From the IMG/VR virus record IMGVR_UViG_3300042475_003016, positions 1 to 56,489 of that record: a DNA stretch of 56,489 nt. The stretch is one strand, 5' to 3'. Positions within the stretch are counted from its first letter, which is position 1, and each line of letters opens with the position of its first letter. A model generated the notes under the pieces. That model saw nothing but the letters and a program-made list of their open reading frames with translations. It was not told where the DNA came from and did not search any database. Origin of the DNA: a virus. Taxonomy: Duplodnaviria > Caudoviricetes. Below are positions 1-56,489 of the stretch, one piece after another. The position numbers and the translations under genes were made by a program.

Positions 1-131
1 GAAACCAGGGGCGGTAGCCAACTGGATGAACGTTAAGTGGGGGGTGGGGGGAATGAAGTTATGGTATCTATGTGTATAAATTATTTAATATAATTAATAA
101 TTGTATTATATTTATATATAAACAATAAGAT

Positions 132-920
132 ATGAGAAACAGGTTAAATGAAGGTATTGGTAGAATACATAATATTATGTATAAGGATATTATTAGTGAA
201 CAAGCCACACCTAAAGTTGATTTTAATACATTAGCAACAACTATAATTAATAAATTAGAAGGTGGCTACTATCATCCTAATATGCTAAGAGATGGTAGGA
301 TTAGAGATAGTAGATATGGTGCTTCTGGTGAAACATTATATGGTATGGATAGAAAGCATGGTAAAGATTTTACCAATTCCCCAGAGGGAATTAAGTTTTG
401 GGAGTTGATTGATAGATTGGATGCAAAGAATAAATGGGAATGGAATTCTATGGGTGGACAGTATGAAGGTGAGTTGAAGAAATTGGCTATTAATATGATT
501 AGACCTAAGTATAATGAATTTTTAAATAGATATGTTAAAGATAAGAATATAGTTGATTTGATTAATTCTAATGCTGGTATATGTATTAACTTTATATATG
601 CTGTATGGAATGGTGAAAAGTATTTTAAAGAAATGGCTAATATTATTGTTAGGGATTATAATAATAATATTAAAGACCCCAACGTTTTAGTTTCTAACTT
701 ACTTAAATATAGAAAGAGTCACACCAGTTCTTTAATTAGACAAGGTGGTGCTAGACTTGAAAATATAATAAATGATAATAACTATGCTAATGTTCAATCA
801 GCAGGATCTGATACTTCTGATGTTGAAAATGAAGTTAGTAATAGTGGTTCTGAATTTTTAAATAAATTATATAGTACAGCGTTACAAAGTATATCTTCCG
901 CAGGTGAGGGTAAGAAATAA
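132..920 (+). CDS. Putative GH108-like lysozyme / peptidoglycan hydrolase, probably virion-associated
   Basis: LEGGY...GETLYG resembles the GH108 EGGY...GET.YG motif; N-terminal RLNE leader; TATTTATA at 109-116. Confidence 0.55.
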   Translation: MRNRLNEGIGRIHNIMYKDIISEQATPKVDFNTLATTIINKLEGGYYHPNMLRDGRIRDSRYGASGETLYGMDRKHGKDFTNSPEGIKFWELIDRLDAKNKWEWNSMGGQYEGELKKLAINMIRPKYNEFLNRYVKDKNIVDLINSNAGICINFIYAVWNGEKYFKEMANIIVRDYNNNIKDPNVLVSNLLKYRKSHTSSLIRQGGARLENIINDNNYANVQSAGSDTSDVENEVSNSGSEFLNKLYSTALQSISSAGEGKK

Positions 921-1009
921 GCCCCGTATTTGGCTTCTAACGAACATTAATTGTATTGGTTGGTTCTTATATTGTTTTGTTATAAAAGTTTGTTGTGCGT
1001 TATCTAAAT

Positions 1010-1047
1010 AAGAAAGGAGAGGATTTTTACGTCCCCTCCTTTTCTTT
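1010..1047. terminator. Bidirectional intrinsic terminator between convergent genes
   Basis: AAGAAAGGAGAGGA...TCCCCTCCTTTTCTT inverted repeat. Confidence 0.7.
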
Positions 1048-2918
1048 TATTTGCTTGTTACCTCCTCGTATTCAATATCAGTTGCACTAGCATCATTCTC
1101 TGGTGTTTGGTTATTTGCATTCTCATACATTACCTTAGATACATTCTGCATAATATCATTAATACTATTCATTAATGAATCTAATTCATCCATCCTTTGT
1201 TCTGAATGTGCCGATCTTAATTGCGTTAGCAAATCATTTAGATTGGTCTTAATATCCTCAGTCAAGTATTGTGAATCCATTTCTTTCATCTGCTTCTCAA
1301 CCTGGAAGATTAAACTATCAACCTCATTTAATTTAATCACCTTCTCCAATGTTATTCTATCAGCATCAGCATTCGCCAATGCTTCATTTCTCATTCTATC
1401 AATCTCTTCTTTGCTCAATCCAGTCGATGCCTCAATCCTTATTGATTGCTCCTTATTGGTTCCCTTGTCCTTTGCACTTACACTCAATATACCATTAGCA
1501 TCAATATCAAACGATACCTCAATCTGGGGAATACCCCTTTGCGCTGGTGGTAAACCATCCAATATGAATTTTCCAATTCCCCTATTATCTTGTGCCATCT
1601 TTCTTTCCCCTTGTAATATGTTAATCTCAACACTAGGCTGGTTATCAATTGCTGTGGAATATACCTTTGATTTTCTTGTGGGTATGGTAGAATTGGCCTC
1701 AATAACCACATCAAATATTCCACCAGATGTTTCAATTCCCAATGATAATGGCGTAACATCCAATAATAACACATCCTTAACATCACCACTTAATACACCA
1801 CCTTGTATGGCAGCACCAATCGCAACAACCTCATCAGGATTTACATTCTTGCTTGGCTTCTTGCCAAAGAACTTCTCAACCGCCTCTTGTACCTTCGGTA
1901 TTCTTGTGGATCCCCCAACCAATATCACCTCGTTTATTTGTGATAACTTTAATCCAGAATCCTTTAACGCTTTTTTACACGGTGCAAGACTTCTCTCAAT
2001 AAGTGGCTCAATCATCTGCTCAAATTTTGAACGGCTTAACTTGGCAACAAAATGCTTTGGAACACCATCAATCGCTGTTATATATGGTAAATTAATCTCA
2101 GTTTCAATTGATGATGATAATTCAATCTTAGCCTTCTCAGATGCCTCAATTATTCTTTGTAGTGCAATGGAATCCTTTCTTAAATCAATACCTTCTTGAC
2201 TCTTAAATGTATCAATCAACCAGTCAATAATGACACCATCAAAATCATCACCACCAAGATTGGTATCACCATTGGTTGACTTCACCTCAAATACTCCATC
2301 ACCCAATTCCAATATTGATACGTCAAATGTTCCACCACCCAAATCATATACAGCAATGGTCATCTCCTTATTCAATTTGTCCATACCATAAGCCAAAGCA
2401 GCAGCAGTCGGTTCATTGATAATCCTTAATATGTTTAATCCAGCAATCTCCCCAGCCTCCTTGGTGGCTTGTCTCTGCGAATCGTTGAAGTATGCTGGAA
2501 CCGTTACAACAGCATCCTTTACCTCTTGTCCCAGATAATCCTCCGCAACCTTCTTCATCTTCTGTAATACAATTGCTGATATCTCCTGGGGGGTATAAAA
2601 CTTATCATCAATCGCCACCTTTATTGTGTCATTACTCCCCTTGCTAACCTTATAGGATAATGAATTGGCCTCCTTCTTAATCTCCGAAAAACGCTTTCCC
2701 ATAAATCGCTTTATGGATGAAATTGTCTTCTCTGGATTAGTTACAGATTGCCTCTTTGCTGAATCACCAATCTTCCTATTACCATCACCAAGAAACGCCA
2801 CAATGGATGGGGTTGTTCTTCTACCCTCATCATTAGGAATGACAATAGCTTCATTCCCTTCCATAACAGATACACACGAATTCGTTGTACCCAAATCTAT
2901 TCCAATAATTTTGCCCAT
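1047..2918 (-). CDS. dnaK: Molecular chaperone DnaK (Hsp70)
   Basis: [32 protein letters not shown] motifs; true start most likely MGKIIG at 2918 rather than 2963. Confidence 0.97.
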
Positions 2919-2972
2919 ATATTTGTTTTTTAAAAAAATAAAAAAATAATACCAATATATCAAGTTATAAAT

Positions 2973-3010
2973 AAAAAAAAACCATCCAAAATTAATCTTG
3001 AATGGTTTTT
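2973..3010 (-). terminator. Intrinsic terminator after the SNase gene
   Basis: Minus strand AAAAACCATTCAAG-ATTAAT-TTTGGATGGTTTTTTTT hairpin with U tract. Confidence 0.6.
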
Positions 3011-3033
3011 CAATATGTTATGCTGCAATCAAT

Positions 3034-3453
3034 TTAAAGGATAATAAAACCCTTCTCAACCAAATACTGCTGGTTCTCATAATGCTTGGCAATCTGTTCA
3101 TCCCTGGTTAAATTCTTATAATTTATTGCCAGTTTGTTTTCAAGTAAACCATCATTAAGGTTAAACCCATCTTGCGTAATTATGGTAGCCAATAATCTGC
3201 CATACTTCTCACGCTTGTCCAATATAGTCTTAATTGTCACCTTAGATCCAACTGGTAAATTGTCATACAAATATCTTGTAGCCAATACCGCCTGCAATCT
3301 TAATAATGGGTCCTCAGAGTTCATCTCTGGTGTGTCAAGACCATACAATCTAATCTTTGTTTCATTCATAAACATGTAAAACCCCAAGTCAATGTCAAGA
3401 ACAAGACTGTCCCCATCAATAACTCTCTTTACTGTTGCTTTGTACTCATACAT
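3034..3453 (-). CDS. Thermonuclease (SNase-like) family protein
   Basis: RVIDGDS, IRLYGLDTPE, EKYGRLLA motifs. Confidence 0.88.
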   Translation of the reverse strand: MYEYKATVKRVIDGDSLVLDIDLGFYMFMNETKIRLYGLDTPEMNSEDPLLRLQAVLATRYLYDNLPVGSKVTIKTILDKREKYGRLLATIITQDGFNLNDGLLENKLAINYKNLTRDEQIAKHYENQQYLVEKGFIIL

Positions 3454-3489
3454 AATTTTGTGTTTTTTATTATCTATAAATACTATGTA

Positions 3490-3714
3490 TTATTTTATTT
3501 CAGTGTTAGTAACTTGTTTATTAATTACCTTCTCAATAAAAACTCTCGATTGCATAATATATTTTGCTTCATTTGACATAGGCATATTATTAACAATCCA
3601 TTTGCAATATGATATGTCAGTATCTAGTACATAGTCAATGTATTTACCTCTGTATTTACCGAAGAAAAACTTTAATCCAGATTTTCGTAGTATAAACTGA
3701 TTCAGTGTTTCCAT
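3490..3714 (-). CDS. Small DUF3820 / ExoX C-terminal-like protein
   Basis: FGKYRGK...D.SYCKWI motif. Confidence 0.55.
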   Translation of the reverse strand: METLNQFILRKSGLKFFFGKYRGKYIDYVLDTDISYCKWIVNNMPMSNEAKYIMQSRVFIEKVINKQVTNTEIK

Positions 3715-3721
3715 ATATTAT

Positions 3722-4018
3722 TTATTTTTTATAGTGGTCAGAACAATATACCCTGTACTTATGCAGTTCACCATTATCAGTATATTCATAATATCCATCA
3801 TATCCATTTATATCTGGATATTTCCCATCAAATGGTGTAAACTTTAAATCTTTAAGGAATTCATCATATTCCCTGTCATATTCACCTTCCTTTTTATTTA
3901 TGCCAAATCCTATTTCATGATGGTAGTCATAAATGAATTTCTTTATATCATCAAAATCATCAACAACACCAATTGGTATGCTGGTATCAAATTGGCATAT
4001 AACATGTGTGTAGTTCAT
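3722..4018 (-). CDS. Hypothetical protein
   Basis: 98 aa ORF in a tightly packed operon. Confidence 0.6.
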   Translation of the reverse strand: MNYTHVICQFDTSIPIGVVDDFDDIKKFIYDYHHEIGFGINKKEGEYDREYDEFLKDLKFTPFDGKYPDINGYDGYYEYTDNGELHKYRVYCSDHYKK

Positions 4019-4023
4019 AGTTC

Positions 4024-4551
4024 TTATTGTTTATATAGTGTCCTAATAAAATCATACAACCCCCTACTATCATCAATATATTTAATTTCCTCATCATTGT
4101 AACGATCACCATCTAATGTTCTTTTAATTACAACCAATTCATCATCCCCCAGATACAAAAACGTTCCAACAAAATTATCCCTTCCTTTTAGTCTCCAAAC
4201 ATATCCCCCACCCCAATCTGCATTATTTGTAAATGGATTCTTATCTAAATGTTTGCTAATAACCCTCTTTAATTTTTCATCATTACTGAATATATCTTCA
4301 TCATCAGTATATTCATCATAGAATAACTTATTACCATCAGCATCATATGTGCTATCATCATCACCAAATATCCATTCTTCCAGACCTGGGTCAATATTGT
4401 CCTCCCCAAACTGCTTTAAATAGGTTCTCTCATCATATGTTAAACTTTGCTTTCCATCCTTGTTAATCTTGTCAAGCAATTGGTCAACATTATCCCTATT
4501 TTCATTAATGAAATCTCTTATTGCTGTTGATATAATTTTTCTTAATTTCAT
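4024..4551 (-). CDS. Hypothetical late / virion-type protein
   Basis: Leader MKLRKIISTAIRDFINEN; TATTTATA upstream (4563-4570). Confidence 0.65.
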   Translation of the reverse strand: MKLRKIISTAIRDFINENRDNVDQLLDKINKDGKQSLTYDERTYLKQFGEDNIDPGLEEWIFGDDDSTYDADGNKLFYDEYTDDEDIFSNDEKLKRVISKHLDKNPFTNNADWGGGYVWRLKGRDNFVGTFLYLGDDELVVIKRTLDGDRYNDEEIKYIDDSRGLYDFIRTLYKQ

Positions 4552-4590
4552 ATACTTTATTTTATAAATATATACAATTAATTTTACATA

Positions 4591-4851
4591 TTACGGATGC
4601 TTATAATCCTTCTCCAATAAATCATATAATTGATTAACCGTTCTTGGTCCATCAACATTGGATGGTGTGGCTCCCCAATTTATATCATACATAAACCAGT
4701 TAATCCACTCCAATCCAATGTTATTATAATGTTTCAACATCGTATTGTTGAATACATCAATGATAGTGTTTAGCAGTTTCTCATCTATTTCACTATTATT
4801 CTGATACATTTTAAAATTGTTCAGAAGAGTATTAAATTTTTTCTTATCCAT
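4591..4851 (-). CDS. Hypothetical protein, similar to ORF 25387-25704
   Basis: G.(E/D)W..WF...(D/E)..(W/F)G and L(Y/W)..LE motifs shared with 25387-25704. Confidence 0.6.
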   Translation of the reverse strand: MDKKKFNTLLNNFKMYQNNSEIDEKLLNTIIDVFNNTMLKHYNNIGLEWINWFMYDINWGATPSNVDGPRTVNQLYDLLEKDYKHP

Positions 4852-5307
4852 CTATGAATGATATGCTCTTGATGTTAATGATGAACAATTCTTGAAACAA
4901 CCTTGTCCAGCACCTTCAATGTACCCTATTCTATAATCAATATGCGTTCCAATACTATATGGTGTTTCAATACCACACATAACACAAATATCCTTATTAT
5001 TTAAATCAATTGGTTTCAAACCATCTGGAATTTGTGGTACATTATGATATTCCCAACCTTCTGAGCCATCATATTCCCACCTAGTCATCCAAGTTCCATC
5101 CTCAAACCAAATAATCCCATATAACTCTTGTAATCCATAACCAGCATCATATTCAAAATCAAGAGTTTTCAAAAAAACCTGGTAATCTTCTTCAGTATGA
5201 CCAACCTTTAAAATTGTTCCTCTCTCCTGACTATACATGCTGATGTCTACACACTTAACGGTTTTATCCCTAACAGTAGCCAAAAATTCACTCTTTGCAT
5301 TAATCAT
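4852..5307 (-). CDS. Conserved phage hypothetical protein
   Basis: YDAGYGLQELYGIIWFEDGTW..R.EYDGSE.W motif; C-terminal CxxC. Confidence 0.65.
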   Translation of the reverse strand: MINAKSEFLATVRDKTVKCVDISMYSQERGTILKVGHTEEDYQVFLKTLDFEYDAGYGLQELYGIIWFEDGTWMTRWEYDGSEGWEYHNVPQIPDGLKPIDLNNKDICVMCGIETPYSIGTHIDYRIGYIEGAGQGCFKNCSSLTSRAYHS

Positions 5308-5337
5308 ATTAATATTTTTTTATTTGTTAAATTGTTG

Positions 5338-5419
5338 TGGGGATGGAGGGACTCGAACCCTCACGCCTTGCGACACCAGGTTCTAAGCCTGGTATGTATA
5401 CCGATTCCATCACACCCCC
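5338..5419 (-). tRNA. tRNA-Leu(TAG)
   Basis: GGGGGTG/CATCCCC acceptor, CCAGG-CTTAGAA-CCTGG anticodon arm, long variable arm, GTTCGAGTC T-loop. Confidence 0.92.
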
Positions 5420-5437
5420 TTCTCAATCAAGATTAAA

Positions 5438-5761
5438 TTACTTTGATTTAAGTTTTTCAACCTCAACCAGTAAATCATAAATCTCTTCCCTCAATTCAGA
5501 ACTAATAATCCCCAATCTCTTGTCAACATAATCTGTGTCCCTCATATTGGTTCTGACTTCATCAAGAACATCCCGTTTTAAATCTTCAATTCTCTTACTC
5601 AGAGTATCGAACATATGGGTTTGATAAACGTCATTCTCGCTTATAAATGAATCAAAACTCTTCCTAAGTTTTAGTACTAATTTTAATCCAATTACTGAAA
5701 TAACTGACACAGCTAAAACTAATACGGTTACTACACCGTAGATAAAAGATAAAATGTCCAT
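5438..5761 (-). CDS. Membrane-anchored coiled-coil hypothetical protein
   Basis: Hydrophobic N-terminal helix followed by heptad-like charged region. Confidence 0.6.
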   Translation of the reverse strand: MDILSFIYGVVTVLVLAVSVISVIGLKLVLKLRKSFDSFISENDVYQTHMFDTLSKRIEDLKRDVLDEVRTNMRDTDYVDKRLGIISSELREEIYDLLVEVEKLKSK

Positions 5762-5860
5762 AATTTTTAGTTTTTAATAACTTTAATAAGTCCACTAGAT
5801 AATACAATACTAACCTTTACTGGATTTTCCATAATATTTAGTTTTAATTTATTTGATGCA

Positions 5861-5868
5861 CAAATATA
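5861..5868 (-). promoter_or_regulatory. Bacteroidota sigma -7 promoter element TAnnTTTG (representative copy)
   Basis: TATATTTG on minus strand; similar copies at 12492, 13823, 16583, 17816, 18895, 20370, 21143, 26245, 28044, 40226, 40744, 41148, 42247, 56121, many with TTTG/TTGG about 20 nt upstream. Confidence 0.75.
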
Positions 5869-5910
5869 CAAACATTATCTGAATAATACAATAGCATTTT
5901 GAAATTATTT

Positions 5911-6660
5911 TTAATCAAAAGGTACACTTGTCCCCCTCTTCTTAACAACCAAAGATGACATCTCATTTGCAAAAAATATGCTCTCTTCAATATCATTTGT
6001 CTCCAATATCTTTAACCCAAATGCTGCGGTAAATGTATCACCAGCACCACTTACATCAATTGTCTTCATATTCTCCTTCTGCTTGTACTTTCTGTTATGG
6101 TATAAAACACCATCACCACCCATTGTAATGATAACCTTACCTAGATATTCATCACCAATAATATCCTCATTATTGTCATATTCAGATTCATTCAATTTGA
6201 CATAACTAACCACATCCAATATCTCCTTGGTCAATTTTCTCTTTGTGTCTAGGATTGTTGGCTTATTTAATTTGCAAATATTGACAATATCCCTATCACT
6301 CAAAAACCCCTTATTATAATCTGATATAATAATCAAATCTGTATTATTTAGTATATAGGATCCAATATTATTGATATTAAACTTATCAAGAAACTGCTCA
6401 CCATCATCAATTCTGATGAATGTATGATTGCTCTTATAATCCACATATCTGGTCTTGGTTATCTTTTTATCGTTGGTCATAACCACAACAAAGGCATCTC
6501 TATTAATGCTCTCCAGGTTGTTCCTAACGTTTAAGGCCATACCCCCAGACTTAACCTCCTTAATTACTTTTAATACCGGGACAGGTGCTTCTGGGGACAA
6601 CCTATCACTCTTTGTGTAGATATACACATCTTCACAACTTTCGCCAATGACTAATATCAT
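5911..6660 (-). CDS. PfkB-family carbohydrate kinase, RfaE/HldA heptose-7-phosphate kinase-like
   Basis: RLSPEAPVPV, SDYNKG, DVSGAGDT motifs. Confidence 0.85.
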   Translation of the reverse strand: MILVIGESCEDVYIYTKSDRLSPEAPVPVLKVIKEVKSGGMALNVRNNLESINRDAFVVVMTNDKKITKTRYVDYKSNHTFIRIDDGEQFLDKFNINNIGSYILNNTDLIIISDYNKGFLSDRDIVNICKLNKPTILDTKRKLTKEILDVVSYVKLNESEYDNNEDIIGDEYLGKVIITMGGDGVLYHNRKYKQKENMKTIDVSGAGDTFTAAFGLKILETNDIEESIFFANEMSSLVVKKRGTSVPFD

Positions 6661-6672
6661 AATTTTATTTTT

Positions 6673-9463
6673 TTAAAACTTGTTCCACATCATTAACCTT
6701 AAATTAAGTCTAGTGGGATTAACAACTTGTCCAATCTGGTCATCCAAAACCAAATTCAATTTACTTGATATCCTAACCCGTAAGTTAATACCTATATTTA
6801 TTGGAGGTAGTTTATTGTGCAACCTATTGATGGGGAAACTAATTGCATCATATTCTGTGTTTTCCATATTTTCACAATTCATTAACATTTTGTATTTCAG
6901 TTATTATCATAGTCTGCGACCTAATTGGGATTGAAATGGTATGCCTAGCAATTCTAATCATTTCATCTGGAAGAATATTTCGCAACAACACAAAATTATT
7001 TGTCTGACATTCCACAACTTTAGCAATCTTTTGTTTAATGTTTTCCATCTTTATTTAAATTTACTCTTAATCCCAGACACCAAACTTCTGGTAGAATTAA
7101 AAACTATTTGATTCATTATTGGTAGAAGCATCATATCAATGCATTTTGTCCTTACATTTTTATCAACTATACTTGGAAGTATAGTTCTTTTCAAAGATAG
7201 TTTATTCCAAATTTTATTATATATTTTTTCTTCTATGTTTTTCATATATGAACAGCATTAATTCCTGCATTTGATATCTCATCCTTAATTTTGTAATATG
7301 TTTTATCTCTTACATGACTACATGATTTTTTTGCTGTATTACTTTCAACTATATACTTTAAATTGTTCTCCAGTAAATACCACAATTGTTTGCCAATATG
7401 TTGCTTAACATTTTTCATAGTTTTAAATTTTCTTTTGTAATATGAATTAATTGTGGATAGGTTATCAGCAATTTTTCTCTAACATCATTAGCCAATTCAG
7501 TTTCCACATTTTCATCCACTGTATTACTTAATTTAATCTCAAGTAAATAAAATATTTGATTGAGTATTTTTGTTTTAACATTTCTCATATTTTCACGCTA
7601 GTTTTCACATCAAATAACAAAGGTTCCACTTGTTCAGAAACTGACATAAGCAATCTTCCATATATTTTAATATGCAAATCAGTTGTTATTTTGTTTAGCA
7701 ACTCATTTTGAATGAACTTTCTGTCATATCCTGGTGGATTACCCCGACTGGTCAATATTTCAAAAGAAATAATATCTAAAATATTTTTCATTTTTTAAAT
7801 TTTTAGTATTAAAAAAATGATTTATCATACACTCTATCTTGTATTTGTTCAAACATTGTATTACCTATTTGTTCAGATAATGGAATGAATATTCTTCCAG
7901 ATACTTGCATATATAATTCATTTGATGTTTTCTTAATTAATTTATTTTGAATTACCGTATTATTACGCTTGTTAATATCTAAACGGATAGTCCATATATC
8001 ATAACCAATACTTCCTGATATATTTTGCATTTTTAAATTTTGTTAGTATTAAAAGTTATTTGCCTATTTGGTTCATAAGTGCTTGTTTCAATCTGTTCAG
8101 CAATTGGCTTATTTAAACCAGCAGATACTCTCATAAAAAGATTATATGATGTTTCTTCCCTTAACTCTGTTTTAAGATCCAAATTGTGTAAAGCCAATCT
8201 AATGTTAATATTAAACTGAATATTCCTCATTGTCCAGTTAGTTTTAGTTTAATTTCTTTTTTTTCAATCATAGGTATGAATTTTGTCTCCTTATCCACTT
8301 GAATTCTGATAATACCAGGAATATAATCCATTGTTCTATAAACCATTCGCATAATTAATTGGTTTACTTTAACTTCTATATTAATAGCGTTTTTCATAAT
8401 TTATTTTTCGTATTGATAACCTGAATAAATTTTCATTCACTTGTTCATATATGGGTGCTAATATATATTTTTGGACAACTATCCTAGACCAAGGATTATT
8501 GTGTAATTTTTTTGTAATTATATTACTAATTTCACATCTAACATTGTTCTGGACATTAAATATAATATCACCGTTGACTTTAACCATAATATACATTTTC
8601 TGTTACTTGTATATAGAATTTATCTCTCATTTGACCACATAATATATCACCCACTTTGTCCCATGCTTTAATTCTTGCTGGGGTGCTCACTTTCTCACTC
8701 ATTCGAAAAACTAATTGATTTCCTACCCGACAACCCACTCTTTCATATACATTCTTCATGATTTTACATTTTGTTTTAATTGCGCCAATAATTGATTAGA
8801 TGCTTGAACCCATACTTGATTGCCTATTTTATTCCATGCTTGATTCCATAATTTACCCTCCACTTGAACCACTAGTTTACTTCCTACTTGTTCTCTCACT
8901 TTACTTATTATATTTGTCATATTATTTTAGAATTTTGCTTAACTGAAATAAGATTACTCTCAACTAAAACAAATAACGGATTAAAGACTTGTGTTGCCAC
9001 TTGAATTTGAAGTTCATACCCAACCTGGACATCAACTTGATTTCCTATAAACCGCCTAATTTTCTCCCCCACTTCCACCAATATTTGTTCACTAACATTC
9101 ACCATATTCATTTTAATTTAAAATTATTCAAAACTTGTGCAAACACTCGGCTAGCCAATAAGTTATTCATAACACTCATACATTCAATGTAATATATTTT
9201 CTTCCACTCATAGGATAATTTGGATAACAACACATATTGTAAATTAATATTTAATTGATTTTTTTTTCCAATATTTGTTATTTTCATTTCAATTTTAAAT
9301 TAGCCAAAACTTGATTATATAATCTGGTATTTATAAAATCATATACTATTGTTCTATTCTTAACAGCATAAGTTCTGTTAATCCCCCCTGGCACTTTGAA
9401 AAACATTGTATATCCCAAATTAGCACTTAAAAAATCAGATATTATTGTATTGTTATTAATCAT
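6673..9463 (-). repeat. Tandem array 1 of 15 small paralogous ORFs (about 54-73 aa)
   Basis: ORFs 6673-6867, 6872-7048, 7051-7245, 7242-7418, 7415-7588, 7585-7791, 7809-8030, 8033-8230, 8227-8397, 8381-8587, 8580-8759, 8756-8920, 8917-9111, 9108-9287, 9284-9463. Those under 60 aa were translated by hand. Most start MxN(I/V) and many overlap by ATGA. Confidence 0.75.
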
Positions 9464-10382
9464 TTTTATTATGAATGTTTTTAAATATATGTGAAATAAC
9501 ACTAACTGTCCACCCATTTCCCAACATTTTATATCTATGTGAATCCAATAAACCAACATTTGTGTAATTGTCCGGAACTGTTTGCAAACGTTCACATTCC
9601 AAAGGTGTTGGTATTCTCAAATAGTCATCAGATAATTTTATGTTTGTTGATCCTGAATTGGATATTCCATGCCCAGATGTTGTTAATGTCTTTGACTTTC
9701 TTTCTGGTGGTCTAATATTACCCCTAGATTTGCTATAAGATAATGTTCCCTCTTTCTTCTTATAGAACCTCTCTGTGATGTTATATTTGTCAGCCACACT
9801 TTCCTCCATAATATCCCTTAAATACAATCCTAAGTCATCTGGCTGCCCCACATTTGGAATATTTGTCCAATACAATCTCTTCCTATCTTGGGCTGAAACA
9901 AGATTTGAATTTATCATTATTGGTTCAACCCCCAAAGTATCACTTATTACCTTTTTCCAATAATCTTTCATCATCACATTCTCCAATAGAAAATATGTTG
10001 GGTTTGTTTCCTTTAATAATCTAACATATTCCCAGAACAAATAAGATTCACCCTCAAATTCAAATCCAGCTTCTTTTAATGACAAATATGAGTCCAAAGA
10101 TAATATCTCTTTCTCATCTTTTGTTGCCATACCTTTCATCTTCCCAGCAAAAGAAAATGATTGACAAGGCGAACCACCCATAATCAAATCAATTTTATCC
10201 AAATCCTTGCCATTAACTTTTGAAACATCACCCAACTGGATTGTGTTAGGAAAATTATGTTGGGTTACCTTTATTGAGTTCTTTTCAATTTCAGATGCAT
10301 AGTATTTGCCATAATGAACATTAGCCCTATTAAGGGCTAACTGACCACAAGACATACCATCAAACAAGCTAAGTATATTCAT
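9456..10382 (-). CDS. DNA (cytosine-5) methyltransferase
   Basis: LSLFDG, GGSPCQSFS, LLENV, Q.RKRLYW, GNGW motifs. Confidence 0.93.
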   Translation of the reverse strand: MNILSLFDGMSCGQLALNRANVHYGKYYASEIEKNSIKVTQHNFPNTIQLGDVSKVNGKDLDKIDLIMGGSPCQSFSFAGKMKGMATKDEKEILSLDSYLSLKEAGFEFEGESYLFWEYVRLLKETNPTYFLLENVMMKDYWKKVISDTLGVEPIMINSNLVSAQDRKRLYWTNIPNVGQPDDLGLYLRDIMEESVADKYNITERFYKKKEGTLSYSKSRGNIRPPERKSKTLTTSGHGISNSGSTNIKLSDDYLRIPTPLECERLQTVPDNYTNVGLLDSHRYKMLGNGWTVSVISHIFKNIHNKND

Positions 10383-10388
10383 ATATAT

Positions 10389-10571
10389 TTAAATTTTTAA
10401 TTTAGTAAAATCTGGTATATTTAATTCATCTAATGCTGTAGTAGTGAATTGCTCTCCACTATCCTCACATTTATAATAATGAAAATTAATCTCAAATGTT
10501 TCACCCTTGAAAGAAATTAATCTCTTTTCATTATACAACTTCATTTGTTTACCAGTTATTGGACTTTTCAT
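10389..10571 (-). CDS. Stand-alone N-terminal domain of a Bacteroidota MqsA-like / Panacea-type antitoxin
   Basis: MKSPITGK.M...R...F..E.F...FHYY.CEDSGEQFTT..LDELN matches my recollection of that N-terminus; no HTH or C-terminal domain. Confidence 0.6.
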   Translation of the reverse strand: MKSPITGKQMKLYNEKRLISFKGETFEINFHYYKCEDSGEQFTTTALDELNIPDFTKLKI

Positions 10572-10589
10572 TGTCTAAAATATTTGTTG

Positions 10590-11394
10590 TGAACCTATAA
10601 CTATCCAAAATATTCCCTTTTAATACGATGGCATCTTGGATAGTTAGCACCCTTTGGTGCTAATTTAACTTCTATGAGAGATTGCCTCATATTCCAATTA
10701 TTGTTTAATAATGCATCTAATAATGTCTCATCACTAACTTTATGACCTTTTGGTCGTTGGTTTTGTTTATTACGACCTCGCCATGTATCTGTTAAAGCAT
10801 GACAATTAGGACAAAGTAATTCAAGATTGCTTCTTTCATTATTAAAGTGATTTCCATCTTTATGTTCTAATTCTAATGGAATATCCTGATTTTGCCATTT
10901 ATCATTTCCACAATTATTACATTTACATTCTTGTTCATAATAAATTTTAACCCTTCTATCAGGCCAGTTAAGGTTTTCAAATGAAGTTTCTATAATCTTA
11001 ATAATTTTTCTTTCTCTATTCTCTGCAACCCTTTGTTGATATTTTTTAATATATTCAAGATTATTAGCCCTTAATTTTGCATTTTTTTTATTAGCTTCTT
11101 TTACTTTATCAGATTTTTTTCCAGCAATTGATTTTTTAATCTTATCTGATTCTGACCAAGTTCTACTATTACGACATTCTATAGAACAATAACTCTTTAA
11201 TCCTTTAACTGGTTCAAATTCTCTATCACATTTTTTACAATTCGCCATAAGATACTTTCTTTATTATATAAATATCTTATTTGAACTCTAAAAGTAAATA
11301 AAATTAAAACATTTATTAAAATAAGTTCGCCTTGTGGATTATACCCACCCCTAATTAAAAGTTAGGTGCTCTAAACCAACTGAGCTATAGGTTC
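10590..11394 (-). pseudogene. tRNA-Lys(TTT) interrupted in the T-arm region by an HNH-bearing insertion
   Basis: 5' part GAACCTA-TA-GCTCAGTTGGTTTAGAGC-A-CCTAA-CTTTTAA-TTAGG at 11394-11350; complementary acceptor strand TAGGTTC-A at 10597-10590, just after the HNH stop codon. Confidence 0.7.
10601..11248 (-). CDS. HNH homing endonuclease with N-terminal zinc finger
   Basis: CKKC...YCSIEC; CNNC...LELEHKDGNHFNNERSNLELLCPNCH. Confidence 0.9.
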   Translation of the reverse strand: MANCKKCDREFEPVKGLKSYCSIECRNSRTWSESDKIKKSIAGKKSDKVKEANKKNAKLRANNLEYIKKYQQRVAENRERKIIKIIETSFENLNWPDRRVKIYYEQECKCNNCGNDKWQNQDIPLELEHKDGNHFNNERSNLELLCPNCHALTDTWRGRNKQNQRPKGHKVSDETLLDALLNNNWNMRQSLIEVKLAPKGANYPRCHRIKREYFG

Positions 11395-11402
11395 GTTTTT
11401 GG

Positions 11403-11474
11403 TTGGCATAGCAGGACTTGAACCAGCAACCTCAATCGTATCAGGATTGTGCTCCACCATTGAGCTATATGCCA
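11403..11474 (-). tRNA. tRNA-Ile(GAT)
   Basis: TGGCATA/TATGCCA acceptor; CAATC-CTGATAC-GATTG. Confidence 0.9.
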
Positions 11475-11488
11475 AATTAATAATATTG

Positions 11489-11563
11489 TGGACCTGGTAG
11501 GACTTGAACCTACGACCCCCTGATTATGAGTCAGGTGCTGCTAACCAACTGAGCTACAGGTCC
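11489..11563 (-). tRNA. tRNA with CAT anticodon (probably Ile2, otherwise elongator Met)
   Basis: GGACCTG/CAGGTCC acceptor; CCTGA-CTCATAA-TCAGG. Confidence 0.88.
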
Positions 11564-11574
11564 TTTTTAAATAT

Positions 11575-11651
11575 TGGCGGTTCGAACGGGACTTGAACCC
11601 GTGACCACATGCTTGACAGACATGCATTCTAACCAACTGAACTACCGAACC
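11575..11651 (-). tRNA. tRNA-Asp(GTC), CCA encoded
   Basis: GGTTCGG/TCGAACC-G-CCA; CATGT-CTGTCAA-GCATG. Confidence 0.9.
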
Positions 11652-11664
11652 TTTTAAAATATTG

Positions 11665-11735
11665 TTACCACAACTGGATTTGAACCAATACAAACAGAAT
11701 CAAAATCTGTTGTGCTACCATTACACTATGTGGCA
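11665..11735 (-). tRNA. tRNA-Gln(TTG)
   Basis: TGCCACA/TGTGGTA acceptor; ACAGA-TTTTGAT-TCTGT. Confidence 0.88.
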
Positions 11736-11742
11736 ATAAAAA

Positions 11743-11955
11743 AGAAATAAGTTTTTTGTCCCCACTTGAACATCATGATCCAGTTTTACCTAGATGATTT
11801 GAATTTCCTAGTTGCTGCTCAATTGGCCATAACAGAACATAGTTATATCAAAAACTCAGCCCCTTGCTAAATATATCGCGAATCAAGCAAGTCAAACTTT
11901 ACATATACCCTGGGGTTTCACCAGAGTCGTCACTCATTTCTAAAACATATTTCTA
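11743..11955 (-). ncRNA. Candidate structured ncRNA of about 210 nt inside the tRNA cluster
   Basis: No listed ORF, raised GC, ends pair (AGAAATATGTTTT / AAAACTTATTTCT), internal hairpins. Confidence 0.45.
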
Positions 11956-11962
11956 TGCTTTG

Positions 11963-12048
11963 AGGTAATGGAGGGATTTGAACCCACATAGAACATTAAG
12001 TTCTTCACTGTTTTGCAGACAGGTGCCTAACCATTCGACCACATTACC
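11963..12048 (-). tRNA. tRNA-Cys(GCA) with an atypical long variable arm
   Basis: GGTAATG/CATTACC-T acceptor; CTGT-CTGCAAA-ACAG; extra GAAC-TTAAT-GTTC arm. Confidence 0.8.
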
Positions 12049-12055
12049 ATAATTG

Positions 12056-12132
12056 GGTGTTTGGCGGAATTCGAATCCGCATTTAATATGATTCACAGAC
12101 ATACCCCGAAGGCCAATACGGGTTCCAAACAC
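12056..12132 (-). tRNA. tRNA-His(GTG), divergent D-arm
   Basis: GTGTTTG/CAAACAC-C acceptor; TATG-T-CTGTGAA-T-CATA; GCGGA-TTCGAAT-TCCGC. Confidence 0.75.
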
Positions 12133-12134
12133 AG

Positions 12135-12205
12135 AGGTCTTATAGGGATTTGAACCCCAACTTCAGCATCCGTAGTGCTGTGTGCTGTCATTACACAATA
12201 AGACC
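12135..12205 (-). tRNA. tRNA-Arg(ACG)
   Basis: GGTCTTA/TAAGACC acceptor; CAGCA-CTACGGA-TGCTG. Confidence 0.85.
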
Positions 12206-12213
12206 AAGGTTAA

Positions 12214-12450
12214 TTATTCAAACATATCAAAACTAATACCCTTCTCAAACATAGTTTCTCTCAAAAGAGTTCTAATGCTACTTAAAGCATCAACTGTCTC
12301 TTGGCTGGTTGAATCTGGGGCATATTTTATTTTTGTTCTTAACTCCTGATCTACTTCCCATAAAACAGACATGATTTCCTTGGCGTTGGTAGCCAATTTA
12401 AAATCATTTAATTCTTCATCCAAATTAAACTCGATTATTCCTTTAGCCAT
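12214..12450 (-). CDS. Hypothetical phage protein
   Basis: 78 aa ORF downstream of the -7 promoter at 12492. Confidence 0.65.
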   Translation of the reverse strand: MAKGIIEFNLDEELNDFKLATNAKEIMSVLWEVDQELRTKIKYAPDSTSQETVDALSSIRTLLRETMFEKGISFDMFE

Positions 12451-12554
12451 AGTTTGTTATTTTTGTATGTGAGTTAAAAACTTTGATGCAACAAATATAA
12501 GCATAAAAATCCTAATTTCAAAACCTATTTTAGATATTTTTGCAATTATAATCT

Positions 12555-12932
12555 CTAATCCACAATTGATTGACATTCAGTAATATCATATCTTTTTATT
12601 TCTTTACCATCTTGTTCAATCACTAATTCTAACTGGTCTGAATAGTATCCATTATTATACCCATGCCCAGCAATTTTCACAGAATGTCCATGAACTGGTA
12701 TTAATTCAATACCATAATCTGGTATTCTTTTAAAGAAATTATCATTAGTTAAATCAAACTCTAATCCATCAAATTCCTCTAAAGTTAAATCCTTTAAATT
12801 TAATTCGTGTGCTTCACAACACTCTGTGTCATGGAATGAGTATAACTTAATGCCATTTTCAAACTCAATAGCACCATAATGTTCACTTCCAATTCCATTC
12901 TTATCAATTCCTATTACTTTTAATTTGTTCAT
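12555..12932 (-). CDS. Conserved phage hypothetical protein
   Basis: H..ECCE...GYNNGYYS motif. Confidence 0.65.
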   Translation of the reverse strand: MNKLKVIGIDKNGIGSEHYGAIEFENGIKLYSFHDTECCEAHELNLKDLTLEEFDGLEFDLTNDNFFKRIPDYGIELIPVHGHSVKIAGHGYNNGYYSDQLELVIEQDGKEIKRYDITECQSIVD

Positions 12933-13300
12933 TGTTTTACTATTTCTATTAGTTTAATAATACAACCCAATTCTGCTTCTTCATAAGTTTCAAATATCCA
13001 ATCCCCAGATGGCCTGTCTTTTGGCATTGTATGGTGTTCTTCACTTGTTTTATAATTCCAAATCCAATAATTATAACCAAGTTTACGGCTATGCTGATCG
13101 CTTGTTGCTTCAATTGAGGATTGCCAATCATATTTTTCTCTAAACCATCTAAATGCAAGGCTGTTAAGAAATGTTCTATGAATATCATTTAATGTTAATC
13201 CATCAAGATATTCAATATCTACTCCAGCATCTTTTAATTTATGAATCTCATCTAACCACTCAAAGAAACCTAGTGCTTCTAATTCATTATATATTCTCAT
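12929..13300 (-). CDS. Hypothetical phage protein
   Basis: AFRWFREKY...FETYEEAE motif, related to ORF 31572-31889. Confidence 0.65.
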   Translation of the reverse strand: MRIYNELEALGFFEWLDEIHKLKDAGVDIEYLDGLTLNDIHRTFLNSLAFRWFREKYDWQSSIEATSDQHSRKLGYNYWIWNYKTSEEHHTMPKDRPSGDWIFETYEEAELGCIIKLIEIVKQ

Positions 13301-13527
13301 TATTTAATGTTTGTAAGTGGGTATGCCTTTAAAATACTATTTACATCTACACCCCAAATAACACCAGTAACATCCACATCTATTACTGTTACATCTGCTT
13401 CATTAGCTGCTTCATTTAATGCAGCCGTTACATGAAGTTTAGCAAATTCAATCATCTGTTTAGCTACTGTAGAATCTATTTCTACACAATGTTCTGCAAA
13501 AAAATCTTCTGCCGTTGGTATATTCAT
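13300..13527 (-). CDS. Hypothetical phage protein
   Basis: MIEFAKLHV..AL..A...SILKAYPL.NIK motif. Confidence 0.65.
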   Translation of the reverse strand: MNIPTAEDFFAEHCVEIDSTVAKQMIEFAKLHVTAALNEAANEADVTVIDVDVTGVIWGVDVNSILKAYPLTNIK

Positions 13528-13548
13528 TTTTTAAGTATTTAAAGGTTG

Positions 13549-13800
13549 TTAAAATCTATCTGCTATTTTTTTAATAACTTCCTCCTCTTCAGCAGTTAAC
13601 TTCCAGTGATTATCAAATATTTTGGTAAATTGTTTTACCACATCATCATCATTTTTATTTCTAACAGCCATTACATCATAATCTTTGATTGATTTTAATA
13701 ACTTTTCTCTAAAAATTTTGTCCCTTTTAAAGTAGTAGATGATTTCATCTGAATAATCATCTAAATCAACTTCAGCTTCTACTGTGATATAACGTGACAT
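13549..13800 (-). CDS. Hypothetical protein
   Basis: 83 aa ORF after the -7 promoter at 13823. Confidence 0.6.
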   Translation of the reverse strand: MSRYITVEAEVDLDDYSDEIIYYFKRDKIFREKLLKSIKDYDVMAVRNKNDDDVVKQFTKIFDNHWKLTAEEEEVIKKIADRF

Positions 13801-13842
13801 AATTATTATTTTTTTTGATACACAAATATAAGGGAAATAAAA

Positions 13843-14349
13843 TTACTGCGCAAGTTCTTTCTTCAATCTTTCCAAAACATTTTGACTTGTATGACCATCA
13901 AAAGGAAATAAGGCTGTTGATGTTTCTGGAACTTTAAATTCATTCCATCTTTCAGCAGGATAATGATTGGATATTTGACCACTTGGCAATTTTGCCACCA
14001 CAATAAACCAACCCCCACCAAAACAAGGATCACCATCATTATGTTTCCAACTCTTATGTACGCTATGCTTTGTGTTTTGGGCTACTAGGCTTGCATCCAG
14101 GAACTCTTCATCACCTTTCTGAGTTGCCCACTCATTAAACAATAGAGCGTTGTAGGTTGCCCTAAAATCATATAATTCCTTAAAGGTATGATAACCATCA
14201 GAGGTATCTTCTGTCACCCTATGATAATCCTCTTCCAATTTCTTTATGCTTTCATAAAGTTCAAATGGAATTGTATCATTTGTAATCCTAGTACCATATT
14301 TGGAATTTATATGGTCACAAAAAATATCAACTGGTGTTTTATTGCTCAT
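13843..14349 (-). CDS. WDGH-domain-like phage protein
   Basis: SDGYHTFKELY.FR, KSWKH.DG, GQISNHY, FDGHT motifs. Confidence 0.7.
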   Translation of the reverse strand: MSNKTPVDIFCDHINSKYGTRITNDTIPFELYESIKKLEEDYHRVTEDTSDGYHTFKELYDFRATYNALLFNEWATQKGDEEFLDASLVAQNTKHSVHKSWKHNDGDPCFGGGWFIVVAKLPSGQISNHYPAERWNEFKVPETSTALFPFDGHTSQNVLERLKKELAQ

Positions 14350-14365
14350 TTTGTTTCTTTTTTTA

Positions 14366-15445
14366 TTAATATTCTGAAATATTTATCTTTAAATATTCTT
14401 TAATTTTTTTTGTAAGTCTATCTCTACTAACTCTCACATCTTTATTTAATTCTTTATAAATTTTATAAAAACTAACACCTTCTTCATATTGTTTAGCAGC
14501 TTTGGCTATAACCGATTCATCTAATACAAAATGTTCAAACTCAACATTGTATTTGTTTTTTAATTTTTTTCTAATCTGGGAACCACTAAACCCAGTCTTT
14601 TTTTCAATTTCTTTAACAGTTAAACCTTTCTGGAACATTTCAAATGCTGAAAGTATATCAGATTCTGACATATAAACTTTTGATTTATATTTATTATCAA
14701 TATTAAAATTCTTTTTTAATTTCCTTGTTAATTGAGCCCTACTAAATGTAGTCTTTTTTTCAATTTCACTAAAATTAAACCCATTTTGATACATTTCAAA
14801 CGCCAAAAGTATATCAGATTCTGACATGTGTTCACCTTTATATCTTTTTGGTTCTAACTTATCGTATTTAATATTTGACCATAAATAACCATACGCTATC
14901 CAACCAGTTTTACAAGCTCTACTTATCAGTCGATTACACGAAGGCAAACCTAACTCTTTATTTATTAAGTTTTGAGATTCAAAAGATTTAATATAATCAC
15001 CATTCAAAGAATATTGATAAGTTTTGATTGATTTGTGGTTTTTCTCACCTGTTTTACCAAAAAAAGGGTTTTTTTCACCTTTAAAAACACCACTCAAAAG
15101 ACTTCTTTCTCTAACTTTAATACAAACTTCTTGAGTATGTTTATAACCCTTTCTAACACCATCACCACCATTTGTTTGATTTTTTAAAATGAAACCTCTT
15201 TCTTTATGTAATCTTATTTCTTCTATTTCAGCAAAATTACCTTTATCTTTTTCTACTTCGCAAATAAGTGAAATTTTTAAATCATCATAACCATATTTAC
15301 TAAGCCAATTATATAATTTAGTTTTTTTATTTTTTTTAGAATTATATATATGTTGGCTAAACCTAAGTTCCAATGATTTTTCTGTTTTGCCGATATAAAT
15401 CACGTTTGGGTTATTTTCATAAAATATTTTATATATTTTTACCAT
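14366..15445 (-). CDS. GIY-YIG homing endonuclease with NUMOD and repeated HTH-like DNA-binding modules
   Basis: KIYKI...YIGKT...RFSQH, N.TNGGDG, GEKNPFFGK, YQYSLNG..I..F.S; repeated MSESDIL.AFEM; start likely MVKIY at 15445. Confidence 0.85.
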   Translation of the reverse strand: MVKIYKIFYENNPNVIYIGKTEKSLELRFSQHIYNSKKNKKTKLYNWLSKYGYDDLKISLICEVEKDKGNFAEIEEIRLHKERGFILKNQTNGGDGVRKGYKHTQEVCIKVRERSLLSGVFKGEKNPFFGKTGEKNHKSIKTYQYSLNGDYIKSFESQNLINKELGLPSCNRLISRACKTGWIAYGYLWSNIKYDKLEPKRYKGEHMSESDILLAFEMYQNGFNFSEIEKKTTFSRAQLTRKLKKNFNIDNKYKSKVYMSESDILSAFEMFQKGLTVKEIEKKTGFSGSQIRKKLKNKYNVEFEHFVLDESVIAKAAKQYEEGVSFYKIYKELNKDVRVSRDRLTKKIKEYLKINISEY

Positions 15446-15545
15446 TTTTATAGTTTTTTCTATCTTTTTTTGCAACTGCAACTAACATCAGTTTGGTAAA
15501 ATGACTATTGCATTAATTTATTTGTTGCGTTTCTTGTCACAATTA

Positions 15546-15857
15546 CTATTGTAAATTTAATTTATTTAAATCTTCGTCCAACCTAGTAATAAATGATTCC
15601 TCACCATCATCACCAGATACCAACCAATCAACCCTCTGGGCATACACCTGGGCTATTTTCAAATACTTTACAGCATTCTTAAATTCCTCAATGATGTGAG
15701 GGGGGTATTCATAATAACTCTGTTCATCAAACCCCCACTCATCTTTGGGTTTATTCCCCTCTGCAATTTCCAAATTATTGCTTGCAATAATTTCTTCAAT
15801 TTTATTAACAATATCATTCATACGATATTGTGCATAATCAAAATGTCCTCCACTCAT
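15546..15857 (-). CDS. Conserved phage hypothetical protein
   Basis: MSGGHFDY...RVDWLVSGDDGEESF motif. Confidence 0.7.
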   Translation of the reverse strand: MSGGHFDYAQYRMNDIVNKIEEIIASNNLEIAEGNKPKDEWGFDEQSYYEYPPHIIEEFKNAVKYLKIAQVYAQRVDWLVSGDDGEESFITRLDEDLNKLNLQ

Positions 15858-15876
15858 ATGTTATATTTTTTGTTTG

Positions 15877-15948
15877 AGCCAATAGAGGGATTTGAACCCC
15901 CAACCCCATCTTTACAAAAGATGCGCTCTACCATTGAGCTATATTGGC
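15877..15948 (-). tRNA. tRNA-Thr(TGT)
   Basis: GCCAATA/TATTGGC acceptor; CATCT-TTTGTAA-AGATG. Confidence 0.9.
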
Positions 15949-15958
15949 CTATAATTAT

Positions 15959-16561
15959 CTAATCTAAACTATTTGGAAAGTAAAGTAAAGTTGGATTCTT
16001 ACGTTGAATATCAACTTGGGGATATGATTTTCTGAACATCTCAACATCAAATCTTTTTGTGATTAAATGATAACCATTTTTAGTTGGAATTACTGCTTCC
16101 ACCTTGCTACCAATTGGTCTAGTCCAATTGTCAAGTACAGAAATAGTCTTTGCTAATTCATTTTCATCTTTATCATCAATATCAACAATCCATCTACTCT
16201 CCATTCTTTTTACCTTACCAACAACACTCTCAAATAAGTTTTTCTGATTGTGTTGACCATTTTTAATTCTTTCAGCCAAAAGAATCATCATATCCAAAGC
16301 AACATCTTTATGGTTCTGTTTCTGAACATGAATGTAGGCTCTTGCCTTGAAAAGTTCAGATAATTGGATAATCTCCTCATATTTGCTTTCAAGATATTCC
16401 AGGCTATCAATACAATAAGTTTTGATGGTTCTGGATGATTGGTGATTATCTCTCTCATCTTCTGGTTGATCCTTCTTTCTTTTAAGGATATATAACATAT
16501 AGAAATCACCCTCTTCTGTGAAGTTCAGTAATGGTTTGATTAGGTCTAGGTTGTTTATCAT
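15959..16561 (-). CDS. Conserved phage protein, possibly AEP / prim-pol-like fold
   Basis: WIVDIDD and TKNGYHLI resemble the AEP DxD and (S/T)xxGxH motifs; start likely MINN at 16561. Confidence 0.5.
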   Translation of the reverse strand: MINNLDLIKPLLNFTEEGDFYMLYILKRKKDQPEDERDNHQSSRTIKTYCIDSLEYLESKYEEIIQLSELFKARAYIHVQKQNHKDVALDMMILLAERIKNGQHNQKNLFESVVGKVKRMESRWIVDIDDKDENELAKTISVLDNWTRPIGSKVEAVIPTKNGYHLITKRFDVEMFRKSYPQVDIQRKNPTLLYFPNSLD

Positions 16562-16624
16562 GTTTTTGTTTTTATTATACAGCAAAGATAAATCAAAGTT
16601 TCCAGAATTCCAAATGTTTTTTTG

Positions 16625-16753
16625 TAGTCAGGACAGGACTTGAACCTATATCTCCAAATCACAGGCACCTGGAACTTTCTCCCATCAATGAGGTTGATTA
16701 CTTCTCACTCTAAAGTTACTCCTTCTTGCGTCTTCCAATTCCGCCACCTGACT
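16625..16753 (-). ncRNA. tRNA-like element A (129 nt)
   Basis: AGTCAGG-TGGCGGAATTGGAAGACGC...long insert...ATAGGTTCAAGTCCTGT-CCTGACT-A. Confidence 0.75.
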
Positions 16754-16765
16754 ATATATTATTAT

Positions 16766-17029
16766 TTATATTTTTTCATATGTTGCTTCAAAGATATCAG
16801 GTTTACACGGATAGTATTCACCTTTAATTCCCTTGATGATATAGTCGTTTTCATTTGCAATGTGTTCACCTTCCAATGTTGGTATAATGCAAGTGCAATT
16901 ACCATCAATCCTTCGTTCTATCTTCATTGTATGGGCAGTGTTATTTGTGAACTCTTTCACTTCGTCCCAATTGCTTCTATTAAATTGGATAGATTCAATT
17001 ACTACTGGTTTTTTTCTATACTGTGCCAT
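16766..17029 (-). CDS. Widespread small phage protein (PGDYG-like)
   Basis: YRKKPVVIE...TLEG...DYIIKGIKGEYYPCKPDIFEATYE. Confidence 0.75.
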   Translation of the reverse strand: MAQYRKKPVVIESIQFNRSNWDEVKEFTNNTAHTMKIERRIDGNCTCIIPTLEGEHIANENDYIIKGIKGEYYPCKPDIFEATYEKI

Positions 17030-17050
17030 GTTATTTGTTTTTAAAGTTAG

Positions 17051-17165
17051 TAGTCAAGACAGGATTCGAACCTGTAATAGGAGAAGCTGAGATTCAAACT
17101 CATCTTAACACTCATCTGTGACATCCCCTCGGGTTTCCCCTGCGTTACCATTCCGCCACCTGACT
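17051..17165 (-). ncRNA. tRNA-like element B (115 nt)
   Basis: AGTCAGG-TGGCGGAATGGTAACGC...ACAGGTTCGAATCCTGT-CTTGACT-A. Confidence 0.75.
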
Positions 17166-17301
17166 ATTTTAAAAATTAACTTACCAATTTTAACCCTATT
17201 CACGCTTCAGTTAAAATCCCAATTTCCATAGTGAAACATTCGTGGCAATTTTCACACCTTATTGCCTACTTCTTTTCGGCTCCTCAGTTAATTTTATTTT
17301 T

Positions 17302-17682
17302 TTAAGAAACTAATTCATAAAGTTTTAGTGTATCTCTTTTCTCTTCTTTATTAATACCTATTAAGTATTGTTCAATATTCCTAATTATATTTTTACTATA
17401 AATAGACTTAATATTTGCTAGTTTTAAGAATTTAGAAACTAATTGTGTTTGATTAATTTTATTATTCTTAATATCACTAATTGCAGCCAAAATCTGTGAT
17501 TTATATCCAATAGAAGGATCAACTAAATTAATTTTTTGGTTTGTCAATACCCCATTCACTACTATTCTTATTTCATGGGCTTTAAGTCCTTTTATATATG
17601 TGACACAATACTCATCATATCCAAGATGGTTAAATCCAGATTCAGTTTGTTCGTATTTTGCAACTTTAAAAAGAGTTTTCAT
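17302..17682 (-). CDS. Hypothetical protein
   Basis: 126 aa ORF between tRNA-like elements C and B. Confidence 0.65.
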   Translation of the reverse strand: MKTLFKVAKYEQTESGFNHLGYDEYCVTYIKGLKAHEIRIVVNGVLTNQKINLVDPSIGYKSQILAAISDIKNNKINQTQLVSKFLKLANIKSIYSKNIIRNIEQYLIGINKEEKRDTLKLYELVS

Positions 17683-17707
17683 AATTTTGTTTTAGTTGTT
17701 TAAAAAG

Positions 17708-17800
17708 CAGTCAGAAGAGGAATCGAACCTCTTTACAGGGAATTACCCGACATCCACGACCTTCCATCGGACTCGAACCGACCTTGTACCAAACCTGACT
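17708..17800 (-). ncRNA. tRNA-like element C (93 nt, two T-loop hairpins)
   Basis: AGTCAGG...TCGG-TTCGAGT-CCGA...AGAGG-TTCGATT-CCTCT-TCTGACT-G. Confidence 0.65.
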
Positions 17801-17871
17801 ATTTAATTTCCTCTACAAAGATAAGCCAAAGTTTCCAGACTTCCAAATATGTTTTAAAATCTTTTCATAGT

Positions 17872-18132
17872 TTATTTCTTTTTAAATTTTTCAAACCATT
17901 CTGTAAATGGTAAATTATTTTCTCTACCTTCAAAAAATGCTACTTCTAATTCTTCTTCATTGTACATTCTTTCTTGCATCCATTTAGCACCTTCAAATAC
18001 TCCATCTTTAAAATCAACTTTTTGAAAATTATCTAATCTCTTTAAGTATTTTTTTTCTGCTAAGTCTCCAATTTCAGCAGCCTCTTCAAGTGTTTCTTCA
18101 GTAATACACTTTTTACCAAATTCCTTTTCCAT
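17872..18132 (-). CDS. Hypothetical phage protein
   Basis: ETLEEAAE...GAKWMQERMY.EEE...WFEKFKKK motif. Confidence 0.7.
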   Translation of the reverse strand: MEKEFGKKCITEETLEEAAEIGDLAEKKYLKRLDNFQKVDFKDGVFEGAKWMQERMYNEEELEVAFFEGRENNLPFTEWFEKFKKK

Positions 18133-18395
18133 ATTAATATATTTTGTTTTTAAAGAAAGGTACGGTTAATGACAACCGCACCATAAATAATTTTACCTCG
18201 ATGAGTTAACTTACATAACCATTGCACAAATAAACCACAAACAAGAAACTACAATTAGTAATATTAGTATTCTCTTGTTTTTTTCTTCTCGTAAGAAAGT
18301 ATACCCAAAGAGTAATCCCATACACATACTTAATATCCAAAATATTATGTCCATAGGTCTTGTTTTTTAAATTTTAAATTAACTATCTGATTATG

Positions 18396-18525
18396 TAGTC
18401 AAGACAGGATTCGAACCTGTGATAATCCCCATCAGCACAATGGTTAAAGCAGGGATCCCGTTGCTGTTGTGGCTCTGTCAAGCCAGTCCATTGTTTCGGA
18501 GCGTGTTCCAACTCGCCTCCTGACT
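18396..18525 (-). ncRNA. tRNA-like element D (130 nt)
   Basis: AGTCAGG-AGGCGAGTTGGAACACGC...insert with ACAATGG/CCATTGT and TGGCT/AGCCA stems...ACAGGTTCGAATCCTGT-CTTGACT-A. Confidence 0.75.
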
Positions 18526-18546
18526 ATGTGTAGTTAGCAACAATAA

Positions 18547-18780
18547 TTAATAAGAAGCAATATCTCCTTTATAAAATTCCATAAAATTACTAAATTGTCC
18601 GCTTTTGGATAGTTTAGTCAATCCATACCCTTCAACATATATATGACCATCCACATCTTTATCTTTAAATGGCATAATATATGTTGAATCACCTTCAACT
18701 AATTTATGGAATTTTATTCCATATTTTTTAAACGTTTCTTGTACTAATTCTAAGTTTGTTAAGTTTGTCATAGACCACAT
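18547..18780 (-). CDS. Hypothetical protein
   Basis: 77 aa ORF between elements E and D. Confidence 0.6.
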   Translation of the reverse strand: MWSMTNLTNLELVQETFKKYGIKFHKLVEGDSTYIMPFKDKDVDGHIYVEGYGLTKLSKSGQFSNFMEFYKGDIASY

Positions 18781-18802
18781 TCTTTATTTTTATTTTAAAA
18801 AG

Positions 18803-18879
18803 TAGTCAGGACAGGATTCGAACCTGTATCCACCCGTCATCTAACGGAGTGCCTCTGTCTCCAATTCAGCCACCTGACT
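18803..18879 (-). ncRNA. tRNA-like element E (77 nt, non-canonical anticodon loop)
   Basis: AGTCAGG-TGGCTGAATTGG...CCGT-TAGATG-ACGG...ACAGGTTCGAATCCTGT-CCTGACT-A. Confidence 0.7.
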
Positions 18880-18932
18880 ATTTCATTTCCTCTACAAAGA
18901 TAAACCAAAGTTTTCAGACTTCCAAATGTGTT

Positions 18933-19319
18933 TTAAAATTTCTTCATTCCATAATTGATGGCAATGAATTTCTCATAATTTATGTCGTTCTCATCACATA
19001 TTTTTATAATTTCTCTTATTTTATGACTAACTTCTGAAACAACTTCACCTAATTTGTTTGCCTCATCAATTAAATTATCAATCTCTTCTTCTATGCTGGT
19101 AGAACCCCCTTCTTCCCAATCAATATCATATAGGATATCATCATCTAATCTGATATATAAAAAAGCATTAAATTTACCCCCATTACTTTCAATTTGAACA
19201 TAAGATAATACATCAATTGTATATAACTCAAAAAGAACAACATTTGGTTTTATTTTTTCCACAGAAAATTGGATGCCCAAATCTTTTAGATAATCACCTA
19301 CATTTTTAACAATATTCAT
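18933..19319 (-). CDS. Hypothetical protein
   Basis: 128 aa acidic ORF with TATTTATA upstream (19350-19357). Confidence 0.65.
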   Translation of the reverse strand: MNIVKNVGDYLKDLGIQFSVEKIKPNVVLFELYTIDVLSYVQIESNGGKFNAFLYIRLDDDILYDIDWEEGGSTSIEEEIDNLIDEANKLGEVVSEVSHKIREIIKICDENDINYEKFIAINYGMKKF

Positions 19320-19572
19320 AATAATTTATTTTTTTATAACTAAAGCATATATAAATATCTATACAAATCAATAAAATTAACATCCTAATTTATCCAACTT
19401 ACAGATGTTATGGCTGTCCCCCTAGCCAAGGGGTTAGGAATAGTCATTTCGTCCTAACGAGGTCGGGTTGACACCCCCTGACGTTCTCCCTATACGTCAA
19501 TGTACGTGTCCATACAGTAATCACTCTGTTTCTTCATATTGGACATACTATCTGGTGATTAACCAGAACGTG

Positions 19573-19685
19573 TAGCAAGAGTAGGATTTGAACCTACAAG
19601 CCAGGCTCAACAGCCCAGAACAGTTTTGTTTAACGTCAGCATCCTTCTGATTTCTGTTTTTGCGTGTACCATTCGCCATCTTGCC
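19573..19685 (-). ncRNA. tRNA-like element F (113 nt)
   Basis: GGCAAGA-TGGCGAATGGTACACGC...GTAGGTTCAAATCCTAC-TCTTGCT-A. Confidence 0.7.
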
Positions 19686-19703
19686 AATATTATTCTAATT
19701 AGT

Positions 19704-19865
19704 TCAATAATCCCAATTAGATGTATCTATTTTTTTACCACTATTCAAGCAATCAAAAACATAGTCCCATCTTTTAGTCCTAGTTATATACTCTACTAAA
19801 AAATCACTAAACCCCAAAGATATGGATCCATTTTCTTTTATCATTTTAACGTCTAATGTTTTCAT
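19704..19865 (-). CDS. Small hypothetical protein (53 aa, not in ORF track)
   Basis: Hand translation MKTLDVKMIKENGSISLGFSDFLVEY... Confidence 0.4.
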   Translation of the reverse strand: MKTLDVKMIKENGSISLGFSDFLVEYITRTKRWDYVFDCLNSGKKIDTSNWDY

Positions 19866-19895
19866 ACTATTTGTTTTTATTTTGTATCAACTTCA

Positions 19896-20033
19896 TTACA
19901 AGTATTTTTTAACTTCCAATTTAGATTTTTGCCTATCTGATTTGGAGAATACTCTTTTGAACTTCTGCTTTACTTTATCTCCCCAAAAATAAGCCCATTT
20001 TCCTTTTCCTGAAGAATTCATTTGTGGTTTCAT
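19896..20033 (-). CDS. Small basic hypothetical protein (45 aa, not in ORF track)
   Basis: Hand translation MKPQMNSSGKGKWAYFWGDKVKQKFKRVFSKSDRQ... Confidence 0.45.
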   Translation of the reverse strand: MKPQMNSSGKGKWAYFWGDKVKQKFKRVFSKSDRQKSKLEVKKYL

Positions 20034-20068
20034 AGTTTTATAAGTTTTGTATCAAACTAACTAAAATA

Positions 20069-20274
20069 AAATAAATAAGTCTCTTGCATGTTCACCACGC
20101 TTGTAGATTTTACTGAACATAGTTTACTGTTCACCTGTTATGAGTGCACCATAGAGCAGGGTCCATCACATACTCTCTTGGGACATTTACACTTCAATTG
20201 GGCAGCTACTCCCGTGAAGCCAAGAGTTATTTAAACGGTGCTAATCCGTTATATGTAAGAGAACTTATTTATTT
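20069..20274 (-). ncRNA. Candidate structured ncRNA of about 200 nt
   Basis: Long terminal stem AAATAAATAAGTTCTCTTACAT / ATGCAAGAGACTTATTTATTT, GC-rich interior, no listed ORF. Confidence 0.55.
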
Positions 20275-20276
20275 TG

Positions 20277-20354
20277 CAGTCAGGGCAGGATTCGAACCTG
20301 ATAAGCAACCGTTTTAATGGACTCGGAACCGTTCCTCATTACGCCCACCTGACT
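20277..20354 (-). ncRNA. tRNA-like element G (78 nt)
   Basis: AGTCAGG...CAGGTTCGAATCCTG-C-CCTGACT-G; divergent D and anticodon region. Confidence 0.65.
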
Positions 20355-20409
20355 GTTTCATTTCCTCTACAAAGATAATCCAAAGTTTCCAGATTTCCAA
20401 GTACTATAC

Positions 20410-20769
20410 TTATTTTTTTTCAAAGTGAAATATAATCTCTTTTGGTATTTCCTGGATTAAACCATACTTTTTTGCAAATCTAAAATTCGCATTATACTCA
20501 TTTAATCTTTTAAGTTGCTGGCTAATTTCCTTACGAAATTGTTCCAAAGAATGTGCAGACTTCCACTTATTACAAACCCTACAACTAGGCATCAAGTTAT
20601 CAATATCATTTAGTTCCTTGTCAGTATATATAAAATTAGATTTTAAACTGAAAATTAATTTACTAACCAGATGATCCACTTGCATTTCCTTGAAAATCAT
20701 TTCACATCCACAATAAGCACAACAACCATTGTACTTGTCATATACTAATTTTCTTAACTCTGGTTTCAT
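20410..20769 (-). CDS. HNH endonuclease
   Basis: CAYCG...QVDH...NLMPSCRVCN..K. Confidence 0.88.
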   Translation of the reverse strand: MKPELRKLVYDKYNGCCAYCGCEMIFKEMQVDHLVSKLIFSLKSNFIYTDKELNDIDNLMPSCRVCNKWKSAHSLEQFRKEISQQLKRLNEYNANFRFAKKYGLIQEIPKEIIFHFEKK

Positions 20770-20788
20770 TTGTTTTTTTTAAAAAAAG

Positions 20789-20902
20789 TAGTCAGGGTAG
20801 GATTTGAACCTACAATTTGGTGTCAGTCATAAACTGATTGCTTATTCTGTTGTGGAGTTCTTTGCTCCACCGAACCTGCGTTTACCATTCCGCCACCTAA
20901 CT
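20789..20902 (-). ncRNA. tRNA-like element H (114 nt)
   Basis: AGTTAGG-TGGCGGAATGGTAAACGC...GTGGAG/CTCCAC and TCAGT/ACTGA hairpins...GTAGGTTCAAATCCTAC-CCTGACT-A. Confidence 0.75.
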
Positions 20903-20908
20903 AATTTA

Positions 20909-21112
20909 TCAAAGTTTTTGTTGTGCAAGAAACAACCAATATTTATTTGCATCTGTAAGCACATTTGGTGTAAATGATGGTAGGTATTCCTCCAGCAAGG
21001 CAACTTTTTCCTCATTAGTTAGTCTTGAGTACCATCTTATGGCTAACTCACGGTCAGTTAGTTGCACACCTGCATTAACTTTAATGTCAATTAACTCCTT
21101 TGTGCTTTTCAT
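20909..21112 (-). CDS. Hypothetical protein
   Basis: 67 aa ORF after the promoter at 21143. Confidence 0.6.
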   Translation of the reverse strand: MKSTKELIDIKVNAGVQLTDRELAIRWYSRLTNEEKVALLEEYLPSFTPNVLTDANKYWLFLAQQKL

Positions 21113-21139
21113 ATCTTATTCTTTTAATGATTTACTATA

Positions 21140-23878
21140 TTACAAAGATAAATCAAAGTTTCCAGAATTACAAATATTTCCTTTAACTTTACCAGCAACA
21201 TTAATTGATATTAACTCCCTCAAATCTGACCTCAATACAGAACTTACTTTTGCACCAGTATATGCACCTGTATAACTAAATACTCTTAACCATGCTGGAT
21301 CAGCAATATTTTTACTCACCTTAATCAAAACTGTATTTTGAATATTTTTCATAATTTTATATTTTGTTGTATACTACTTAATTGTCTTGACATCTGGACG
21401 CGTACTTCATTTTTTATCTGTTTCCAGATTTCAAAATATTCTTTATACCCTAATTGGTCACATGCTTGACTATTTACCTCCCCAGAACGTAAAGAGGCTA
21501 CTTGGTCAAATAAATAATCATCTATATGTTTACCTACATTTATCATGACTTTATGTTTTGACCTACTTCATAAAATAATTGATTATTTATTTGACTATCT
21601 ATTTGATTCTGTACTTGTTCCAATACTTGACTTCTTACCATATCTATAACTTTATTCATTACTTGATCCCATATTGACACATTTACTTTATGAGATACTT
21701 GCCCCTCTACTTGATTTCTTACGTTCAACATAAATTTACGTTTTTTTTCATTTCCTTTGTTAAGAGCCAAACTACTTGTCTATTTATTCCATGTCCTAAT
21801 TTAGCTGAACACTTTGCCCAAACTTTACAACTTACTTTATAATACATTTCACCCCATAGTTTGTTCCGTATGTGACTACTTACATTATTGCTAATTTCAA
21901 TATCTAAATTCTTCATAATTTCTTGTTTTTTGTCTAACTTGTTCCCATACTTGACTACTAACTTGATTTTTTAATTGTCCCTCTGCATGGCTACGTACCT
22001 GGTTAACCACTTTAACACTTACTAAATCCATTATTTTGATATGCATTTTGTTGACTAAAAAATAACATATTTGTTCTTCTAACTTGTCTGCAATCCTCAT
22101 AACTTTACATTTTTTTTACTTGATTATGTACTTGAAGCCTTATTCGAGAATATAATTGAACATCTATCTGATTTGTTGTTTTGTCCCTTAATATGTAACC
22201 TACCTTACTAGCTACTCTTTCATTTACTTTATCCAGCAATTTAATTTTACCCCTTATTTTAGCCCATAATTCTTTGGATACTTGACTTCCTAAATTCCAC
22301 ATAATTTCACGTTTTGTTTCACTTGACTAAGTACTTCATTTGATAATCTAGTATTTATTTGGTCTCTCAATTTAAAATATATTTTAATTGGTATATTACT
22401 GGCTACTACACCCCAAACTTGTCCTCTGAAATTAGTATATATTTTATCCATTACTTGTTTATCTACATTTTCCATACTTTTATTTTAATTTGTTGCGTAA
22501 TGATAGAGTTAATTGCCAAGATATGTTCCATATTTGAAAATTCAAATTTTCTCCAACCCCAACCCATATTTTATCACTCAATTTGTTGTAAAACTTTTCC
22601 CCTAATTTACTATGCACACTTTCTGCTTCTTTATCAAAAATAATATTGACTTGACCACTTACATCTTTCATATTTCCATATTTTTTCTTATAACTAGTTT
22701 TACAGGATTTAATACTCTTTCTCTATCTTCTACTATATTAGATATTTTAATCTGTGCTTTCAGCCAAGCTGCATTACCAACTTTTGGCCATAATGGATAT
22801 ATTATTTTACTAGATAGGTGATTTGAAAACACCCCTCCCATATTTTTCATACTCATTTTTTTCTGAATTTGGAATAATTAAATTTTCTTGAACTGGATTC
22901 ATCATTTGACTTCTAACTTGTTCAAATATGTCAGAATGCAAATGACTAGTTACATTACTTATTAAAGGGAATATAGCTACATTTCTAAATCTGTCGTATA
23001 ATGGTCTTCTTATAACCATTTGAATTGTTCTTTCTAGTTCATTCTCCTTCCGTATCATCATAATAATTTTTCTCTGGATACAAAATAATTAAATTTTCTT
23101 GAATTGGCAACATTAATTGATTCCTCACTTGCTCAAAAACATCATAATACAAATGATTTGCTACATTATGTTTTGAATTATAATGAAGCCTATTACTTAA
23201 TTCATCATATAATATTTTTCTAACCCGGGTTGGGATTACTTTTTCCACTCTATACATTACATTTATCATGTTTATTTTTTATAATCCCCTAATTTAATAC
23301 TTTGCATACCTACCATCACTGCTTCTTGTCCTTGGTTATCAGATAGTGGTATCCAAATTCTATCAGCAAGTTTGAACCATAATGAATCTGAAATTCCATT
23401 ATTGACTTTAACCCCCATTGTACTTTTGACTTTAATGTGAAATTGGTTATATAATTCATCACCAATATTTTTCATAGTCATTTTTCTTCTGGATTTGGAA
23501 TAATTAAATTTAGTTGCATTGATTCCATTAATTGATGTCTAACTTGTTCAAGAATGTCACGATGCAAATCACCAGTAATACCACTTTTTGGATTATACGC
23601 AAATATAAACCTGATATCACTATTTAATAGTTTTCTTACCCTCGTTGAAATTACGTTATCCACTCTATCCATTATATTTATCATACTTTAAGATTGTATT
23701 CAACTCCAATTAATGCGTGTTGACCCTGGTTATTTAATTTCACAGATATTGGTCTCCAAATTCTTATTGAAACTTTATGCCAAACTGGATCTGAAATTTT
23801 AGAATGAACTTTGCCACCCAATACACTTTTGGCTCTAATGTGAAATTGATTGCATAATTCAGAACCAATATTTTCCAT
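21140..23878 (-). repeat. Tandem array 2 of 14 small paralogous ORFs (about 61-83 aa)
   Basis: ORFs ending at 21140, 21349, 21543, 21725, 21897, 22105, 22290, 22480, 22668, 22810, 23039, 23272, 23478, 23681; MxN(I/V) starts, QV/QI periodicity, overlapping stop/start codons. Confidence 0.8.
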
Positions 23879-23893
23879 ATATTTTAATTTTAG

Positions 23894-24019
23894 TGGTCAG
23901 GACAGGATTCGAACCTGCATACACTTCGGAGACTATCCGCTGGATGATCTGTAATGAGGTAAAGTGTATTCATATCCAGTACATACCCCATTAGCGTCTA
24001 CCAATTCCGCCACCTGACC
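23894..24019 (-). ncRNA. tRNA-like element I (126 nt)
   Basis: GGTCAGG-TGGCGGAATTGGTAGACGC...GCAGGTTCGAATCCTGT-CCTGACC-A. Confidence 0.75.
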
Positions 24020-24024
24020 GTTCC

Positions 24025-24321
24025 TTATTTTAATAATTCAGTTAATTCTTGTTTACCTAATATAGTATGATTTCGTGCCATTCCACCTATATGGAATAAA
24101 ATATCTTCATCAACCTCAATTGGTCTATATTCTTTCCAAGTATATAAGGTAACTACATCACCCTCCTCAGTCTCCAAATCCCAACTATAATTAACTTTAT
24201 CCTCCCCAGAATTATCCACATAATCAGGTTCACCTAACACTTTTGTTAATTTATCAACTGTTGATTCAATAGTCACACCATGAAATGACGTACCATTAGA
24301 TGATTTGTTTGTTTTTTTCAT
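24025..24321 (-). CDS. Conserved phage hypothetical protein
   Basis: GTSF.G...L..VLGEP...DKV...W...TLY.WK...HIGG motif. Confidence 0.7.
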   Translation of the reverse strand: MKKTNKSSNGTSFHGVTIESTVDKLTKVLGEPDYVDNSGEDKVNYSWDLETEEGDVVTLYTWKEYRPIEVDEDILFHIGGMARNHTILGKQELTELLK

Positions 24322-24621
24322 TTGCCTTATTATTTTAATAAATTATATGTGATTAAATATGTACGTTTTTGTAATACCCCCAGAACGTACAAACTGTGCC
24401 AACCTACGATTTGGAGAGCGTCCAAGCCAATATACAAACATAAATTAATATGTGTCGCATATCTGTCATCTCTATCTTCGATCCTTACCCAGCGCTAGGC
24501 AGAGGGCTAATTTTTATCTATGATTTTCTTAACTTGGTTAAAGGCAAAACTTCTACCAAGTTCAAAACCTAATCTAAATATAAGAAATAATAACCATAAT
24601 ACCAAAATTGTATCCATAATA

Positions 24622-24954
24622 TTAATTTTTTTTAAGATGTGGATTATCCCCACAAAGAGGCTTACCATTCATAGACATCATACTAGTGTGAGTTATTTTA
24701 CAATAATCACATTGGTAATAACCTACTGCAAATTCAACCCACTTATGTGAATTGTATTTTAGCAAGTCCCAATATTCTTTTTCTTCTTCCTCCTTTGTTA
24801 ACATACGCTGGGGTCTGGGTAAATATATGTGCATAGTTTTATTTTTTTTCAATTTCATTTGCTGATGATTCAGCACAATCTTCAAATCCCTCCATATACA
24901 ATTCTTGTAATTCAGAAAAATGGATTGCTTTGGCATCTCTGTAAAATTGTTCAA
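24622..24954 (-). CDS. Hypothetical protein with CxxC (true start uncertain, probably internal)
   Basis: H.W...YQCDYC; 5' part overlaps the neighbouring ORF. Confidence 0.45.
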   Translation of the reverse strand: MNNFTEMPKQSIFLNYKNCIWRDLKIVLNHQQMKLKKNKTMHIYLPRPQRMLTKEEEEKEYWDLLKYNSHKWVEFAVGYYQCDYCKITHTSMMSMNGKPLCGDNPHLKKN

Positions 24955-25033
24955 TTATTGGATGGTTCACAGGGGGTATGTAATTTAAAACATTACGATA
25001 AAAATATTCTAATGACTTTTCTATATTTTTCAT
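24839..25033 (-). CDS. Hypothetical protein
   Basis: Start likely MKNIEK at 25033, because the listed 5' extension runs into tRNA-like element J. Confidence 0.55.
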   Translation of the reverse strand: MKNIEKSLEYFYRNVLNYIPPVNHPIIEQFYRDAKAIHFSELQELYMEGFEDCAESSANEIEKK

Positions 25034-25053
25034 TTGTTTTAATTTTTTAAGTG

Positions 25054-25198
25054 TAGCCAGGAAAGGATTCGAACCAATACGAATGAAGCGTAACCTATTT
25101 TTCATTCTAACTTTATAACGATAGCGTCTACCAAGTCATAACAAGAGTTGGGCACGTTAATAATCCAACTCGCATTATGAGCATTCCGCCACCTGGCT
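25054..25198 (-). ncRNA. tRNA-like element J (145 nt) with a hairpin insert in the D-loop
   Basis: AGCCAGG-TGGCGGAAT[insert]TGGTAGACGC...GGTTCGAATCC-TTT-CCTGGCT-A. Confidence 0.7.
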
Positions 25199-25386
25199 AT
25201 TTTATTTACTTTAATTATATGTGGTAGACACCACTTCCACACTCCAACCCTCTTTTATCACACCATCAGATTCTAACTCAATTTCAAGATATTGAATTAT
25301 ACCATTTTCAATTAATTCAGCTGTGTTGTCGCCATGTCCTTTATAACAACCCTCATCATCAAATTTGATTTTCAATACTAACTCTT

Positions 25387-25704
25387 TCATATTGTTTGTT
25401 TTAATCTAATCTCTTCAAGCATTTCCCATAAACTTTTTAAGTCATAGCAAATGGGTTTTCCATCAGCATCAAATGCACCATAACCACCATCGTATTTTCT
25501 TTCACCAAAATCACTTTCGTGGCAGAACCAAGTGAACCAGTCATATCCCTCCTCACCATATATTTCTTTGAATAATTTAGTGATTAAGTTGTGATATTCA
25601 TCAGAATAATCAATTAAATCAATCCCCAACTTATAAAGTTTTTCTGACCTGATGAGGGTATTTCTATATAAAGAAATGAATTCTTCAAAATCTTTTAACA
25701 ACAT
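25387..25704 (-). CDS. Hypothetical protein
   Basis: GYDWFTWF..E.DFG motif. Confidence 0.65.
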   Translation of the reverse strand: MLLKDFEEFISLYRNTLIRSEKLYKLGIDLIDYSDEYHNLITKLFKEIYGEEGYDWFTWFCHESDFGERKYDGGYGAFDADGKPICYDLKSLWEMLEEIRLKQTI

Positions 25705-25733
25705 AGTTTTTTTTTTAGGTTAATCAATATATA

Positions 25734-26216
25734 CTAAACAGCGAATGGTAGATTTGTGTTCAAAATATTATGACCTTCTTTCTTAACTCTTGAACAAAAG
25801 TCTTTTAACATTTTAACACCAGATTCGGTTTTTAACACATCTACCATTGAAATTCTTTTGCCATTTGAGGTGAATGTCTGGATAGAATATCTACTTGTAT
25901 CACCAAAAACAATCCCCTTCTTTTCATCTTTCTTTATTGTCTTGGCAGTTAGCCAATTTTGGAATAAATCATCAACAACATACTCCAACTTATCACCATA
26001 TGCCTCAATACCCAATCCATTACAATACTCTCTCATCTGTGCAAATGCCTCTTTTTTTGTAGCATCCCAAAGATTACAATCAGTTGGACCCCCACTACCA
26101 CGATTGACACAGTAGCCAATTTTTTTGTTATCAAAGAATATGTCAGCAGTAAAAGCATTAGTTTCCTCTGAAAAAGAAGCAGAATACTTGATGTTTTTTA
26201 ACTTAATTCTTTCCAT
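25734..26216 (-). CDS. Conserved phage hypothetical protein
   Basis: SEETNAFTAD...N.GSGG.T motif; start MERIK just after the promoter at 26245. Confidence 0.7.
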   Translation of the reverse strand: MERIKLKNIKYSASFSEETNAFTADIFFDNKKIGYCVNRGSGGPTDCNLWDATKKEAFAQMREYCNGLGIEAYGDKLEYVVDDLFQNWLTAKTIKKDEKKGIVFGDTSRYSIQTFTSNGKRISMVDVLKTESGVKMLKDFCSRVKKEGHNILNTNLPFAV

Positions 26217-26283
26217 AGTTGTTTGTTTTGGTTTGATTGCATCACAAAGATAATAAGAAGAAATCAAATAACCAAACTATTTT

Positions 26284-26709
26284 TCAATTATTATCAAATT
26301 TATCCCCCCAAATATTTTTATCTTTATCTCTTTTTAAATTTCTTTTATATTTTAAAACCTGATTAGGATTGACAAATAAAAAACCTTTATATTCAAAAGT
26401 ATGGTTATCAATCAAATCATCAATATCAAATCCAGGCCAATTATCAAAAAATTCAATGTCATCTGTTCTATATTCACCTTTACTTCTAAATGGCCATTTT
26501 GAAGGTCTAATGATAACATCCAAATCATTTACTGACTCAATCACACCTAATACCATAAGTGGTGCTGAACCAAAAATTGCATAATCCCCATCTGGGAGGT
26601 CATATTCAGATAATAACCCCAAAAGTTCATCTAGTGTTTTTTCTTGGCTCTCTTTTAAAAGTATATACTCATTTATATTTCTTTTAATAAGTTTATTCAA
26701 ATATTTCAT
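26284..26709 (-). CDS. Putative minimal nucleotidyltransferase-fold protein
   Basis: YAIFGS...DLDVII (GS...DxD); N-terminal INE/LKES leader. Confidence 0.6.
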   Translation of the reverse strand: MKYLNKLIKRNINEYILLKESQEKTLDELLGLLSEYDLPDGDYAIFGSAPLMVLGVIESVNDLDVIIRPSKWPFRSKGEYRTDDIEFFDNWPGFDIDDLIDNHTFEYKGFLFVNPNQVLKYKRNLKRDKDKNIWGDKFDNN

Positions 26710-26717
26710 TTTTTTAT

Positions 26718-27599
26718 CTATAAATATATGTTGTTTATAATAATTTCTGAAACCAATCCCCTACCATCCTTATTTGAATTTATACTTCTTTTTGCATTAA
26801 CTCTTAATATATTATAATCTGAATACATATCATCAAAGAAATTATCCCCGCTATTTTCTCTGACATCAGAATTGCTTAAAAGCCAATTGTATCCTTTACC
26901 ATCCAGGATATCACAAAATTCCTTTAATCTAACCTGATCACCATCACCAAACCCATCCTTTGTATATGCCCCAAAACTAGATGATACACTTATTGGCTTA
27001 TATGGGGGGTCAAAATAATATATTGGATTCCCGGATTCAATTAATGTATCAGCATAATCTCCACACCTAATTTCTACCTTCTTTAATGCCTCGCTAACGG
27101 CTAATAGATTGTTCCTGTCGCATATTGTTGGGTTTTTGTATCTACCCATCGGAACATTATATTTGTTGCTCTTATTGACCCTATACAAGCCATTGAAACA
27201 AGTTCTATTTAAGAAAATAAATAAAGCAGCATGATCCACATTTGAACAATCTCTTAAATTGAATTTATCTCTTTTATCATAATAATATATTTTCTTGCCA
27301 TCCTCATCATCTTCCAGCAAATGATATTCTTTTTGCAGAATATCCAATATGGAAATTAATTCCTCTGGTTGTAATGCAATTGTTCTATATACATTTATTA
27401 AGTCCCCATTCAAATCATTTATGATTGCCTTTTCCATCTTTGGAAACCTATCCAAAAACCAAAATAACATTGCTCCACTGCCCACAAATGGTTCAACATA
27501 GGTGAAACTATTGCTTGATAAATAAGGGGGCAAGAGTGGCTCAATATGCTCTATTAACCAACTCTTACCCCCAGCCCATTTTAAAAAAGGTTTTGCCAT
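26718..27599 (-). CDS. dam: DNA adenine methyltransferase (Dam family)
   Basis: KPFLKWAGGK, EPFVGSG, FNGLYRVN, DPPY motifs. Confidence 0.93.
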   Translation of the reverse strand: MAKPFLKWAGGKSWLIEHIEPLLPPYLSSNSFTYVEPFVGSGAMLFWFLDRFPKMEKAIINDLNGDLINVYRTIALQPEELISILDILQKEYHLLEDDEDGKKIYYYDKRDKFNLRDCSNVDHAALFIFLNRTCFNGLYRVNKSNKYNVPMGRYKNPTICDRNNLLAVSEALKKVEIRCGDYADTLIESGNPIYYFDPPYKPISVSSSFGAYTKDGFGDGDQVRLKEFCDILDGKGYNWLLSNSDVRENSGDNFFDDMYSDYNILRVNAKRSINSNKDGRGLVSEIIINNIYL

Positions 27600-28000
27600 T
27601 ATAATTTTACTTGGAAGCGATCACGCATTTGATTTATCTTATCCTCTGGTACATTGTGTACATTCTTTCCACCATGTCTATTTTCTACAATTATTGAGAA
27701 AACCATATACCCATATTCCTTTGCCAAATCATAGTATGGTTGCATCTCCCATTCTTGGGTGAAAGTATTTGACACAACAATTCTATTTACATCAAACCCT
27801 TTTGAATCAACCCTCATCCATTCTCTAACTTGTTCCAAGCACCATTTATGTGCCTCCCTTAATTTAGAAGCATCAAACTCATACTTGCCATATTTCATAA
27901 AATACCTATCAGCCTCAACAAACTCACCACCTAATGATTTTGCCATAGTTGATTTTCCTGAACCAGGCAAACCCCGTAATAAAAATAATTCCTTTGCCAT
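27599..28000 (-). CDS. P-loop kinase (AAA_33, polynucleotide-kinase-like)
   Basis: LLRGLPGSGKST, VSNTF, HNVP motifs. Confidence 0.85.
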   Translation of the reverse strand: MAKELFLLRGLPGSGKSTMAKSLGGEFVEADRYFMKYGKYEFDASKLREAHKWCLEQVREWMRVDSKGFDVNRIVVSNTFTQEWEMQPYYDLAKEYGYMVFSIIVENRHGGKNVHNVPEDKINQMRDRFQVKL

Positions 28001-28054
28001 AATATATCTGTTTTTGTTTAATAAAGTTAATTGGTTTATTGTGCAAATATAGGT

Positions 28055-28258
28055 TTATTTTATTAAAAATCTTTGTGATTGGGGAAAAAATTTTGATGTT
28101 TCATTCCAGATATCACTTCCAATTTTGCTAGCACAACCCCCCTTATTAGCATCAATTAATTTACTAGCAGAAATTAATTTATTACCTTCACGCCAAGGCA
28201 AATTAAGTAGGTGATTAATTTTGCTTACAAATTTAGTGATTTTATACGTTCTTTCCAT
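28055..28258 (-). CDS. Hypothetical protein
   Basis: 67 aa ORF. Confidence 0.45.
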   Translation of the reverse strand: MERTYKITKFVSKINHLLNLPWREGNKLISASKLIDANKGGCASKIGSDIWNETSKFFPQSQRFLIK

Positions 28259-28396
28259 AATTATTTAACTTTTCTTCTTCGTAATGAATTTTTCTTTTTG
28301 AATGGGGATAAACTTTGGCTATTTTTTCCCACATATCAAAACTAACACTAGCATTTATTATATAAAATCTATTCCTAATGTCAGACATTTTTTTGA

Positions 28397-28648
28397 TTAT
28401 TTTATATGTTTTTTCCATAAATGTAAATTAGAAATTGAAGGTGTGAAAACTCTTAATAATTGATCGCTCAATAGAATATCATTTGATGTAAACTTATACC
28501 AATCCTCTTTATCAACTCTAAATATTTTTGAACCTTTGCTGAAAGTAAGCAATTTACTACTATCATAATAAGGTCCTCTAATTGCATACTTAATCTCAAA
28601 AATGAAATTGCTAATGTTATACTTAGCATTCAAATTTTCATACTTCAT
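28397..28648 (-). CDS. Hypothetical protein
   Basis: 83 aa ORF. Confidence 0.5.
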   Translation of the reverse strand: MKYENLNAKYNISNFIFEIKYAIRGPYYDSSKLLTFSKGSKIFRVDKEDWYKFTSNDILLSDQLLRVFTPSISNLHLWKKHIK

Positions 28649-28660
28649 ACTTTTTTGATT

Positions 28661-28693
28661 TAAAAAAAAAGGGGGATTAAAATAACCCCCCCC
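28661..28693 (-). terminator. Intrinsic terminator
   Basis: G-run / C-run hairpin followed by a T tract on the minus strand. Confidence 0.7.
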
Positions 28694-28701
28694 ATAAAAT
28701 T

Positions 28702-29088
28702 TTAGTCAATCACTCGCTTCTTTGTATTCTCCAGAGGGTCAAACCTGGTCTGGATATCAACATAATACTTGCCAGGGGGGACAATTGTGTGGCGGTGATC
28801 CTTCTTCGGAATTACAACCGCTTTATCCATAGTTGCTACACCATTTAGTTCAGATTGTAATGAGTGGTTTAATATGCACTCCTCGTGTGCATCAATCACA
28901 AACCCACCACCATCAACCTCATAAATGTCGTATGAACCAAATAGGGCGTGGAATGAACCACTTCTTTCGGATGCAGCAATATATTGCTTTTCCACCTTAT
29001 TCAATCCCTTTGGGAGTTCAGTTAGTTTAAACATCTGAACATCACCTTGATGTAAGGCTACATTGTCAAATTTCATCTTGCTTTTCAT
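28702..29088 (-). CDS. Partner protein typically encoded next to DUF6745 genes
   Basis: HQGDV...A.SE.SG..H...L.H...H..I.VPPG.Y...Q..FDP motif; start likely MKSK. Confidence 0.65.
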   Translation of the reverse strand: MKSKMKFDNVALHQGDVQMFKLTELPKGLNKVEKQYIAASERSGSFHALFGSYDIYEVDGGGFVIDAHEECILNHSLQSELNGVATMDKAVVIPKKDHRHTIVPPGKYYVDIQTRFDPLENTKKRVID

Positions 29089-29116
29089 AATAATAATTTT
29101 TTGTTTTTTAAAATGT

Positions 29117-30070
29117 TTAGTTTGCTGAATACCACTTATAATCAACACTCATTGGAACTTTACTTGGTCTATGCCATTTGGCGCACTTCACCGCATCTGT
29201 AAAAGTTGGGCAGGTATCAATCAGATAAACTGATTTGGTAGATGGACAAGTGAACTCAATCCAGGCATATGGTTGATCCATTTCACCTTTGCTGTTTTGC
29301 AAAAATGGATATGATGTCTTTGATTGATATATTCTAATTATCTCATCATAACCACCAACATGCTTAACAGTTTTCTCATCAATTACTACCGCATCCAGCA
29401 TTTCTAACAATCCTTCATTACCAAACTTATCTTTGATTATTGTTATGATTGCTGCCCTAATATCCTCATTGGTGTTATTGTGGAATGCAATTTTGGCATT
29501 AATTATATTCTCACACTCATTGAAAATTTCTGGTTCAATAAACCTACCATTCACATAGTGCTGACCATAACCATCAGCAAACTCTATGGCAAACCCATCA
29601 ACAGAATGCAAATCATTATTGGCATTTCTTTTAATGCTTTTTGGGTATTTTGAAACCACACAAACTTTATCCATCTGGATTTGTAAGTATGAGTTCTCCA
29701 CACACTCAACAATCAAATTATAATTATCTCTAAACTCATCAAGAATGTCAAAGTTGTCAAAGAAAAATTCATAGAATGCCAACCAAGATATATCATCAGC
29801 ATTAATGTAAGATGAAAAGGATTCAAACACAGGCTTTTCATTACCCATCAACTCATTGACTTTCAACTGACAAGCCATAGGACTATCAACCAGAATAACT
29901 TCTGGCTCTTCCAATCCACAAAACTTATATAACTTCTTCATTGCAGCAATTGCCTTTTCTTCATTATGATTCTGATAGAACTCATAACTAAATATCTTGG
30001 CCAACCATTTATCTTTGTAATGGTCAAGTTTTGCTTCTTGCTCTGGTGTTAGATTCTCAATTTTTTCCAT
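29117..30070 (-). CDS. DUF6745-domain protein
   Basis: LTPEQEA...W, VDSP, WLAFYEFF, LH..DG.AIEFADG, CPST motifs. Confidence 0.7.
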   Translation of the reverse strand: MEKIENLTPEQEAKLDHYKDKWLAKIFSYEFYQNHNEEKAIAAMKKLYKFCGLEEPEVILVDSPMACQLKVNELMGNEKPVFESFSSYINADDISWLAFYEFFFDNFDILDEFRDNYNLIVECVENSYLQIQMDKVCVVSKYPKSIKRNANNDLHSVDGFAIEFADGYGQHYVNGRFIEPEIFNECENIINAKIAFHNNTNEDIRAAIITIIKDKFGNEGLLEMLDAVVIDEKTVKHVGGYDEIIRIYQSKTSYPFLQNSKGEMDQPYAWIEFTCPSTKSVYLIDTCPTFTDAVKCAKWHRPSKVPMSVDYKWYSAN

Positions 30071-30103
30071 AATGTTATTGTTTTTTTGTTTTAATAATTA
30101 ATT

Positions 30104-30337
30104 CTAATTTGGGTTAAATTTAGCCAAAAAGCCTTGTTGCATCTTTGGCAAATAATCTTTCATTAATTGTTTTCTGGAGACTTCCCACCCAATTTCAGGT
30201 AAAGTATAATCTTCAAAATATGTATATCTAATCATACCACATAAGTTTGAACCAGCTTCCTTAACTTCATCATTTTCCATCTTTATCTGAAAATTTCCTT
30301 CACCAAGATGTGTTAATAAATAATCATCTATTTCCAT
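30104..30337 (-). CDS. Hypothetical protein
   Basis: 77 aa ORF with a -7-like element upstream. Confidence 0.55.
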   Translation of the reverse strand: MEIDDYLLTHLGEGNFQIKMENDEVKEAGSNLCGMIRYTYFEDYTLPEIGWEVSRKQLMKDYLPKMQQGFLAKFNPN

Positions 30338-30392
30338 ATCAACTAATTTTCTTTAACAAAGATATTTATAATAAAGCAACAAGTCAAATAAT

Positions 30393-30755
30393 ATGAATAA
30401 AATATTTCTTTTAATTTCACTTTTCATCTCAAGCCATTCATTTGGTCAAATCCCCCAGGATAAACTATTGCACTTTGGTGCTGGTGTTGGCATTGGCGCA
30501 ACCATAACATTAACCCATAAGAAACCAAATATACATATTGGCTATGGGGATATAATTCAAAAAAGCGTATTTGCTGGTGCTGGTATTGGATTGTTAAAAG
30601 AATCCTATGACGCATCACTATATGGAAATAAGTATTTTGATGTTGGTGATGCTGCTGCAACTGCATTAGGTTCATTGGTTGGATCCTTAATAATCTATTC
30701 AATTGTCAAAGATAAAAAACCAAAATCAAAATACCGTTTCTGTCCCCAGTTTTAA
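30393..30755 (+). CDS. YfiM / DUF2279-like membrane protein
   Basis: Signal peptide, DKLLHF, G..KE..D, D..AT.LG motifs. Confidence 0.7.
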   Translation: MNKIFLLISLFISSHSFGQIPQDKLLHFGAGVGIGATITLTHKKPNIHIGYGDIIQKSVFAGAGIGLLKESYDASLYGNKYFDVGDAAATALGSLVGSLIIYSIVKDKKPKSKYRFCPQF

Positions 30756-30788
30756 ATAGTATCGCATAGCCAGTAGTTAGCACCAATA

Positions 30789-31229
30789 CTACTGAACTGC
30801 GTACTTTGAAACATTGTCTTTTATATAAGTTTCAAGTTTATTTAGTTCAGTTATTTTAAAATTTGAAATAAAACCATTTTGGATATAATCATTAAACATT
30901 TTTTCTGTTACAAGAATATGTTCTGGTTCATTAACATAGTCAGCATGGTCGTTTTCAATATCATTTAATGTTATTAATCCACTCGCATCATAATAGTTAC
31001 CTTTTTTGTCTTTGCAATAAGCGTGAACCAAAGCATCAGAATAATCAAATCCATCATCTGTTTCAAATTCAGCATTATTGTCTATAAAAAAATACATATC
31101 ATAACCTAATGTTTTATGTAGTGCTAATGCAAATAATTCACATTGACCATGTTCGTAATATTCAATATTTACATTTTCGTTAAGATATTCTCTTATGGTA
31201 GTTGCTATAAATTTCTTCAAATCTTTCAT
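30789..31229 (-). CDS. Hypothetical late / virion-type protein
   Basis: Leader MKDLKKFIATTIREYLNEN; G.C..FA.AL...HAY...DA.G motif; TATTTATA upstream. Confidence 0.65.
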   Translation of the reverse strand: MKDLKKFIATTIREYLNENVNIEYYEHGQCELFALALHKTLGYDMYFFIDNNAEFETDDGFDYSDALVHAYCKDKKGNYYDASGLITLNDIENDHADYVNEPEHILVTEKMFNDYIQNGFISNFKITELNKLETYIKDNVSKYAVQ

Positions 31230-31280
31230 CGTTTTCTTTATATATAAATATTCAAATTTTAAAATTCTACTAAATAAACC

Positions 31281-31381
31281 GTACTGGTGCTAACAAGGTG
31301 TATAAGAAAGTTTGCTATCAACAGTAGTGGGAATTCGAAAGTTTCTACAAGCAAACCTTCTCATACACCCAACCGTTATGC
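31281..31381. repeat. attC-like imperfect palindrome
   Basis: GCTAAC...GGTGTATAAGAAAGTTTGCT / AGCAAACCTTCTCATACACC...GTTATGC. Confidence 0.65.
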
Positions 31382-31571
31382 TCCATGCCTTAGTTCAGTT
31401 CTTCGATTTGAGTTTCGTGATGAAAAACAAAAAGAATTTTTCCAACGTACTTTATTTTTTTAAAAGATACCAATATTGAATTGGTAAAATATCTATTATG
31501 GTGTTGTTATTGGGGTTTTGTTCTTCTAATAAATCCTTACTTGTTTTCATAATTTTGTACTATTAATTAAT

Positions 31572-31889
31572 TTAAACAATATCTGGAATCATCTGCAAAC
31601 TTTCGTAGATGCCATCTTCTAATGCAGCCTCATAAGTATCATATCTACGTTCACCATTAACTTTTCTATATTCATTACTATTCTTAACATATTCTTCTCC
31701 ACTCATGCTCATAAAATATGGGACAAAATCCCACTTTTTTATGTTTGGTTTGAAACTCATAAATATATTAATACCATGCACTTCTCGTAGCCATTTCTGG
31801 ACTACTGATTGAGTTGTACGCCCATTTACATCAAATCCTTTTACTGATAGAATTTTAATGTTTTTTAATTCAATTAATTGGTCTTCCAT
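31572..31889 (-). CDS. Hypothetical phage protein
   Basis: TQS..QKWLRE.H.I...YDTYEAALE.G motif. Confidence 0.7.
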   Translation of the reverse strand: MEDQLIELKNIKILSVKGFDVNGRTTQSVVQKWLREVHGINIFMSFKPNIKKWDFVPYFMSMSGEEYVKNSNEYRKVNGERRYDTYEAALEDGIYESLQMIPDIV

Positions 31890-31977
31890 TTTAGTTTATT
31901 TAAAGTTTAAATAGTATTGCATAACAAATAGTTAGGCGTAATGTTAAAAAGCCCATCCTGGTAATTTTCCATGAGTG

Positions 31978-32217
31978 CTACACCGCACCTCTATTATGTT
32001 TCGATATATAATTAGATAATATATGAAATGCCAATTCCCATCTTCCATCTAAAGTATTAAAGAATTGCTCTTTTGTTAACAATTCTTCTGGTATATCATG
32101 CCAAGGTTCTGATGTCCTTTGTGATACACACACCCTTACACAATGGTCATTTTCATAATATTCATACAAATAATCCATAGTTTTATCTATAGCATCTTTA
32201 AAATCTTTATCTTCCAT
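31978..32217 (-). CDS. Hypothetical protein (cassette-like)
   Basis: 79 aa ORF between two repeat copies. Confidence 0.6.
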   Translation of the reverse strand: MEDKDFKDAIDKTMDYLYEYYENDHCVRVCVSQRTSEPWHDIPEELLTKEQFFNTLDGRWELAFHILSNYISKHNRGAV

Positions 32218-32329
32218 TTTAGTTTATTTAAGGTTTAATAAATAGTTTTAAATAGTATTGTATAACCAATAGTTAGGCGTAATGTAAATACAACTATGCT
32301 TATAAATGTCTCTGAAATATTCAATCCCT

Positions 32330-32554
32330 TTATTGATTTTCATTTTTCTTTAATTTAGATAACTCATCAAGAATGTAGGCAGTAGCATCTTTGCAAATAT
32401 CTCTCTCTGTAAATAATTTTAGTGCATACTCTGCATCTATCACGCTATTCACTGTTGCCTTTTCCATTATTTCATTATCTGTCATCAGATTATATTTTAG
32501 TAGATGTTCTAAAAATTTTGGTTCGTTTGCTATTAGTTTTGGTTTGTTTTCCAT
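32330..32554 (-). CDS. Hypothetical protein
   Basis: 74 aa ORF; shares the AAACTAAAATGGAA start context with the two downstream ORFs. Confidence 0.6.
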   Translation of the reverse strand: MENKPKLIANEPKFLEHLLKYNLMTDNEIMEKATVNSVIDAEYALKLFTERDICKDATAYILDELSKLKKNENQ

Positions 32555-32585
32555 TTTAGTTTAGTTTTAAAGTTTAGAAAATAAG

Positions 32586-33020
32586 TTAAACAGTATGGGG
32601 AACAATCCACCTTACACAATCTTGGGGGTGTCTGGTGATATGCTTGTAGTTATTAATATAACCCATCATATTTGCAGCACCAATCGCATTTGCTGAATGA
32701 ACCATAACCACACAAACAGGCTCACCATCCATCCATTTTTCAACCAACCACTTGGCACAATCCATGCCAGTTTTTTCAGTTATATTATTGTAATCTAATG
32801 TGAAATTGTAATATACATTAGTGTGCCACTCATTTATGGCACTATCACCCAAGTCATGATCCAAAGATATCAAATTAATATTTTTTAACCCAATTTCATT
32901 TATTTTGGAAACAAACTCATCATAACTTCGAACAACGGTCCACTCCTCAAGACCATCCACCCATTCATTGTTTGGGCTAATTGGGGTACGAACATCATCT
33001 AGGTAAATATTATATTTCAT
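32586..33020 (-). CDS. Cyclic-phosphate processing receiver-domain protein
   Basis: YLDDVR, SLDHDLG, KTGMD.AKWL, VHSAN.IGA motifs. Confidence 0.8.
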   Translation of the reverse strand: MKYNIYLDDVRTPISPNNEWVDGLEEWTVVRSYDEFVSKINEIGLKNINLISLDHDLGDSAINEWHTNVYYNFTLDYNNITEKTGMDCAKWLVEKWMDGEPVCVVMVHSANAIGAANMMGYINNYKHITRHPQDCVRWIVPHTV

Positions 33021-33129
33021 ATTGCTGGTTTAGAGTGTAAATATAGTTTAATTATTTTGACTTTGCAACAAATATTTCATTTGTTTTAAGTAAAAATATT
33101 GGTTATTATTTTTTTGAACAAAAAACTAT

Positions 33130-33486
33130 TTAAGAAGAAAATGAAATACCACAACCACAAGTTTCTTTTGCATTGGGATTATTAAAAATAAACCCCCTGT
33201 TTTGCAGATTATCCAGCCAATCTATTTCCATACCAAAAAGATATAAAATATGAGATTTCTGTATATAAACATTTAAGCCCATATAATCATATATTTCATC
33301 ATTATCTTTTGATGAATCTATACCAAGTATATATGTGAAACCAGAACAACCCCCACCTTTAACACCAATTCTAAGACCTTTACTATCATTATAATCAGTA
33401 TTTAAATCTTTGCATATATTTTTAAGTTCTTTAAATGCGCTTTCAGTAAAGGTTATGGGTAAATTTACACTTAAAACATCGACCAT
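33130..33486 (-). CDS. HesB / IscA family Fe-S cluster assembly protein
   Basis: LRIGVKGGGCSG, F.FNNPNA..TCGCG.SF. Confidence 0.92.
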   Translation of the reverse strand: MVDVLSVNLPITFTESAFKELKNICKDLNTDYNDSKGLRIGVKGGGCSGFTYILGIDSSKDNDEIYDYMGLNVYIQKSHILYLFGMEIDWLDNLQNRGFIFNNPNAKETCGCGISFSS

Positions 33487-33523
33487 CTATAATAGTTTTA
33501 TTAAAATATATAAAATAAATAAA

Positions 33524-33925
33524 TTATGTCCAACTATTTAAGTTTAATGTTTGTAAATTTTTAATAATATCTGCTTTAGCCTTGGAATACCCTTTCCAGG
33601 TTTTTAAGGTTTGTCCAATATCTTTTAAAAAGGTATCCTTACGATCTTGAGGTATATTTAATGAGTTAATGTTATCTCTTAATGCCCTTAATTCATTCAT
33701 AACACTCTCATTAGGTTTATCTAGTTTGGTTAATTTTAAAATCAATCTTTCCAGCTTGCTCATTTTATTAAAGTAGTCATATCCCCAGCCTCTTTTTGCA
33801 CCTTTAACTCCTCTGCCAAAATCAACTATGGGATCAAAGATGCCCTCATTCATATCATTCTCCTCTATAATTGTTTTTATTAGATTTTTTAACTCACTTT
33901 CATTTAATGTTACTATTTTTTTCAT
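33524..33925 (-). CDS. Hypothetical late / virion-type protein
   Basis: Leader MKKIVTLNESELKNLIKTIIEE. Confidence 0.65.
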   Translation of the reverse strand: MKKIVTLNESELKNLIKTIIEENDMNEGIFDPIVDFGRGVKGAKRGWGYDYFNKMSKLERLILKLTKLDKPNESVMNELRALRDNINSLNIPQDRKDTFLKDIGQTLKTWKGYSKAKADIIKNLQTLNLNSWT

Positions 33926-33998
33926 ATATTATATTTTAAAATAAATATATCCGATGTGTTATTTAGATTTAAAAAAGTATTTATAGTAATAAAAAAAT

Positions 33999-34238
33999 AT
34001 GGAAGCCAAGAATATTAAAAAAATAAAGTACTACGAAGTCCCATTAGATGATGGACAATTTGCGTTAATGGACCAAAAGGAATTTGACAAATATACCGTA
34101 GGTAAACCAACAGATGCTATCGCAAAAGCAAGCGGCCTAATTGATTATATAACATTTGAAATGGATGGTAAAAATTACGCCATTCCAGAATCTAAATTTG
34201 AATCTTATATCCAAAAATTAAAAGCAAATGAAATATAA
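33999..34238 (+). CDS. Hypothetical protein
   Basis: 79 aa ORF; TATTTATA at 33978-33985. Confidence 0.65.
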   Translation: MEAKNIKKIKYYEVPLDDGQFALMDQKEFDKYTVGKPTDAIAKASGLIDYITFEMDGKNYAIPESKFESYIQKLKANEI

Positions 34239-34947
34239 AATATTGATAATGTCTGATTTACATCTGGGTATGAACAACTCAAAACCTAAATCAATCCTTA
34301 ATTTCTTAAATTCAATCCAGACAGATTTATTAATTCTAAATGGTGATATTATTGATATTGATGCCATCAAACGTGGTTCGAAATGGAAAAATAAACACAC
34401 AAAAGTATTATTGAAAATTCTTGAACTATCAAAAACAACAAAAGTTATCTACATTAGGGGAAACCATGATGATGAGATAAAACATTTTTATGATGCTAAA
34501 ATAGGTGATATTGAATTTAAAAACGAACACACCATAACTGCTGGTGATAAAAAATATTTAGTTGTTCACGGTGACCAGTTTGAAAACTTTGGGGGTAAAT
34601 TAAAAATTGTATATTATGTTGGTTCTGTATTATATGATATACTTTTAACAGCAAATACATACTACAATGCAATACGCGAAAAACTAAACCTACCATATCA
34701 TTCTATATCAAAAGTTGCAAAACAAAATGTAAAAAAGATAATGTCATTTATATTTAAATTTGAAACAAAAGCAATTGAAGCTGCTAGTAAAAAAGGTTAC
34801 GATGGAATAATATGCGGACATATTCACACCCCAACCATTAAAAAAGTTTCAAATATTGAATATATGAATAGTGGTGACTGGGTTGAAAACAAAACTGCAA
34901 TTGCCCTAACCAATAACAACGAATGGTTAATTCTTGATTTTGACTAA
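34228..34947 (+). CDS. Metallophosphoesterase, UDP-2,3-diacylglucosamine hydrolase-like
   Basis: SDLHLG, GDIID, GNHD, HGD, CGHIH, NSGDWVE motifs. Confidence 0.88.
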   Translation: MKYKILIMSDLHLGMNNSKPKSILNFLNSIQTDLLILNGDIIDIDAIKRGSKWKNKHTKVLLKILELSKTTKVIYIRGNHDDEIKHFYDAKIGDIEFKNEHTITAGDKKYLVVHGDQFENFGGKLKIVYYVGSVLYDILLTANTYYNAIREKLNLPYHSISKVAKQNVKKIMSFIFKFETKAIEAASKKGYDGIICGHIHTPTIKKVSNIEYMNSGDWVENKTAIALTNNNEWLILDFD

Positions 34948-35030
34948 TTCATAATATTTTCTTCTAATTAATGCCCCCAATTCTTGGTCGTTTGGGGTAT
35001 CTAGTATTTCTTTTTCTGTGATTTCAATTT

Positions 35031-35579
35031 TCATATGATTTGATTTAATATTTTTTCAACTGTTTTATCATCAACATATATTGATTCATACTTAACCTCA
35101 TATGAATTCAACATATCTTTTATTTCTTTATCAATCATTTTTGATTCTTCTAATGTCTGAAATCTCTCACCCCCATCATAAGATGAATTTAAATTTCGTT
35201 CCAGAAAATAATTTATATTGTCGTATCTATTAAATAGATTAAAAATAAAAGCATTAAATTCTTTGCCATATAAAGATGATATGAAATCTCCCTCTTTTTT
35301 ATATTTCTCCTTATAAACAAGAGCAAATAAGATGGGTGAATCACATACCACAAAATCAACCTTACCATAGGATCTCACAATATTCCTATGCTGGTTTGCT
35401 GTGATATAGAACTGATCCTTTATTGCTCCCATATTTTCATCCCAGGCTAGGTTCTTGGGAAATTCGTATGGATTGTCAGCACTAATGTGTTGCTTCTTTA
35501 ATTCATACATTAACCCACTAGCAATTGTGCTTTTGCCAGCACCAGGACCAGCAAATAAGTTTATTATTTTTGTTTGCAT
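35031..35579 (-). CDS. P-loop NTPase / nucleotide kinase (AAA_28-like)
   Basis: INLFAGPGAGKST, DSP, R.Q..EES..ID. Confidence 0.8.
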   Translation of the reverse strand: MQTKIINLFAGPGAGKSTIASGLMYELKKQHISADNPYEFPKNLAWDENMGAIKDQFYITANQHRNIVRSYGKVDFVVCDSPILFALVYKEKYKKEGDFISSLYGKEFNAFIFNLFNRYDNINYFLERNLNSSYDGGERFQTLEESKMIDKEIKDMLNSYEVKYESIYVDDKTVEKILNQII

Positions 35580-36316
35580 TATCTATATATTCTGTTAACC
35601 CCAGTTCTAATTATGCCCTGCTTTATTTTGCCAGGATATATCATTTCTTTTAAATCTTCATCTGAATACTCTTCTAATGGTGTATTATATATACTTAACC
35701 ATCTACCAACTTTCAATCCTTTTGGTAATGAGGCTATTTTTGTATCATCCAATAATAATTCACCCCAAACTTCCAATCCTTCAGGTAAAGAAGTAATTGC
35801 TGATCCAGTTAAATCTAAATTACCCCAAACCATTATTTTTTTTGGTAATGAAGTTAATTTTTTGCAATTACTTAAATATAAATCATCATGTATTTCCAAT
35901 CCTTCTGGTAATGAGGTTAATTCCGTACAACCATTTAGGATTAATTCACCACCAACATCCAAATTTTCAGGTAATGATGTTATTTTTGTAGATGCTAAAT
36001 TCAAACGACCCCCAACTTGTAATCCATCTGGTAAGGAGGTTATATTTGTTTGAGCCAATTCTAAATTCATAGAAACATACAAATCTTCTGGTAAAGAAGT
36101 TAATTGTTTGCAACGATACAAATCCAAAGTCCCAAAAACCATCAATCCCTCTGGTAAGGAGGTTATATTTGAGTTTTCTAAATCCAAATCAGCCTTAATA
36201 GTTAATTCATCCTCTGTTAGGGGCTCATTATTTAATAACTTCCATTTGAATGGTTTATTTTTATTATCATTCTTTTCAAGAAAATCAATTATATTCTTTA
36301 TTGTTTCTTTTTCCAT
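35579..36316 (-). CDS. LRR protein, array A (8 repeats)
   Basis: ITSLPEGL.V.G.L.L repeats with conserved caps. Confidence 0.85.
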   Translation of the reverse strand: MEKETIKNIIDFLEKNDNKNKPFKWKLLNNEPLTEDELTIKADLDLENSNITSLPEGLMVFGTLDLYRCKQLTSLPEDLYVSMNLELAQTNITSLPDGLQVGGRLNLASTKITSLPENLDVGGELILNGCTELTSLPEGLEIHDDLYLSNCKKLTSLPKKIMVWGNLDLTGSAITSLPEGLEVWGELLLDDTKIASLPKGLKVGRWLSIYNTPLEEYSDEDLKEMIYPGKIKQGIIRTGVNRIYR

Positions 36317-36723
36317 TATTTAAATATTTCTCCTTCTATAAATCCAGGTTTAATCATCTCTATTAATTCGTCATCTGAAAGTTTTGCTAATGGAGTATCT
36401 GTAATAATTAAATTTCCCCCAACTTTCAACCCTTCTGGTAATGATTTTATATCTGAATGGGTTAATGATAAATAACCCCCAATTTCCAAGCCTTTTGGTA
36501 AAAATTTAAAAATATAACAACCATCTAAATCCAAATTGCCCTCAACTTTTAATCCTTCTGGTAATGAGGTTATTTTTGTATATTGTAAAAGCAAATTACC
36601 TTTAACTTTTAAGTCTTCTTTTGAAAATGGGATATTATTTTCCAATTTCCATATAAATGGTGCTTTTATATTATCATTCTTTTCAAGGAAATTAAATATA
36701 TTCTTTAATGCTTCTTTTTTCAT
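36316..36723 (-). CDS. LRR protein, array A (3 repeats)
   Basis: Same repeat and caps. Confidence 0.85.
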   Translation of the reverse strand: MKKEALKNIFNFLEKNDNIKAPFIWKLENNIPFSKEDLKVKGNLLLQYTKITSLPEGLKVEGNLDLDGCYIFKFLPKGLEIGGYLSLTHSDIKSLPEGLKVGGNLIITDTPLAKLSDDELIEMIKPGFIEGEIFK

Positions 36724-37253
36724 CCTCCTCTATATATTGTCCATTCTATAAATCCAGGTTTAATCATTTCTCTTAATTCATCATCTGTGTATTTTTGTAA
36801 TTTTGTGCCCCTTATGTTTAAATTCCAACCAACTTCTAACCCTTTTGGTAATAAAGTTATTTCTTTACAATATGATAAATCCAAACTTCCCCCAATACTT
36901 AATCCTTCTGGCAATGATTCTATGTCTGACTGTGCTAAAGATAAAAAACCATTAACTTGTAAGTCTTTTGGTAATGAGGTTATTTTTGTACCAGCTAAAG
37001 ATAAAAAACCCCCAACCTTCAAGCCTTCTGGTAAGGTTCTTATTTCTGAACCATCTAAATCCAAATCACCTCTAACCTTCAAGCCTTCTGGTAAGGTTCT
37101 TATTTTTGTATCACTTAAATTCAAATTACCTCTAACATCCAAATCTTCTTCTGTAAAAGGTTCTTTATTTAATAATTTCCATTTAATAGATGATTTATTA
37201 TCTTCTTTTTCAAGAAAATGCATTATGCTCTTTAATGTTTTTTTATCCATCAT
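36720..37253 (-). CDS. LRR protein, array A (5 repeats)
   Basis: Same repeat and caps. Confidence 0.85.
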   Translation of the reverse strand: MMDKKTLKSIMHFLEKEDNKSSIKWKLLNKEPFTEEDLDVRGNLNLSDTKIRTLPEGLKVRGDLDLDGSEIRTLPEGLKVGGFLSLAGTKITSLPKDLQVNGFLSLAQSDIESLPEGLSIGGSLDLSYCKEITLLPKGLEVGWNLNIRGTKLQKYTDDELREMIKPGFIEWTIYRGG

Positions 37254-37780
37254 CTATATATTTTTCCTTTTATAAACCCCGGTTTAATCATTTCTTTTAA
37301 TTCAGCATCTGAAAGTTTTTTTAATGGAGTATGTCTAATAATTAATGGTCCCAAAACTTTTAACCCTTTTGGTAATAATGTTAAATTTGTGCAAGCTTCT
37401 AATTGTAAAGTATTAACTTTCAATCCTTCTGGTAAGGATGTTAAACTTGTGCAACCATATAAATATAAATTACCCCCAACATCCAAGTCTTCTGGTAATG
37501 AGGTTAATTCTGTGCAATTTGATAAATCCAAATCAATCCCAACACTTAATCCTTCTGGTAATGATGTTATTTTTGAATAATCTAAATCCAAATTACCCTT
37601 AACTTTTAATCCTTTTGGTAATGAGGTTATTTTTGAAAAATGCAAATTCAAATTACCCTTAAAATTTAATTCTTCTTTTGTTAATGACATCTCACTCATA
37701 AATTTCCCCATAAGTGGTGTTTTTATCTTATCATTCTTTTCAAGGAAATTAAATATGTTCTTTAATGCTTCTTTTTCCAT
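37250..37780 (-). CDS. LRR protein, array A (5 repeats)
   Basis: Same repeat and caps. Confidence 0.85.
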   Translation of the reverse strand: MEKEALKNIFNFLEKNDKIKTPLMGKFMSEMSLTKEELNFKGNLNLHFSKITSLPKGLKVKGNLDLDYSKITSLPEGLSVGIDLDLSNCTELTSLPEDLDVGGNLYLYGCTSLTSLPEGLKVNTLQLEACTNLTLLPKGLKVLGPLIIRHTPLKKLSDAELKEMIKPGFIKGKIYR

Positions 37781-38307
37781 TATCTAATTATATCTCCTTT
37801 TATATATCCAGGTTTAATCATTTCTCTTAATTCATCATCTGAATATTTTAATAATGACATATCCCTAATAAATAAATCACCCCCAACTTGCAAACCTTTT
37901 GGTAAGTTATTTACTTCTGATTGAGATAGAAATAACCTGCCCCCAACTTGCAAACCTTTTGGTAATGATTCTACAGAGGAATCTTCCAAATCCAAATAAC
38001 CACCAACTTGCAAATCTTCTGGTAATGATGTTATTTTTGTTTTTCTTAAATTCAAATAACCCCCAACTTTCAATCCATCTGGTAATGATTCTACAGAAGA
38101 ATCTTCCAAATCCAAATTACCACCAACTTTTAATCCTTTTGGGAATGTAGGTATATTGGTGAATCGTAAATATAAATGACCATTAACATTTAAATCTTCC
38201 TCTGTTATTGGTTCATTATTATTATTTAATTTCCAAATAAGTGGTGTTTTTATGTTATCATTCTTTTCAAGGAAATTAAATATGTTCTTTAATGTTTCTT
38301 TATTCAT
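37780..38307 (-). CDS. LRR protein, array A (5 repeats)
   Basis: Same repeat and caps. Confidence 0.85.
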   Translation of the reverse strand: MNKETLKNIFNFLEKNDNIKTPLIWKLNNNNEPITEEDLNVNGHLYLRFTNIPTFPKGLKVGGNLDLEDSSVESLPDGLKVGGYLNLRKTKITSLPEDLQVGGYLDLEDSSVESLPKGLQVGGRLFLSQSEVNNLPKGLQVGGDLFIRDMSLLKYSDDELREMIKPGYIKGDIIR

Positions 38308-38723
38308 CCTCTGTATATATCTCCTTTTAAAAATCCTGGTTTAACCATTTCTCTTAATTCTTCATCTGTGTATTCTTTTAATGGTGATTCATAAATGTAT
38401 AAAATACCACCAACCTTCAAGCCTTTTGGTAATGAATTTAATTCTGTATACATTAAATTAAAATCACCCCCAACTTCCAATCCTTCTGGTAATGATTCTA
38501 TTTTTGAAGAACCTAAAGACATCCATCCCCCAACTTTCAATCCTTCTGGTAATGATGTTATTTCTGAAGACTTTAAGTCCAAATTACCTTTAACATTCAA
38601 ATATTCTTTATTTAATGGCTCATTAAATGTCAACTTCCATTTTAACCCATATTTGTGTTTAGATTTTTTCCCCTCCTCTTCTTCAAGGAAATTAAATATG
38701 TTCTTTAATGTTTCTTTTTCCAT
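38304..38723 (-). CDS. LRR protein, array A (3 repeats)
   Basis: Same repeat and caps; TATTTATA upstream at 38737-38744. Confidence 0.85.
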   Translation of the reverse strand: MEKETLKNIFNFLEEEEGKKSKHKYGLKWKLTFNEPLNKEYLNVKGNLDLKSSEITSLPEGLKVGGWMSLGSSKIESLPEGLEVGGDFNLMYTELNSLPKGLKVGGILYIYESPLKEYTDEELREMVKPGFLKGDIYRG

Positions 38724-38736
38724 TATGTAATTATAC

Positions 38737-38744
38737 TATAAATA
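38737..38744 (-). promoter_or_regulatory. Putative phage late-promoter motif TATTTATA (representative copy)
   Basis: On the coding strand 10-50 nt upstream of many genes: 109, 3475, 4563, 11267, 19350, 26719, 30363, 31243, 33978, 38737, 52531, 54690. Confidence 0.65.
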
Positions 38745-38761
38745 TAAGGAATAAGAAAAAT

Positions 38762-39859
38762 TTAATCCTTCTGTTTTAACAAGAATTTGTTGCTAATTGC
38801 TTTGAATGAAATAACACTATCAGTTGATCTAATAACAATACCCTCACGCTCAAATTTATCATTCAATTCAGATTTGCCTTCAGCATATTTTAGCAAATCT
38901 TCAATAGTTTCTGGTAAGAATGAACCAGAAATAAAACTCAACACAGGAACCATGTCAAACCCCATTCTTGCAATCATTAATGCTAATTCGCTATAATCCA
39001 TTTTTGACCTTTTGTCAATATCAAAACCAGAAAAGAACTTGACAGTTTGTCCTTTTATCTTATATGGATTACCCTGGATGCCCTCGCCAATCAACTCCCC
39101 TTGGATGGCAACATTAGCATTTAATGCCCTTAATTTTTCCTCAATACCCATTTCTCTTGCTACCTTCCAGTAAGTATTATCCTCACTTTCAAGCAAATCC
39201 AAATTTCTTGAACAAACCCCAAACTCACCATTATTAATATAGAATGTTGCAGATGATCCATCCAATTTTTCTGTGATATAAAAATCAAAATGATTTTTTC
39301 TCCAATCAATATATTCGTCTTTCAAATTCTGAACCCTCTCCTCATCTGTTTTTGATAAAAATGATGGAAATTGACCCTTAACCAATCCTTGTAAGTTGGC
39401 TGGGATTGGCTTATCATATTTAATAATTCCCAAAAGATTTGTAACATCAACCCCAGGCTCAAGAAGTAATGCATTATCATAAGGTCCAAGTTGGAATTGC
39501 TCACCCCAAGGTTGCTTTGAAATGCCAACCACCATCTCTGGGTCAGTTTTTGAGTTTAATACCTCAAGTTTCAACAACAAGCCTTGGGATAATTGACCCC
39601 TTAATCTAATTGTCTTTAATCTGAATCCCTCTTGATCCAACATCTTGGTATAAGATGATTTTCGGAGAAATTCAAACTCTTCCCTTATTGGTAAAAAAGA
39701 ATCAATCTCACAATATACAACCAATTCACCAATAAAGTAATTCTGGTCTTTTGCAACCACAACTGACCAGCCATCAACAATGGCCAATTCAATATTATCA
39801 GCCCCCTCAATTTGCTTAATCTCATCTATTTTTCTTATTGTTGCTAGTTTTCTTGACAT
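38762..39859 (-). CDS. RNA ligase, DRB0094 (Rnl5) family
   Basis: N-terminal OB-like RKLATI...GAD.IE, LRGQLSQG, KTDEER.QN, TEKLDGSS, QGE..G, EG.V, FK.ISN; start MSRK at 39859. Confidence 0.9.
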   Translation of the reverse strand: MSRKLATIRKIDEIKQIEGADNIELAIVDGWSVVVAKDQNYFIGELVVYCEIDSFLPIREEFEFLRKSSYTKMLDQEGFRLKTIRLRGQLSQGLLLKLEVLNSKTDPEMVVGISKQPWGEQFQLGPYDNALLLEPGVDVTNLLGIIKYDKPIPANLQGLVKGQFPSFLSKTDEERVQNLKDEYIDWRKNHFDFYITEKLDGSSATFYINNGEFGVCSRNLDLLESEDNTYWKVAREMGIEEKLRALNANVAIQGELIGEGIQGNPYKIKGQTVKFFSGFDIDKRSKMDYSELALMIARMGFDMVPVLSFISGSFLPETIEDLLKYAEGKSELNDKFEREGIVIRSTDSVISFKAISNKFLLKQKD

Positions 39860-39936
39860 TTTATTTTTTTTTTGATGCAAGTGTAATACAATTTTTTTAA
39901 CCCCCACCCAGAAATTTGGGCAGGGGCATTTCATAA

Positions 39937-40203
39937 CTAATCCACTAAACTTTCCATCTTTGATTTGTTAATTAAATGGTCTGTGATTGTATATTCTTCT
40001 ACTTTTGTCAAGATGACACATTTGGATAAAATCTTATAAGGGACATTGACTAGGAAGTCATTCCCATTAAAAAATTGAAGAGTATTCTTCAACTGCAAGG
40101 ATCCGTGGATTGCTTTCAAAAACAACTTGAACTGGATTTTATCCGCAAAGTTCTCATTGATTAAATTTTCGTTCTTGTAAATTACTCTAATGTTATGTGC
40201 CAT
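39937..40203 (-). CDS. Hypothetical protein
   Basis: 88 aa ORF after the -7 promoter at 40226. Confidence 0.65.
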   Translation of the reverse strand: MAHNIRVIYKNENLINENFADKIQFKLFLKAIHGSLQLKNTLQFFNGNDFLVNVPYKILSKCVILTKVEEYTITDHLINKSKMESLVD

Positions 40204-40378
40204 GTTGTTTGTTTTTTTGTTGATGCAAATTTAAAGCAAAGGAATGAATTATCCAAATCTTTTTTCCATTATTTTTTGGGTTAGGCTATTGTCAAAGCCA
40301 CACATAAGCCATTCTTATCACAAGCCTGGTTATCAGCAACTTGTGGAAGTGTGGTTCACCCATTGATTCTTTTAAACA

Positions 40379-40714
40379 CTAAATTACATACTCGGGGATT
40401 CTTTCAATCGAATCGTCTATTGTATCCAACAAACCATCACAATATACATCTTTGATTTCTTTTTTGACCTTACCCAAAGTATTCACCAAATAAACATCAT
40501 ATAAATCGCTACCATTCAAGGTAATCAGAACCCATCCCTTATGCCTACGAGCAGACACTCTCAATAATAGACCTTTGTTGCTCAAATTTATCATTTTTGA
40601 TACCCCAAAGGACCAGAACACTGGTTGGTTGTAAGTGAGCCAACCCATAGTCTCGGTTGGATTAAATTCTAATTTGTTTTCAAGCAAAGGTTTGATGGCT
40701 GTTATGATTTTCAT
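40379..40714 (-). CDS. Hypothetical protein, paralog of 40783-41118
   Basis: NKGLLL.VSA..HKG.VLITLN..DLY motif shared. Confidence 0.7.
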   Translation of the reverse strand: MKIITAIKPLLENKLEFNPTETMGWLTYNQPVFWSFGVSKMINLSNKGLLLRVSARRHKGWVLITLNGSDLYDVYLVNTLGKVKKEIKDVYCDGLLDTIDDSIERIPEYVI

Positions 40715-40715
40715 A

Positions 40716-41180
40716 TTGTTTGGTTTTTGTTATTTTGATGATGCAAAGTTAATATACCCCAATCACATTTCCAAATGTTTTTTCAAACCATTTTATTTAT
40801 TTGAATTGAGTAATTAAGTGCCTGTATTAAATTTTCCCCACTCACATCTTGTATTTCTCCTTTAACAGAATTACCCAAATTATCTAACAAATAGATAGTG
40901 TATAAAGTGTTATCATCATTTAAGGTAATTAAAACCAAACCTTTATGTTTCATAGCAGATACTTTTAATAATAATCCCTTATTATCTGCATTCATTACTT
41001 TTGTTAACCCAATTGAGAAACAGAACAACTTATCTTGTTTTAAGATTTTTAGTGGTACAGATGGATTAAATTCAATCTTATCTGCAAGCAAGTTTGTAAT
41101 TTTTTCGCTTAATGACATCTTGTTTGGTTTTTGTTAATTTGATGATGCAAAGTTAATATACCCCAATCACATTTCCAAAT
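40716..41180. repeat. Duplicated 61-bp promoter / leader
   Basis: 40716-40776 and 41120-41180 differ at one position. Confidence 0.85.
40783..41118 (-). CDS. Hypothetical protein, paralog of 40379-40714
   Basis: Shared motif and duplicated promoter. Confidence 0.7.
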   Translation of the reverse strand: MSLSEKITNLLADKIEFNPSVPLKILKQDKLFCFSIGLTKVMNADNKGLLLKVSAMKHKGLVLITLNDDNTLYTIYLLDNLGNSVKGEIQDVSGENLIQALNYSIQINKMV

Positions 41181-42234
41181 ATCTTTTCAAAAAAAGTGAA
41201 TTATTATTTAAAGCCTTTGCAAAATCTGGCTTCACCAAATCCCATATGTATTTTTCATAATCCCTCCCATCAAGCATAGAAAATAATATGGAAGGATAAG
41301 CATATTCTTTTGTCCTTATTGCAAAATCTTTTCTGGTTAAACATTCTTCTTCAAGCCTTGCAAAGATTTTTAAGTGATCCTCTTTTATCCTGGAAAAATC
41401 CTCATTTAACCCCCTTACAGTCTCTCTAACCCACCCATCAAACTCATCTGGTATTCTATCCAACAATTCAGAGAAATTGCCCCCAGACCTCAATACGTCC
41501 CAAATAGAAGTAGTGGATATGTTGGTTAATATTCTATGTAATCTAACATACTCTTCTCCCTTTATTTTCATTCTCATTCCAGATTTGAACCTTATGACAA
41601 ATCCTTCAGCATCATTAGGTATGATGGCTTTTAATTTAGCAAAATCATTAACCCCATCATATTTATTAACCAAATCAAACCCTTCAAGAGCCTCCAATTC
41701 AGTTCTATCAACCTCAATATTATTTGCAGTATTAAATGCCCCCAATAAAACTAACCCTTCATAATCCCCATAATTTACAACTATCACATTCCGTTTGTCT
41801 ATTATCTCAAATACGTAAGTGTTTCTAATATCCAATTTTTCCATAGGATATTTAACAAACATATGCCTTCCCATTTTTGCTTGGTCAGATGTGAAAGACC
41901 CCCTAGTTGCTATGTGCCACTCCCCAGCATAGAAAAATACTATACCACAAGATCCATCCATTTTCTCAAAAACATCAAAAGATTCATTTGGTATTTCATC
42001 AGCAGAATATTCCTCATAATTTTTGAACTTTGGAAACGGCCTCGCAACAACCTCCCCGGAATTGTCAGTAACAAGACCCCTGCAAGCCATGGTTATCTCA
42101 TCCCAGAAACCACCATATTGTACTTCCCTGGAATAGTTCCATATCACCAAAGGCAATTCTGGGTGTTCATTCTTAACCAACAACCCATCACCAACATATC
42201 TATCCAACAAAGCCAAATCCATTTTCATATTCAT
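41167..42234 (-). CDS. T4 Rnl1-like RNA ligase
   Basis: CRGLV, RPFPKF.N, EKMDGS, ATRGSF.S, FEII, EGFV, K.K..EY..LH motifs. Confidence 0.9.
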   Translation of the reverse strand: MNMKMDLALLDRYVGDGLLVKNEHPELPLVIWNYSREVQYGGFWDEITMACRGLVTDNSGEVVARPFPKFKNYEEYSADEIPNESFDVFEKMDGSCGIVFFYAGEWHIATRGSFTSDQAKMGRHMFVKYPMEKLDIRNTYVFEIIDKRNVIVVNYGDYEGLVLLGAFNTANNIEVDRTELEALEGFDLVNKYDGVNDFAKLKAIIPNDAEGFVIRFKSGMRMKIKGEEYVRLHRILTNISTTSIWDVLRSGGNFSELLDRIPDEFDGWVRETVRGLNEDFSRIKEDHLKIFARLEEECLTRKDFAIRTKEYAYPSILFSMLDGRDYEKYIWDLVKPDFAKALNNNSLFLKRYLEM

Positions 42235-42299
42235 TATTTATTTCTGCAAAGATAATCCATTTTATCAAACCCACAAATATTTATTGAAAAAAAAAAATA

Positions 42300-43178
42300 A
42301 TGATAAAATATGTTTTAATCCTATCAGTTCTATTACAAGGCTGTGCAACATTAACCCCATCCAAAAAAATGGCGGTAAAAGAATTTAGTATGACAACCAA
42401 AGACTTACCAGTATATGGTGAAAAGTTCTCACAAGGCATATCAGATGTAAGACTTAAAAGAAGCGTATATTTTGCTAACACCCTAATAACACCAGAAATC
42501 CATATAAATGAACTAGATAGAATACACGCACAAGAAAATATAGATGTAAAAAATAAAAAATTATTTAATGCATCATTCAGAGTATTAGGATCCTACGCCA
42601 ATCTGCTAATGATTATATCATCAAATAATTATGTAAATGATTATGATTCAAATGTCAAACAATTAAGCGATGATATCCAGTACTTTACATCTTTAACAAA
42701 TAATTTTGAAAATTCTTCTAAAATTATTAGGATATCTGAAAAAATTGGATTACTTATTGGTAAATATTATATTAGTTATAACCAGAACAAAGAATTAACT
42801 AACATAATAAATACATCAGACACCTTAATAACAATATTATCAAATAATATGATAGAATATTTGGAATCTGAATCATTAAAAACTATCATTGAAAATGAAA
42901 ATAATATGGTAAAAAGAAATTACCTAAGTTATTTACAACAAAAACCAAATGCCACAACAATTAACGATCTTGAATATATCCAGTTAAAAAGAAATTTAGA
43001 TAATATTAATCTTTTAAGGCGTAGTTTAATTGGGGGTATAACAAATTTAAAAGAAGCTCATACCATTTTAGCAAAACAAATGAACAGCAAGAATTCAAAT
43101 ATAGATAATATAAATCAAATAAAAGATTTGATGAAAACATTTACAGAAATAAACATTATTTCAAAACAAATTAAATAG
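42300..43178 (+). CDS. Putative lipoprotein
   Basis: Lipobox LQGC after a hydrophobic signal; helical body. Confidence 0.7.
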   Translation: MIKYVLILSVLLQGCATLTPSKKMAVKEFSMTTKDLPVYGEKFSQGISDVRLKRSVYFANTLITPEIHINELDRIHAQENIDVKNKKLFNASFRVLGSYANLLMIISSNNYVNDYDSNVKQLSDDIQYFTSLTNNFENSSKIIRISEKIGLLIGKYYISYNQNKELTNIINTSDTLITILSNNMIEYLESESLKTIIENENNMVKRNYLSYLQQKPNATTINDLEYIQLKRNLDNINLLRRSLIGGITNLKEAHTILAKQMNSKNSNIDNINQIKDLMKTFTEINIISKQIK

Positions 43179-43179
43179 T

Positions 43180-43476
43180 ATGCAAAGTTTATTGAAAGAA
43201 ATACATGATTCAATTTCTCTGGTAGAAACCAATAGAACTGATAATAATTTGTCAAAAATTGAAAAGGCTAAATTAGAGGAAACTTTAATAACCTTAACCA
43301 ATATAGAACGAGCCATTATCAATGAAACAAATACTAATATGCAATCAAAGTTATCTGCATCAACACCAGCACTTACAGAACTTATAAATGATATGGCCTC
43401 ATCCACTGAAAAACTTGATGAACTAAATAGCAAATTGAGGAAAATAATTAATATAATTAACTTTTTAAAATTCTAA
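43180..43476 (+). CDS. Hypothetical coiled-coil protein
   Basis: 98 aa ORF coupled to the lipoprotein gene. Confidence 0.6.
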   Translation: MQSLLKEIHDSISLVETNRTDNNLSKIEKAKLEETLITLTNIERAIINETNTNMQSKLSASTPALTELINDMASSTEKLDELNSKLRKIINIINFLKF

Positions 43477-43477
43477 T

Positions 43478-43726
43478 ATGAAAATTGAAATTATTGGCTT
43501 CATTGCCACAATACTAACCATTGTATCTTTCACATTTAAAAACATACTAACTATTAGGATAGTTAATGTATTAGGGTCATTTGTTTGGCTTGTGTATGGC
43601 TTTTACACAAAAGACCACCCAGTAATCATTGTGAATTTAAGTGTCATCATAATCCATATATGGGGCATATTCTTTTTACTAAAAGATAAAATCTTTCCCC
43701 CAGCAAACAAACGACAACTTCTTTAG
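43478..43726 (+). CDS. Small 3-TM membrane protein (YgjV / PQ-loop-like)
   Basis: IG..A...SF...IR.VN..G...WLVYG...PVI.VN. Confidence 0.7.
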   Translation: MKIEIIGFIATILTIVSFTFKNILTIRIVNVLGSFVWLVYGFYTKDHPVIIVNLSVIIIHIWGIFFLLKDKIFPPANKRQLL

Positions 43727-43736
43727 ATGGGCTTTT

Positions 43737-43764
43737 CACAGAGGGAAATTGATTTCCCTCTGTG
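43737..43764. terminator. Perfect hairpin between convergent genes
   Basis: CACAGAGGGAAAT-TG-ATTTCCCTCTGTG. Confidence 0.65.
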
Positions 43765-43799
43765 GGCATAAAATACTGATTGTTATGTGGTTAGGGGGC

Positions 43800-44213
43800 T
43801 TAAAGGTAATGAATTCTCTTTAAATACCCATCATCTCCAACCATATTTCTTAATTCACCTTCACTATATTCACCTAATGGTGATGTACCAATATATAAAG
43901 TGCCACCAACTTTCAATCCTTTAGGTAATGAATATAATTGACTACAATCTTCTACAATCAAATTAAATCTAACTATTAACCCTTCTGGTAATGAACTTAT
44001 ATTTTCACAAAAAGTTAAGTTCAAATCACCTCTAACTATTAATCCTTCTGGTAATGATTCTATGTTTGAGTATGTTAAATCCAAATCACCATTAATATGT
44101 AAATCATCTTCTGTTAATGGTTCATTATTTAACCATTTCCACATAAATGGTGCTCTTATATTCTCCTCATTTTCAAGGAATTTGAATATGCTTCTTATTG
44201 TGTTTTTTTCCAT
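43800..44213 (-). CDS. LRR protein, array B (3 repeats)
   Basis: SLPEGL.V.G.L.L repeats with caps. Confidence 0.85.
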   Translation of the reverse strand: MEKNTIRSIFKFLENEENIRAPFMWKWLNNEPLTEDDLHINGDLDLTYSNIESLPEGLIVRGDLNLTFCENISSLPEGLIVRFNLIVEDCSQLYSLPKGLKVGGTLYIGTSPLGEYSEGELRNMVGDDGYLKRIHYL

Positions 44214-44821
44214 TATTTATATATTTTTCCTTCTATAAATCCAGGTTTAATCATATCTCTTATTTCATCATCTGATAAGTTTGTAAAATTAGTTCTTTGA
44301 ATATGTAAACTACCACCAACATATAATCCTTTTGGTAATGATTTTAAACCCCAACTCTCAATTAACCATAAACTACCCCCAACTTCCAATCCTTCTGGTA
44401 AAGATGTTAAATTTTCGCAATGAGATAAATTTAACCTACCACCAACTTTAAATCCCTTTGGTAATGATGTTAAACTTGTGCATGTGCCTAAATTCAAATC
44501 ACCTTCAGCTTTCAAGGTTTTTGGTAATGAAGTTAATTCTCTGGACCAATATAAATCCAATTCACCTCCAACTTTTAATCCTTCTGGTAATGATTTTATT
44601 TTTGAGCCTATTAAAATTAAATCACCTCCAACTTTTAATCCTTCTGGTAATGATTTTATTTTTAAGCCTTTTAAATTTAAATCACCATTCACATTTAATT
44701 CTTCCTTTGTAATGGATTTATTAAAAAACAATTTCCACTTTAGGCTTCTGCTGTCTTTATGTTTTTTGTTTTCCTTTTCTTCAAGGAAATCAAATATGTT
44801 TTTTAATGTTTCTTTTTTCAT
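44213..44821 (-). CDS. LRR protein, array B (6 repeats)
   Basis: Same repeat and caps. Confidence 0.85.
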   Translation of the reverse strand: MKKETLKNIFDFLEEKENKKHKDSRSLKWKLFFNKSITKEELNVNGDLNLKGLKIKSLPEGLKVGGDLILIGSKIKSLPEGLKVGGELDLYWSRELTSLPKTLKAEGDLNLGTCTSLTSLPKGFKVGGRLNLSHCENLTSLPEGLEVGGSLWLIESWGLKSLPKGLYVGGSLHIQRTNFTNLSDDEIRDMIKPGFIEGKIYK

Positions 44822-45405
44822 GATCTACGTATTGTTCCTTTTATAAAGCCAGGCTCAATCATATCTTTTATTTGCTTGTCTGTGTATTTTTCTAATTCTG
44901 TCCAGCCTATATATAAATCCCAACCAACTTCCAAACCTTTTGGTAATGATTCTATTTTTCTAGTATAAATATATAAATTTATGCCAACCTTTAAGCCTTT
45001 TGGTAATGAAGTTATATTTGTTTTAGTTAAATCCAAACTACCACCAACTTCCAATCCTTCTGGTAATGAAGCTATATTTGTTTCATCAATAAACAAATTT
45101 TCACCAACTTTTAATCCTTCTGGTAATGAGGTTATTTTAGAACCTGATATGTTCAAAGTTCCACCAACTTCCAAACCTTCTGGTATTGATTCTATTGCTG
45201 AATGATACAACGATAAATCACCTTTAACTTTCAAATTATTAGGCAATGATTTAAACCTTGAGTATTCTAAAAGCAAATGCCCATCAATTGTTAAATCATC
45301 TTCTGTTAAGGGCTCTCCAATAGCATGTTTCCACAAAAATGGCACATTATGATTTTCATTTTCTTTAAGAAATTCAAATATCTTTTTTAGTGTTTCTTTT
45401 TTCAT
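44818..45405 (-). CDS. LRR protein, array B (6 repeats)
   Basis: Same repeat and caps. Confidence 0.85.
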   Translation of the reverse strand: MKKETLKKIFEFLKENENHNVPFLWKHAIGEPLTEDDLTIDGHLLLEYSRFKSLPNNLKVKGDLSLYHSAIESIPEGLEVGGTLNISGSKITSLPEGLKVGENLFIDETNIASLPEGLEVGGSLDLTKTNITSLPKGLKVGINLYIYTRKIESLPKGLEVGWDLYIGWTELEKYTDKQIKDMIEPGFIKGTIRRS

Positions 45406-45890
45406 TATTCTCTTATTATTTTTCTATCAATATAGCCATCAACATCATCTGTTGGTTTAATCATTTTTATCAATTCTTCATCAGAAAAATTAACTAAAGG
45501 TGTATAACGAATAAACAAAAAACCATCAACTTTTAATCCTTTTGGTAAGGAACTTATATTTGTTTTTGCTATAGATAAGTTCCCCCCAACATATAATCCT
45601 TCTGGCAAGGAAGTTAAATTATCACAATAACCTAAATATAAGTTTTTGCTAACATATAAATCTTTTGGTAATGATTTTATTTCTGACCCAAATAAACTCA
45701 AATCACCATTAACATACAGTCCTTCTGGTAATGATTTTACTTTTGAATATTCCATATTTATATCACCATTAACAATTAAATCATCTTGTTCAATAGGTTC
45801 ATTATTCAATATCTTCCAGAAAATTGGTGTGCTTCTATTTTCCTCCTTTTCAAGGAATTTGAATATGCTTCTTAATGTGTCTTTTATCAT
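45405..45890 (-). CDS. LRR protein, array B (4 repeats)
   Basis: Same repeat and caps. Confidence 0.85.
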   Translation of the reverse strand: MIKDTLRSIFKFLEKEENRSTPIFWKILNNEPIEQDDLIVNGDINMEYSKVKSLPEGLYVNGDLSLFGSEIKSLPKDLYVSKNLYLGYCDNLTSLPEGLYVGGNLSIAKTNISSLPKGLKVDGFLFIRYTPLVNFSDEELIKMIKPTDDVDGYIDRKIIRE

Positions 45891-46357
45891 GTTCTATATA
45901 TTTCTCCCCCTATAAATCCAGGTTTAATCATATCTCTTATTTCATCATCTGATAAGTTTGTAAAATTAGTTCTGAAAATATATAAATCACCACCAACATG
46001 TAAACCTTTTGGTAATGAGGTTATAAGCCAACACCCAATTAACCATAAACTATCCCCAACTTCCAAACCTTCTGGTAATGTTCTTATATCTGAATATGAT
46101 AAATCTAAAGTAGCCCCAACTTCCAATCCTTCTGGTAAGGAGGTTATTATTGACCCTAATAAATTCAAATTATCTCCAACTTTCAAACCTTTTGGTAATT
46201 GTGTTATTTTTGAATCAGTCAAATTCAAATTGCCTTCAATATTTAATTCATCATCTGTTAATGGTTCATTATTAATTAATTTCCAGACAATTGGTGTGTT
46301 TCTATTATCCTCATTTTCAAGGAATTTGAATATGCTTCTTATTGTTCCTTTTTCCAT
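45887..46357 (-). CDS. LRR protein, array B (4 repeats)
   Basis: Same repeat and caps. Confidence 0.85.
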   Translation of the reverse strand: MEKGTIRSIFKFLENEDNRNTPIVWKLINNEPLTDDELNIEGNLNLTDSKITQLPKGLKVGDNLNLLGSIITSLPEGLEVGATLDLSYSDIRTLPEGLEVGDSLWLIGCWLITSLPKGLHVGGDLYIFRTNFTNLSDDEIRDMIKPGFIGGEIYRT

Positions 46358-47139
46358 TATCGTTTTATTTTACCTTTTATAAAACCAGGATAAATCATTT
46401 TTTTTAATTTAGTATTGGTATGCGTTTTTAAATCTGAATACCCCAACATTAAATCACCCTCAACTTCCAATCCTTTTGGTAGGGATTTTATATTGGTATA
46501 TTGTAAATATAAATCCCTCCCAACTTTTAATCCTTCTGGTAATGATTTTAAACCTACTGCATTAAATAAATTTAAATCACCCCCAACTTCCAATCCTTCT
46601 GGTAATGACTTTAATTTACCACAATAAGATAAATTCAACTCACCCCCAACTTTTAAATCATCTGGTAATGTTTCTATATCTAGGTGTCGCAAAAACAAAT
46701 CCCCCCCAACTTCTAGGCCTTTCGGTAGTGATGTTATTTCTGTGTTTAATAAAATTAAAAACCCATCAACTTTTAATCCTTCTGGTAAATATTTTATTTT
46801 TGATAGCATTAAATTTAAAGCCCCAACTTCCAATCCTCTTGGTAGTGATGTTATATTTTCACAACGATTTAACGCTAGTATCCCACCAACTTTCAACCTT
46901 TCTGGCAATTTTTTTATTTTTGAATTGGTCAAATTCAAATCACCACCAACTTTTAATCCTTCTGGTAGTGAATTTATATTTGAACTGCGTAAATCTAAAT
47001 CACCCTCCACATTTAATTCTTCCTTTGTAAATGGTTCATTAAAAAACAATTTCCACTTTATACTTCCATTGTCTTTGTGTTCTTTGTTTTCTTCTTTTTT
47101 TAAGAAGTCAAATATGTTTTTTAATGTTTCTCTTTCCAT
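46357..47139 (-). CDS. LRR protein, array B (9 repeats)
   Basis: Same repeat and caps. Confidence 0.85.
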   Translation of the reverse strand: MERETLKNIFDFLKKEENKEHKDNGSIKWKLFFNEPFTKEELNVEGDLDLRSSNINSLPEGLKVGGDLNLTNSKIKKLPERLKVGGILALNRCENITSLPRGLEVGALNLMLSKIKYLPEGLKVDGFLILLNTEITSLPKGLEVGGDLFLRHLDIETLPDDLKVGGELNLSYCGKLKSLPEGLEVGGDLNLFNAVGLKSLPEGLKVGRDLYLQYTNIKSLPKGLEVEGDLMLGYSDLKTHTNTKLKKMIYPGFIKGKIKR

Positions 47140-48071
47140 TATTTACCCTTTGTTTTCTCACTCTCAATTCTTATAGTTATTTTGGGTGAATAATCATCTG
47201 GCAATTTATTATCTATACCAACAAATTCACCCATCTCATTATCCATTCTTATTATAATTTCTTTTTTGTCCAAATTCATCATTATTTGTCCAACAGTTTG
47301 CATATTATACATATTCTTCATTCTATATGGATTTAAGAATTTGTTTTTCTTGTATTGCTCTTTCATCTTATCAATAACATCAATATCTTCTTCAGCATCT
47401 TGCAAATGCTTTTTTGCCAACTCTAACCTAGAGTGGGATGATTTCTTTTTAATTCCATAAATGTATCCAGTTTTTTTGTGAGCAATACCATGATTGGTTC
47501 TAACCTCAACTTTCTCATCCCCCATTTTTGTAATAACAGGAGTGTCCTTGCTTGTTAATTCAACAATATATATATTCTTTGGACTACCAACAATGGTCTG
47601 ACCTTTGATTCCAACATTTTTTGGATCATCAGCATCATAGGAAACAACAGATTTAATAGCATCCTTTATGCTTTTGCATTTTAAAGCATGCCTAATCTTT
47701 TTTCCATCATTTGAATTTTTTACTTTTTTGGATTTGAATACTTTGTTGCTCTCCTTCTCATCTTGTCTAACTAATAGACTTGAGTTAACAATCCCAATAC
47801 CATATTCATTCATACCTTCAGACCAGTCTGTTTCGGTATCTCTCCAATATACCATTTCAACCCCATTGACAATCTCGTGAACAACCTCCATTTTTGCAAG
47901 ATAGCCCCTATCTCTATTCTTGGCAATGACATTACCATTGTCTAATCTAACAGCAGCTATTGTGCATTCTTGTATGGTATCATGTGCAGTATCATGTGCA
48001 GTATCATGTGCAGTATTATCACTTTTTACTAATAGGCTTAATTGACTTTCTGTGATTAAAATTCGTTTCAC
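47139..48071 (-). CDS. Ntn-hydrolase fold protein (Cys nucleophile) with N-terminal leader
   Basis: CTIAA...AKNRD...EGMNEYG..IVN...RTNH; GTG start; leader MKRILITESQL. Confidence 0.7.
   Translation of the reverse strand: MKRILITESQLSLLVKSDNTAHDTAHDTAHDTIQECTIAAVRLDNGNVIAKNRDRGYLAKMEVVHEIVNGVEMVYWRDTETDWSEGMNEYGIGIVNSSLLVRQDEKESNKVFKSKKVKNSNDGKKIRHALKCKSIKDAIKSVVSYDADDPKNVGIKGQTIVGSPKNIYIVELTSKDTPVITKMGDEKVEVRTNHGIAHKKTGYIYGIKKKSSHSRLELAKKHLQDAEEDIDVIDKMKEQYKKNKFLNPYRMKNMYNMQTVGQIMMNLDKKEIIIRMDNEMGEFVGIDNKLPDDYSPKITIRIESEKTKGK
47977..48014. repeat. 12-bp coding tandem repeat (TAHD x3)
   Basis: GTATCATGTGCA repeated. Confidence 0.8.
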
Positions 48072-48093
48072 TTTTATTTTTTAGATAAATATC

Positions 48094-48507
48094 TTAAACC
48101 AAACTTTTAATTATATTTTTTAGTTTGTCATCAATATTCATTCCATCTAATTCTTCTACTATGAAATACCCACATTCAGTATGTTCATCACCATCAATAG
48201 CATTTACCAAATCTGGAACTAATCTGTCTGGACTTTCCAATAAAAAAACATAGAACTGGCCATTAATCCTACTACCATCTCTTGAATATCTATCAATAAT
48301 ATCTAATATTCTTATTTTCTTATTAATAATACTAATATTTGTTTCCTCAAAAAATTCCCTTTTTGCACCCTCATGAGTTGATTCATACACTTCTAACTTA
48401 CCAGCAGGTATTGACCACATTCCCGGAAGACTTTTAGTCTTAGGGCTTCTTTTACATAATAGGAATTCTTCTTTATGCTTTACTAAAATACCAACATACT
48501 TTCTCAT
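48094..48507 (-). CDS. NUDIX hydrolase
   Basis: W..PAGKLE..E....GAKREFFEET Nudix box. Confidence 0.9.
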   Translation of the reverse strand: MRKYVGILVKHKEEFLLCKRSPKTKSLPGMWSIPAGKLEVYESTHEGAKREFFEETNISIINKKIRILDIIDRYSRDGSRINGQFYVFLLESPDRLVPDLVNAIDGDEHTECGYFIVEELDGMNIDDKLKNIIKSLV

Positions 48508-48517
48508 ATCTTTTTTT

Positions 48518-49222
48518 TTATTTAGTTACTAAATGATAGGCATTTTCATTACCTGTGTCAATAAAGGTTAAGGTAATATCATCATAATTTTTGATTGTTT
48601 TTTCAGCCAAATGCGTATGACCAATAACTTGATTATATCCAACCAAATAATCCTCACATAATTCTTTCATACCAGCCCAGAAAATCCCAGAGAAAGGATC
48701 CAAACCACCCCTCTCATCACCAATATAGAAAAGATATTTGCTATTAATATTAAACAAGAAATTAAACTTGTCAGCAATAGTATTATGCTCATTCCCATCA
48801 CCCCAACCCAAATCAAGTGCATCTTTATAATCAGACTCAACAGATTGGTATAATCTATTTGTAATTCCAGCGTGGGAAACAATTGTATTATTATACATAA
48901 AGGCAACTTGGAATAAATGTTTTTTATTCTTGAAGATTGTATTGAACTCAAACATCATATCAAAGTTGAACCCACTACCCCTATATGAACTATTTAGAAA
49001 ATAATAATGAATATCATGATTTCCTAACAATAATTTTACCTTATCTGGGTATTTCTCTTTGAACTTAATAATATCCAATAAGTTCTTTAACATTTTAGTA
49101 TTACTCATAGCATTATGCGTATCAACATAATCCCCAACAAAGACGATATAATCTTCATCAAGATGTTGATTTACAATGTTTTTCCAGAATTTGCTGCCAT
49201 GTATATCTCCAATCACTAACAT
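48518..49222 (-). CDS. Calcineurin-like metallophosphoesterase
   Basis: GDIHG, GDYVD, GNHD, SHAG, GHT motifs. Confidence 0.9.
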   Translation of the reverse strand: MLVIGDIHGSKFWKNIVNQHLDEDYIVFVGDYVDTHNAMSNTKMLKNLLDIIKFKEKYPDKVKLLLGNHDIHYYFLNSSYRGSGFNFDMMFEFNTIFKNKKHLFQVAFMYNNTIVSHAGITNRLYQSVESDYKDALDLGWGDGNEHNTIADKFNFLFNINSKYLFYIGDERGGLDPFSGIFWAGMKELCEDYLVGYNQVIGHTHLAEKTIKNYDDITLTFIDTGNENAYHLVTK

Positions 49223-49295
49223 AGTTTCCTTTTTTGTTTCTGTAAATATACAAAAAAAATAATTAAAACCTATTTATTATTAAATAAATAATTCT

Positions 49296-49643
49296 ATGAA
49301 AATTAATATAAATGATTTGTTGTTTAATACTAAATTAGCAATATCCAGAGAAGAGAAAGAAAAGGGGATGATGAATAAAAGATTTGATGAAACATTTAAT
49401 GGAATGTTATTCATAATGGATACACCCAGGTCATGTTTCTGGATGAAAAATTGCATTATCTCACTTGATATAATAATGATTCAAGATAATGTTATAACAA
49501 AAATTCACCACAATTGCCCCCCTTGTTCAGCAGAACCGTGTAAAACATATTGTGGTGAAGGTAATTTGATTCTTGAATTAGATGGGGGCACTTGTGATAA
49601 ACATAATATTAACGAAGGTGATGTTATAAATCTTAATAACTAG
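49296..49643 (+). CDS. DUF192 family protein
   Basis: GMM...GMLF...FWMKN...LDII...LEL.GG. Confidence 0.85.
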   Translation: MKININDLLFNTKLAISREEKEKGMMNKRFDETFNGMLFIMDTPRSCFWMKNCIISLDIIMIQDNVITKIHHNCPPCSAEPCKTYCGEGNLILELDGGTCDKHNINEGDVINLNN

Positions 49644-51096
49644 AAATCTCCTTCTCTAATTTGGTTTTTATTTTGCTTGCAATATCTTTCATTAATGTCA
49701 GATATTGAGTTTCACTTCTTGGTTCTGATTTGTAGGTGCTTGTTTTTGGTGCATATGTTCTTGGTTCAGTTGATTTTGGTGCATACGTTCTTGGTTCAGT
49801 TGATGGCGGTCTACCACCCCTACCAATAAAGTTAAGTCCAGAAATATTTGTAATACTTGGATGACCCCCACTATTTGCTTGAATTAAATCCCAGGCATTT
49901 AGTGCAATATTATCTAATTTCTTTTTCTCCTCTTCAGTTAATTCACTAAACAACTTATCCATAATTCCCTTTAATTCCGCATTTGTTTTTGGCGCACCTT
50001 CTTTTGTATAATATTTATCACCATAAGTGGCATAAAAATCATTAAAGGTAAAACCAACACTCTCTTCTGTTGCTTTTGATTCACTAACCCATTTAATTGT
50101 TGATAATAAAATTAATTTATCTTCCAGCATTGGTTTAAATTGTGCCATAACTTTTTGTGCCAATTCACCTAAATGTAATTTGCTATACTTGGGGTTTGGT
50201 TTAAATGGATTTTTTGAAACTTGAATCAATCCTAAAGGCCAATATATAATTAAGAAATCAGCATCAGGTTGGTTTTTAAATGATGTATATCTATCATATG
50301 ATCCAGTTCCTTTTAAAGTCCCCATACCATATTGGTAAATAATTCCATCTTTAAATTCAACGTTCTTATGACCCTTCATACTTTCAATATACTTTTCAGC
50401 ATTTGCTTGTAGGTCAGCTGGAATTTCAGATGTGTTTTCTTTCATCCATTTCTTTATATTATTTAATACTGATAATATGGATGCTTTTGAATTCATAACC
50501 AAATATTCAAGAAATCCTTTCTTGTTCTTAAAAGCCAATAGCAATTTATTTGCAACCAAACCCATTAATAATTTATTCTCTCTAACACTTTTTAGTTTGT
50601 CAAATTTGAATAAATAATTAATAACATCATTTGGTGTTAACCCTTGTCTAACAAAGTCGGCAGAGTCAACTGTATTTATAATCAAAATATCAGTATCACT
50701 AAACAAATCACTCTTAGAAATTGTTTGTGAAATTGTTTCCGCATTAGACCTAGCTTTTTTAAATTGTCCAGATGTTTTCTTGGTATCAACCCCAATCTGA
50801 CTATCGTGGTGATCGGTATGTATCTTAAACATTGGTTTACCATGTGCAAAATCCACCAATACAGGCATAACATCCCCTGACGCATCAGGTTTTTTAACAG
50901 AGAACTCAGTATCACCGTATTGAATTATTTCTGAATCTACAACTTTGATGCCATTGTTTTCTAAATAATTTTTCATAGCTAATGCCGAGGCGACTCCATC
51001 AAGATCCTGGTGGAAATATATTTTAGCTTCTTTATATCTTTTTGATAAGGCATTTATGTCTCTAATACCCCCCTCATTAATTAAATTTCTTCTCAT
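49633..51096 (-). CDS. DHH-family phosphoesterase-like protein
   Basis: FHQDLDG, LVDFAH, HTDHH and C-terminal SGGH; leader LINE; 30-bp repeat STEPRTYAPK x2 at 49744-49803. Confidence 0.7.
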   Translation of the reverse strand: MRRNLINEGGIRDINALSKRYKEAKIYFHQDLDGVASALAMKNYLENNGIKVVDSEIIQYGDTEFSVKKPDASGDVMPVLVDFAHGKPMFKIHTDHHDSQIGVDTKKTSGQFKKARSNAETISQTISKSDLFSDTDILIINTVDSADFVRQGLTPNDVINYLFKFDKLKSVRENKLLMGLVANKLLLAFKNKKGFLEYLVMNSKASILSVLNNIKKWMKENTSEIPADLQANAEKYIESMKGHKNVEFKDGIIYQYGMGTLKGTGSYDRYTSFKNQPDADFLIIYWPLGLIQVSKNPFKPNPKYSKLHLGELAQKVMAQFKPMLEDKLILLSTIKWVSESKATEESVGFTFNDFYATYGDKYYTKEGAPKTNAELKGIMDKLFSELTEEEKKKLDNIALNAWDLIQANSGGHPSITNISGLNFIGRGGRPPSTEPRTYAPKSTEPRTYAPKTSTYKSEPRSETQYLTLMKDIASKIKTKLEKEISSY

Positions 51097-51464
51097 TAAT
51101 CTAATGTTAATAAATATTTTAGTTTATTTACTTCTGCCAAAATCTCATCTCTGATATTTAACAAATCAGTGTCTTCTCCTTGTGTTAATTTTTCCGACAA
51201 ACTCATTAAGAACTCTGTGAAATCATCCAGATATTCTTGCATTGAGAAACTCTTTATATCTTCAAAATCCATTGTAAATCCACCCTCAAAATTGGGGCGG
51301 CCATGTTTGCCCATACAAACCTCAACATATTTATCAATCAAATCATCTAAATTATCATAAAAAGCACCATAGGCTTGATGTTTCGCATATGATTTTGTTT
51401 GCCAATGCAAGAATCTAAATTGTACTTGTGTATTGACTAACTCTAATATAATCTCATCATTCAT
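51096..51464 (-). CDS. Dps / ferritin-like phage protein (DUF5856-like)
   Basis: LHWQT.SYA.H.A...Y..L..LID..VE...G...L.NIRDE...NKL.YLL. Confidence 0.8.
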   Translation of the reverse strand: MNDEIILELVNTQVQFRFLHWQTKSYAKHQAYGAFYDNLDDLIDKYVEVCMGKHGRPNFEGGFTMDFEDIKSFSMQEYLDDFTEFLMSLSEKLTQGEDTDLLNIRDEILAEVNKLKYLLTLD

Positions 51465-51479
51465 ATTATTATTTTAATA

Positions 51480-51716
51480 TTAAATATCGCTTGAAGTTAA
51501 TTTATTTATCTTGAACCCAAGATACTCGATTGCTTTTTTTAAATCTTCAATTTCTTTTTCTGGATTCTTCTTCCCCGCTCTGGCAACATATTTTACAACA
51601 TTGAATAAATACGCATCTTTATCCAAGCCCCAAGCCTCACATACTTTTAATACTTCATAGGGATTATCTTTACCGCCATAGTAGTTAGGGTGACTAACTG
51701 TGTTATTGTTTTCCAT
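51480..51716 (-). CDS. DUF3310 family protein
   Basis: V.HP.YY...NVVKY..RAGKK...EDLKKA..Y. Confidence 0.85.
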   Translation of the reverse strand: MENNNTVSHPNYYGGKDNPYEVLKVCEAWGLDKDAYLFNVVKYVARAGKKNPEKEIEDLKKAIEYLGFKINKLTSSDI

Positions 51717-51717
51717 A

Positions 51718-52482
51718 TTAATTTATATATTTTTTATTAGTGAAAATTGGTTTATTCTTCAACATTATTTTTCTTTTTGCAATAGGTATTAGCGTTTCTC
51801 TTACTGGAAATTCTTTTGTAGTTTTAACCTCATAAATAACATAATTATTTTCACCACTATGTTTTTTTATTAAGTTTAAAATAATAGCTATTGATATAGA
51901 CTTATCAATTACATCATAAAAAACTTCTTCAAATTCATTATATGTACTATATGAATTCTGGTTCTTTGTGAAATCAAAAAAATACAAACACAATAAATTA
52001 CTGCTTTTACAATAGTAATAAAAATATCCTATTATCAAACTAGATTGCTTATTCTTTTTAATTCTTAAATCAATATTTTCAAAAGCGAATGCCCATATTG
52101 ATTTTGCAAAATTAAATAAATCTAGTAATTTAGGATAGGTGAAATTAATTGTTTTGTTTACCTCAGTTTGTTCATTAGGTTCTATGTCTGGAATCAAGTC
52201 GTATTTAAAATCACTTAAATTAATCTCAGCATCAAAATCACTAAGAATCTTATTAAGTGAAATTATTTTATTGTCCTTAACTATTGACGCAATATTAACT
52301 ATGTTAATAGTTATCTCTTGTAAGTCTGGGTATATTTTTAATTCATTTAATCTATTTTCTGAATTCTTAACATAATTCAACAAAATATATTTTTTGTATT
52401 CAAAATCTATTGGTTTCTTAAATAACCAATCAGAAGTAAGCCCATCTATTTTACTATTCTCCAATTTTCTGTTTTTATTCAT
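51718..52482 (-). CDS. Conserved hypothetical protein
   Basis: W.F..PIDFEYKKYILL.Y...FP..ETL.PIAKR. Confidence 0.7.
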   Translation of the reverse strand: MNKNRKLENSKIDGLTSDWLFKKPIDFEYKKYILLNYVKNSENRLNELKIYPDLQEITINIVNIASIVKDNKIISLNKILSDFDAEINLSDFKYDLIPDIEPNEQTEVNKTINFTYPKLLDLFNFAKSIWAFAFENIDLRIKKNKQSSLIIGYFYYYCKSSNLLCLYFFDFTKNQNSYSTYNEFEEVFYDVIDKSISIAIILNLIKKHSGENNYVIYEVKTTKEFPVRETLIPIAKRKIMLKNKPIFTNKKYIN

Positions 52483-52575
52483 AAAATATAGGTTTTTTTA
52501 AAAAAAAAATCAATTTAACTTTATGTTATTTATAAATATCTATATATTTATTACTATATCAAAAATAATAAAATT

Positions 52576-52716
52576 ATGGGTTGTGGTTGTAAAAAAAATC
52601 AAGCAGAAAATACTGAAGCACAAGTTGCAAACAAACTAGCTGAAGAGGAACAGTTGAAAACTAAAATAAAAAAAACTGTTGAGAAGTATTATTCTGGCAA
52701 ACAAATTAAAGGGTAA
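52576..52716 (+). CDS. Small MGCGC-starting peptide (46 aa, not in ORF track)
   Basis: MGCGCKKNQAENTEAQVANKLAEEEQLKTKIKKTVEKYYSGKQIKG; TATTTATT upstream, terminator downstream. Confidence 0.7.
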   Translation: MGCGCKKNQAENTEAQVANKLAEEEQLKTKIKKTVEKYYSGKQIKG

Positions 52717-52722
52717 AAAATG

Positions 52723-52750
52723 ATAAAGGGCTAAATGCCCTTTATTTTTT
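52723..52750 (+). terminator. Intrinsic terminator
   Basis: ATAAAGGGC-TAAAT-GCCCTTTAT followed by T tract. Confidence 0.75.
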
Positions 52751-52791
52751 ATTTATATTTTAATTTAAATTTTCTATGTTTAAATAAAAAT

Positions 52792-53490
52792 ATGAATCAA
52801 ACTTATCCAAGCAAAGAAACTAGAATATGTAATTTATTAGCTGATTTCATTCTCATTAAAATAGGTAAAGAGTTTAATTGCAAAATTCAAATAACTGATT
52901 GTGTTAACTTTTATGTTATAAATGGGAAAACAAACTCTGAGACCATTTTAGATATGGCTGCCATAACAGACGAGTTTAATGAAAAATTTAAAGATTTTTT
53001 AGATGGTGTCAAAATAATTAGAACCATAGACATTATTGAATATAATGAAAAATTAACTCCCCCAACAAAAGTAACTTACACATTTTATAATACAGAAAAT
53101 AATATATATCCAGATAAGGATTATGAAAATAATGTATTAGAAGGCTTCATAGCAAAGTCAAACTTTCCATATGGTTATTCCCCCACTATGGGAAGAAATG
53201 TATTCTACAATCTAAAGAACATAGCCTACAATGTAACAAAACTTGGTTATATCAAATGTGTTGAAATAAAATACGATTCAGAAAAGTATGATGATGACAT
53301 TATATATATTAATTGCCCACACACCCAGTATTTGAATGAAACAATAAAGTCAGCAATACTCGATGTATTTAATTTAAAGTCTCCTATTGAATACAATTTT
53401 TTGGAAAATGATATTTTTAAGGAAACTTTAAATTATAAAGAAGATACAAGTTTATTAAGGGAAACGAACCCAGATTTTATGATTCTTTAA
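52792..53490 (+). CDS. Hypothetical protein; N-terminus weakly resembles MetK
   Basis: ICNLLADFIL similar to MetK ICDQISDAIL; start likely MNQTY because the listed extension overlaps the terminator. Confidence 0.5.
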   Translation: MNQTYPSKETRICNLLADFILIKIGKEFNCKIQITDCVNFYVINGKTNSETILDMAAITDEFNEKFKDFLDGVKIIRTIDIIEYNEKLTPPTKVTYTFYNTENNIYPDKDYENNVLEGFIAKSNFPYGYSPTMGRNVFYNLKNIAYNVTKLGYIKCVEIKYDSEKYDDDIIYINCPHTQYLNETIKSAILDVFNLKSPIEYNFLENDIFKETLNYKEDTSLLRETNPDFMIL

Positions 53491-54676
53491 CGCTTGGTAA
53501 TGCTGTAAACTCTTGAGAATAAACACCCTGCTCCACATTTGTTGGAGCAGTTTCTTTTCTAAACATCAAACTATAAGCATCAAAAGCTGAAACCTTGTTA
53601 AACTTCATATTATTAATTTTAGCCATTTCATCAGTACCTGCGCTTTGAAAATACGTTTTCACATATAATGTTAAATTATTTATATATGTGGTTAATATTT
53701 GTGCTTGAATTTTAATTACTAAATCATCAACTTGAGCTAATATTTGTTTAACCACACTAGCATTATTAATTTTACCAATTTCTGTGTTTGCATCTGAAGT
53801 TGAAATCTTACCCTTCATCAAAATGATTTTATCAAGAACTTGTCTTATTTCTGGTAACTCTAAACTAGTGACAAAGCCTCTTTTAGAGAGGTACTCAACA
53901 AATTTACTCTGTTGCCCCCTAGGTAAGAATTTATACCCACTAATAACCTGGGGAATAAAATTAATTAATACATTATACATATTAGTTTTAGAATCTACAT
54001 ATTTCTTACAGAATGGTGCTGTGTTACTATAATCTAAATAACAAATCATTAACTGTGCAATAGTTCTAAGTTCCGGGGTTATGTCGTATGCTGAAGTAGG
54101 AATCTCAACTTTCACCCCACCTTTTAATCTCTCTGCGGATGCTGCTGAATCTTGCTCTGTTTTTTCAAGATACTTACCAAAAATAACTTGTAAAGTTTTA
54201 GGTAAAGTCTGCATATTTTTTAACTCCAGCATTAAACGTTGTACAGCCAACAATCCATTATGTGCTGCGATAATAACATCACTCTCACTAATTAAATCAG
54301 AAACAAATGTACCTGACTTATATGCATTTGTATTGTTTGCATCAACAGCATATGGGTCACCAGCTGAATATGAGGCTGATCCTACTGATATGTAATCATC
54401 ATATTTGCCCATATTTTCATTTGGAACAAAACTAGATAAGAATTTATTCTCAGGGCCTTTAGATAATCTAAAAATTTCCCCTACTGTTGTTTTATAATTA
54501 AAAAATTCATATTTACCATAAGGTAATCCATATTTAGTACTTAGGTCACTATGAGCAATGGGTGACTTATTTGTACCTGCTACGGCTGTTTCGTATGAAC
54601 CAAATTCATCTTCATTAATTAAAACCCTCTGCACCAATTTCTTAAATTGATTTTCACTTATCAATACTTTTCTCAT
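53477..54676 (-). CDS. Hypothetical late / virion-type protein
   Basis: Leader MRKVLISENQFKKLVQRVLINE; TATTTATA at 54690. Confidence 0.65.
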   Translation of the reverse strand: MRKVLISENQFKKLVQRVLINEDEFGSYETAVAGTNKSPIAHSDLSTKYGLPYGKYEFFNYKTTVGEIFRLSKGPENKFLSSFVPNENMGKYDDYISVGSASYSAGDPYAVDANNTNAYKSGTFVSDLISESDVIIAAHNGLLAVQRLMLELKNMQTLPKTLQVIFGKYLEKTEQDSAASAERLKGGVKVEIPTSAYDITPELRTIAQLMICYLDYSNTAPFCKKYVDSKTNMYNVLINFIPQVISGYKFLPRGQQSKFVEYLSKRGFVTSLELPEIRQVLDKIILMKGKISTSDANTEIGKINNASVVKQILAQVDDLVIKIQAQILTTYINNLTLYVKTYFQSAGTDEMAKINNMKFNKVSAFDAYSLMFRKETAPTNVEQGVYSQEFTALPSVKES

Positions 54677-54707
54677 TAATTTATTTTAATATAAATATAT
54701 GAAAGTG

Positions 54708-54992
54708 TTAAATAATATGTTTTTTAAGCAAACTTAAACCTTCGTGTATTGTAATGAAATCTCTATCCGCAGCATAGAAAATACTTTTTTCATTATTATC
54801 ATCATCCGTTTCAATTAATAATAATGATGGAATAAACTCACTTTTAGTTATTTTTACATACATATCATATTCTTCTTGATAATCAAATACATCTCTGTCA
54901 TAATAAGTTATATTTGCCTCATCAAGCAATTTTTTAAAATTCTCACAATGCGAACAACCTTCCATTGTATAAACTATAATATCTAGTTTCAT
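54708..54992 (-). CDS. Glutaredoxin-like protein
   Basis: VYT..GCSHC, cis-Pro motif FIP. Confidence 0.85.
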   Translation of the reverse strand: MKLDIIVYTMEGCSHCENFKKLLDEANITYYDRDVFDYQEEYDMYVKITKSEFIPSLLLIETDDDNNEKSIFYAADRDFITIHEGLSLLKKHII

Positions 54993-55282
54993 AAATTTTT
55001 GTTTTTTTTATTTAAATTATTTATATAGAACTTAATCTCATCTAAATTAACTGGGTTAAAATAAATTGTAACATTATACTCACAATACATTTGGGCAAAT
55101 TCTTTTAAATGAATAAAAAACCCTGCTTTTGTTAAATATACTATTTCTCTTATTTTATCATTATCATACATATCAATATAAACTATTTCTCCTATAAATA
55201 AATCTAATTTAAATCTATGGGAAAGAGATATTTTACTTAAATCGTAACTTAATTTGTTTTTTATTTTTGTTAAAAATTCCAT
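54989..55282 (-). CDS. Hypothetical protein
   Basis: Start likely MEFL, downstream of the terminator. Confidence 0.55.
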   Translation of the reverse strand: MEFLTKIKNKLSYDLSKISLSHRFKLDLFIGEIVYIDMYDNDKIREIVYLTKAGFFIHLKEFAQMYCEYNVTIYFNPVNLDEIKFYINNLNKKNKNL

Positions 55283-55296
55283 ATTATTTTTTTTAG

Positions 55297-55328
55297 AAAA
55301 CCCCCTACCAAACATTTATGATAGGGGG
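55297..55328 (-). terminator. Intrinsic terminator
   Basis: CCCCCTA...TAGGGGG-TTTT on the minus strand. Confidence 0.7.
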
Positions 55329-55335
55329 TAGTTTA

Positions 55336-56088
55336 TTATACCACTAAATACTCTTCAGCAATCTCCCAAAGTTGGGTGTTTAACTTGTTGTCATTAATGA
55401 AATTGACAATTGGCTTTGACCTTCTATTTGTGTTCTTGAATTTAAGACCCCCTTTGATTACCTTCTCTTGTACAAGATTAAATACTGTCCAGAGGTCATT
55501 TGATTGATCCTCCTCTCTGTAAGGTCTTAAAACTTGGTCAAAATCAACATTATTGGCTGACTTATCAAAACGAATATTAATTGCTCTTTGCGCAAACTCC
55601 TCAATTTCTCTTTGACCCAATACTCTTTGTTGCATTTCTCCCATTCTGTTGAAGATTAAGGGGATTTTTGAGAAGAAGTCATTTGTCATCACTTCGGTAA
55701 AGTCTGTGTTTAAATCCACATGTTTAACAGAAATGCTGTTAGCAACTGATGCTGGAACTACCAACCCATTTGAACACACCAACCTATAAATTCCCATTGA
55801 GATGTCCATTTTTGATGTTCCATTGTGGGAATTGTTGAACATAATCTGTGGGAGGACATCGCCAACATTATTAAAATCATTATGTCTTAAAATAACTTGG
55901 TGCGCAGAATAATCTGAATCTCCAACTTGTTTTGCAGAATTTATCTGCCATCCGCTATCAACCAATTTTTCCAAAATTACTTTTGAGTTAGCAAAGTTGT
56001 ATCTGTTGGACATTTTAGGGTCTGGTCTTTCAGCAAAGATTGCAGGAACTGATGTCTTTAGTACTTCAAGATTTAGTGATGTGTTCAT
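55336..56088 (-). CDS. DUF932 (DUF945) family protein
   Basis: NSHNG, G.YRLVCSNGLV, R.ED...DLW..FN..QE..IKGG, N..LW. Confidence 0.88.
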   Translation of the reverse strand: MNTSLNLEVLKTSVPAIFAERPDPKMSNRYNFANSKVILEKLVDSGWQINSAKQVGDSDYSAHQVILRHNDFNNVGDVLPQIMFNNSHNGTSKMDISMGIYRLVCSNGLVVPASVANSISVKHVDLNTDFTEVMTNDFFSKIPLIFNRMGEMQQRVLGQREIEEFAQRAINIRFDKSANNVDFDQVLRPYREEDQSNDLWTVFNLVQEKVIKGGLKFKNTNRRSKPIVNFINDNKLNTQLWEIAEEYLVV

Positions 56089-56153
56089 ATTGTTTGTTTT
56101 TTTTGATTAATTTGATGCTGCAAAGATATATCATCCAATTCTATTTTCCAAAT

Positions 56154-56435
56154 CTAATTCAAATTTATTTTTCCAAAAGGTCCATCAAAATATCTAACAT
56201 TCTTTAAAGGATCGTTTTGCTTCTTGGGATTATTTAATTCAACGCAAATCTCAATAATTTGACTTTTTGTTAAAACAAAACTTTCCCCATTTTTATGATT
56301 CAAATAACTAGTTGCTCTAACTTTTTCAAAGAAAATATCTTTCTTAATAAATGGTATTAATTTTTCTAATTCTTCTTTATTTTTTTGGAAAAATGTAAAT
56401 ATCTGAGTTAGGTAAATTTCTATATCAACATTCAT
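56154..56435 (-). CDS. Hypothetical protein
   Basis: 93 aa ORF. Confidence 0.65.
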   Translation of the reverse strand: MNVDIEIYLTQIFTFFQKNKEELEKLIPFIKKDIFFEKVRATSYLNHKNGESFVLTKSQIIEICVELNNPKKQNDPLKNVRYFDGPFGKINLN

Positions 56436-56489
56436 ATTATAATTGTTTGTTTACATAAAATGAAATCATATTTATAATTATTTTTAAAA

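What the first reader, a model, noticed from the sequence alone, without database searches (positions are those of the whole stretch)
35579..47139. Two tandem arrays of 12 capped LRR genes with variable repeat number, resembling a variable-binder repertoire
Seen: six genes at 35579-38723 and six at 43800-47139, translationally coupled. Each has an N-cap (MEKETLKNIF.FLE...WKL.NNEP.T.E.L), 3-9 repeats of 20-21 aa (I.SLPEGL.VGG.L.L) and a C-cap (T.L..YSD.EL..MIKPGFI.G.I). The framework DNA (AATCCTTCTGGTAATGA) is strongly conserved while residues around the L.L strand vary. Established: the concave LRR strand is the usual ligand-binding surface. Inference: a diversified set of phage binders, for example inhibitors of host defence proteins, analogous in design to VLR-type repertoires. 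Array A follows the putative late motif.
Basis: partly seen in the sequence, partly recalled or inferred. Interest (0 to 1): 0.75.

Follow-up and report, generated by a model that had tools for sequence, protein, structure and literature searches.

The report
Phage arrays of small LRR binders
An uncultured freshwater giant relative of phage T4 carries twelve back-to-back genes for small leucine-rich-repeat proteins whose likely binding face differs from gene to gene and whose gene set changes between close relatives, so they look like an inherited panel of protein binders with unknown targets.

Summary
Twelve complete minus-strand genes (six at 35579-38723, six at 43800-47139) overlap each neighbour by 1 or 4 bases. 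Each has a family-specific N-cap, 3-9 repeats of 20/21 residues and a C-cap. The repeat is a bacterial-type 20-residue LRR. The closest solved relative is Vibrio FlrP (E 9.8e-33). The N-cap occurs only at the start of small proteins (122 clusters, none over 240 aa) and in none of 37 bacterial loci.

Variation peaks at repeat positions 10, 12, 14 and 15, which flank the conserved L.L strand. Several framework codons are conserved even at synonymous sites.

Close relatives have flanking genes 92-100% identical but different LRR gene sets, so the arrays are not static. A 90%-complete relative has 41 such genes.

Between orthologues dN/dS is 0.22-0.60, against 0.13 in flanking genes. It exceeds 1 only among paralogous repeats, by a rough estimate.

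My reading is a germline panel of cytoplasmic binders that evolves by gene birth, death and recombination. The anti-defence role, the VLR-like mechanism and the "late" promoter are not shown.

This scan has already flagged the same family on other DNA. No structure model could be made.

The parts
38304..38723 (-). A6, first gene of array A, 139 aa, 3 LP repeats
   Evidence: ORF and translation. N-cap HMM E 8e-20. 96% identical orthologue in L011.
37780..38307 (-). A5, 175 aa, 5 LP repeats, all of 20 aa
   Evidence: Absent between A6 and A4 in L011.
37250..37780 (-). A4, 176 aa, 5 LP repeats
   Evidence: Orthologues at 85-87% identity in L010 and L011.
36720..37253 (-). A3, 177 aa, 5 LP repeats
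36316..36723 (-). A2, 135 aa, 3 LP repeats
   Evidence: Orthologues at 90-92% identity in L015 and L025.
35579..36316 (-). A1, last gene of array A, 245 aa, 8 LP repeats
   Evidence: Orthologues at 89-91% identity in L015 and L025.
46357..47139 (-). B6, first LRR gene of array B, 260 aa, 9 LP repeats; overlaps the stop of the upstream gene by 1 base
   Evidence: Orthologues at 85-88% identity in L015 and L020.
45887..46357 (-). B5, 156 aa, 4 LP repeats
   Evidence: Its C-cap is 88% identical to that of B2 but its N-cap only 43%.
45405..45890 (-). B4, 161 aa, 4 LP repeats
   Evidence: Orthologues at 87-93% identity.
44818..45405 (-). B3, 195 aa, 6 LP repeats
   Evidence: No orthologue in L015 or L020.
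44213..44821 (-). B2, 202 aa, 6 LP repeats
   Evidence: No orthologue in L015 or L020. A 182-aa protein that is 90% identical exists in metagenomes (P0001).
43800..44213 (-). B1, last gene of array B, 137 aa, 3 LP repeats, divergent C-cap
38737..38745 (-). Promoter-like motif ATATTTATA, 13 nt before the A6 start codon
   Evidence: The same motif or ATATTTATC lies before the first array gene in L010, L013, L014, L023, L002, L004 and L015.
47139..48071 (-). Non-LRR gene (310 aa, weak match to the C45/AAT family) that heads the array B transcription unit
   Evidence: Pfam PF03417 E 2.5e-7. The same order, this gene then the B6 orthologue, is seen in L015 and L020.
48084..48092 (-). Motif variant ATATTTATC, 12 nt before the start of gene 47139-48071
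   Evidence: Sequence read.
43737..43764 (.). 12-bp-stem inverted repeat between the B1 stop and the convergent + strand gene; possibly a terminator
   Evidence: Sequence read. Its function is inferred.

Best explanation
The two arrays are part of a large, phage-specific multigene family of small soluble LRR proteins. I read it as a germline-encoded panel of binding proteins in a T4-like jumbo phage of freshwater Bacteroidota.

Each gene makes a short LRR solenoid of about 4-10 turns, closed by a family-specific N-cap and C-cap. The side chains that flank the conserved L.L strand (repeat positions 10, 12, 14, 15) differ from repeat to repeat and from paralogue to paralogue, and would form the ligand surface.

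The genes of an array are co-transcribed from a phage promoter-like motif and translated by start/stop overlap. There is no signal peptide, so the proteins stay in the infected cell unless they are packaged.

The panel changes by duplication, deletion and replacement of whole genes, by gain or loss of 20-residue repeats, and by recombination in the conserved caps and framework DNA. Close relatives therefore carry different sets.

The most likely job is binding proteins of the host during infection (host takeover or counter-defence), one target or target variant per paralogue.

Shown here: gene structure, family, variable positions, turnover and the mosaic caps of B2, B5 and B6.
Inferred: the fold in detail, that the variable face binds ligands, the cytoplasmic location, and above all the kind of target.
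For: - Gene structure and repeats.
- LRR kinship: a profile of 21 family members hits solved Vibrio FlrP at E 9.8e-33, then designed LRRs and the LRR domains of SlrP, SspH1 and IpaH. FlrP is a beta-solenoid LRR that binds other proteins (passages read).
- Phage-specific caps: the N-cap profile finds 122 clusters among 1.84 billion representatives. All matches start within the first 14 residues of proteins of 30-240 aa. None of 37 bacterial loci that hold the LRR core has the N-cap. Atlas look-alike clusters are 85-100% viral in 8 of 9 listed rows; the 345-aa cluster is 50%.
- Variable face: entropy is 2.9-3.6 bits at positions 10, 12, 14, 15 in the window and 3.2-3.9 bits in 289 distinct repeats. 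Among all pairs of 48 window repeats dN/dS is 0.21 for framework, 0.85 for other exposed and 1.65 for strand-flanking positions.
- Family size: 41 N-cap matches in at least 8 clusters of a 270-kb, 90%-complete relative, and 23 in a 107-kb fragment.
- Turnover: L015 is syntenic to window 48468-26502 at 83-96% nucleotide identity with flanking proteins 92-100% identical. It has one 134-aa gene in place of B3+B2, three divergent genes (59-74%) where the window has A6-A3, and two extra LRR genes. L011 lacks A5, L010 starts with A4, L025 goes from the ligase straight to A2. L002 against L004 is 8 against 12 genes between flanks 85-89% identical, and L005 against L006 is 6 against 10.
- Mosaicism: B2 shares its N-cap with B6 (72%) but its C-cap with B5 (88%).
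- Faster protein evolution than the neighbours: dN/dS is 0.22-0.60 in LRR gene classes against 0.13 in 13 flanking-gene comparisons.
- No hydrophobic N-terminus.
- Circumstantial context: the arrays sit among RNA ligases, tRNAs, methylases and NUDIX/phosphoesterase genes. A distant array lies 1.7 kb from a Tad3 (Thoeris inhibitor) homologue. The only cultured-phage homologue lies in the early region of a lambdoid phage, between the repressor and exo/RecT.
Against: - No ligand, partner or phenotype is known for any member.
- No structural model could be made, so assigning the variable positions to one face rests on general LRR knowledge and on homology to FlrP.
- High variability at the x positions of LxLxx is normal for any LRR protein and does not by itself prove a diversified binding function.
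- Between orthologues dN/dS at these positions is 0.60, below 1. It does not differ clearly from other exposed positions (63 changes per 676 sites against 80 per 1056, z about 1.3 by my arithmetic). In the first set of 6 orthologue pairs it was 0.31.
- The among-repeat value of 1.65 comes from Nei-Gojobori counts on non-independent, near-saturated pairs in an AT-rich genome.
- None of the 12 matches PADLOC, and Pfam and PHROGs give no functional name.
- Isoelectric points range from 4.5 to 9.2, so there is no common charge logic.
- The neighbourhood argument for counter-defence is weak, because the flanks differ between phage lineages.
Confidence: 0.5

Rival explanations
1. Head-packaged, injected 'internal proteins'. 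As in T-even phages, a diverse set of proteins shares a conserved N-terminal segment that targets them into the prohead. They would enter the next cell with the DNA and act at once, for example against restriction. This rival is about delivery and is compatible with a binder or counter-defence role.
For: - The phages are T4-like: Gp23-type capsid genes lie 3-4 kb from the arrays in L005 and L006, and there is a gp63-like RNA ligase in the window.
- T-even internal proteins are described as a highly diverse set of defence proteins sharing only a capsid targeting sequence (passages of PMC3012670).
- All 12 proteins share an N-terminal 39-43 residues found nowhere else.
- In more distant phages the same LRR core and C-cap carry other N-terminal leaders (L008, L009). 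The L009 leader is shared with non-LRR proteins: 15 genes in that 282-kb record, control 0. That suggests leaders are modules with a job of their own.
Against: - The conserved N-region runs without a break into the first LRR strand, as a structural cap would.
- The Glu at position 14 that could mark a protease site is present in 10 of 12 and is preceded by F-L. That does not match the L/I-x-E rule as I recall it (recalled, not tested).
- The promoter-like motif before the arrays is not the type found before the capsid gene in relatives.
- There are no proteomic data.
Confidence: 0.15
2. Virion-displayed host-recognition modules. The conserved caps would dock each LRR onto a fibre, baseplate or capsid site, and the variable face would bind different cell-surface structures. 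This would give a multivalent or quickly changeable host range.
For: - LRR or beta-helix domains occur on tail-associated fibres of a jumbo phage (passages of PMC13742148).
- Turnover between close relatives is typical of receptor-binding genes.
- Some arrays lie near structural genes: the capsid gene in L005/L006 and an S74 chaperone-type tail fibre gene in L007.
Against: - The proteins are small (15-30 kDa), have no recognisable anchoring or trimerisation domain and no fibre-like region.
- About 41 copies per genome in at least 8 clusters is far more than known multi-receptor phages carry (recalled).
- In the window the arrays lie among nucleic-acid metabolism genes, not morphogenesis genes.
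- The upstream motif differs from that of the capsid gene in relatives.
Confidence: 0.1
3. Interchangeable substrate adaptors for one common enzyme or chaperone, for example a phage or host protease or the phage Hsp70. The conserved caps would dock on the common partner while the LRR face selects the client, as the LRR domain of NEL ubiquitin ligases selects substrates.
For: - Longer bacterial proteins join the same repeat type to NEL ligase, DnaJ and other domains.
- Both caps stay recognisable across the family, although their dN/dS between orthologues (0.54) is about as high as at exposed repeat positions.
- The window encodes an Hsp70, and a ClpP gene lies beside the L009 array.
- Array B is always headed by the same C45/AAT-like gene in the window, L015 and L020.
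Against: - No partner gene is conserved next to the arrays across lineages.
- Caps are needed structurally in any LRR protein, so their conservation needs no extra partner.
- The caps are themselves swapped and diverge quickly between orthologues (dN/dS 0.54).
Confidence: 0.1
4. A gene family that expands and contracts in hyperplastic regions mainly because its repeated, conserved DNA recombines easily. Individual copies would contribute little or nothing, so the apparent repertoire is a by-product of drift.
For: - Gene number varies widely, from 6 to 12 per array and up to 41 per genome.
- dN/dS is relaxed relative to the neighbours.
- T4-type genomes are known to shuffle accessory genes in hyperplastic regions (PMC2839356 and PMC4122927; listing and start of abstract only).
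Against: - All 12 reading frames are intact, with caps and start/stop coupling preserved.
- Framework positions are under strong purifying selection (dN/dS 0.08-0.22).
- In 5 of 12 orthologue comparisons the strand-flanking residues are unchanged or differ at a single site (0-1 nonsynonymous differences) while the caps differ.
- A phage that devotes 11.5% of this fragment to the family is unlikely to carry it neutrally.
Confidence: 0.08

Closest known systems
Vibrio FlrP (PDB 8Z5U, 8Z5W, 8Z60; bioRxiv 10.64898/2025.12.04.692373, passages read)
   Same: Small single-domain protein (199 aa) made of the same 20-residue repeat (LP.G..V.G.L.L....I..). It is the best solved match to the family profile at E 9.8e-33. 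It is a beta-solenoid LRR that works by binding other proteins.
   Different: FlrP is a bacterial, Sec-exported periplasmic component of the polar flagellar motor. It has its own head and tail segments and lacks the phage N-cap: none of 37 bacterial loci matches the N-cap HMM. Nothing suggests it occurs in arrays or varies.
LRR domains of NEL-type E3 ligase effectors (SlrP, SspH1/2, IpaH) and Xanthomonas XopL/XopAC
   Same: Short bacterial-type LRRs with an LP motif that select the binding partner. There are weak profile matches to their LRR parts only. Longer bacterial proteins join this same repeat type to NEL domains.
   Different: The phage proteins have no NEL or other catalytic domain and no secretion signal. 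Scores are far below family cut-offs (for example 40.6 bits against 1113 for SlrP). The phage proteins end in a 25-residue cap.
Variable lymphocyte receptors of jawless vertebrates
   Same: The design is shared: an N-cap, a variable number of LRR modules, a C-cap, and diversity concentrated at strand positions.
   Different: VLR diversity is made somatically from cap-less cassettes around one incomplete gene, with a cytidine deaminase (established knowledge, recalled). Here every gene is complete and inherited, no deaminase was seen in the window, and the repeats are 20/21 rather than 24 residues.
Hyperplastic regions and internal-protein loci of T4-type phages (PMC3012670, passages; PMC2839356 and PMC4122927, listing and start of abstract)
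   Same: T4-like genome. Accessory genes are exchanged between close relatives while the flanks stay conserved. A diverse protein set shares a conserved N-terminal segment.
   Different: Inside the arrays there is no intergenic promoter/stem-loop cassette at which to recombine, because the genes overlap. Recombination must use the conserved caps and framework. Packaging of these proteins is not shown. All members here belong to one fold family, unlike the unrelated proteins of T4 regions.
Tandem LRR multigene families that evolve by birth-and-death and unequal crossing-over (plant NLR/R-gene clusters), and repeat-protein expansions of giant viruses such as the FNIP/FGxxFN LRR family of CroV (PMC9525666, listing and start of abstract)
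   Same: Many paralogues per genome, arrays with variable copy number, mosaic genes, and variable solvent-exposed strand residues.
   Different: Those are eukaryotic or eukaryote-virus families with other repeat classes and extra domains. This family is found in bacteriophages, and its members consist of the LRR module and its caps alone.

Membership tests
Leucine-rich repeat superfamily, short bacterial-type class | Tandem repeats of 20-30 residues carrying L.L..(N/C/S/T).(L/I)..L(P) | tested here: met
   49 internal repeats of 20/21 aa (one of 19) with L11, L13, C/S/T16-17, I/L19, L1 and P2 conserved. The first Leu of the canonical LxxLxL is replaced by Gly, with Val one position earlier.
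Leucine-rich repeat superfamily, short bacterial-type class | Significant sequence kinship to a protein with a solved LRR structure | tested here: met
   Family profile against PDB sequences: FlrP E 9.8e-33, SlrP 4.7e-12, SspH1 3.3e-10; 46 distinct sequences at E up to 0.01.
Leucine-rich repeat superfamily, short bacterial-type class | Pfam LRR model above its gathering score | tested here: not met
   The best scores are LRR_1 at 20.1 and 19.6 bits against a cut-off of 20.6, in 2 of 12 proteins. The other 10 have no LRR_1 match at E up to 0.1; three of them (A4, A5, B2) have sub-threshold matches to other LRR models (LRR_EndoS, LRR_14). Single short repeats score poorly, so this does not outweigh the PDB profile result.
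Leucine-rich repeat superfamily, short bacterial-type class | Curved solenoid with the L.L strands forming one (concave) sheet | not tested
The fold is inferred from kinship to FlrP.
VLR-type somatically assembled repertoire | One incomplete receptor gene flanked by cap-less donor cassettes | tested here: not met
   All 12 units are complete ORFs with ATG, both caps and a stop codon.
VLR-type somatically assembled repertoire | AID/APOBEC-like cytidine deaminase | tested here: not met
   No deaminase among the 54 window ORFs of 88 aa or more that were scanned against Pfam, 52 of them at least 100 aa. The record is only 16% complete.
Diversity-generating retroelement target | Reverse transcriptase plus a template repeat, with variation confined to template adenines | tested here: not met
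   No reverse transcriptase in the window. Framework codons rich in adenine (ATA, TCA, TTA, CCA, GAA) are conserved. The bias towards NNT codons at positions 10 and 12 (47 and 46 of 61) follows from the preferred residues D, N, Y, S and F.
T4-type internal proteins with a capsid targeting sequence | T4-like phage | tested here: met
   Gp23-family capsid genes in L005 and L006 at E 1.7e-73. gp63-like RNA ligase in the window.
T4-type internal proteins with a capsid targeting sequence | Short N-terminal targeting peptide removed by the prohead protease; protein present in the head | not testable with these tools
   A conserved N-terminal segment exists, but it is 39-43 aa long and continuous with the LRR. 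A candidate Glu is present in 10 of 12. No proteomic data are available.
NEL E3 ligase effectors (IpaH/SspH/SlrP) | C-terminal NEL catalytic domain | tested here: not met
   The proteins end about 25 residues after the last repeat, and Pfam finds no PF14496.
PeSL-mediated shuffling in T4 hyperplastic regions | Promoter-plus-stem-loop cassettes between the exchanged genes | tested here: not met
   No intergenic DNA inside the arrays. Repeated promoter cassettes do exist before three small genes between the arrays: 40194-40283, 40712-40801 and 41116-41205, at 62-89% identity.

The most novel reading that the evidence does not exclude
These jumbo phages keep a virus-encoded, immune-like repertoire: some 40 inherited LRR binders per genome. 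Each would be tuned to one variant of a host defence or surface-to-cytoplasm sensor protein, and the set is re-dealt between strains by recombination. The framework DNA would be held constant even at synonymous sites because that homology is what lets repeats and genes be exchanged. On this reading the family is a counter-defence arsenal built on one scaffold, the viral mirror image of LRR-based immune receptors.
Probability: 0.2. Interest if true: 0.85.

Novelty: new variant of a known kind. Interest (0 to 1): 0.6.

Why it matters
Phages are known to carry many unrelated small anti-host proteins. A single binding scaffold expanded to dozens of copies and reshuffled between close relatives is the strategy of cellular immune receptors and of giant eukaryotic viruses, and I found no description of it for bacteriophages. 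My literature searches found no paper on this family. The one review of LRRs in double-stranded DNA viruses that I saw cited (Arch Virol 2021) is not held and may bear on this.

If the targets are host defence proteins, the family would be a ready-made library of natural inhibitors and a sensitive marker of phage-host arms races in lakes. If they are packaged or displayed on the virion, it would be a new way to vary host range.

The proteins are also compact, cysteine-poor, cap-closed 20-residue LRRs with a clearly defined variable face, which makes them attractive as a designable binder scaffold.

Tried and rejected
- **Structure prediction.** There is therefore no model, no fold search, and no mapping of variable residues on a structure.
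- **Read-level variation.** Only assembled contigs were available. In three lake metagenome runs the arrays are broken into short contigs. Most of the listed joints within and between arrays A and B have sides of 20-31 letters and a few reach 36-41, at 90% likeness. The tool warns that such joints often come from repeats or other organisms. One joint (37296 to 37870, skipping 573 bases) appears in three runs, but with a side of 31. I do not count these as evidence of variants.
- **Transcription.** RNA-library contigs lie on 38720-38941, 44202-44373 and 46633-46886, but DNA carry-over cannot be excluded, so transcription is not shown.
- **DGR.** Rejected: no reverse transcriptase, and framework adenines are conserved.
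- **Antisense genes.** The long + strand ORFs across the LRR genes (for example 35574-36053 and 36787-37275) recur in relatives. They are explained by the stop-free antisense reading of the repeated framework codons. They also fail to explain the synonymous conservation, because the conserved third bases are synonymous in that frame too (my reading of the codons).
- **T4-type late promoter.** TATAAATA at 38737-38744 is on the + strand, antisense to the genes.
- **DNA mimicry.** Isoelectric points run from 4.5 to 9.2, so this is not a general property.
- **Defence-system membership.** None of the 12 matches PADLOC.
- **Recent exchange inside this genome.** The best paralogous blocks are only about 81% identical over 300 nt.
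- **Synteny with the more distant arrays (L002-L009).** No shared flanking genes beyond methylases.
- **Cultured relatives.** Megablast finds nothing. tblastn with B6 finds only Edwardsiella phage Edno5, which has the core and C-cap but not the N-cap.

Full report
**What is in the sequence**

The window is a 56,489-base virus record rated 16% complete. It has about 30% G+C, nine tRNA genes and nearly all genes on the minus strand.

At the stated coordinates there are twelve complete minus-strand ORFs, all starting with ATG. A1-A6 lie at 35579-38723 and B1-B6 at 43800-47139. Neighbouring genes overlap by 1 or 4 bases at every junction. B6 overlaps the stop of a non-LRR gene (47139-48071), and A1 overlaps the start of the next gene (35031-35579).

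Each protein has:
- a 39-43-residue N-terminal region (consensus);
- 3-9 LP-anchored repeats, with 30 internal units of 20 aa, 18 of 21 aa and 1 of 19 aa;
- a C-terminal cap of about 25 residues.

The arrays take 6,485 of 56,489 bases, or 11.5% (coordinates).

**What family it is**

Pfam gives only sub-threshold LRR matches. PHROGs gives weak matches to families of unknown function. NCBIfam matches only the LRR parts of SlrP, XopL, XopAC and SspH2, far below their cut-offs, in 6 of 12 proteins.

A profile of A5 with 20 relatives (alignment A1) matches solved structures clearly. The best is chain 8z5u_0 at E 9.8e-33, followed by designed LRR proteins, SlrP, SspH1 and IpaH. 8Z5U is Vibrio FlrP, a 21.5-kDa Sec-exported beta-solenoid LRR that binds the rod of the polar flagellar motor (passages read). 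So the repeat is a genuine short bacterial-type LRR. The same repeat type is widespread in bacteria and is often joined to NEL ligase, DnaJ or other domains.

What sets the phage family apart is its caps:
- A profile of the 12 N-caps finds 122 clusters among 1.84 billion representatives (48 at E up to 1e-10).
- Every match starts within the first 14 residues of a protein of 30-240 aa.
- None of 37 bacterial genome loci that hold the LRR core matches the N-cap HMM.
- Atlas look-alike clusters are overwhelmingly viral, and one has 1,437 members.
- A search with B2 finds 2,090 proteins at E up to 0.001 in the length range searched. The 120 listed carry no name but 'hypothetical protein'.
- In cultured phages only Edwardsiella phage Edno5 has a homologue. 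It has the core and C-cap but no N-cap, and lies in the early region between the repressor and exo/RecT.

**Where the variation lies**

I number the repeat L1 P2 E3 G4 L5 x6 V7 G8 G9 x10 L11 x12 L13 x14 x15 (C16) x17 x18 I19 x20 S21.

Entropy in the 49 internal window repeats is highest at positions 14 (3.60), 15 (3.52), 10 (3.04) and 12 (2.88). It is 2.3-2.9 bits at 6, 17, 18 and 20, and at most 0.7 bits at the L/P/V framework. The same order holds for 289 distinct repeats from 100 distinct family proteins: 3.85, 3.44, 3.23 and 3.26 bits. For that count, duplicates of L002 and L005 were dropped and only genes with an N-cap HMM E below 1e-8 were used.

By established LRR knowledge, the x positions around L.L are the exposed residues of the strand that lines the concave face. 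I could not confirm this on a model. High variability there is expected of any LRR protein, so on its own it is weak evidence.

**An unexpected DNA-level pattern**

Several framework codons are conserved at synonymous sites, position by position:

| Position | Codon | Window repeats | Background share |
|---|---|---|---|
| Val7 | GTT | 57 of 57 | 0.57 |
| Ile19 | ATA | 39 of 40 | 0.34 |
| Glu3 | GAA | 32 of 33 | 0.60 |
| Pro2 | CCA | 56 of 61 | 0.60 |
| Ser21 | TCA | 39 of 49 | 0.34 |
| Gly4 | GGA | 33 of 50 | 0.22 |

Leu5, Leu11 and Gly8 use mixed codons.

The pattern holds in 99 genes of 19 other loci whose proteins are only about 45-55% identical to the window's: GTT 381 of 389, ATA 329 of 354. 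General codon bias does not explain it, because ATA and GGA are not the preferred codons. A DGR does not explain it either, because framework adenines are conserved and there is no reverse transcriptase.

I can offer only two candidate explanations: rapid repeat turnover with fast change at the variable codons, or second-order selection for recombination homology.

**Selection**

Among all pairs of 48 window repeats (the 19-aa unit dropped), Nei-Gojobori dN/dS is 0.21 for framework positions, 0.85 for other exposed positions and 1.65 for positions 10, 12, 14 and 15. These pairs are not independent and are near saturation, so this is suggestive only.

Between orthologues the picture is different:
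- I made 12 LRR comparisons of the window with L015, L020, L010, L011 and L025. I chose orthologues of at least 78% identity, and four genes are used twice.
- dN/dS is 0.54 for caps, 0.22 for framework, 0.45 for other exposed positions and 0.60 for strand-flanking positions.
- In 13 comparisons of flanking genes it is 0.13.
- An earlier set of 6 independent pairs from more distant phages gave 0.77, 0.08, 0.80 and 0.31 in the same order.

So the genes evolve several times faster than their neighbours, but positive selection at the putative binding face is not shown between orthologues. In 5 of the 12 comparisons the strand-flanking residues are unchanged or differ at a single site (0-1 nonsynonymous differences) while the caps differ at 5-18 nonsynonymous sites. 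This fits cap replacement by recombination and conservation of each paralogue's surface.

Mosaicism is visible inside the window. B2 shares its N-cap with B6 (72%) but its C-cap with B5 (88%, against 34% with B6). There has been no very recent exchange inside this genome: the best paralogous blocks are about 81% identical over 300 nt.

**The arrays are not static**

Related jumbo-phage contigs also carry arrays: L002 has 8 genes, L004 12, L005 6, L006 10 and L007 7. More distant forms with other N-terminal leaders occur in L008 and L009. L002 and L004 share flanks at 85-89% nucleotide identity but differ by four genes, and L005 and L006 likewise differ.

Close relatives of this very phage were found in metagenome contigs.

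- **L015** is collinear with window 48468-26502 at 83-96% identity, with flanking proteins 92-100% identical.
  - Its array B is B6' (88%), B5' (90%), B4' (93%), a 134-aa gene only about 50% like any window gene, and B1' (82%). B3 and B2 are replaced by that one gene.
  - Its array A starts with three genes only 59-74% like A6, A5 and A3, then A2' (92%), A1' (91%) and one extra gene.
  - A further 243-aa LRR gene sits where the window has the small gene 40783-41118.
- **L020** has B6', the 134-aa gene, B4' and B1'.
- **Next to an RNA ligase that is 92-98% identical**, the first array gene is A6 in L011 (followed directly by A4, with no A5), A4 in L010, an A3-like gene in L014 and L023, other genes in L013, L015 and L020, and A2 in L025.

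Whole relatives show the scale. There are 41 N-cap matches in at least 8 clusters on both strands of a 270-kb, 90%-complete record. There are 23 in a 107-kb fragment, and none in the 282-kb record that uses another leader.

**Genome context**

The phages are T4-like. Gp23-family capsid genes lie near the arrays in L005 and L006, and a family B polymerase lies near the L002 array. In the window, a gp63-like RNA ligase and a second RNA ligase lie between the arrays.

The host is probably a member of Bacteroidota:
- Boxes of the TAnnTTTG type precede several genes (the assignment of this box to Bacteroidota promoters is recalled).
- The best 80 bacterial relatives of the phage Hsp70 carry Bacteroidota names in 78 cases, at 63-73% identity.

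Near-identical DNA is held by lake and freshwater metagenome runs of 17 studies.

Array A, and the gene that heads array B, are each preceded by ATATTTATA or ATATTTATC, 12-13 nt before the start codon. There are 14 exact copies in the window against 5.8 expected, and 1 of 100 shuffles reaches 14. The motif recurs before the first array gene in relatives.

The motif is not evidence of late expression. On the coding strand it is the reverse complement of TATAAATA, and the capsid genes of L005 and L006 are preceded by AATAAATA-type boxes instead. The timing of expression is open.

**What it most likely does**

There is no signal peptide, no catalytic domain, no PADLOC match and no common charge (pI 4.5-9.2). 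What remains is a cap-closed LRR with a paralogue-specific face. That is a binder.

Several features point to proteins that meet a variable target in the host:
- the very large copy number;
- the turnover between strains;
- protein evolution faster than in neighbouring genes;
- placement among accessory genes such as RNA repair, tRNAs and methylases;
- a Tad3 homologue 1.7 kb from a distant array.

I put about 0.5 on 'inherited panel of intracellular binders of host proteins'. Within that, counter-defence is the leading but untested use.

The rivals are:
- head-packaged internal proteins, supported by the modular N-terminal leaders and the T-even precedent;
- virion-displayed recognition modules;
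- adaptors for a common enzyme or chaperone;
- largely neutral expansion.

**Comparison with known systems, and novelty**

By sequence the proteins are members of the LRR superfamily. They work most like other stand-alone LRR binders such as FlrP. They are not VLRs, DGR targets or NEL effectors, because defining features were tested and not met.

The evolutionary mode, birth and death plus recombination in a tandem LRR family, is familiar from plant R-gene clusters and from T4 hyperplastic regions. New here is the combination of a phage-only capped LRR family, dozens of copies per genome, strain-level reshuffling and nucleotide-level framework conservation.

Searches of the held literature found no description of the family. 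One review of LRRs in double-stranded DNA viruses is not held.

This scan has already flagged the same family in seven windows of five other genomes, with concordant readings: T4-like freshwater jumbo phage, ordinary recombination, FlrP as closest structure. My FlrP, T4-like and turnover results were obtained before I read those notes, and they agree.

**Limits**

- Selection estimates are simple counts without a recombination-aware codon model.
- Read-level data were contigs only.
- The window is a fragment, so the number of family members in this phage is a lower bound.

Noticed in passing
window 47139-48071 and 53477-54676; L009 9217-11646, 2073-2384, 14581-15554: A second N-terminal leader (MK.I.ITE.Q..LL) starts unrelated proteins. 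In the window it is on the C45/AAT-like gene that heads array B and on a 399-aa protein. In L009 it is on the LRR genes themselves and on non-LRR genes. A degenerate DNA pattern for it hits 15 gene starts in that 282-kb record (control 0) and 3 in the L002 record. Its function is unknown; it may be a targeting or docking module.
   Followed up: partly
window 40194-40283, 40712-40801, 41116-41205: Three copies (62-89% identical) of a roughly 90-nt upstream cassette with a TAnnTTTG-type box precede three small genes between the arrays. Two of these genes are 111-aa paralogues (40379-40714 and 40783-41118). The cassettes resemble the mobile promoter cassettes of T4 hyperplastic regions. In L015 one of these slots holds an extra LRR gene.
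   Followed up: partly
window 18802-18879 (-): ARAGORN reports a tRNA-like gene with a four-base anticodon (agat) and no assigned amino acid, among eight ordinary tRNAs.
   Followed up: no
window 1047-2963 (-): The phage encodes a full-length Hsp70/DnaK (Pfam E 9e-247). Its best 80 bacterial relatives carry Bacteroidota names in 78 cases, at 63-73% identity.
   Followed up: partly
window 35574-36053, 36787-37275, 46742-47176 (+) and others: Long antisense ORFs (up to 162 aa) run across the LRR genes and recur in relatives. They look like a by-product of repeated framework codons whose antisense reading has no stop, not like genes.
   Followed up: partly
window 42300-43726 (+): A three-gene + strand cassette sits between the arrays. 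It encodes a 292-aa protein with a lipoprotein-like start (LLQGC), a 98-aa protein and an 82-aa membrane protein with weak PQ-loop/MtN3 matches. It converges on array B at an inverted repeat.
   Followed up: no
window about 47960-48000, within gene 47139-48071: The protein has a TAHD TAHD TAHD tandem near its N-terminus. One lake-metagenome contig lacks 12 bases at 47977, which is one unit.
   Followed up: no
L009 16740-17324 and 15596-16330: A Tad3 (type I Thoeris inhibitor) homologue (E 3e-34) and a ClpP gene lie just beyond the distant LRR array.
   Followed up: no
L007 276-5104: Five consecutive genes all match the window's C5 cytosine methyltransferase at 45-61% identity, forming a tandem methylase array upstream of that phage's LRR array.
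   Followed up: no
L002 15580-19572: A 1,330-aa protein with a glycine-rich domain contains an internally repeated stretch (15793-17752, copies 70-76% identical) about 4 kb from the LRR array.
   Followed up: no
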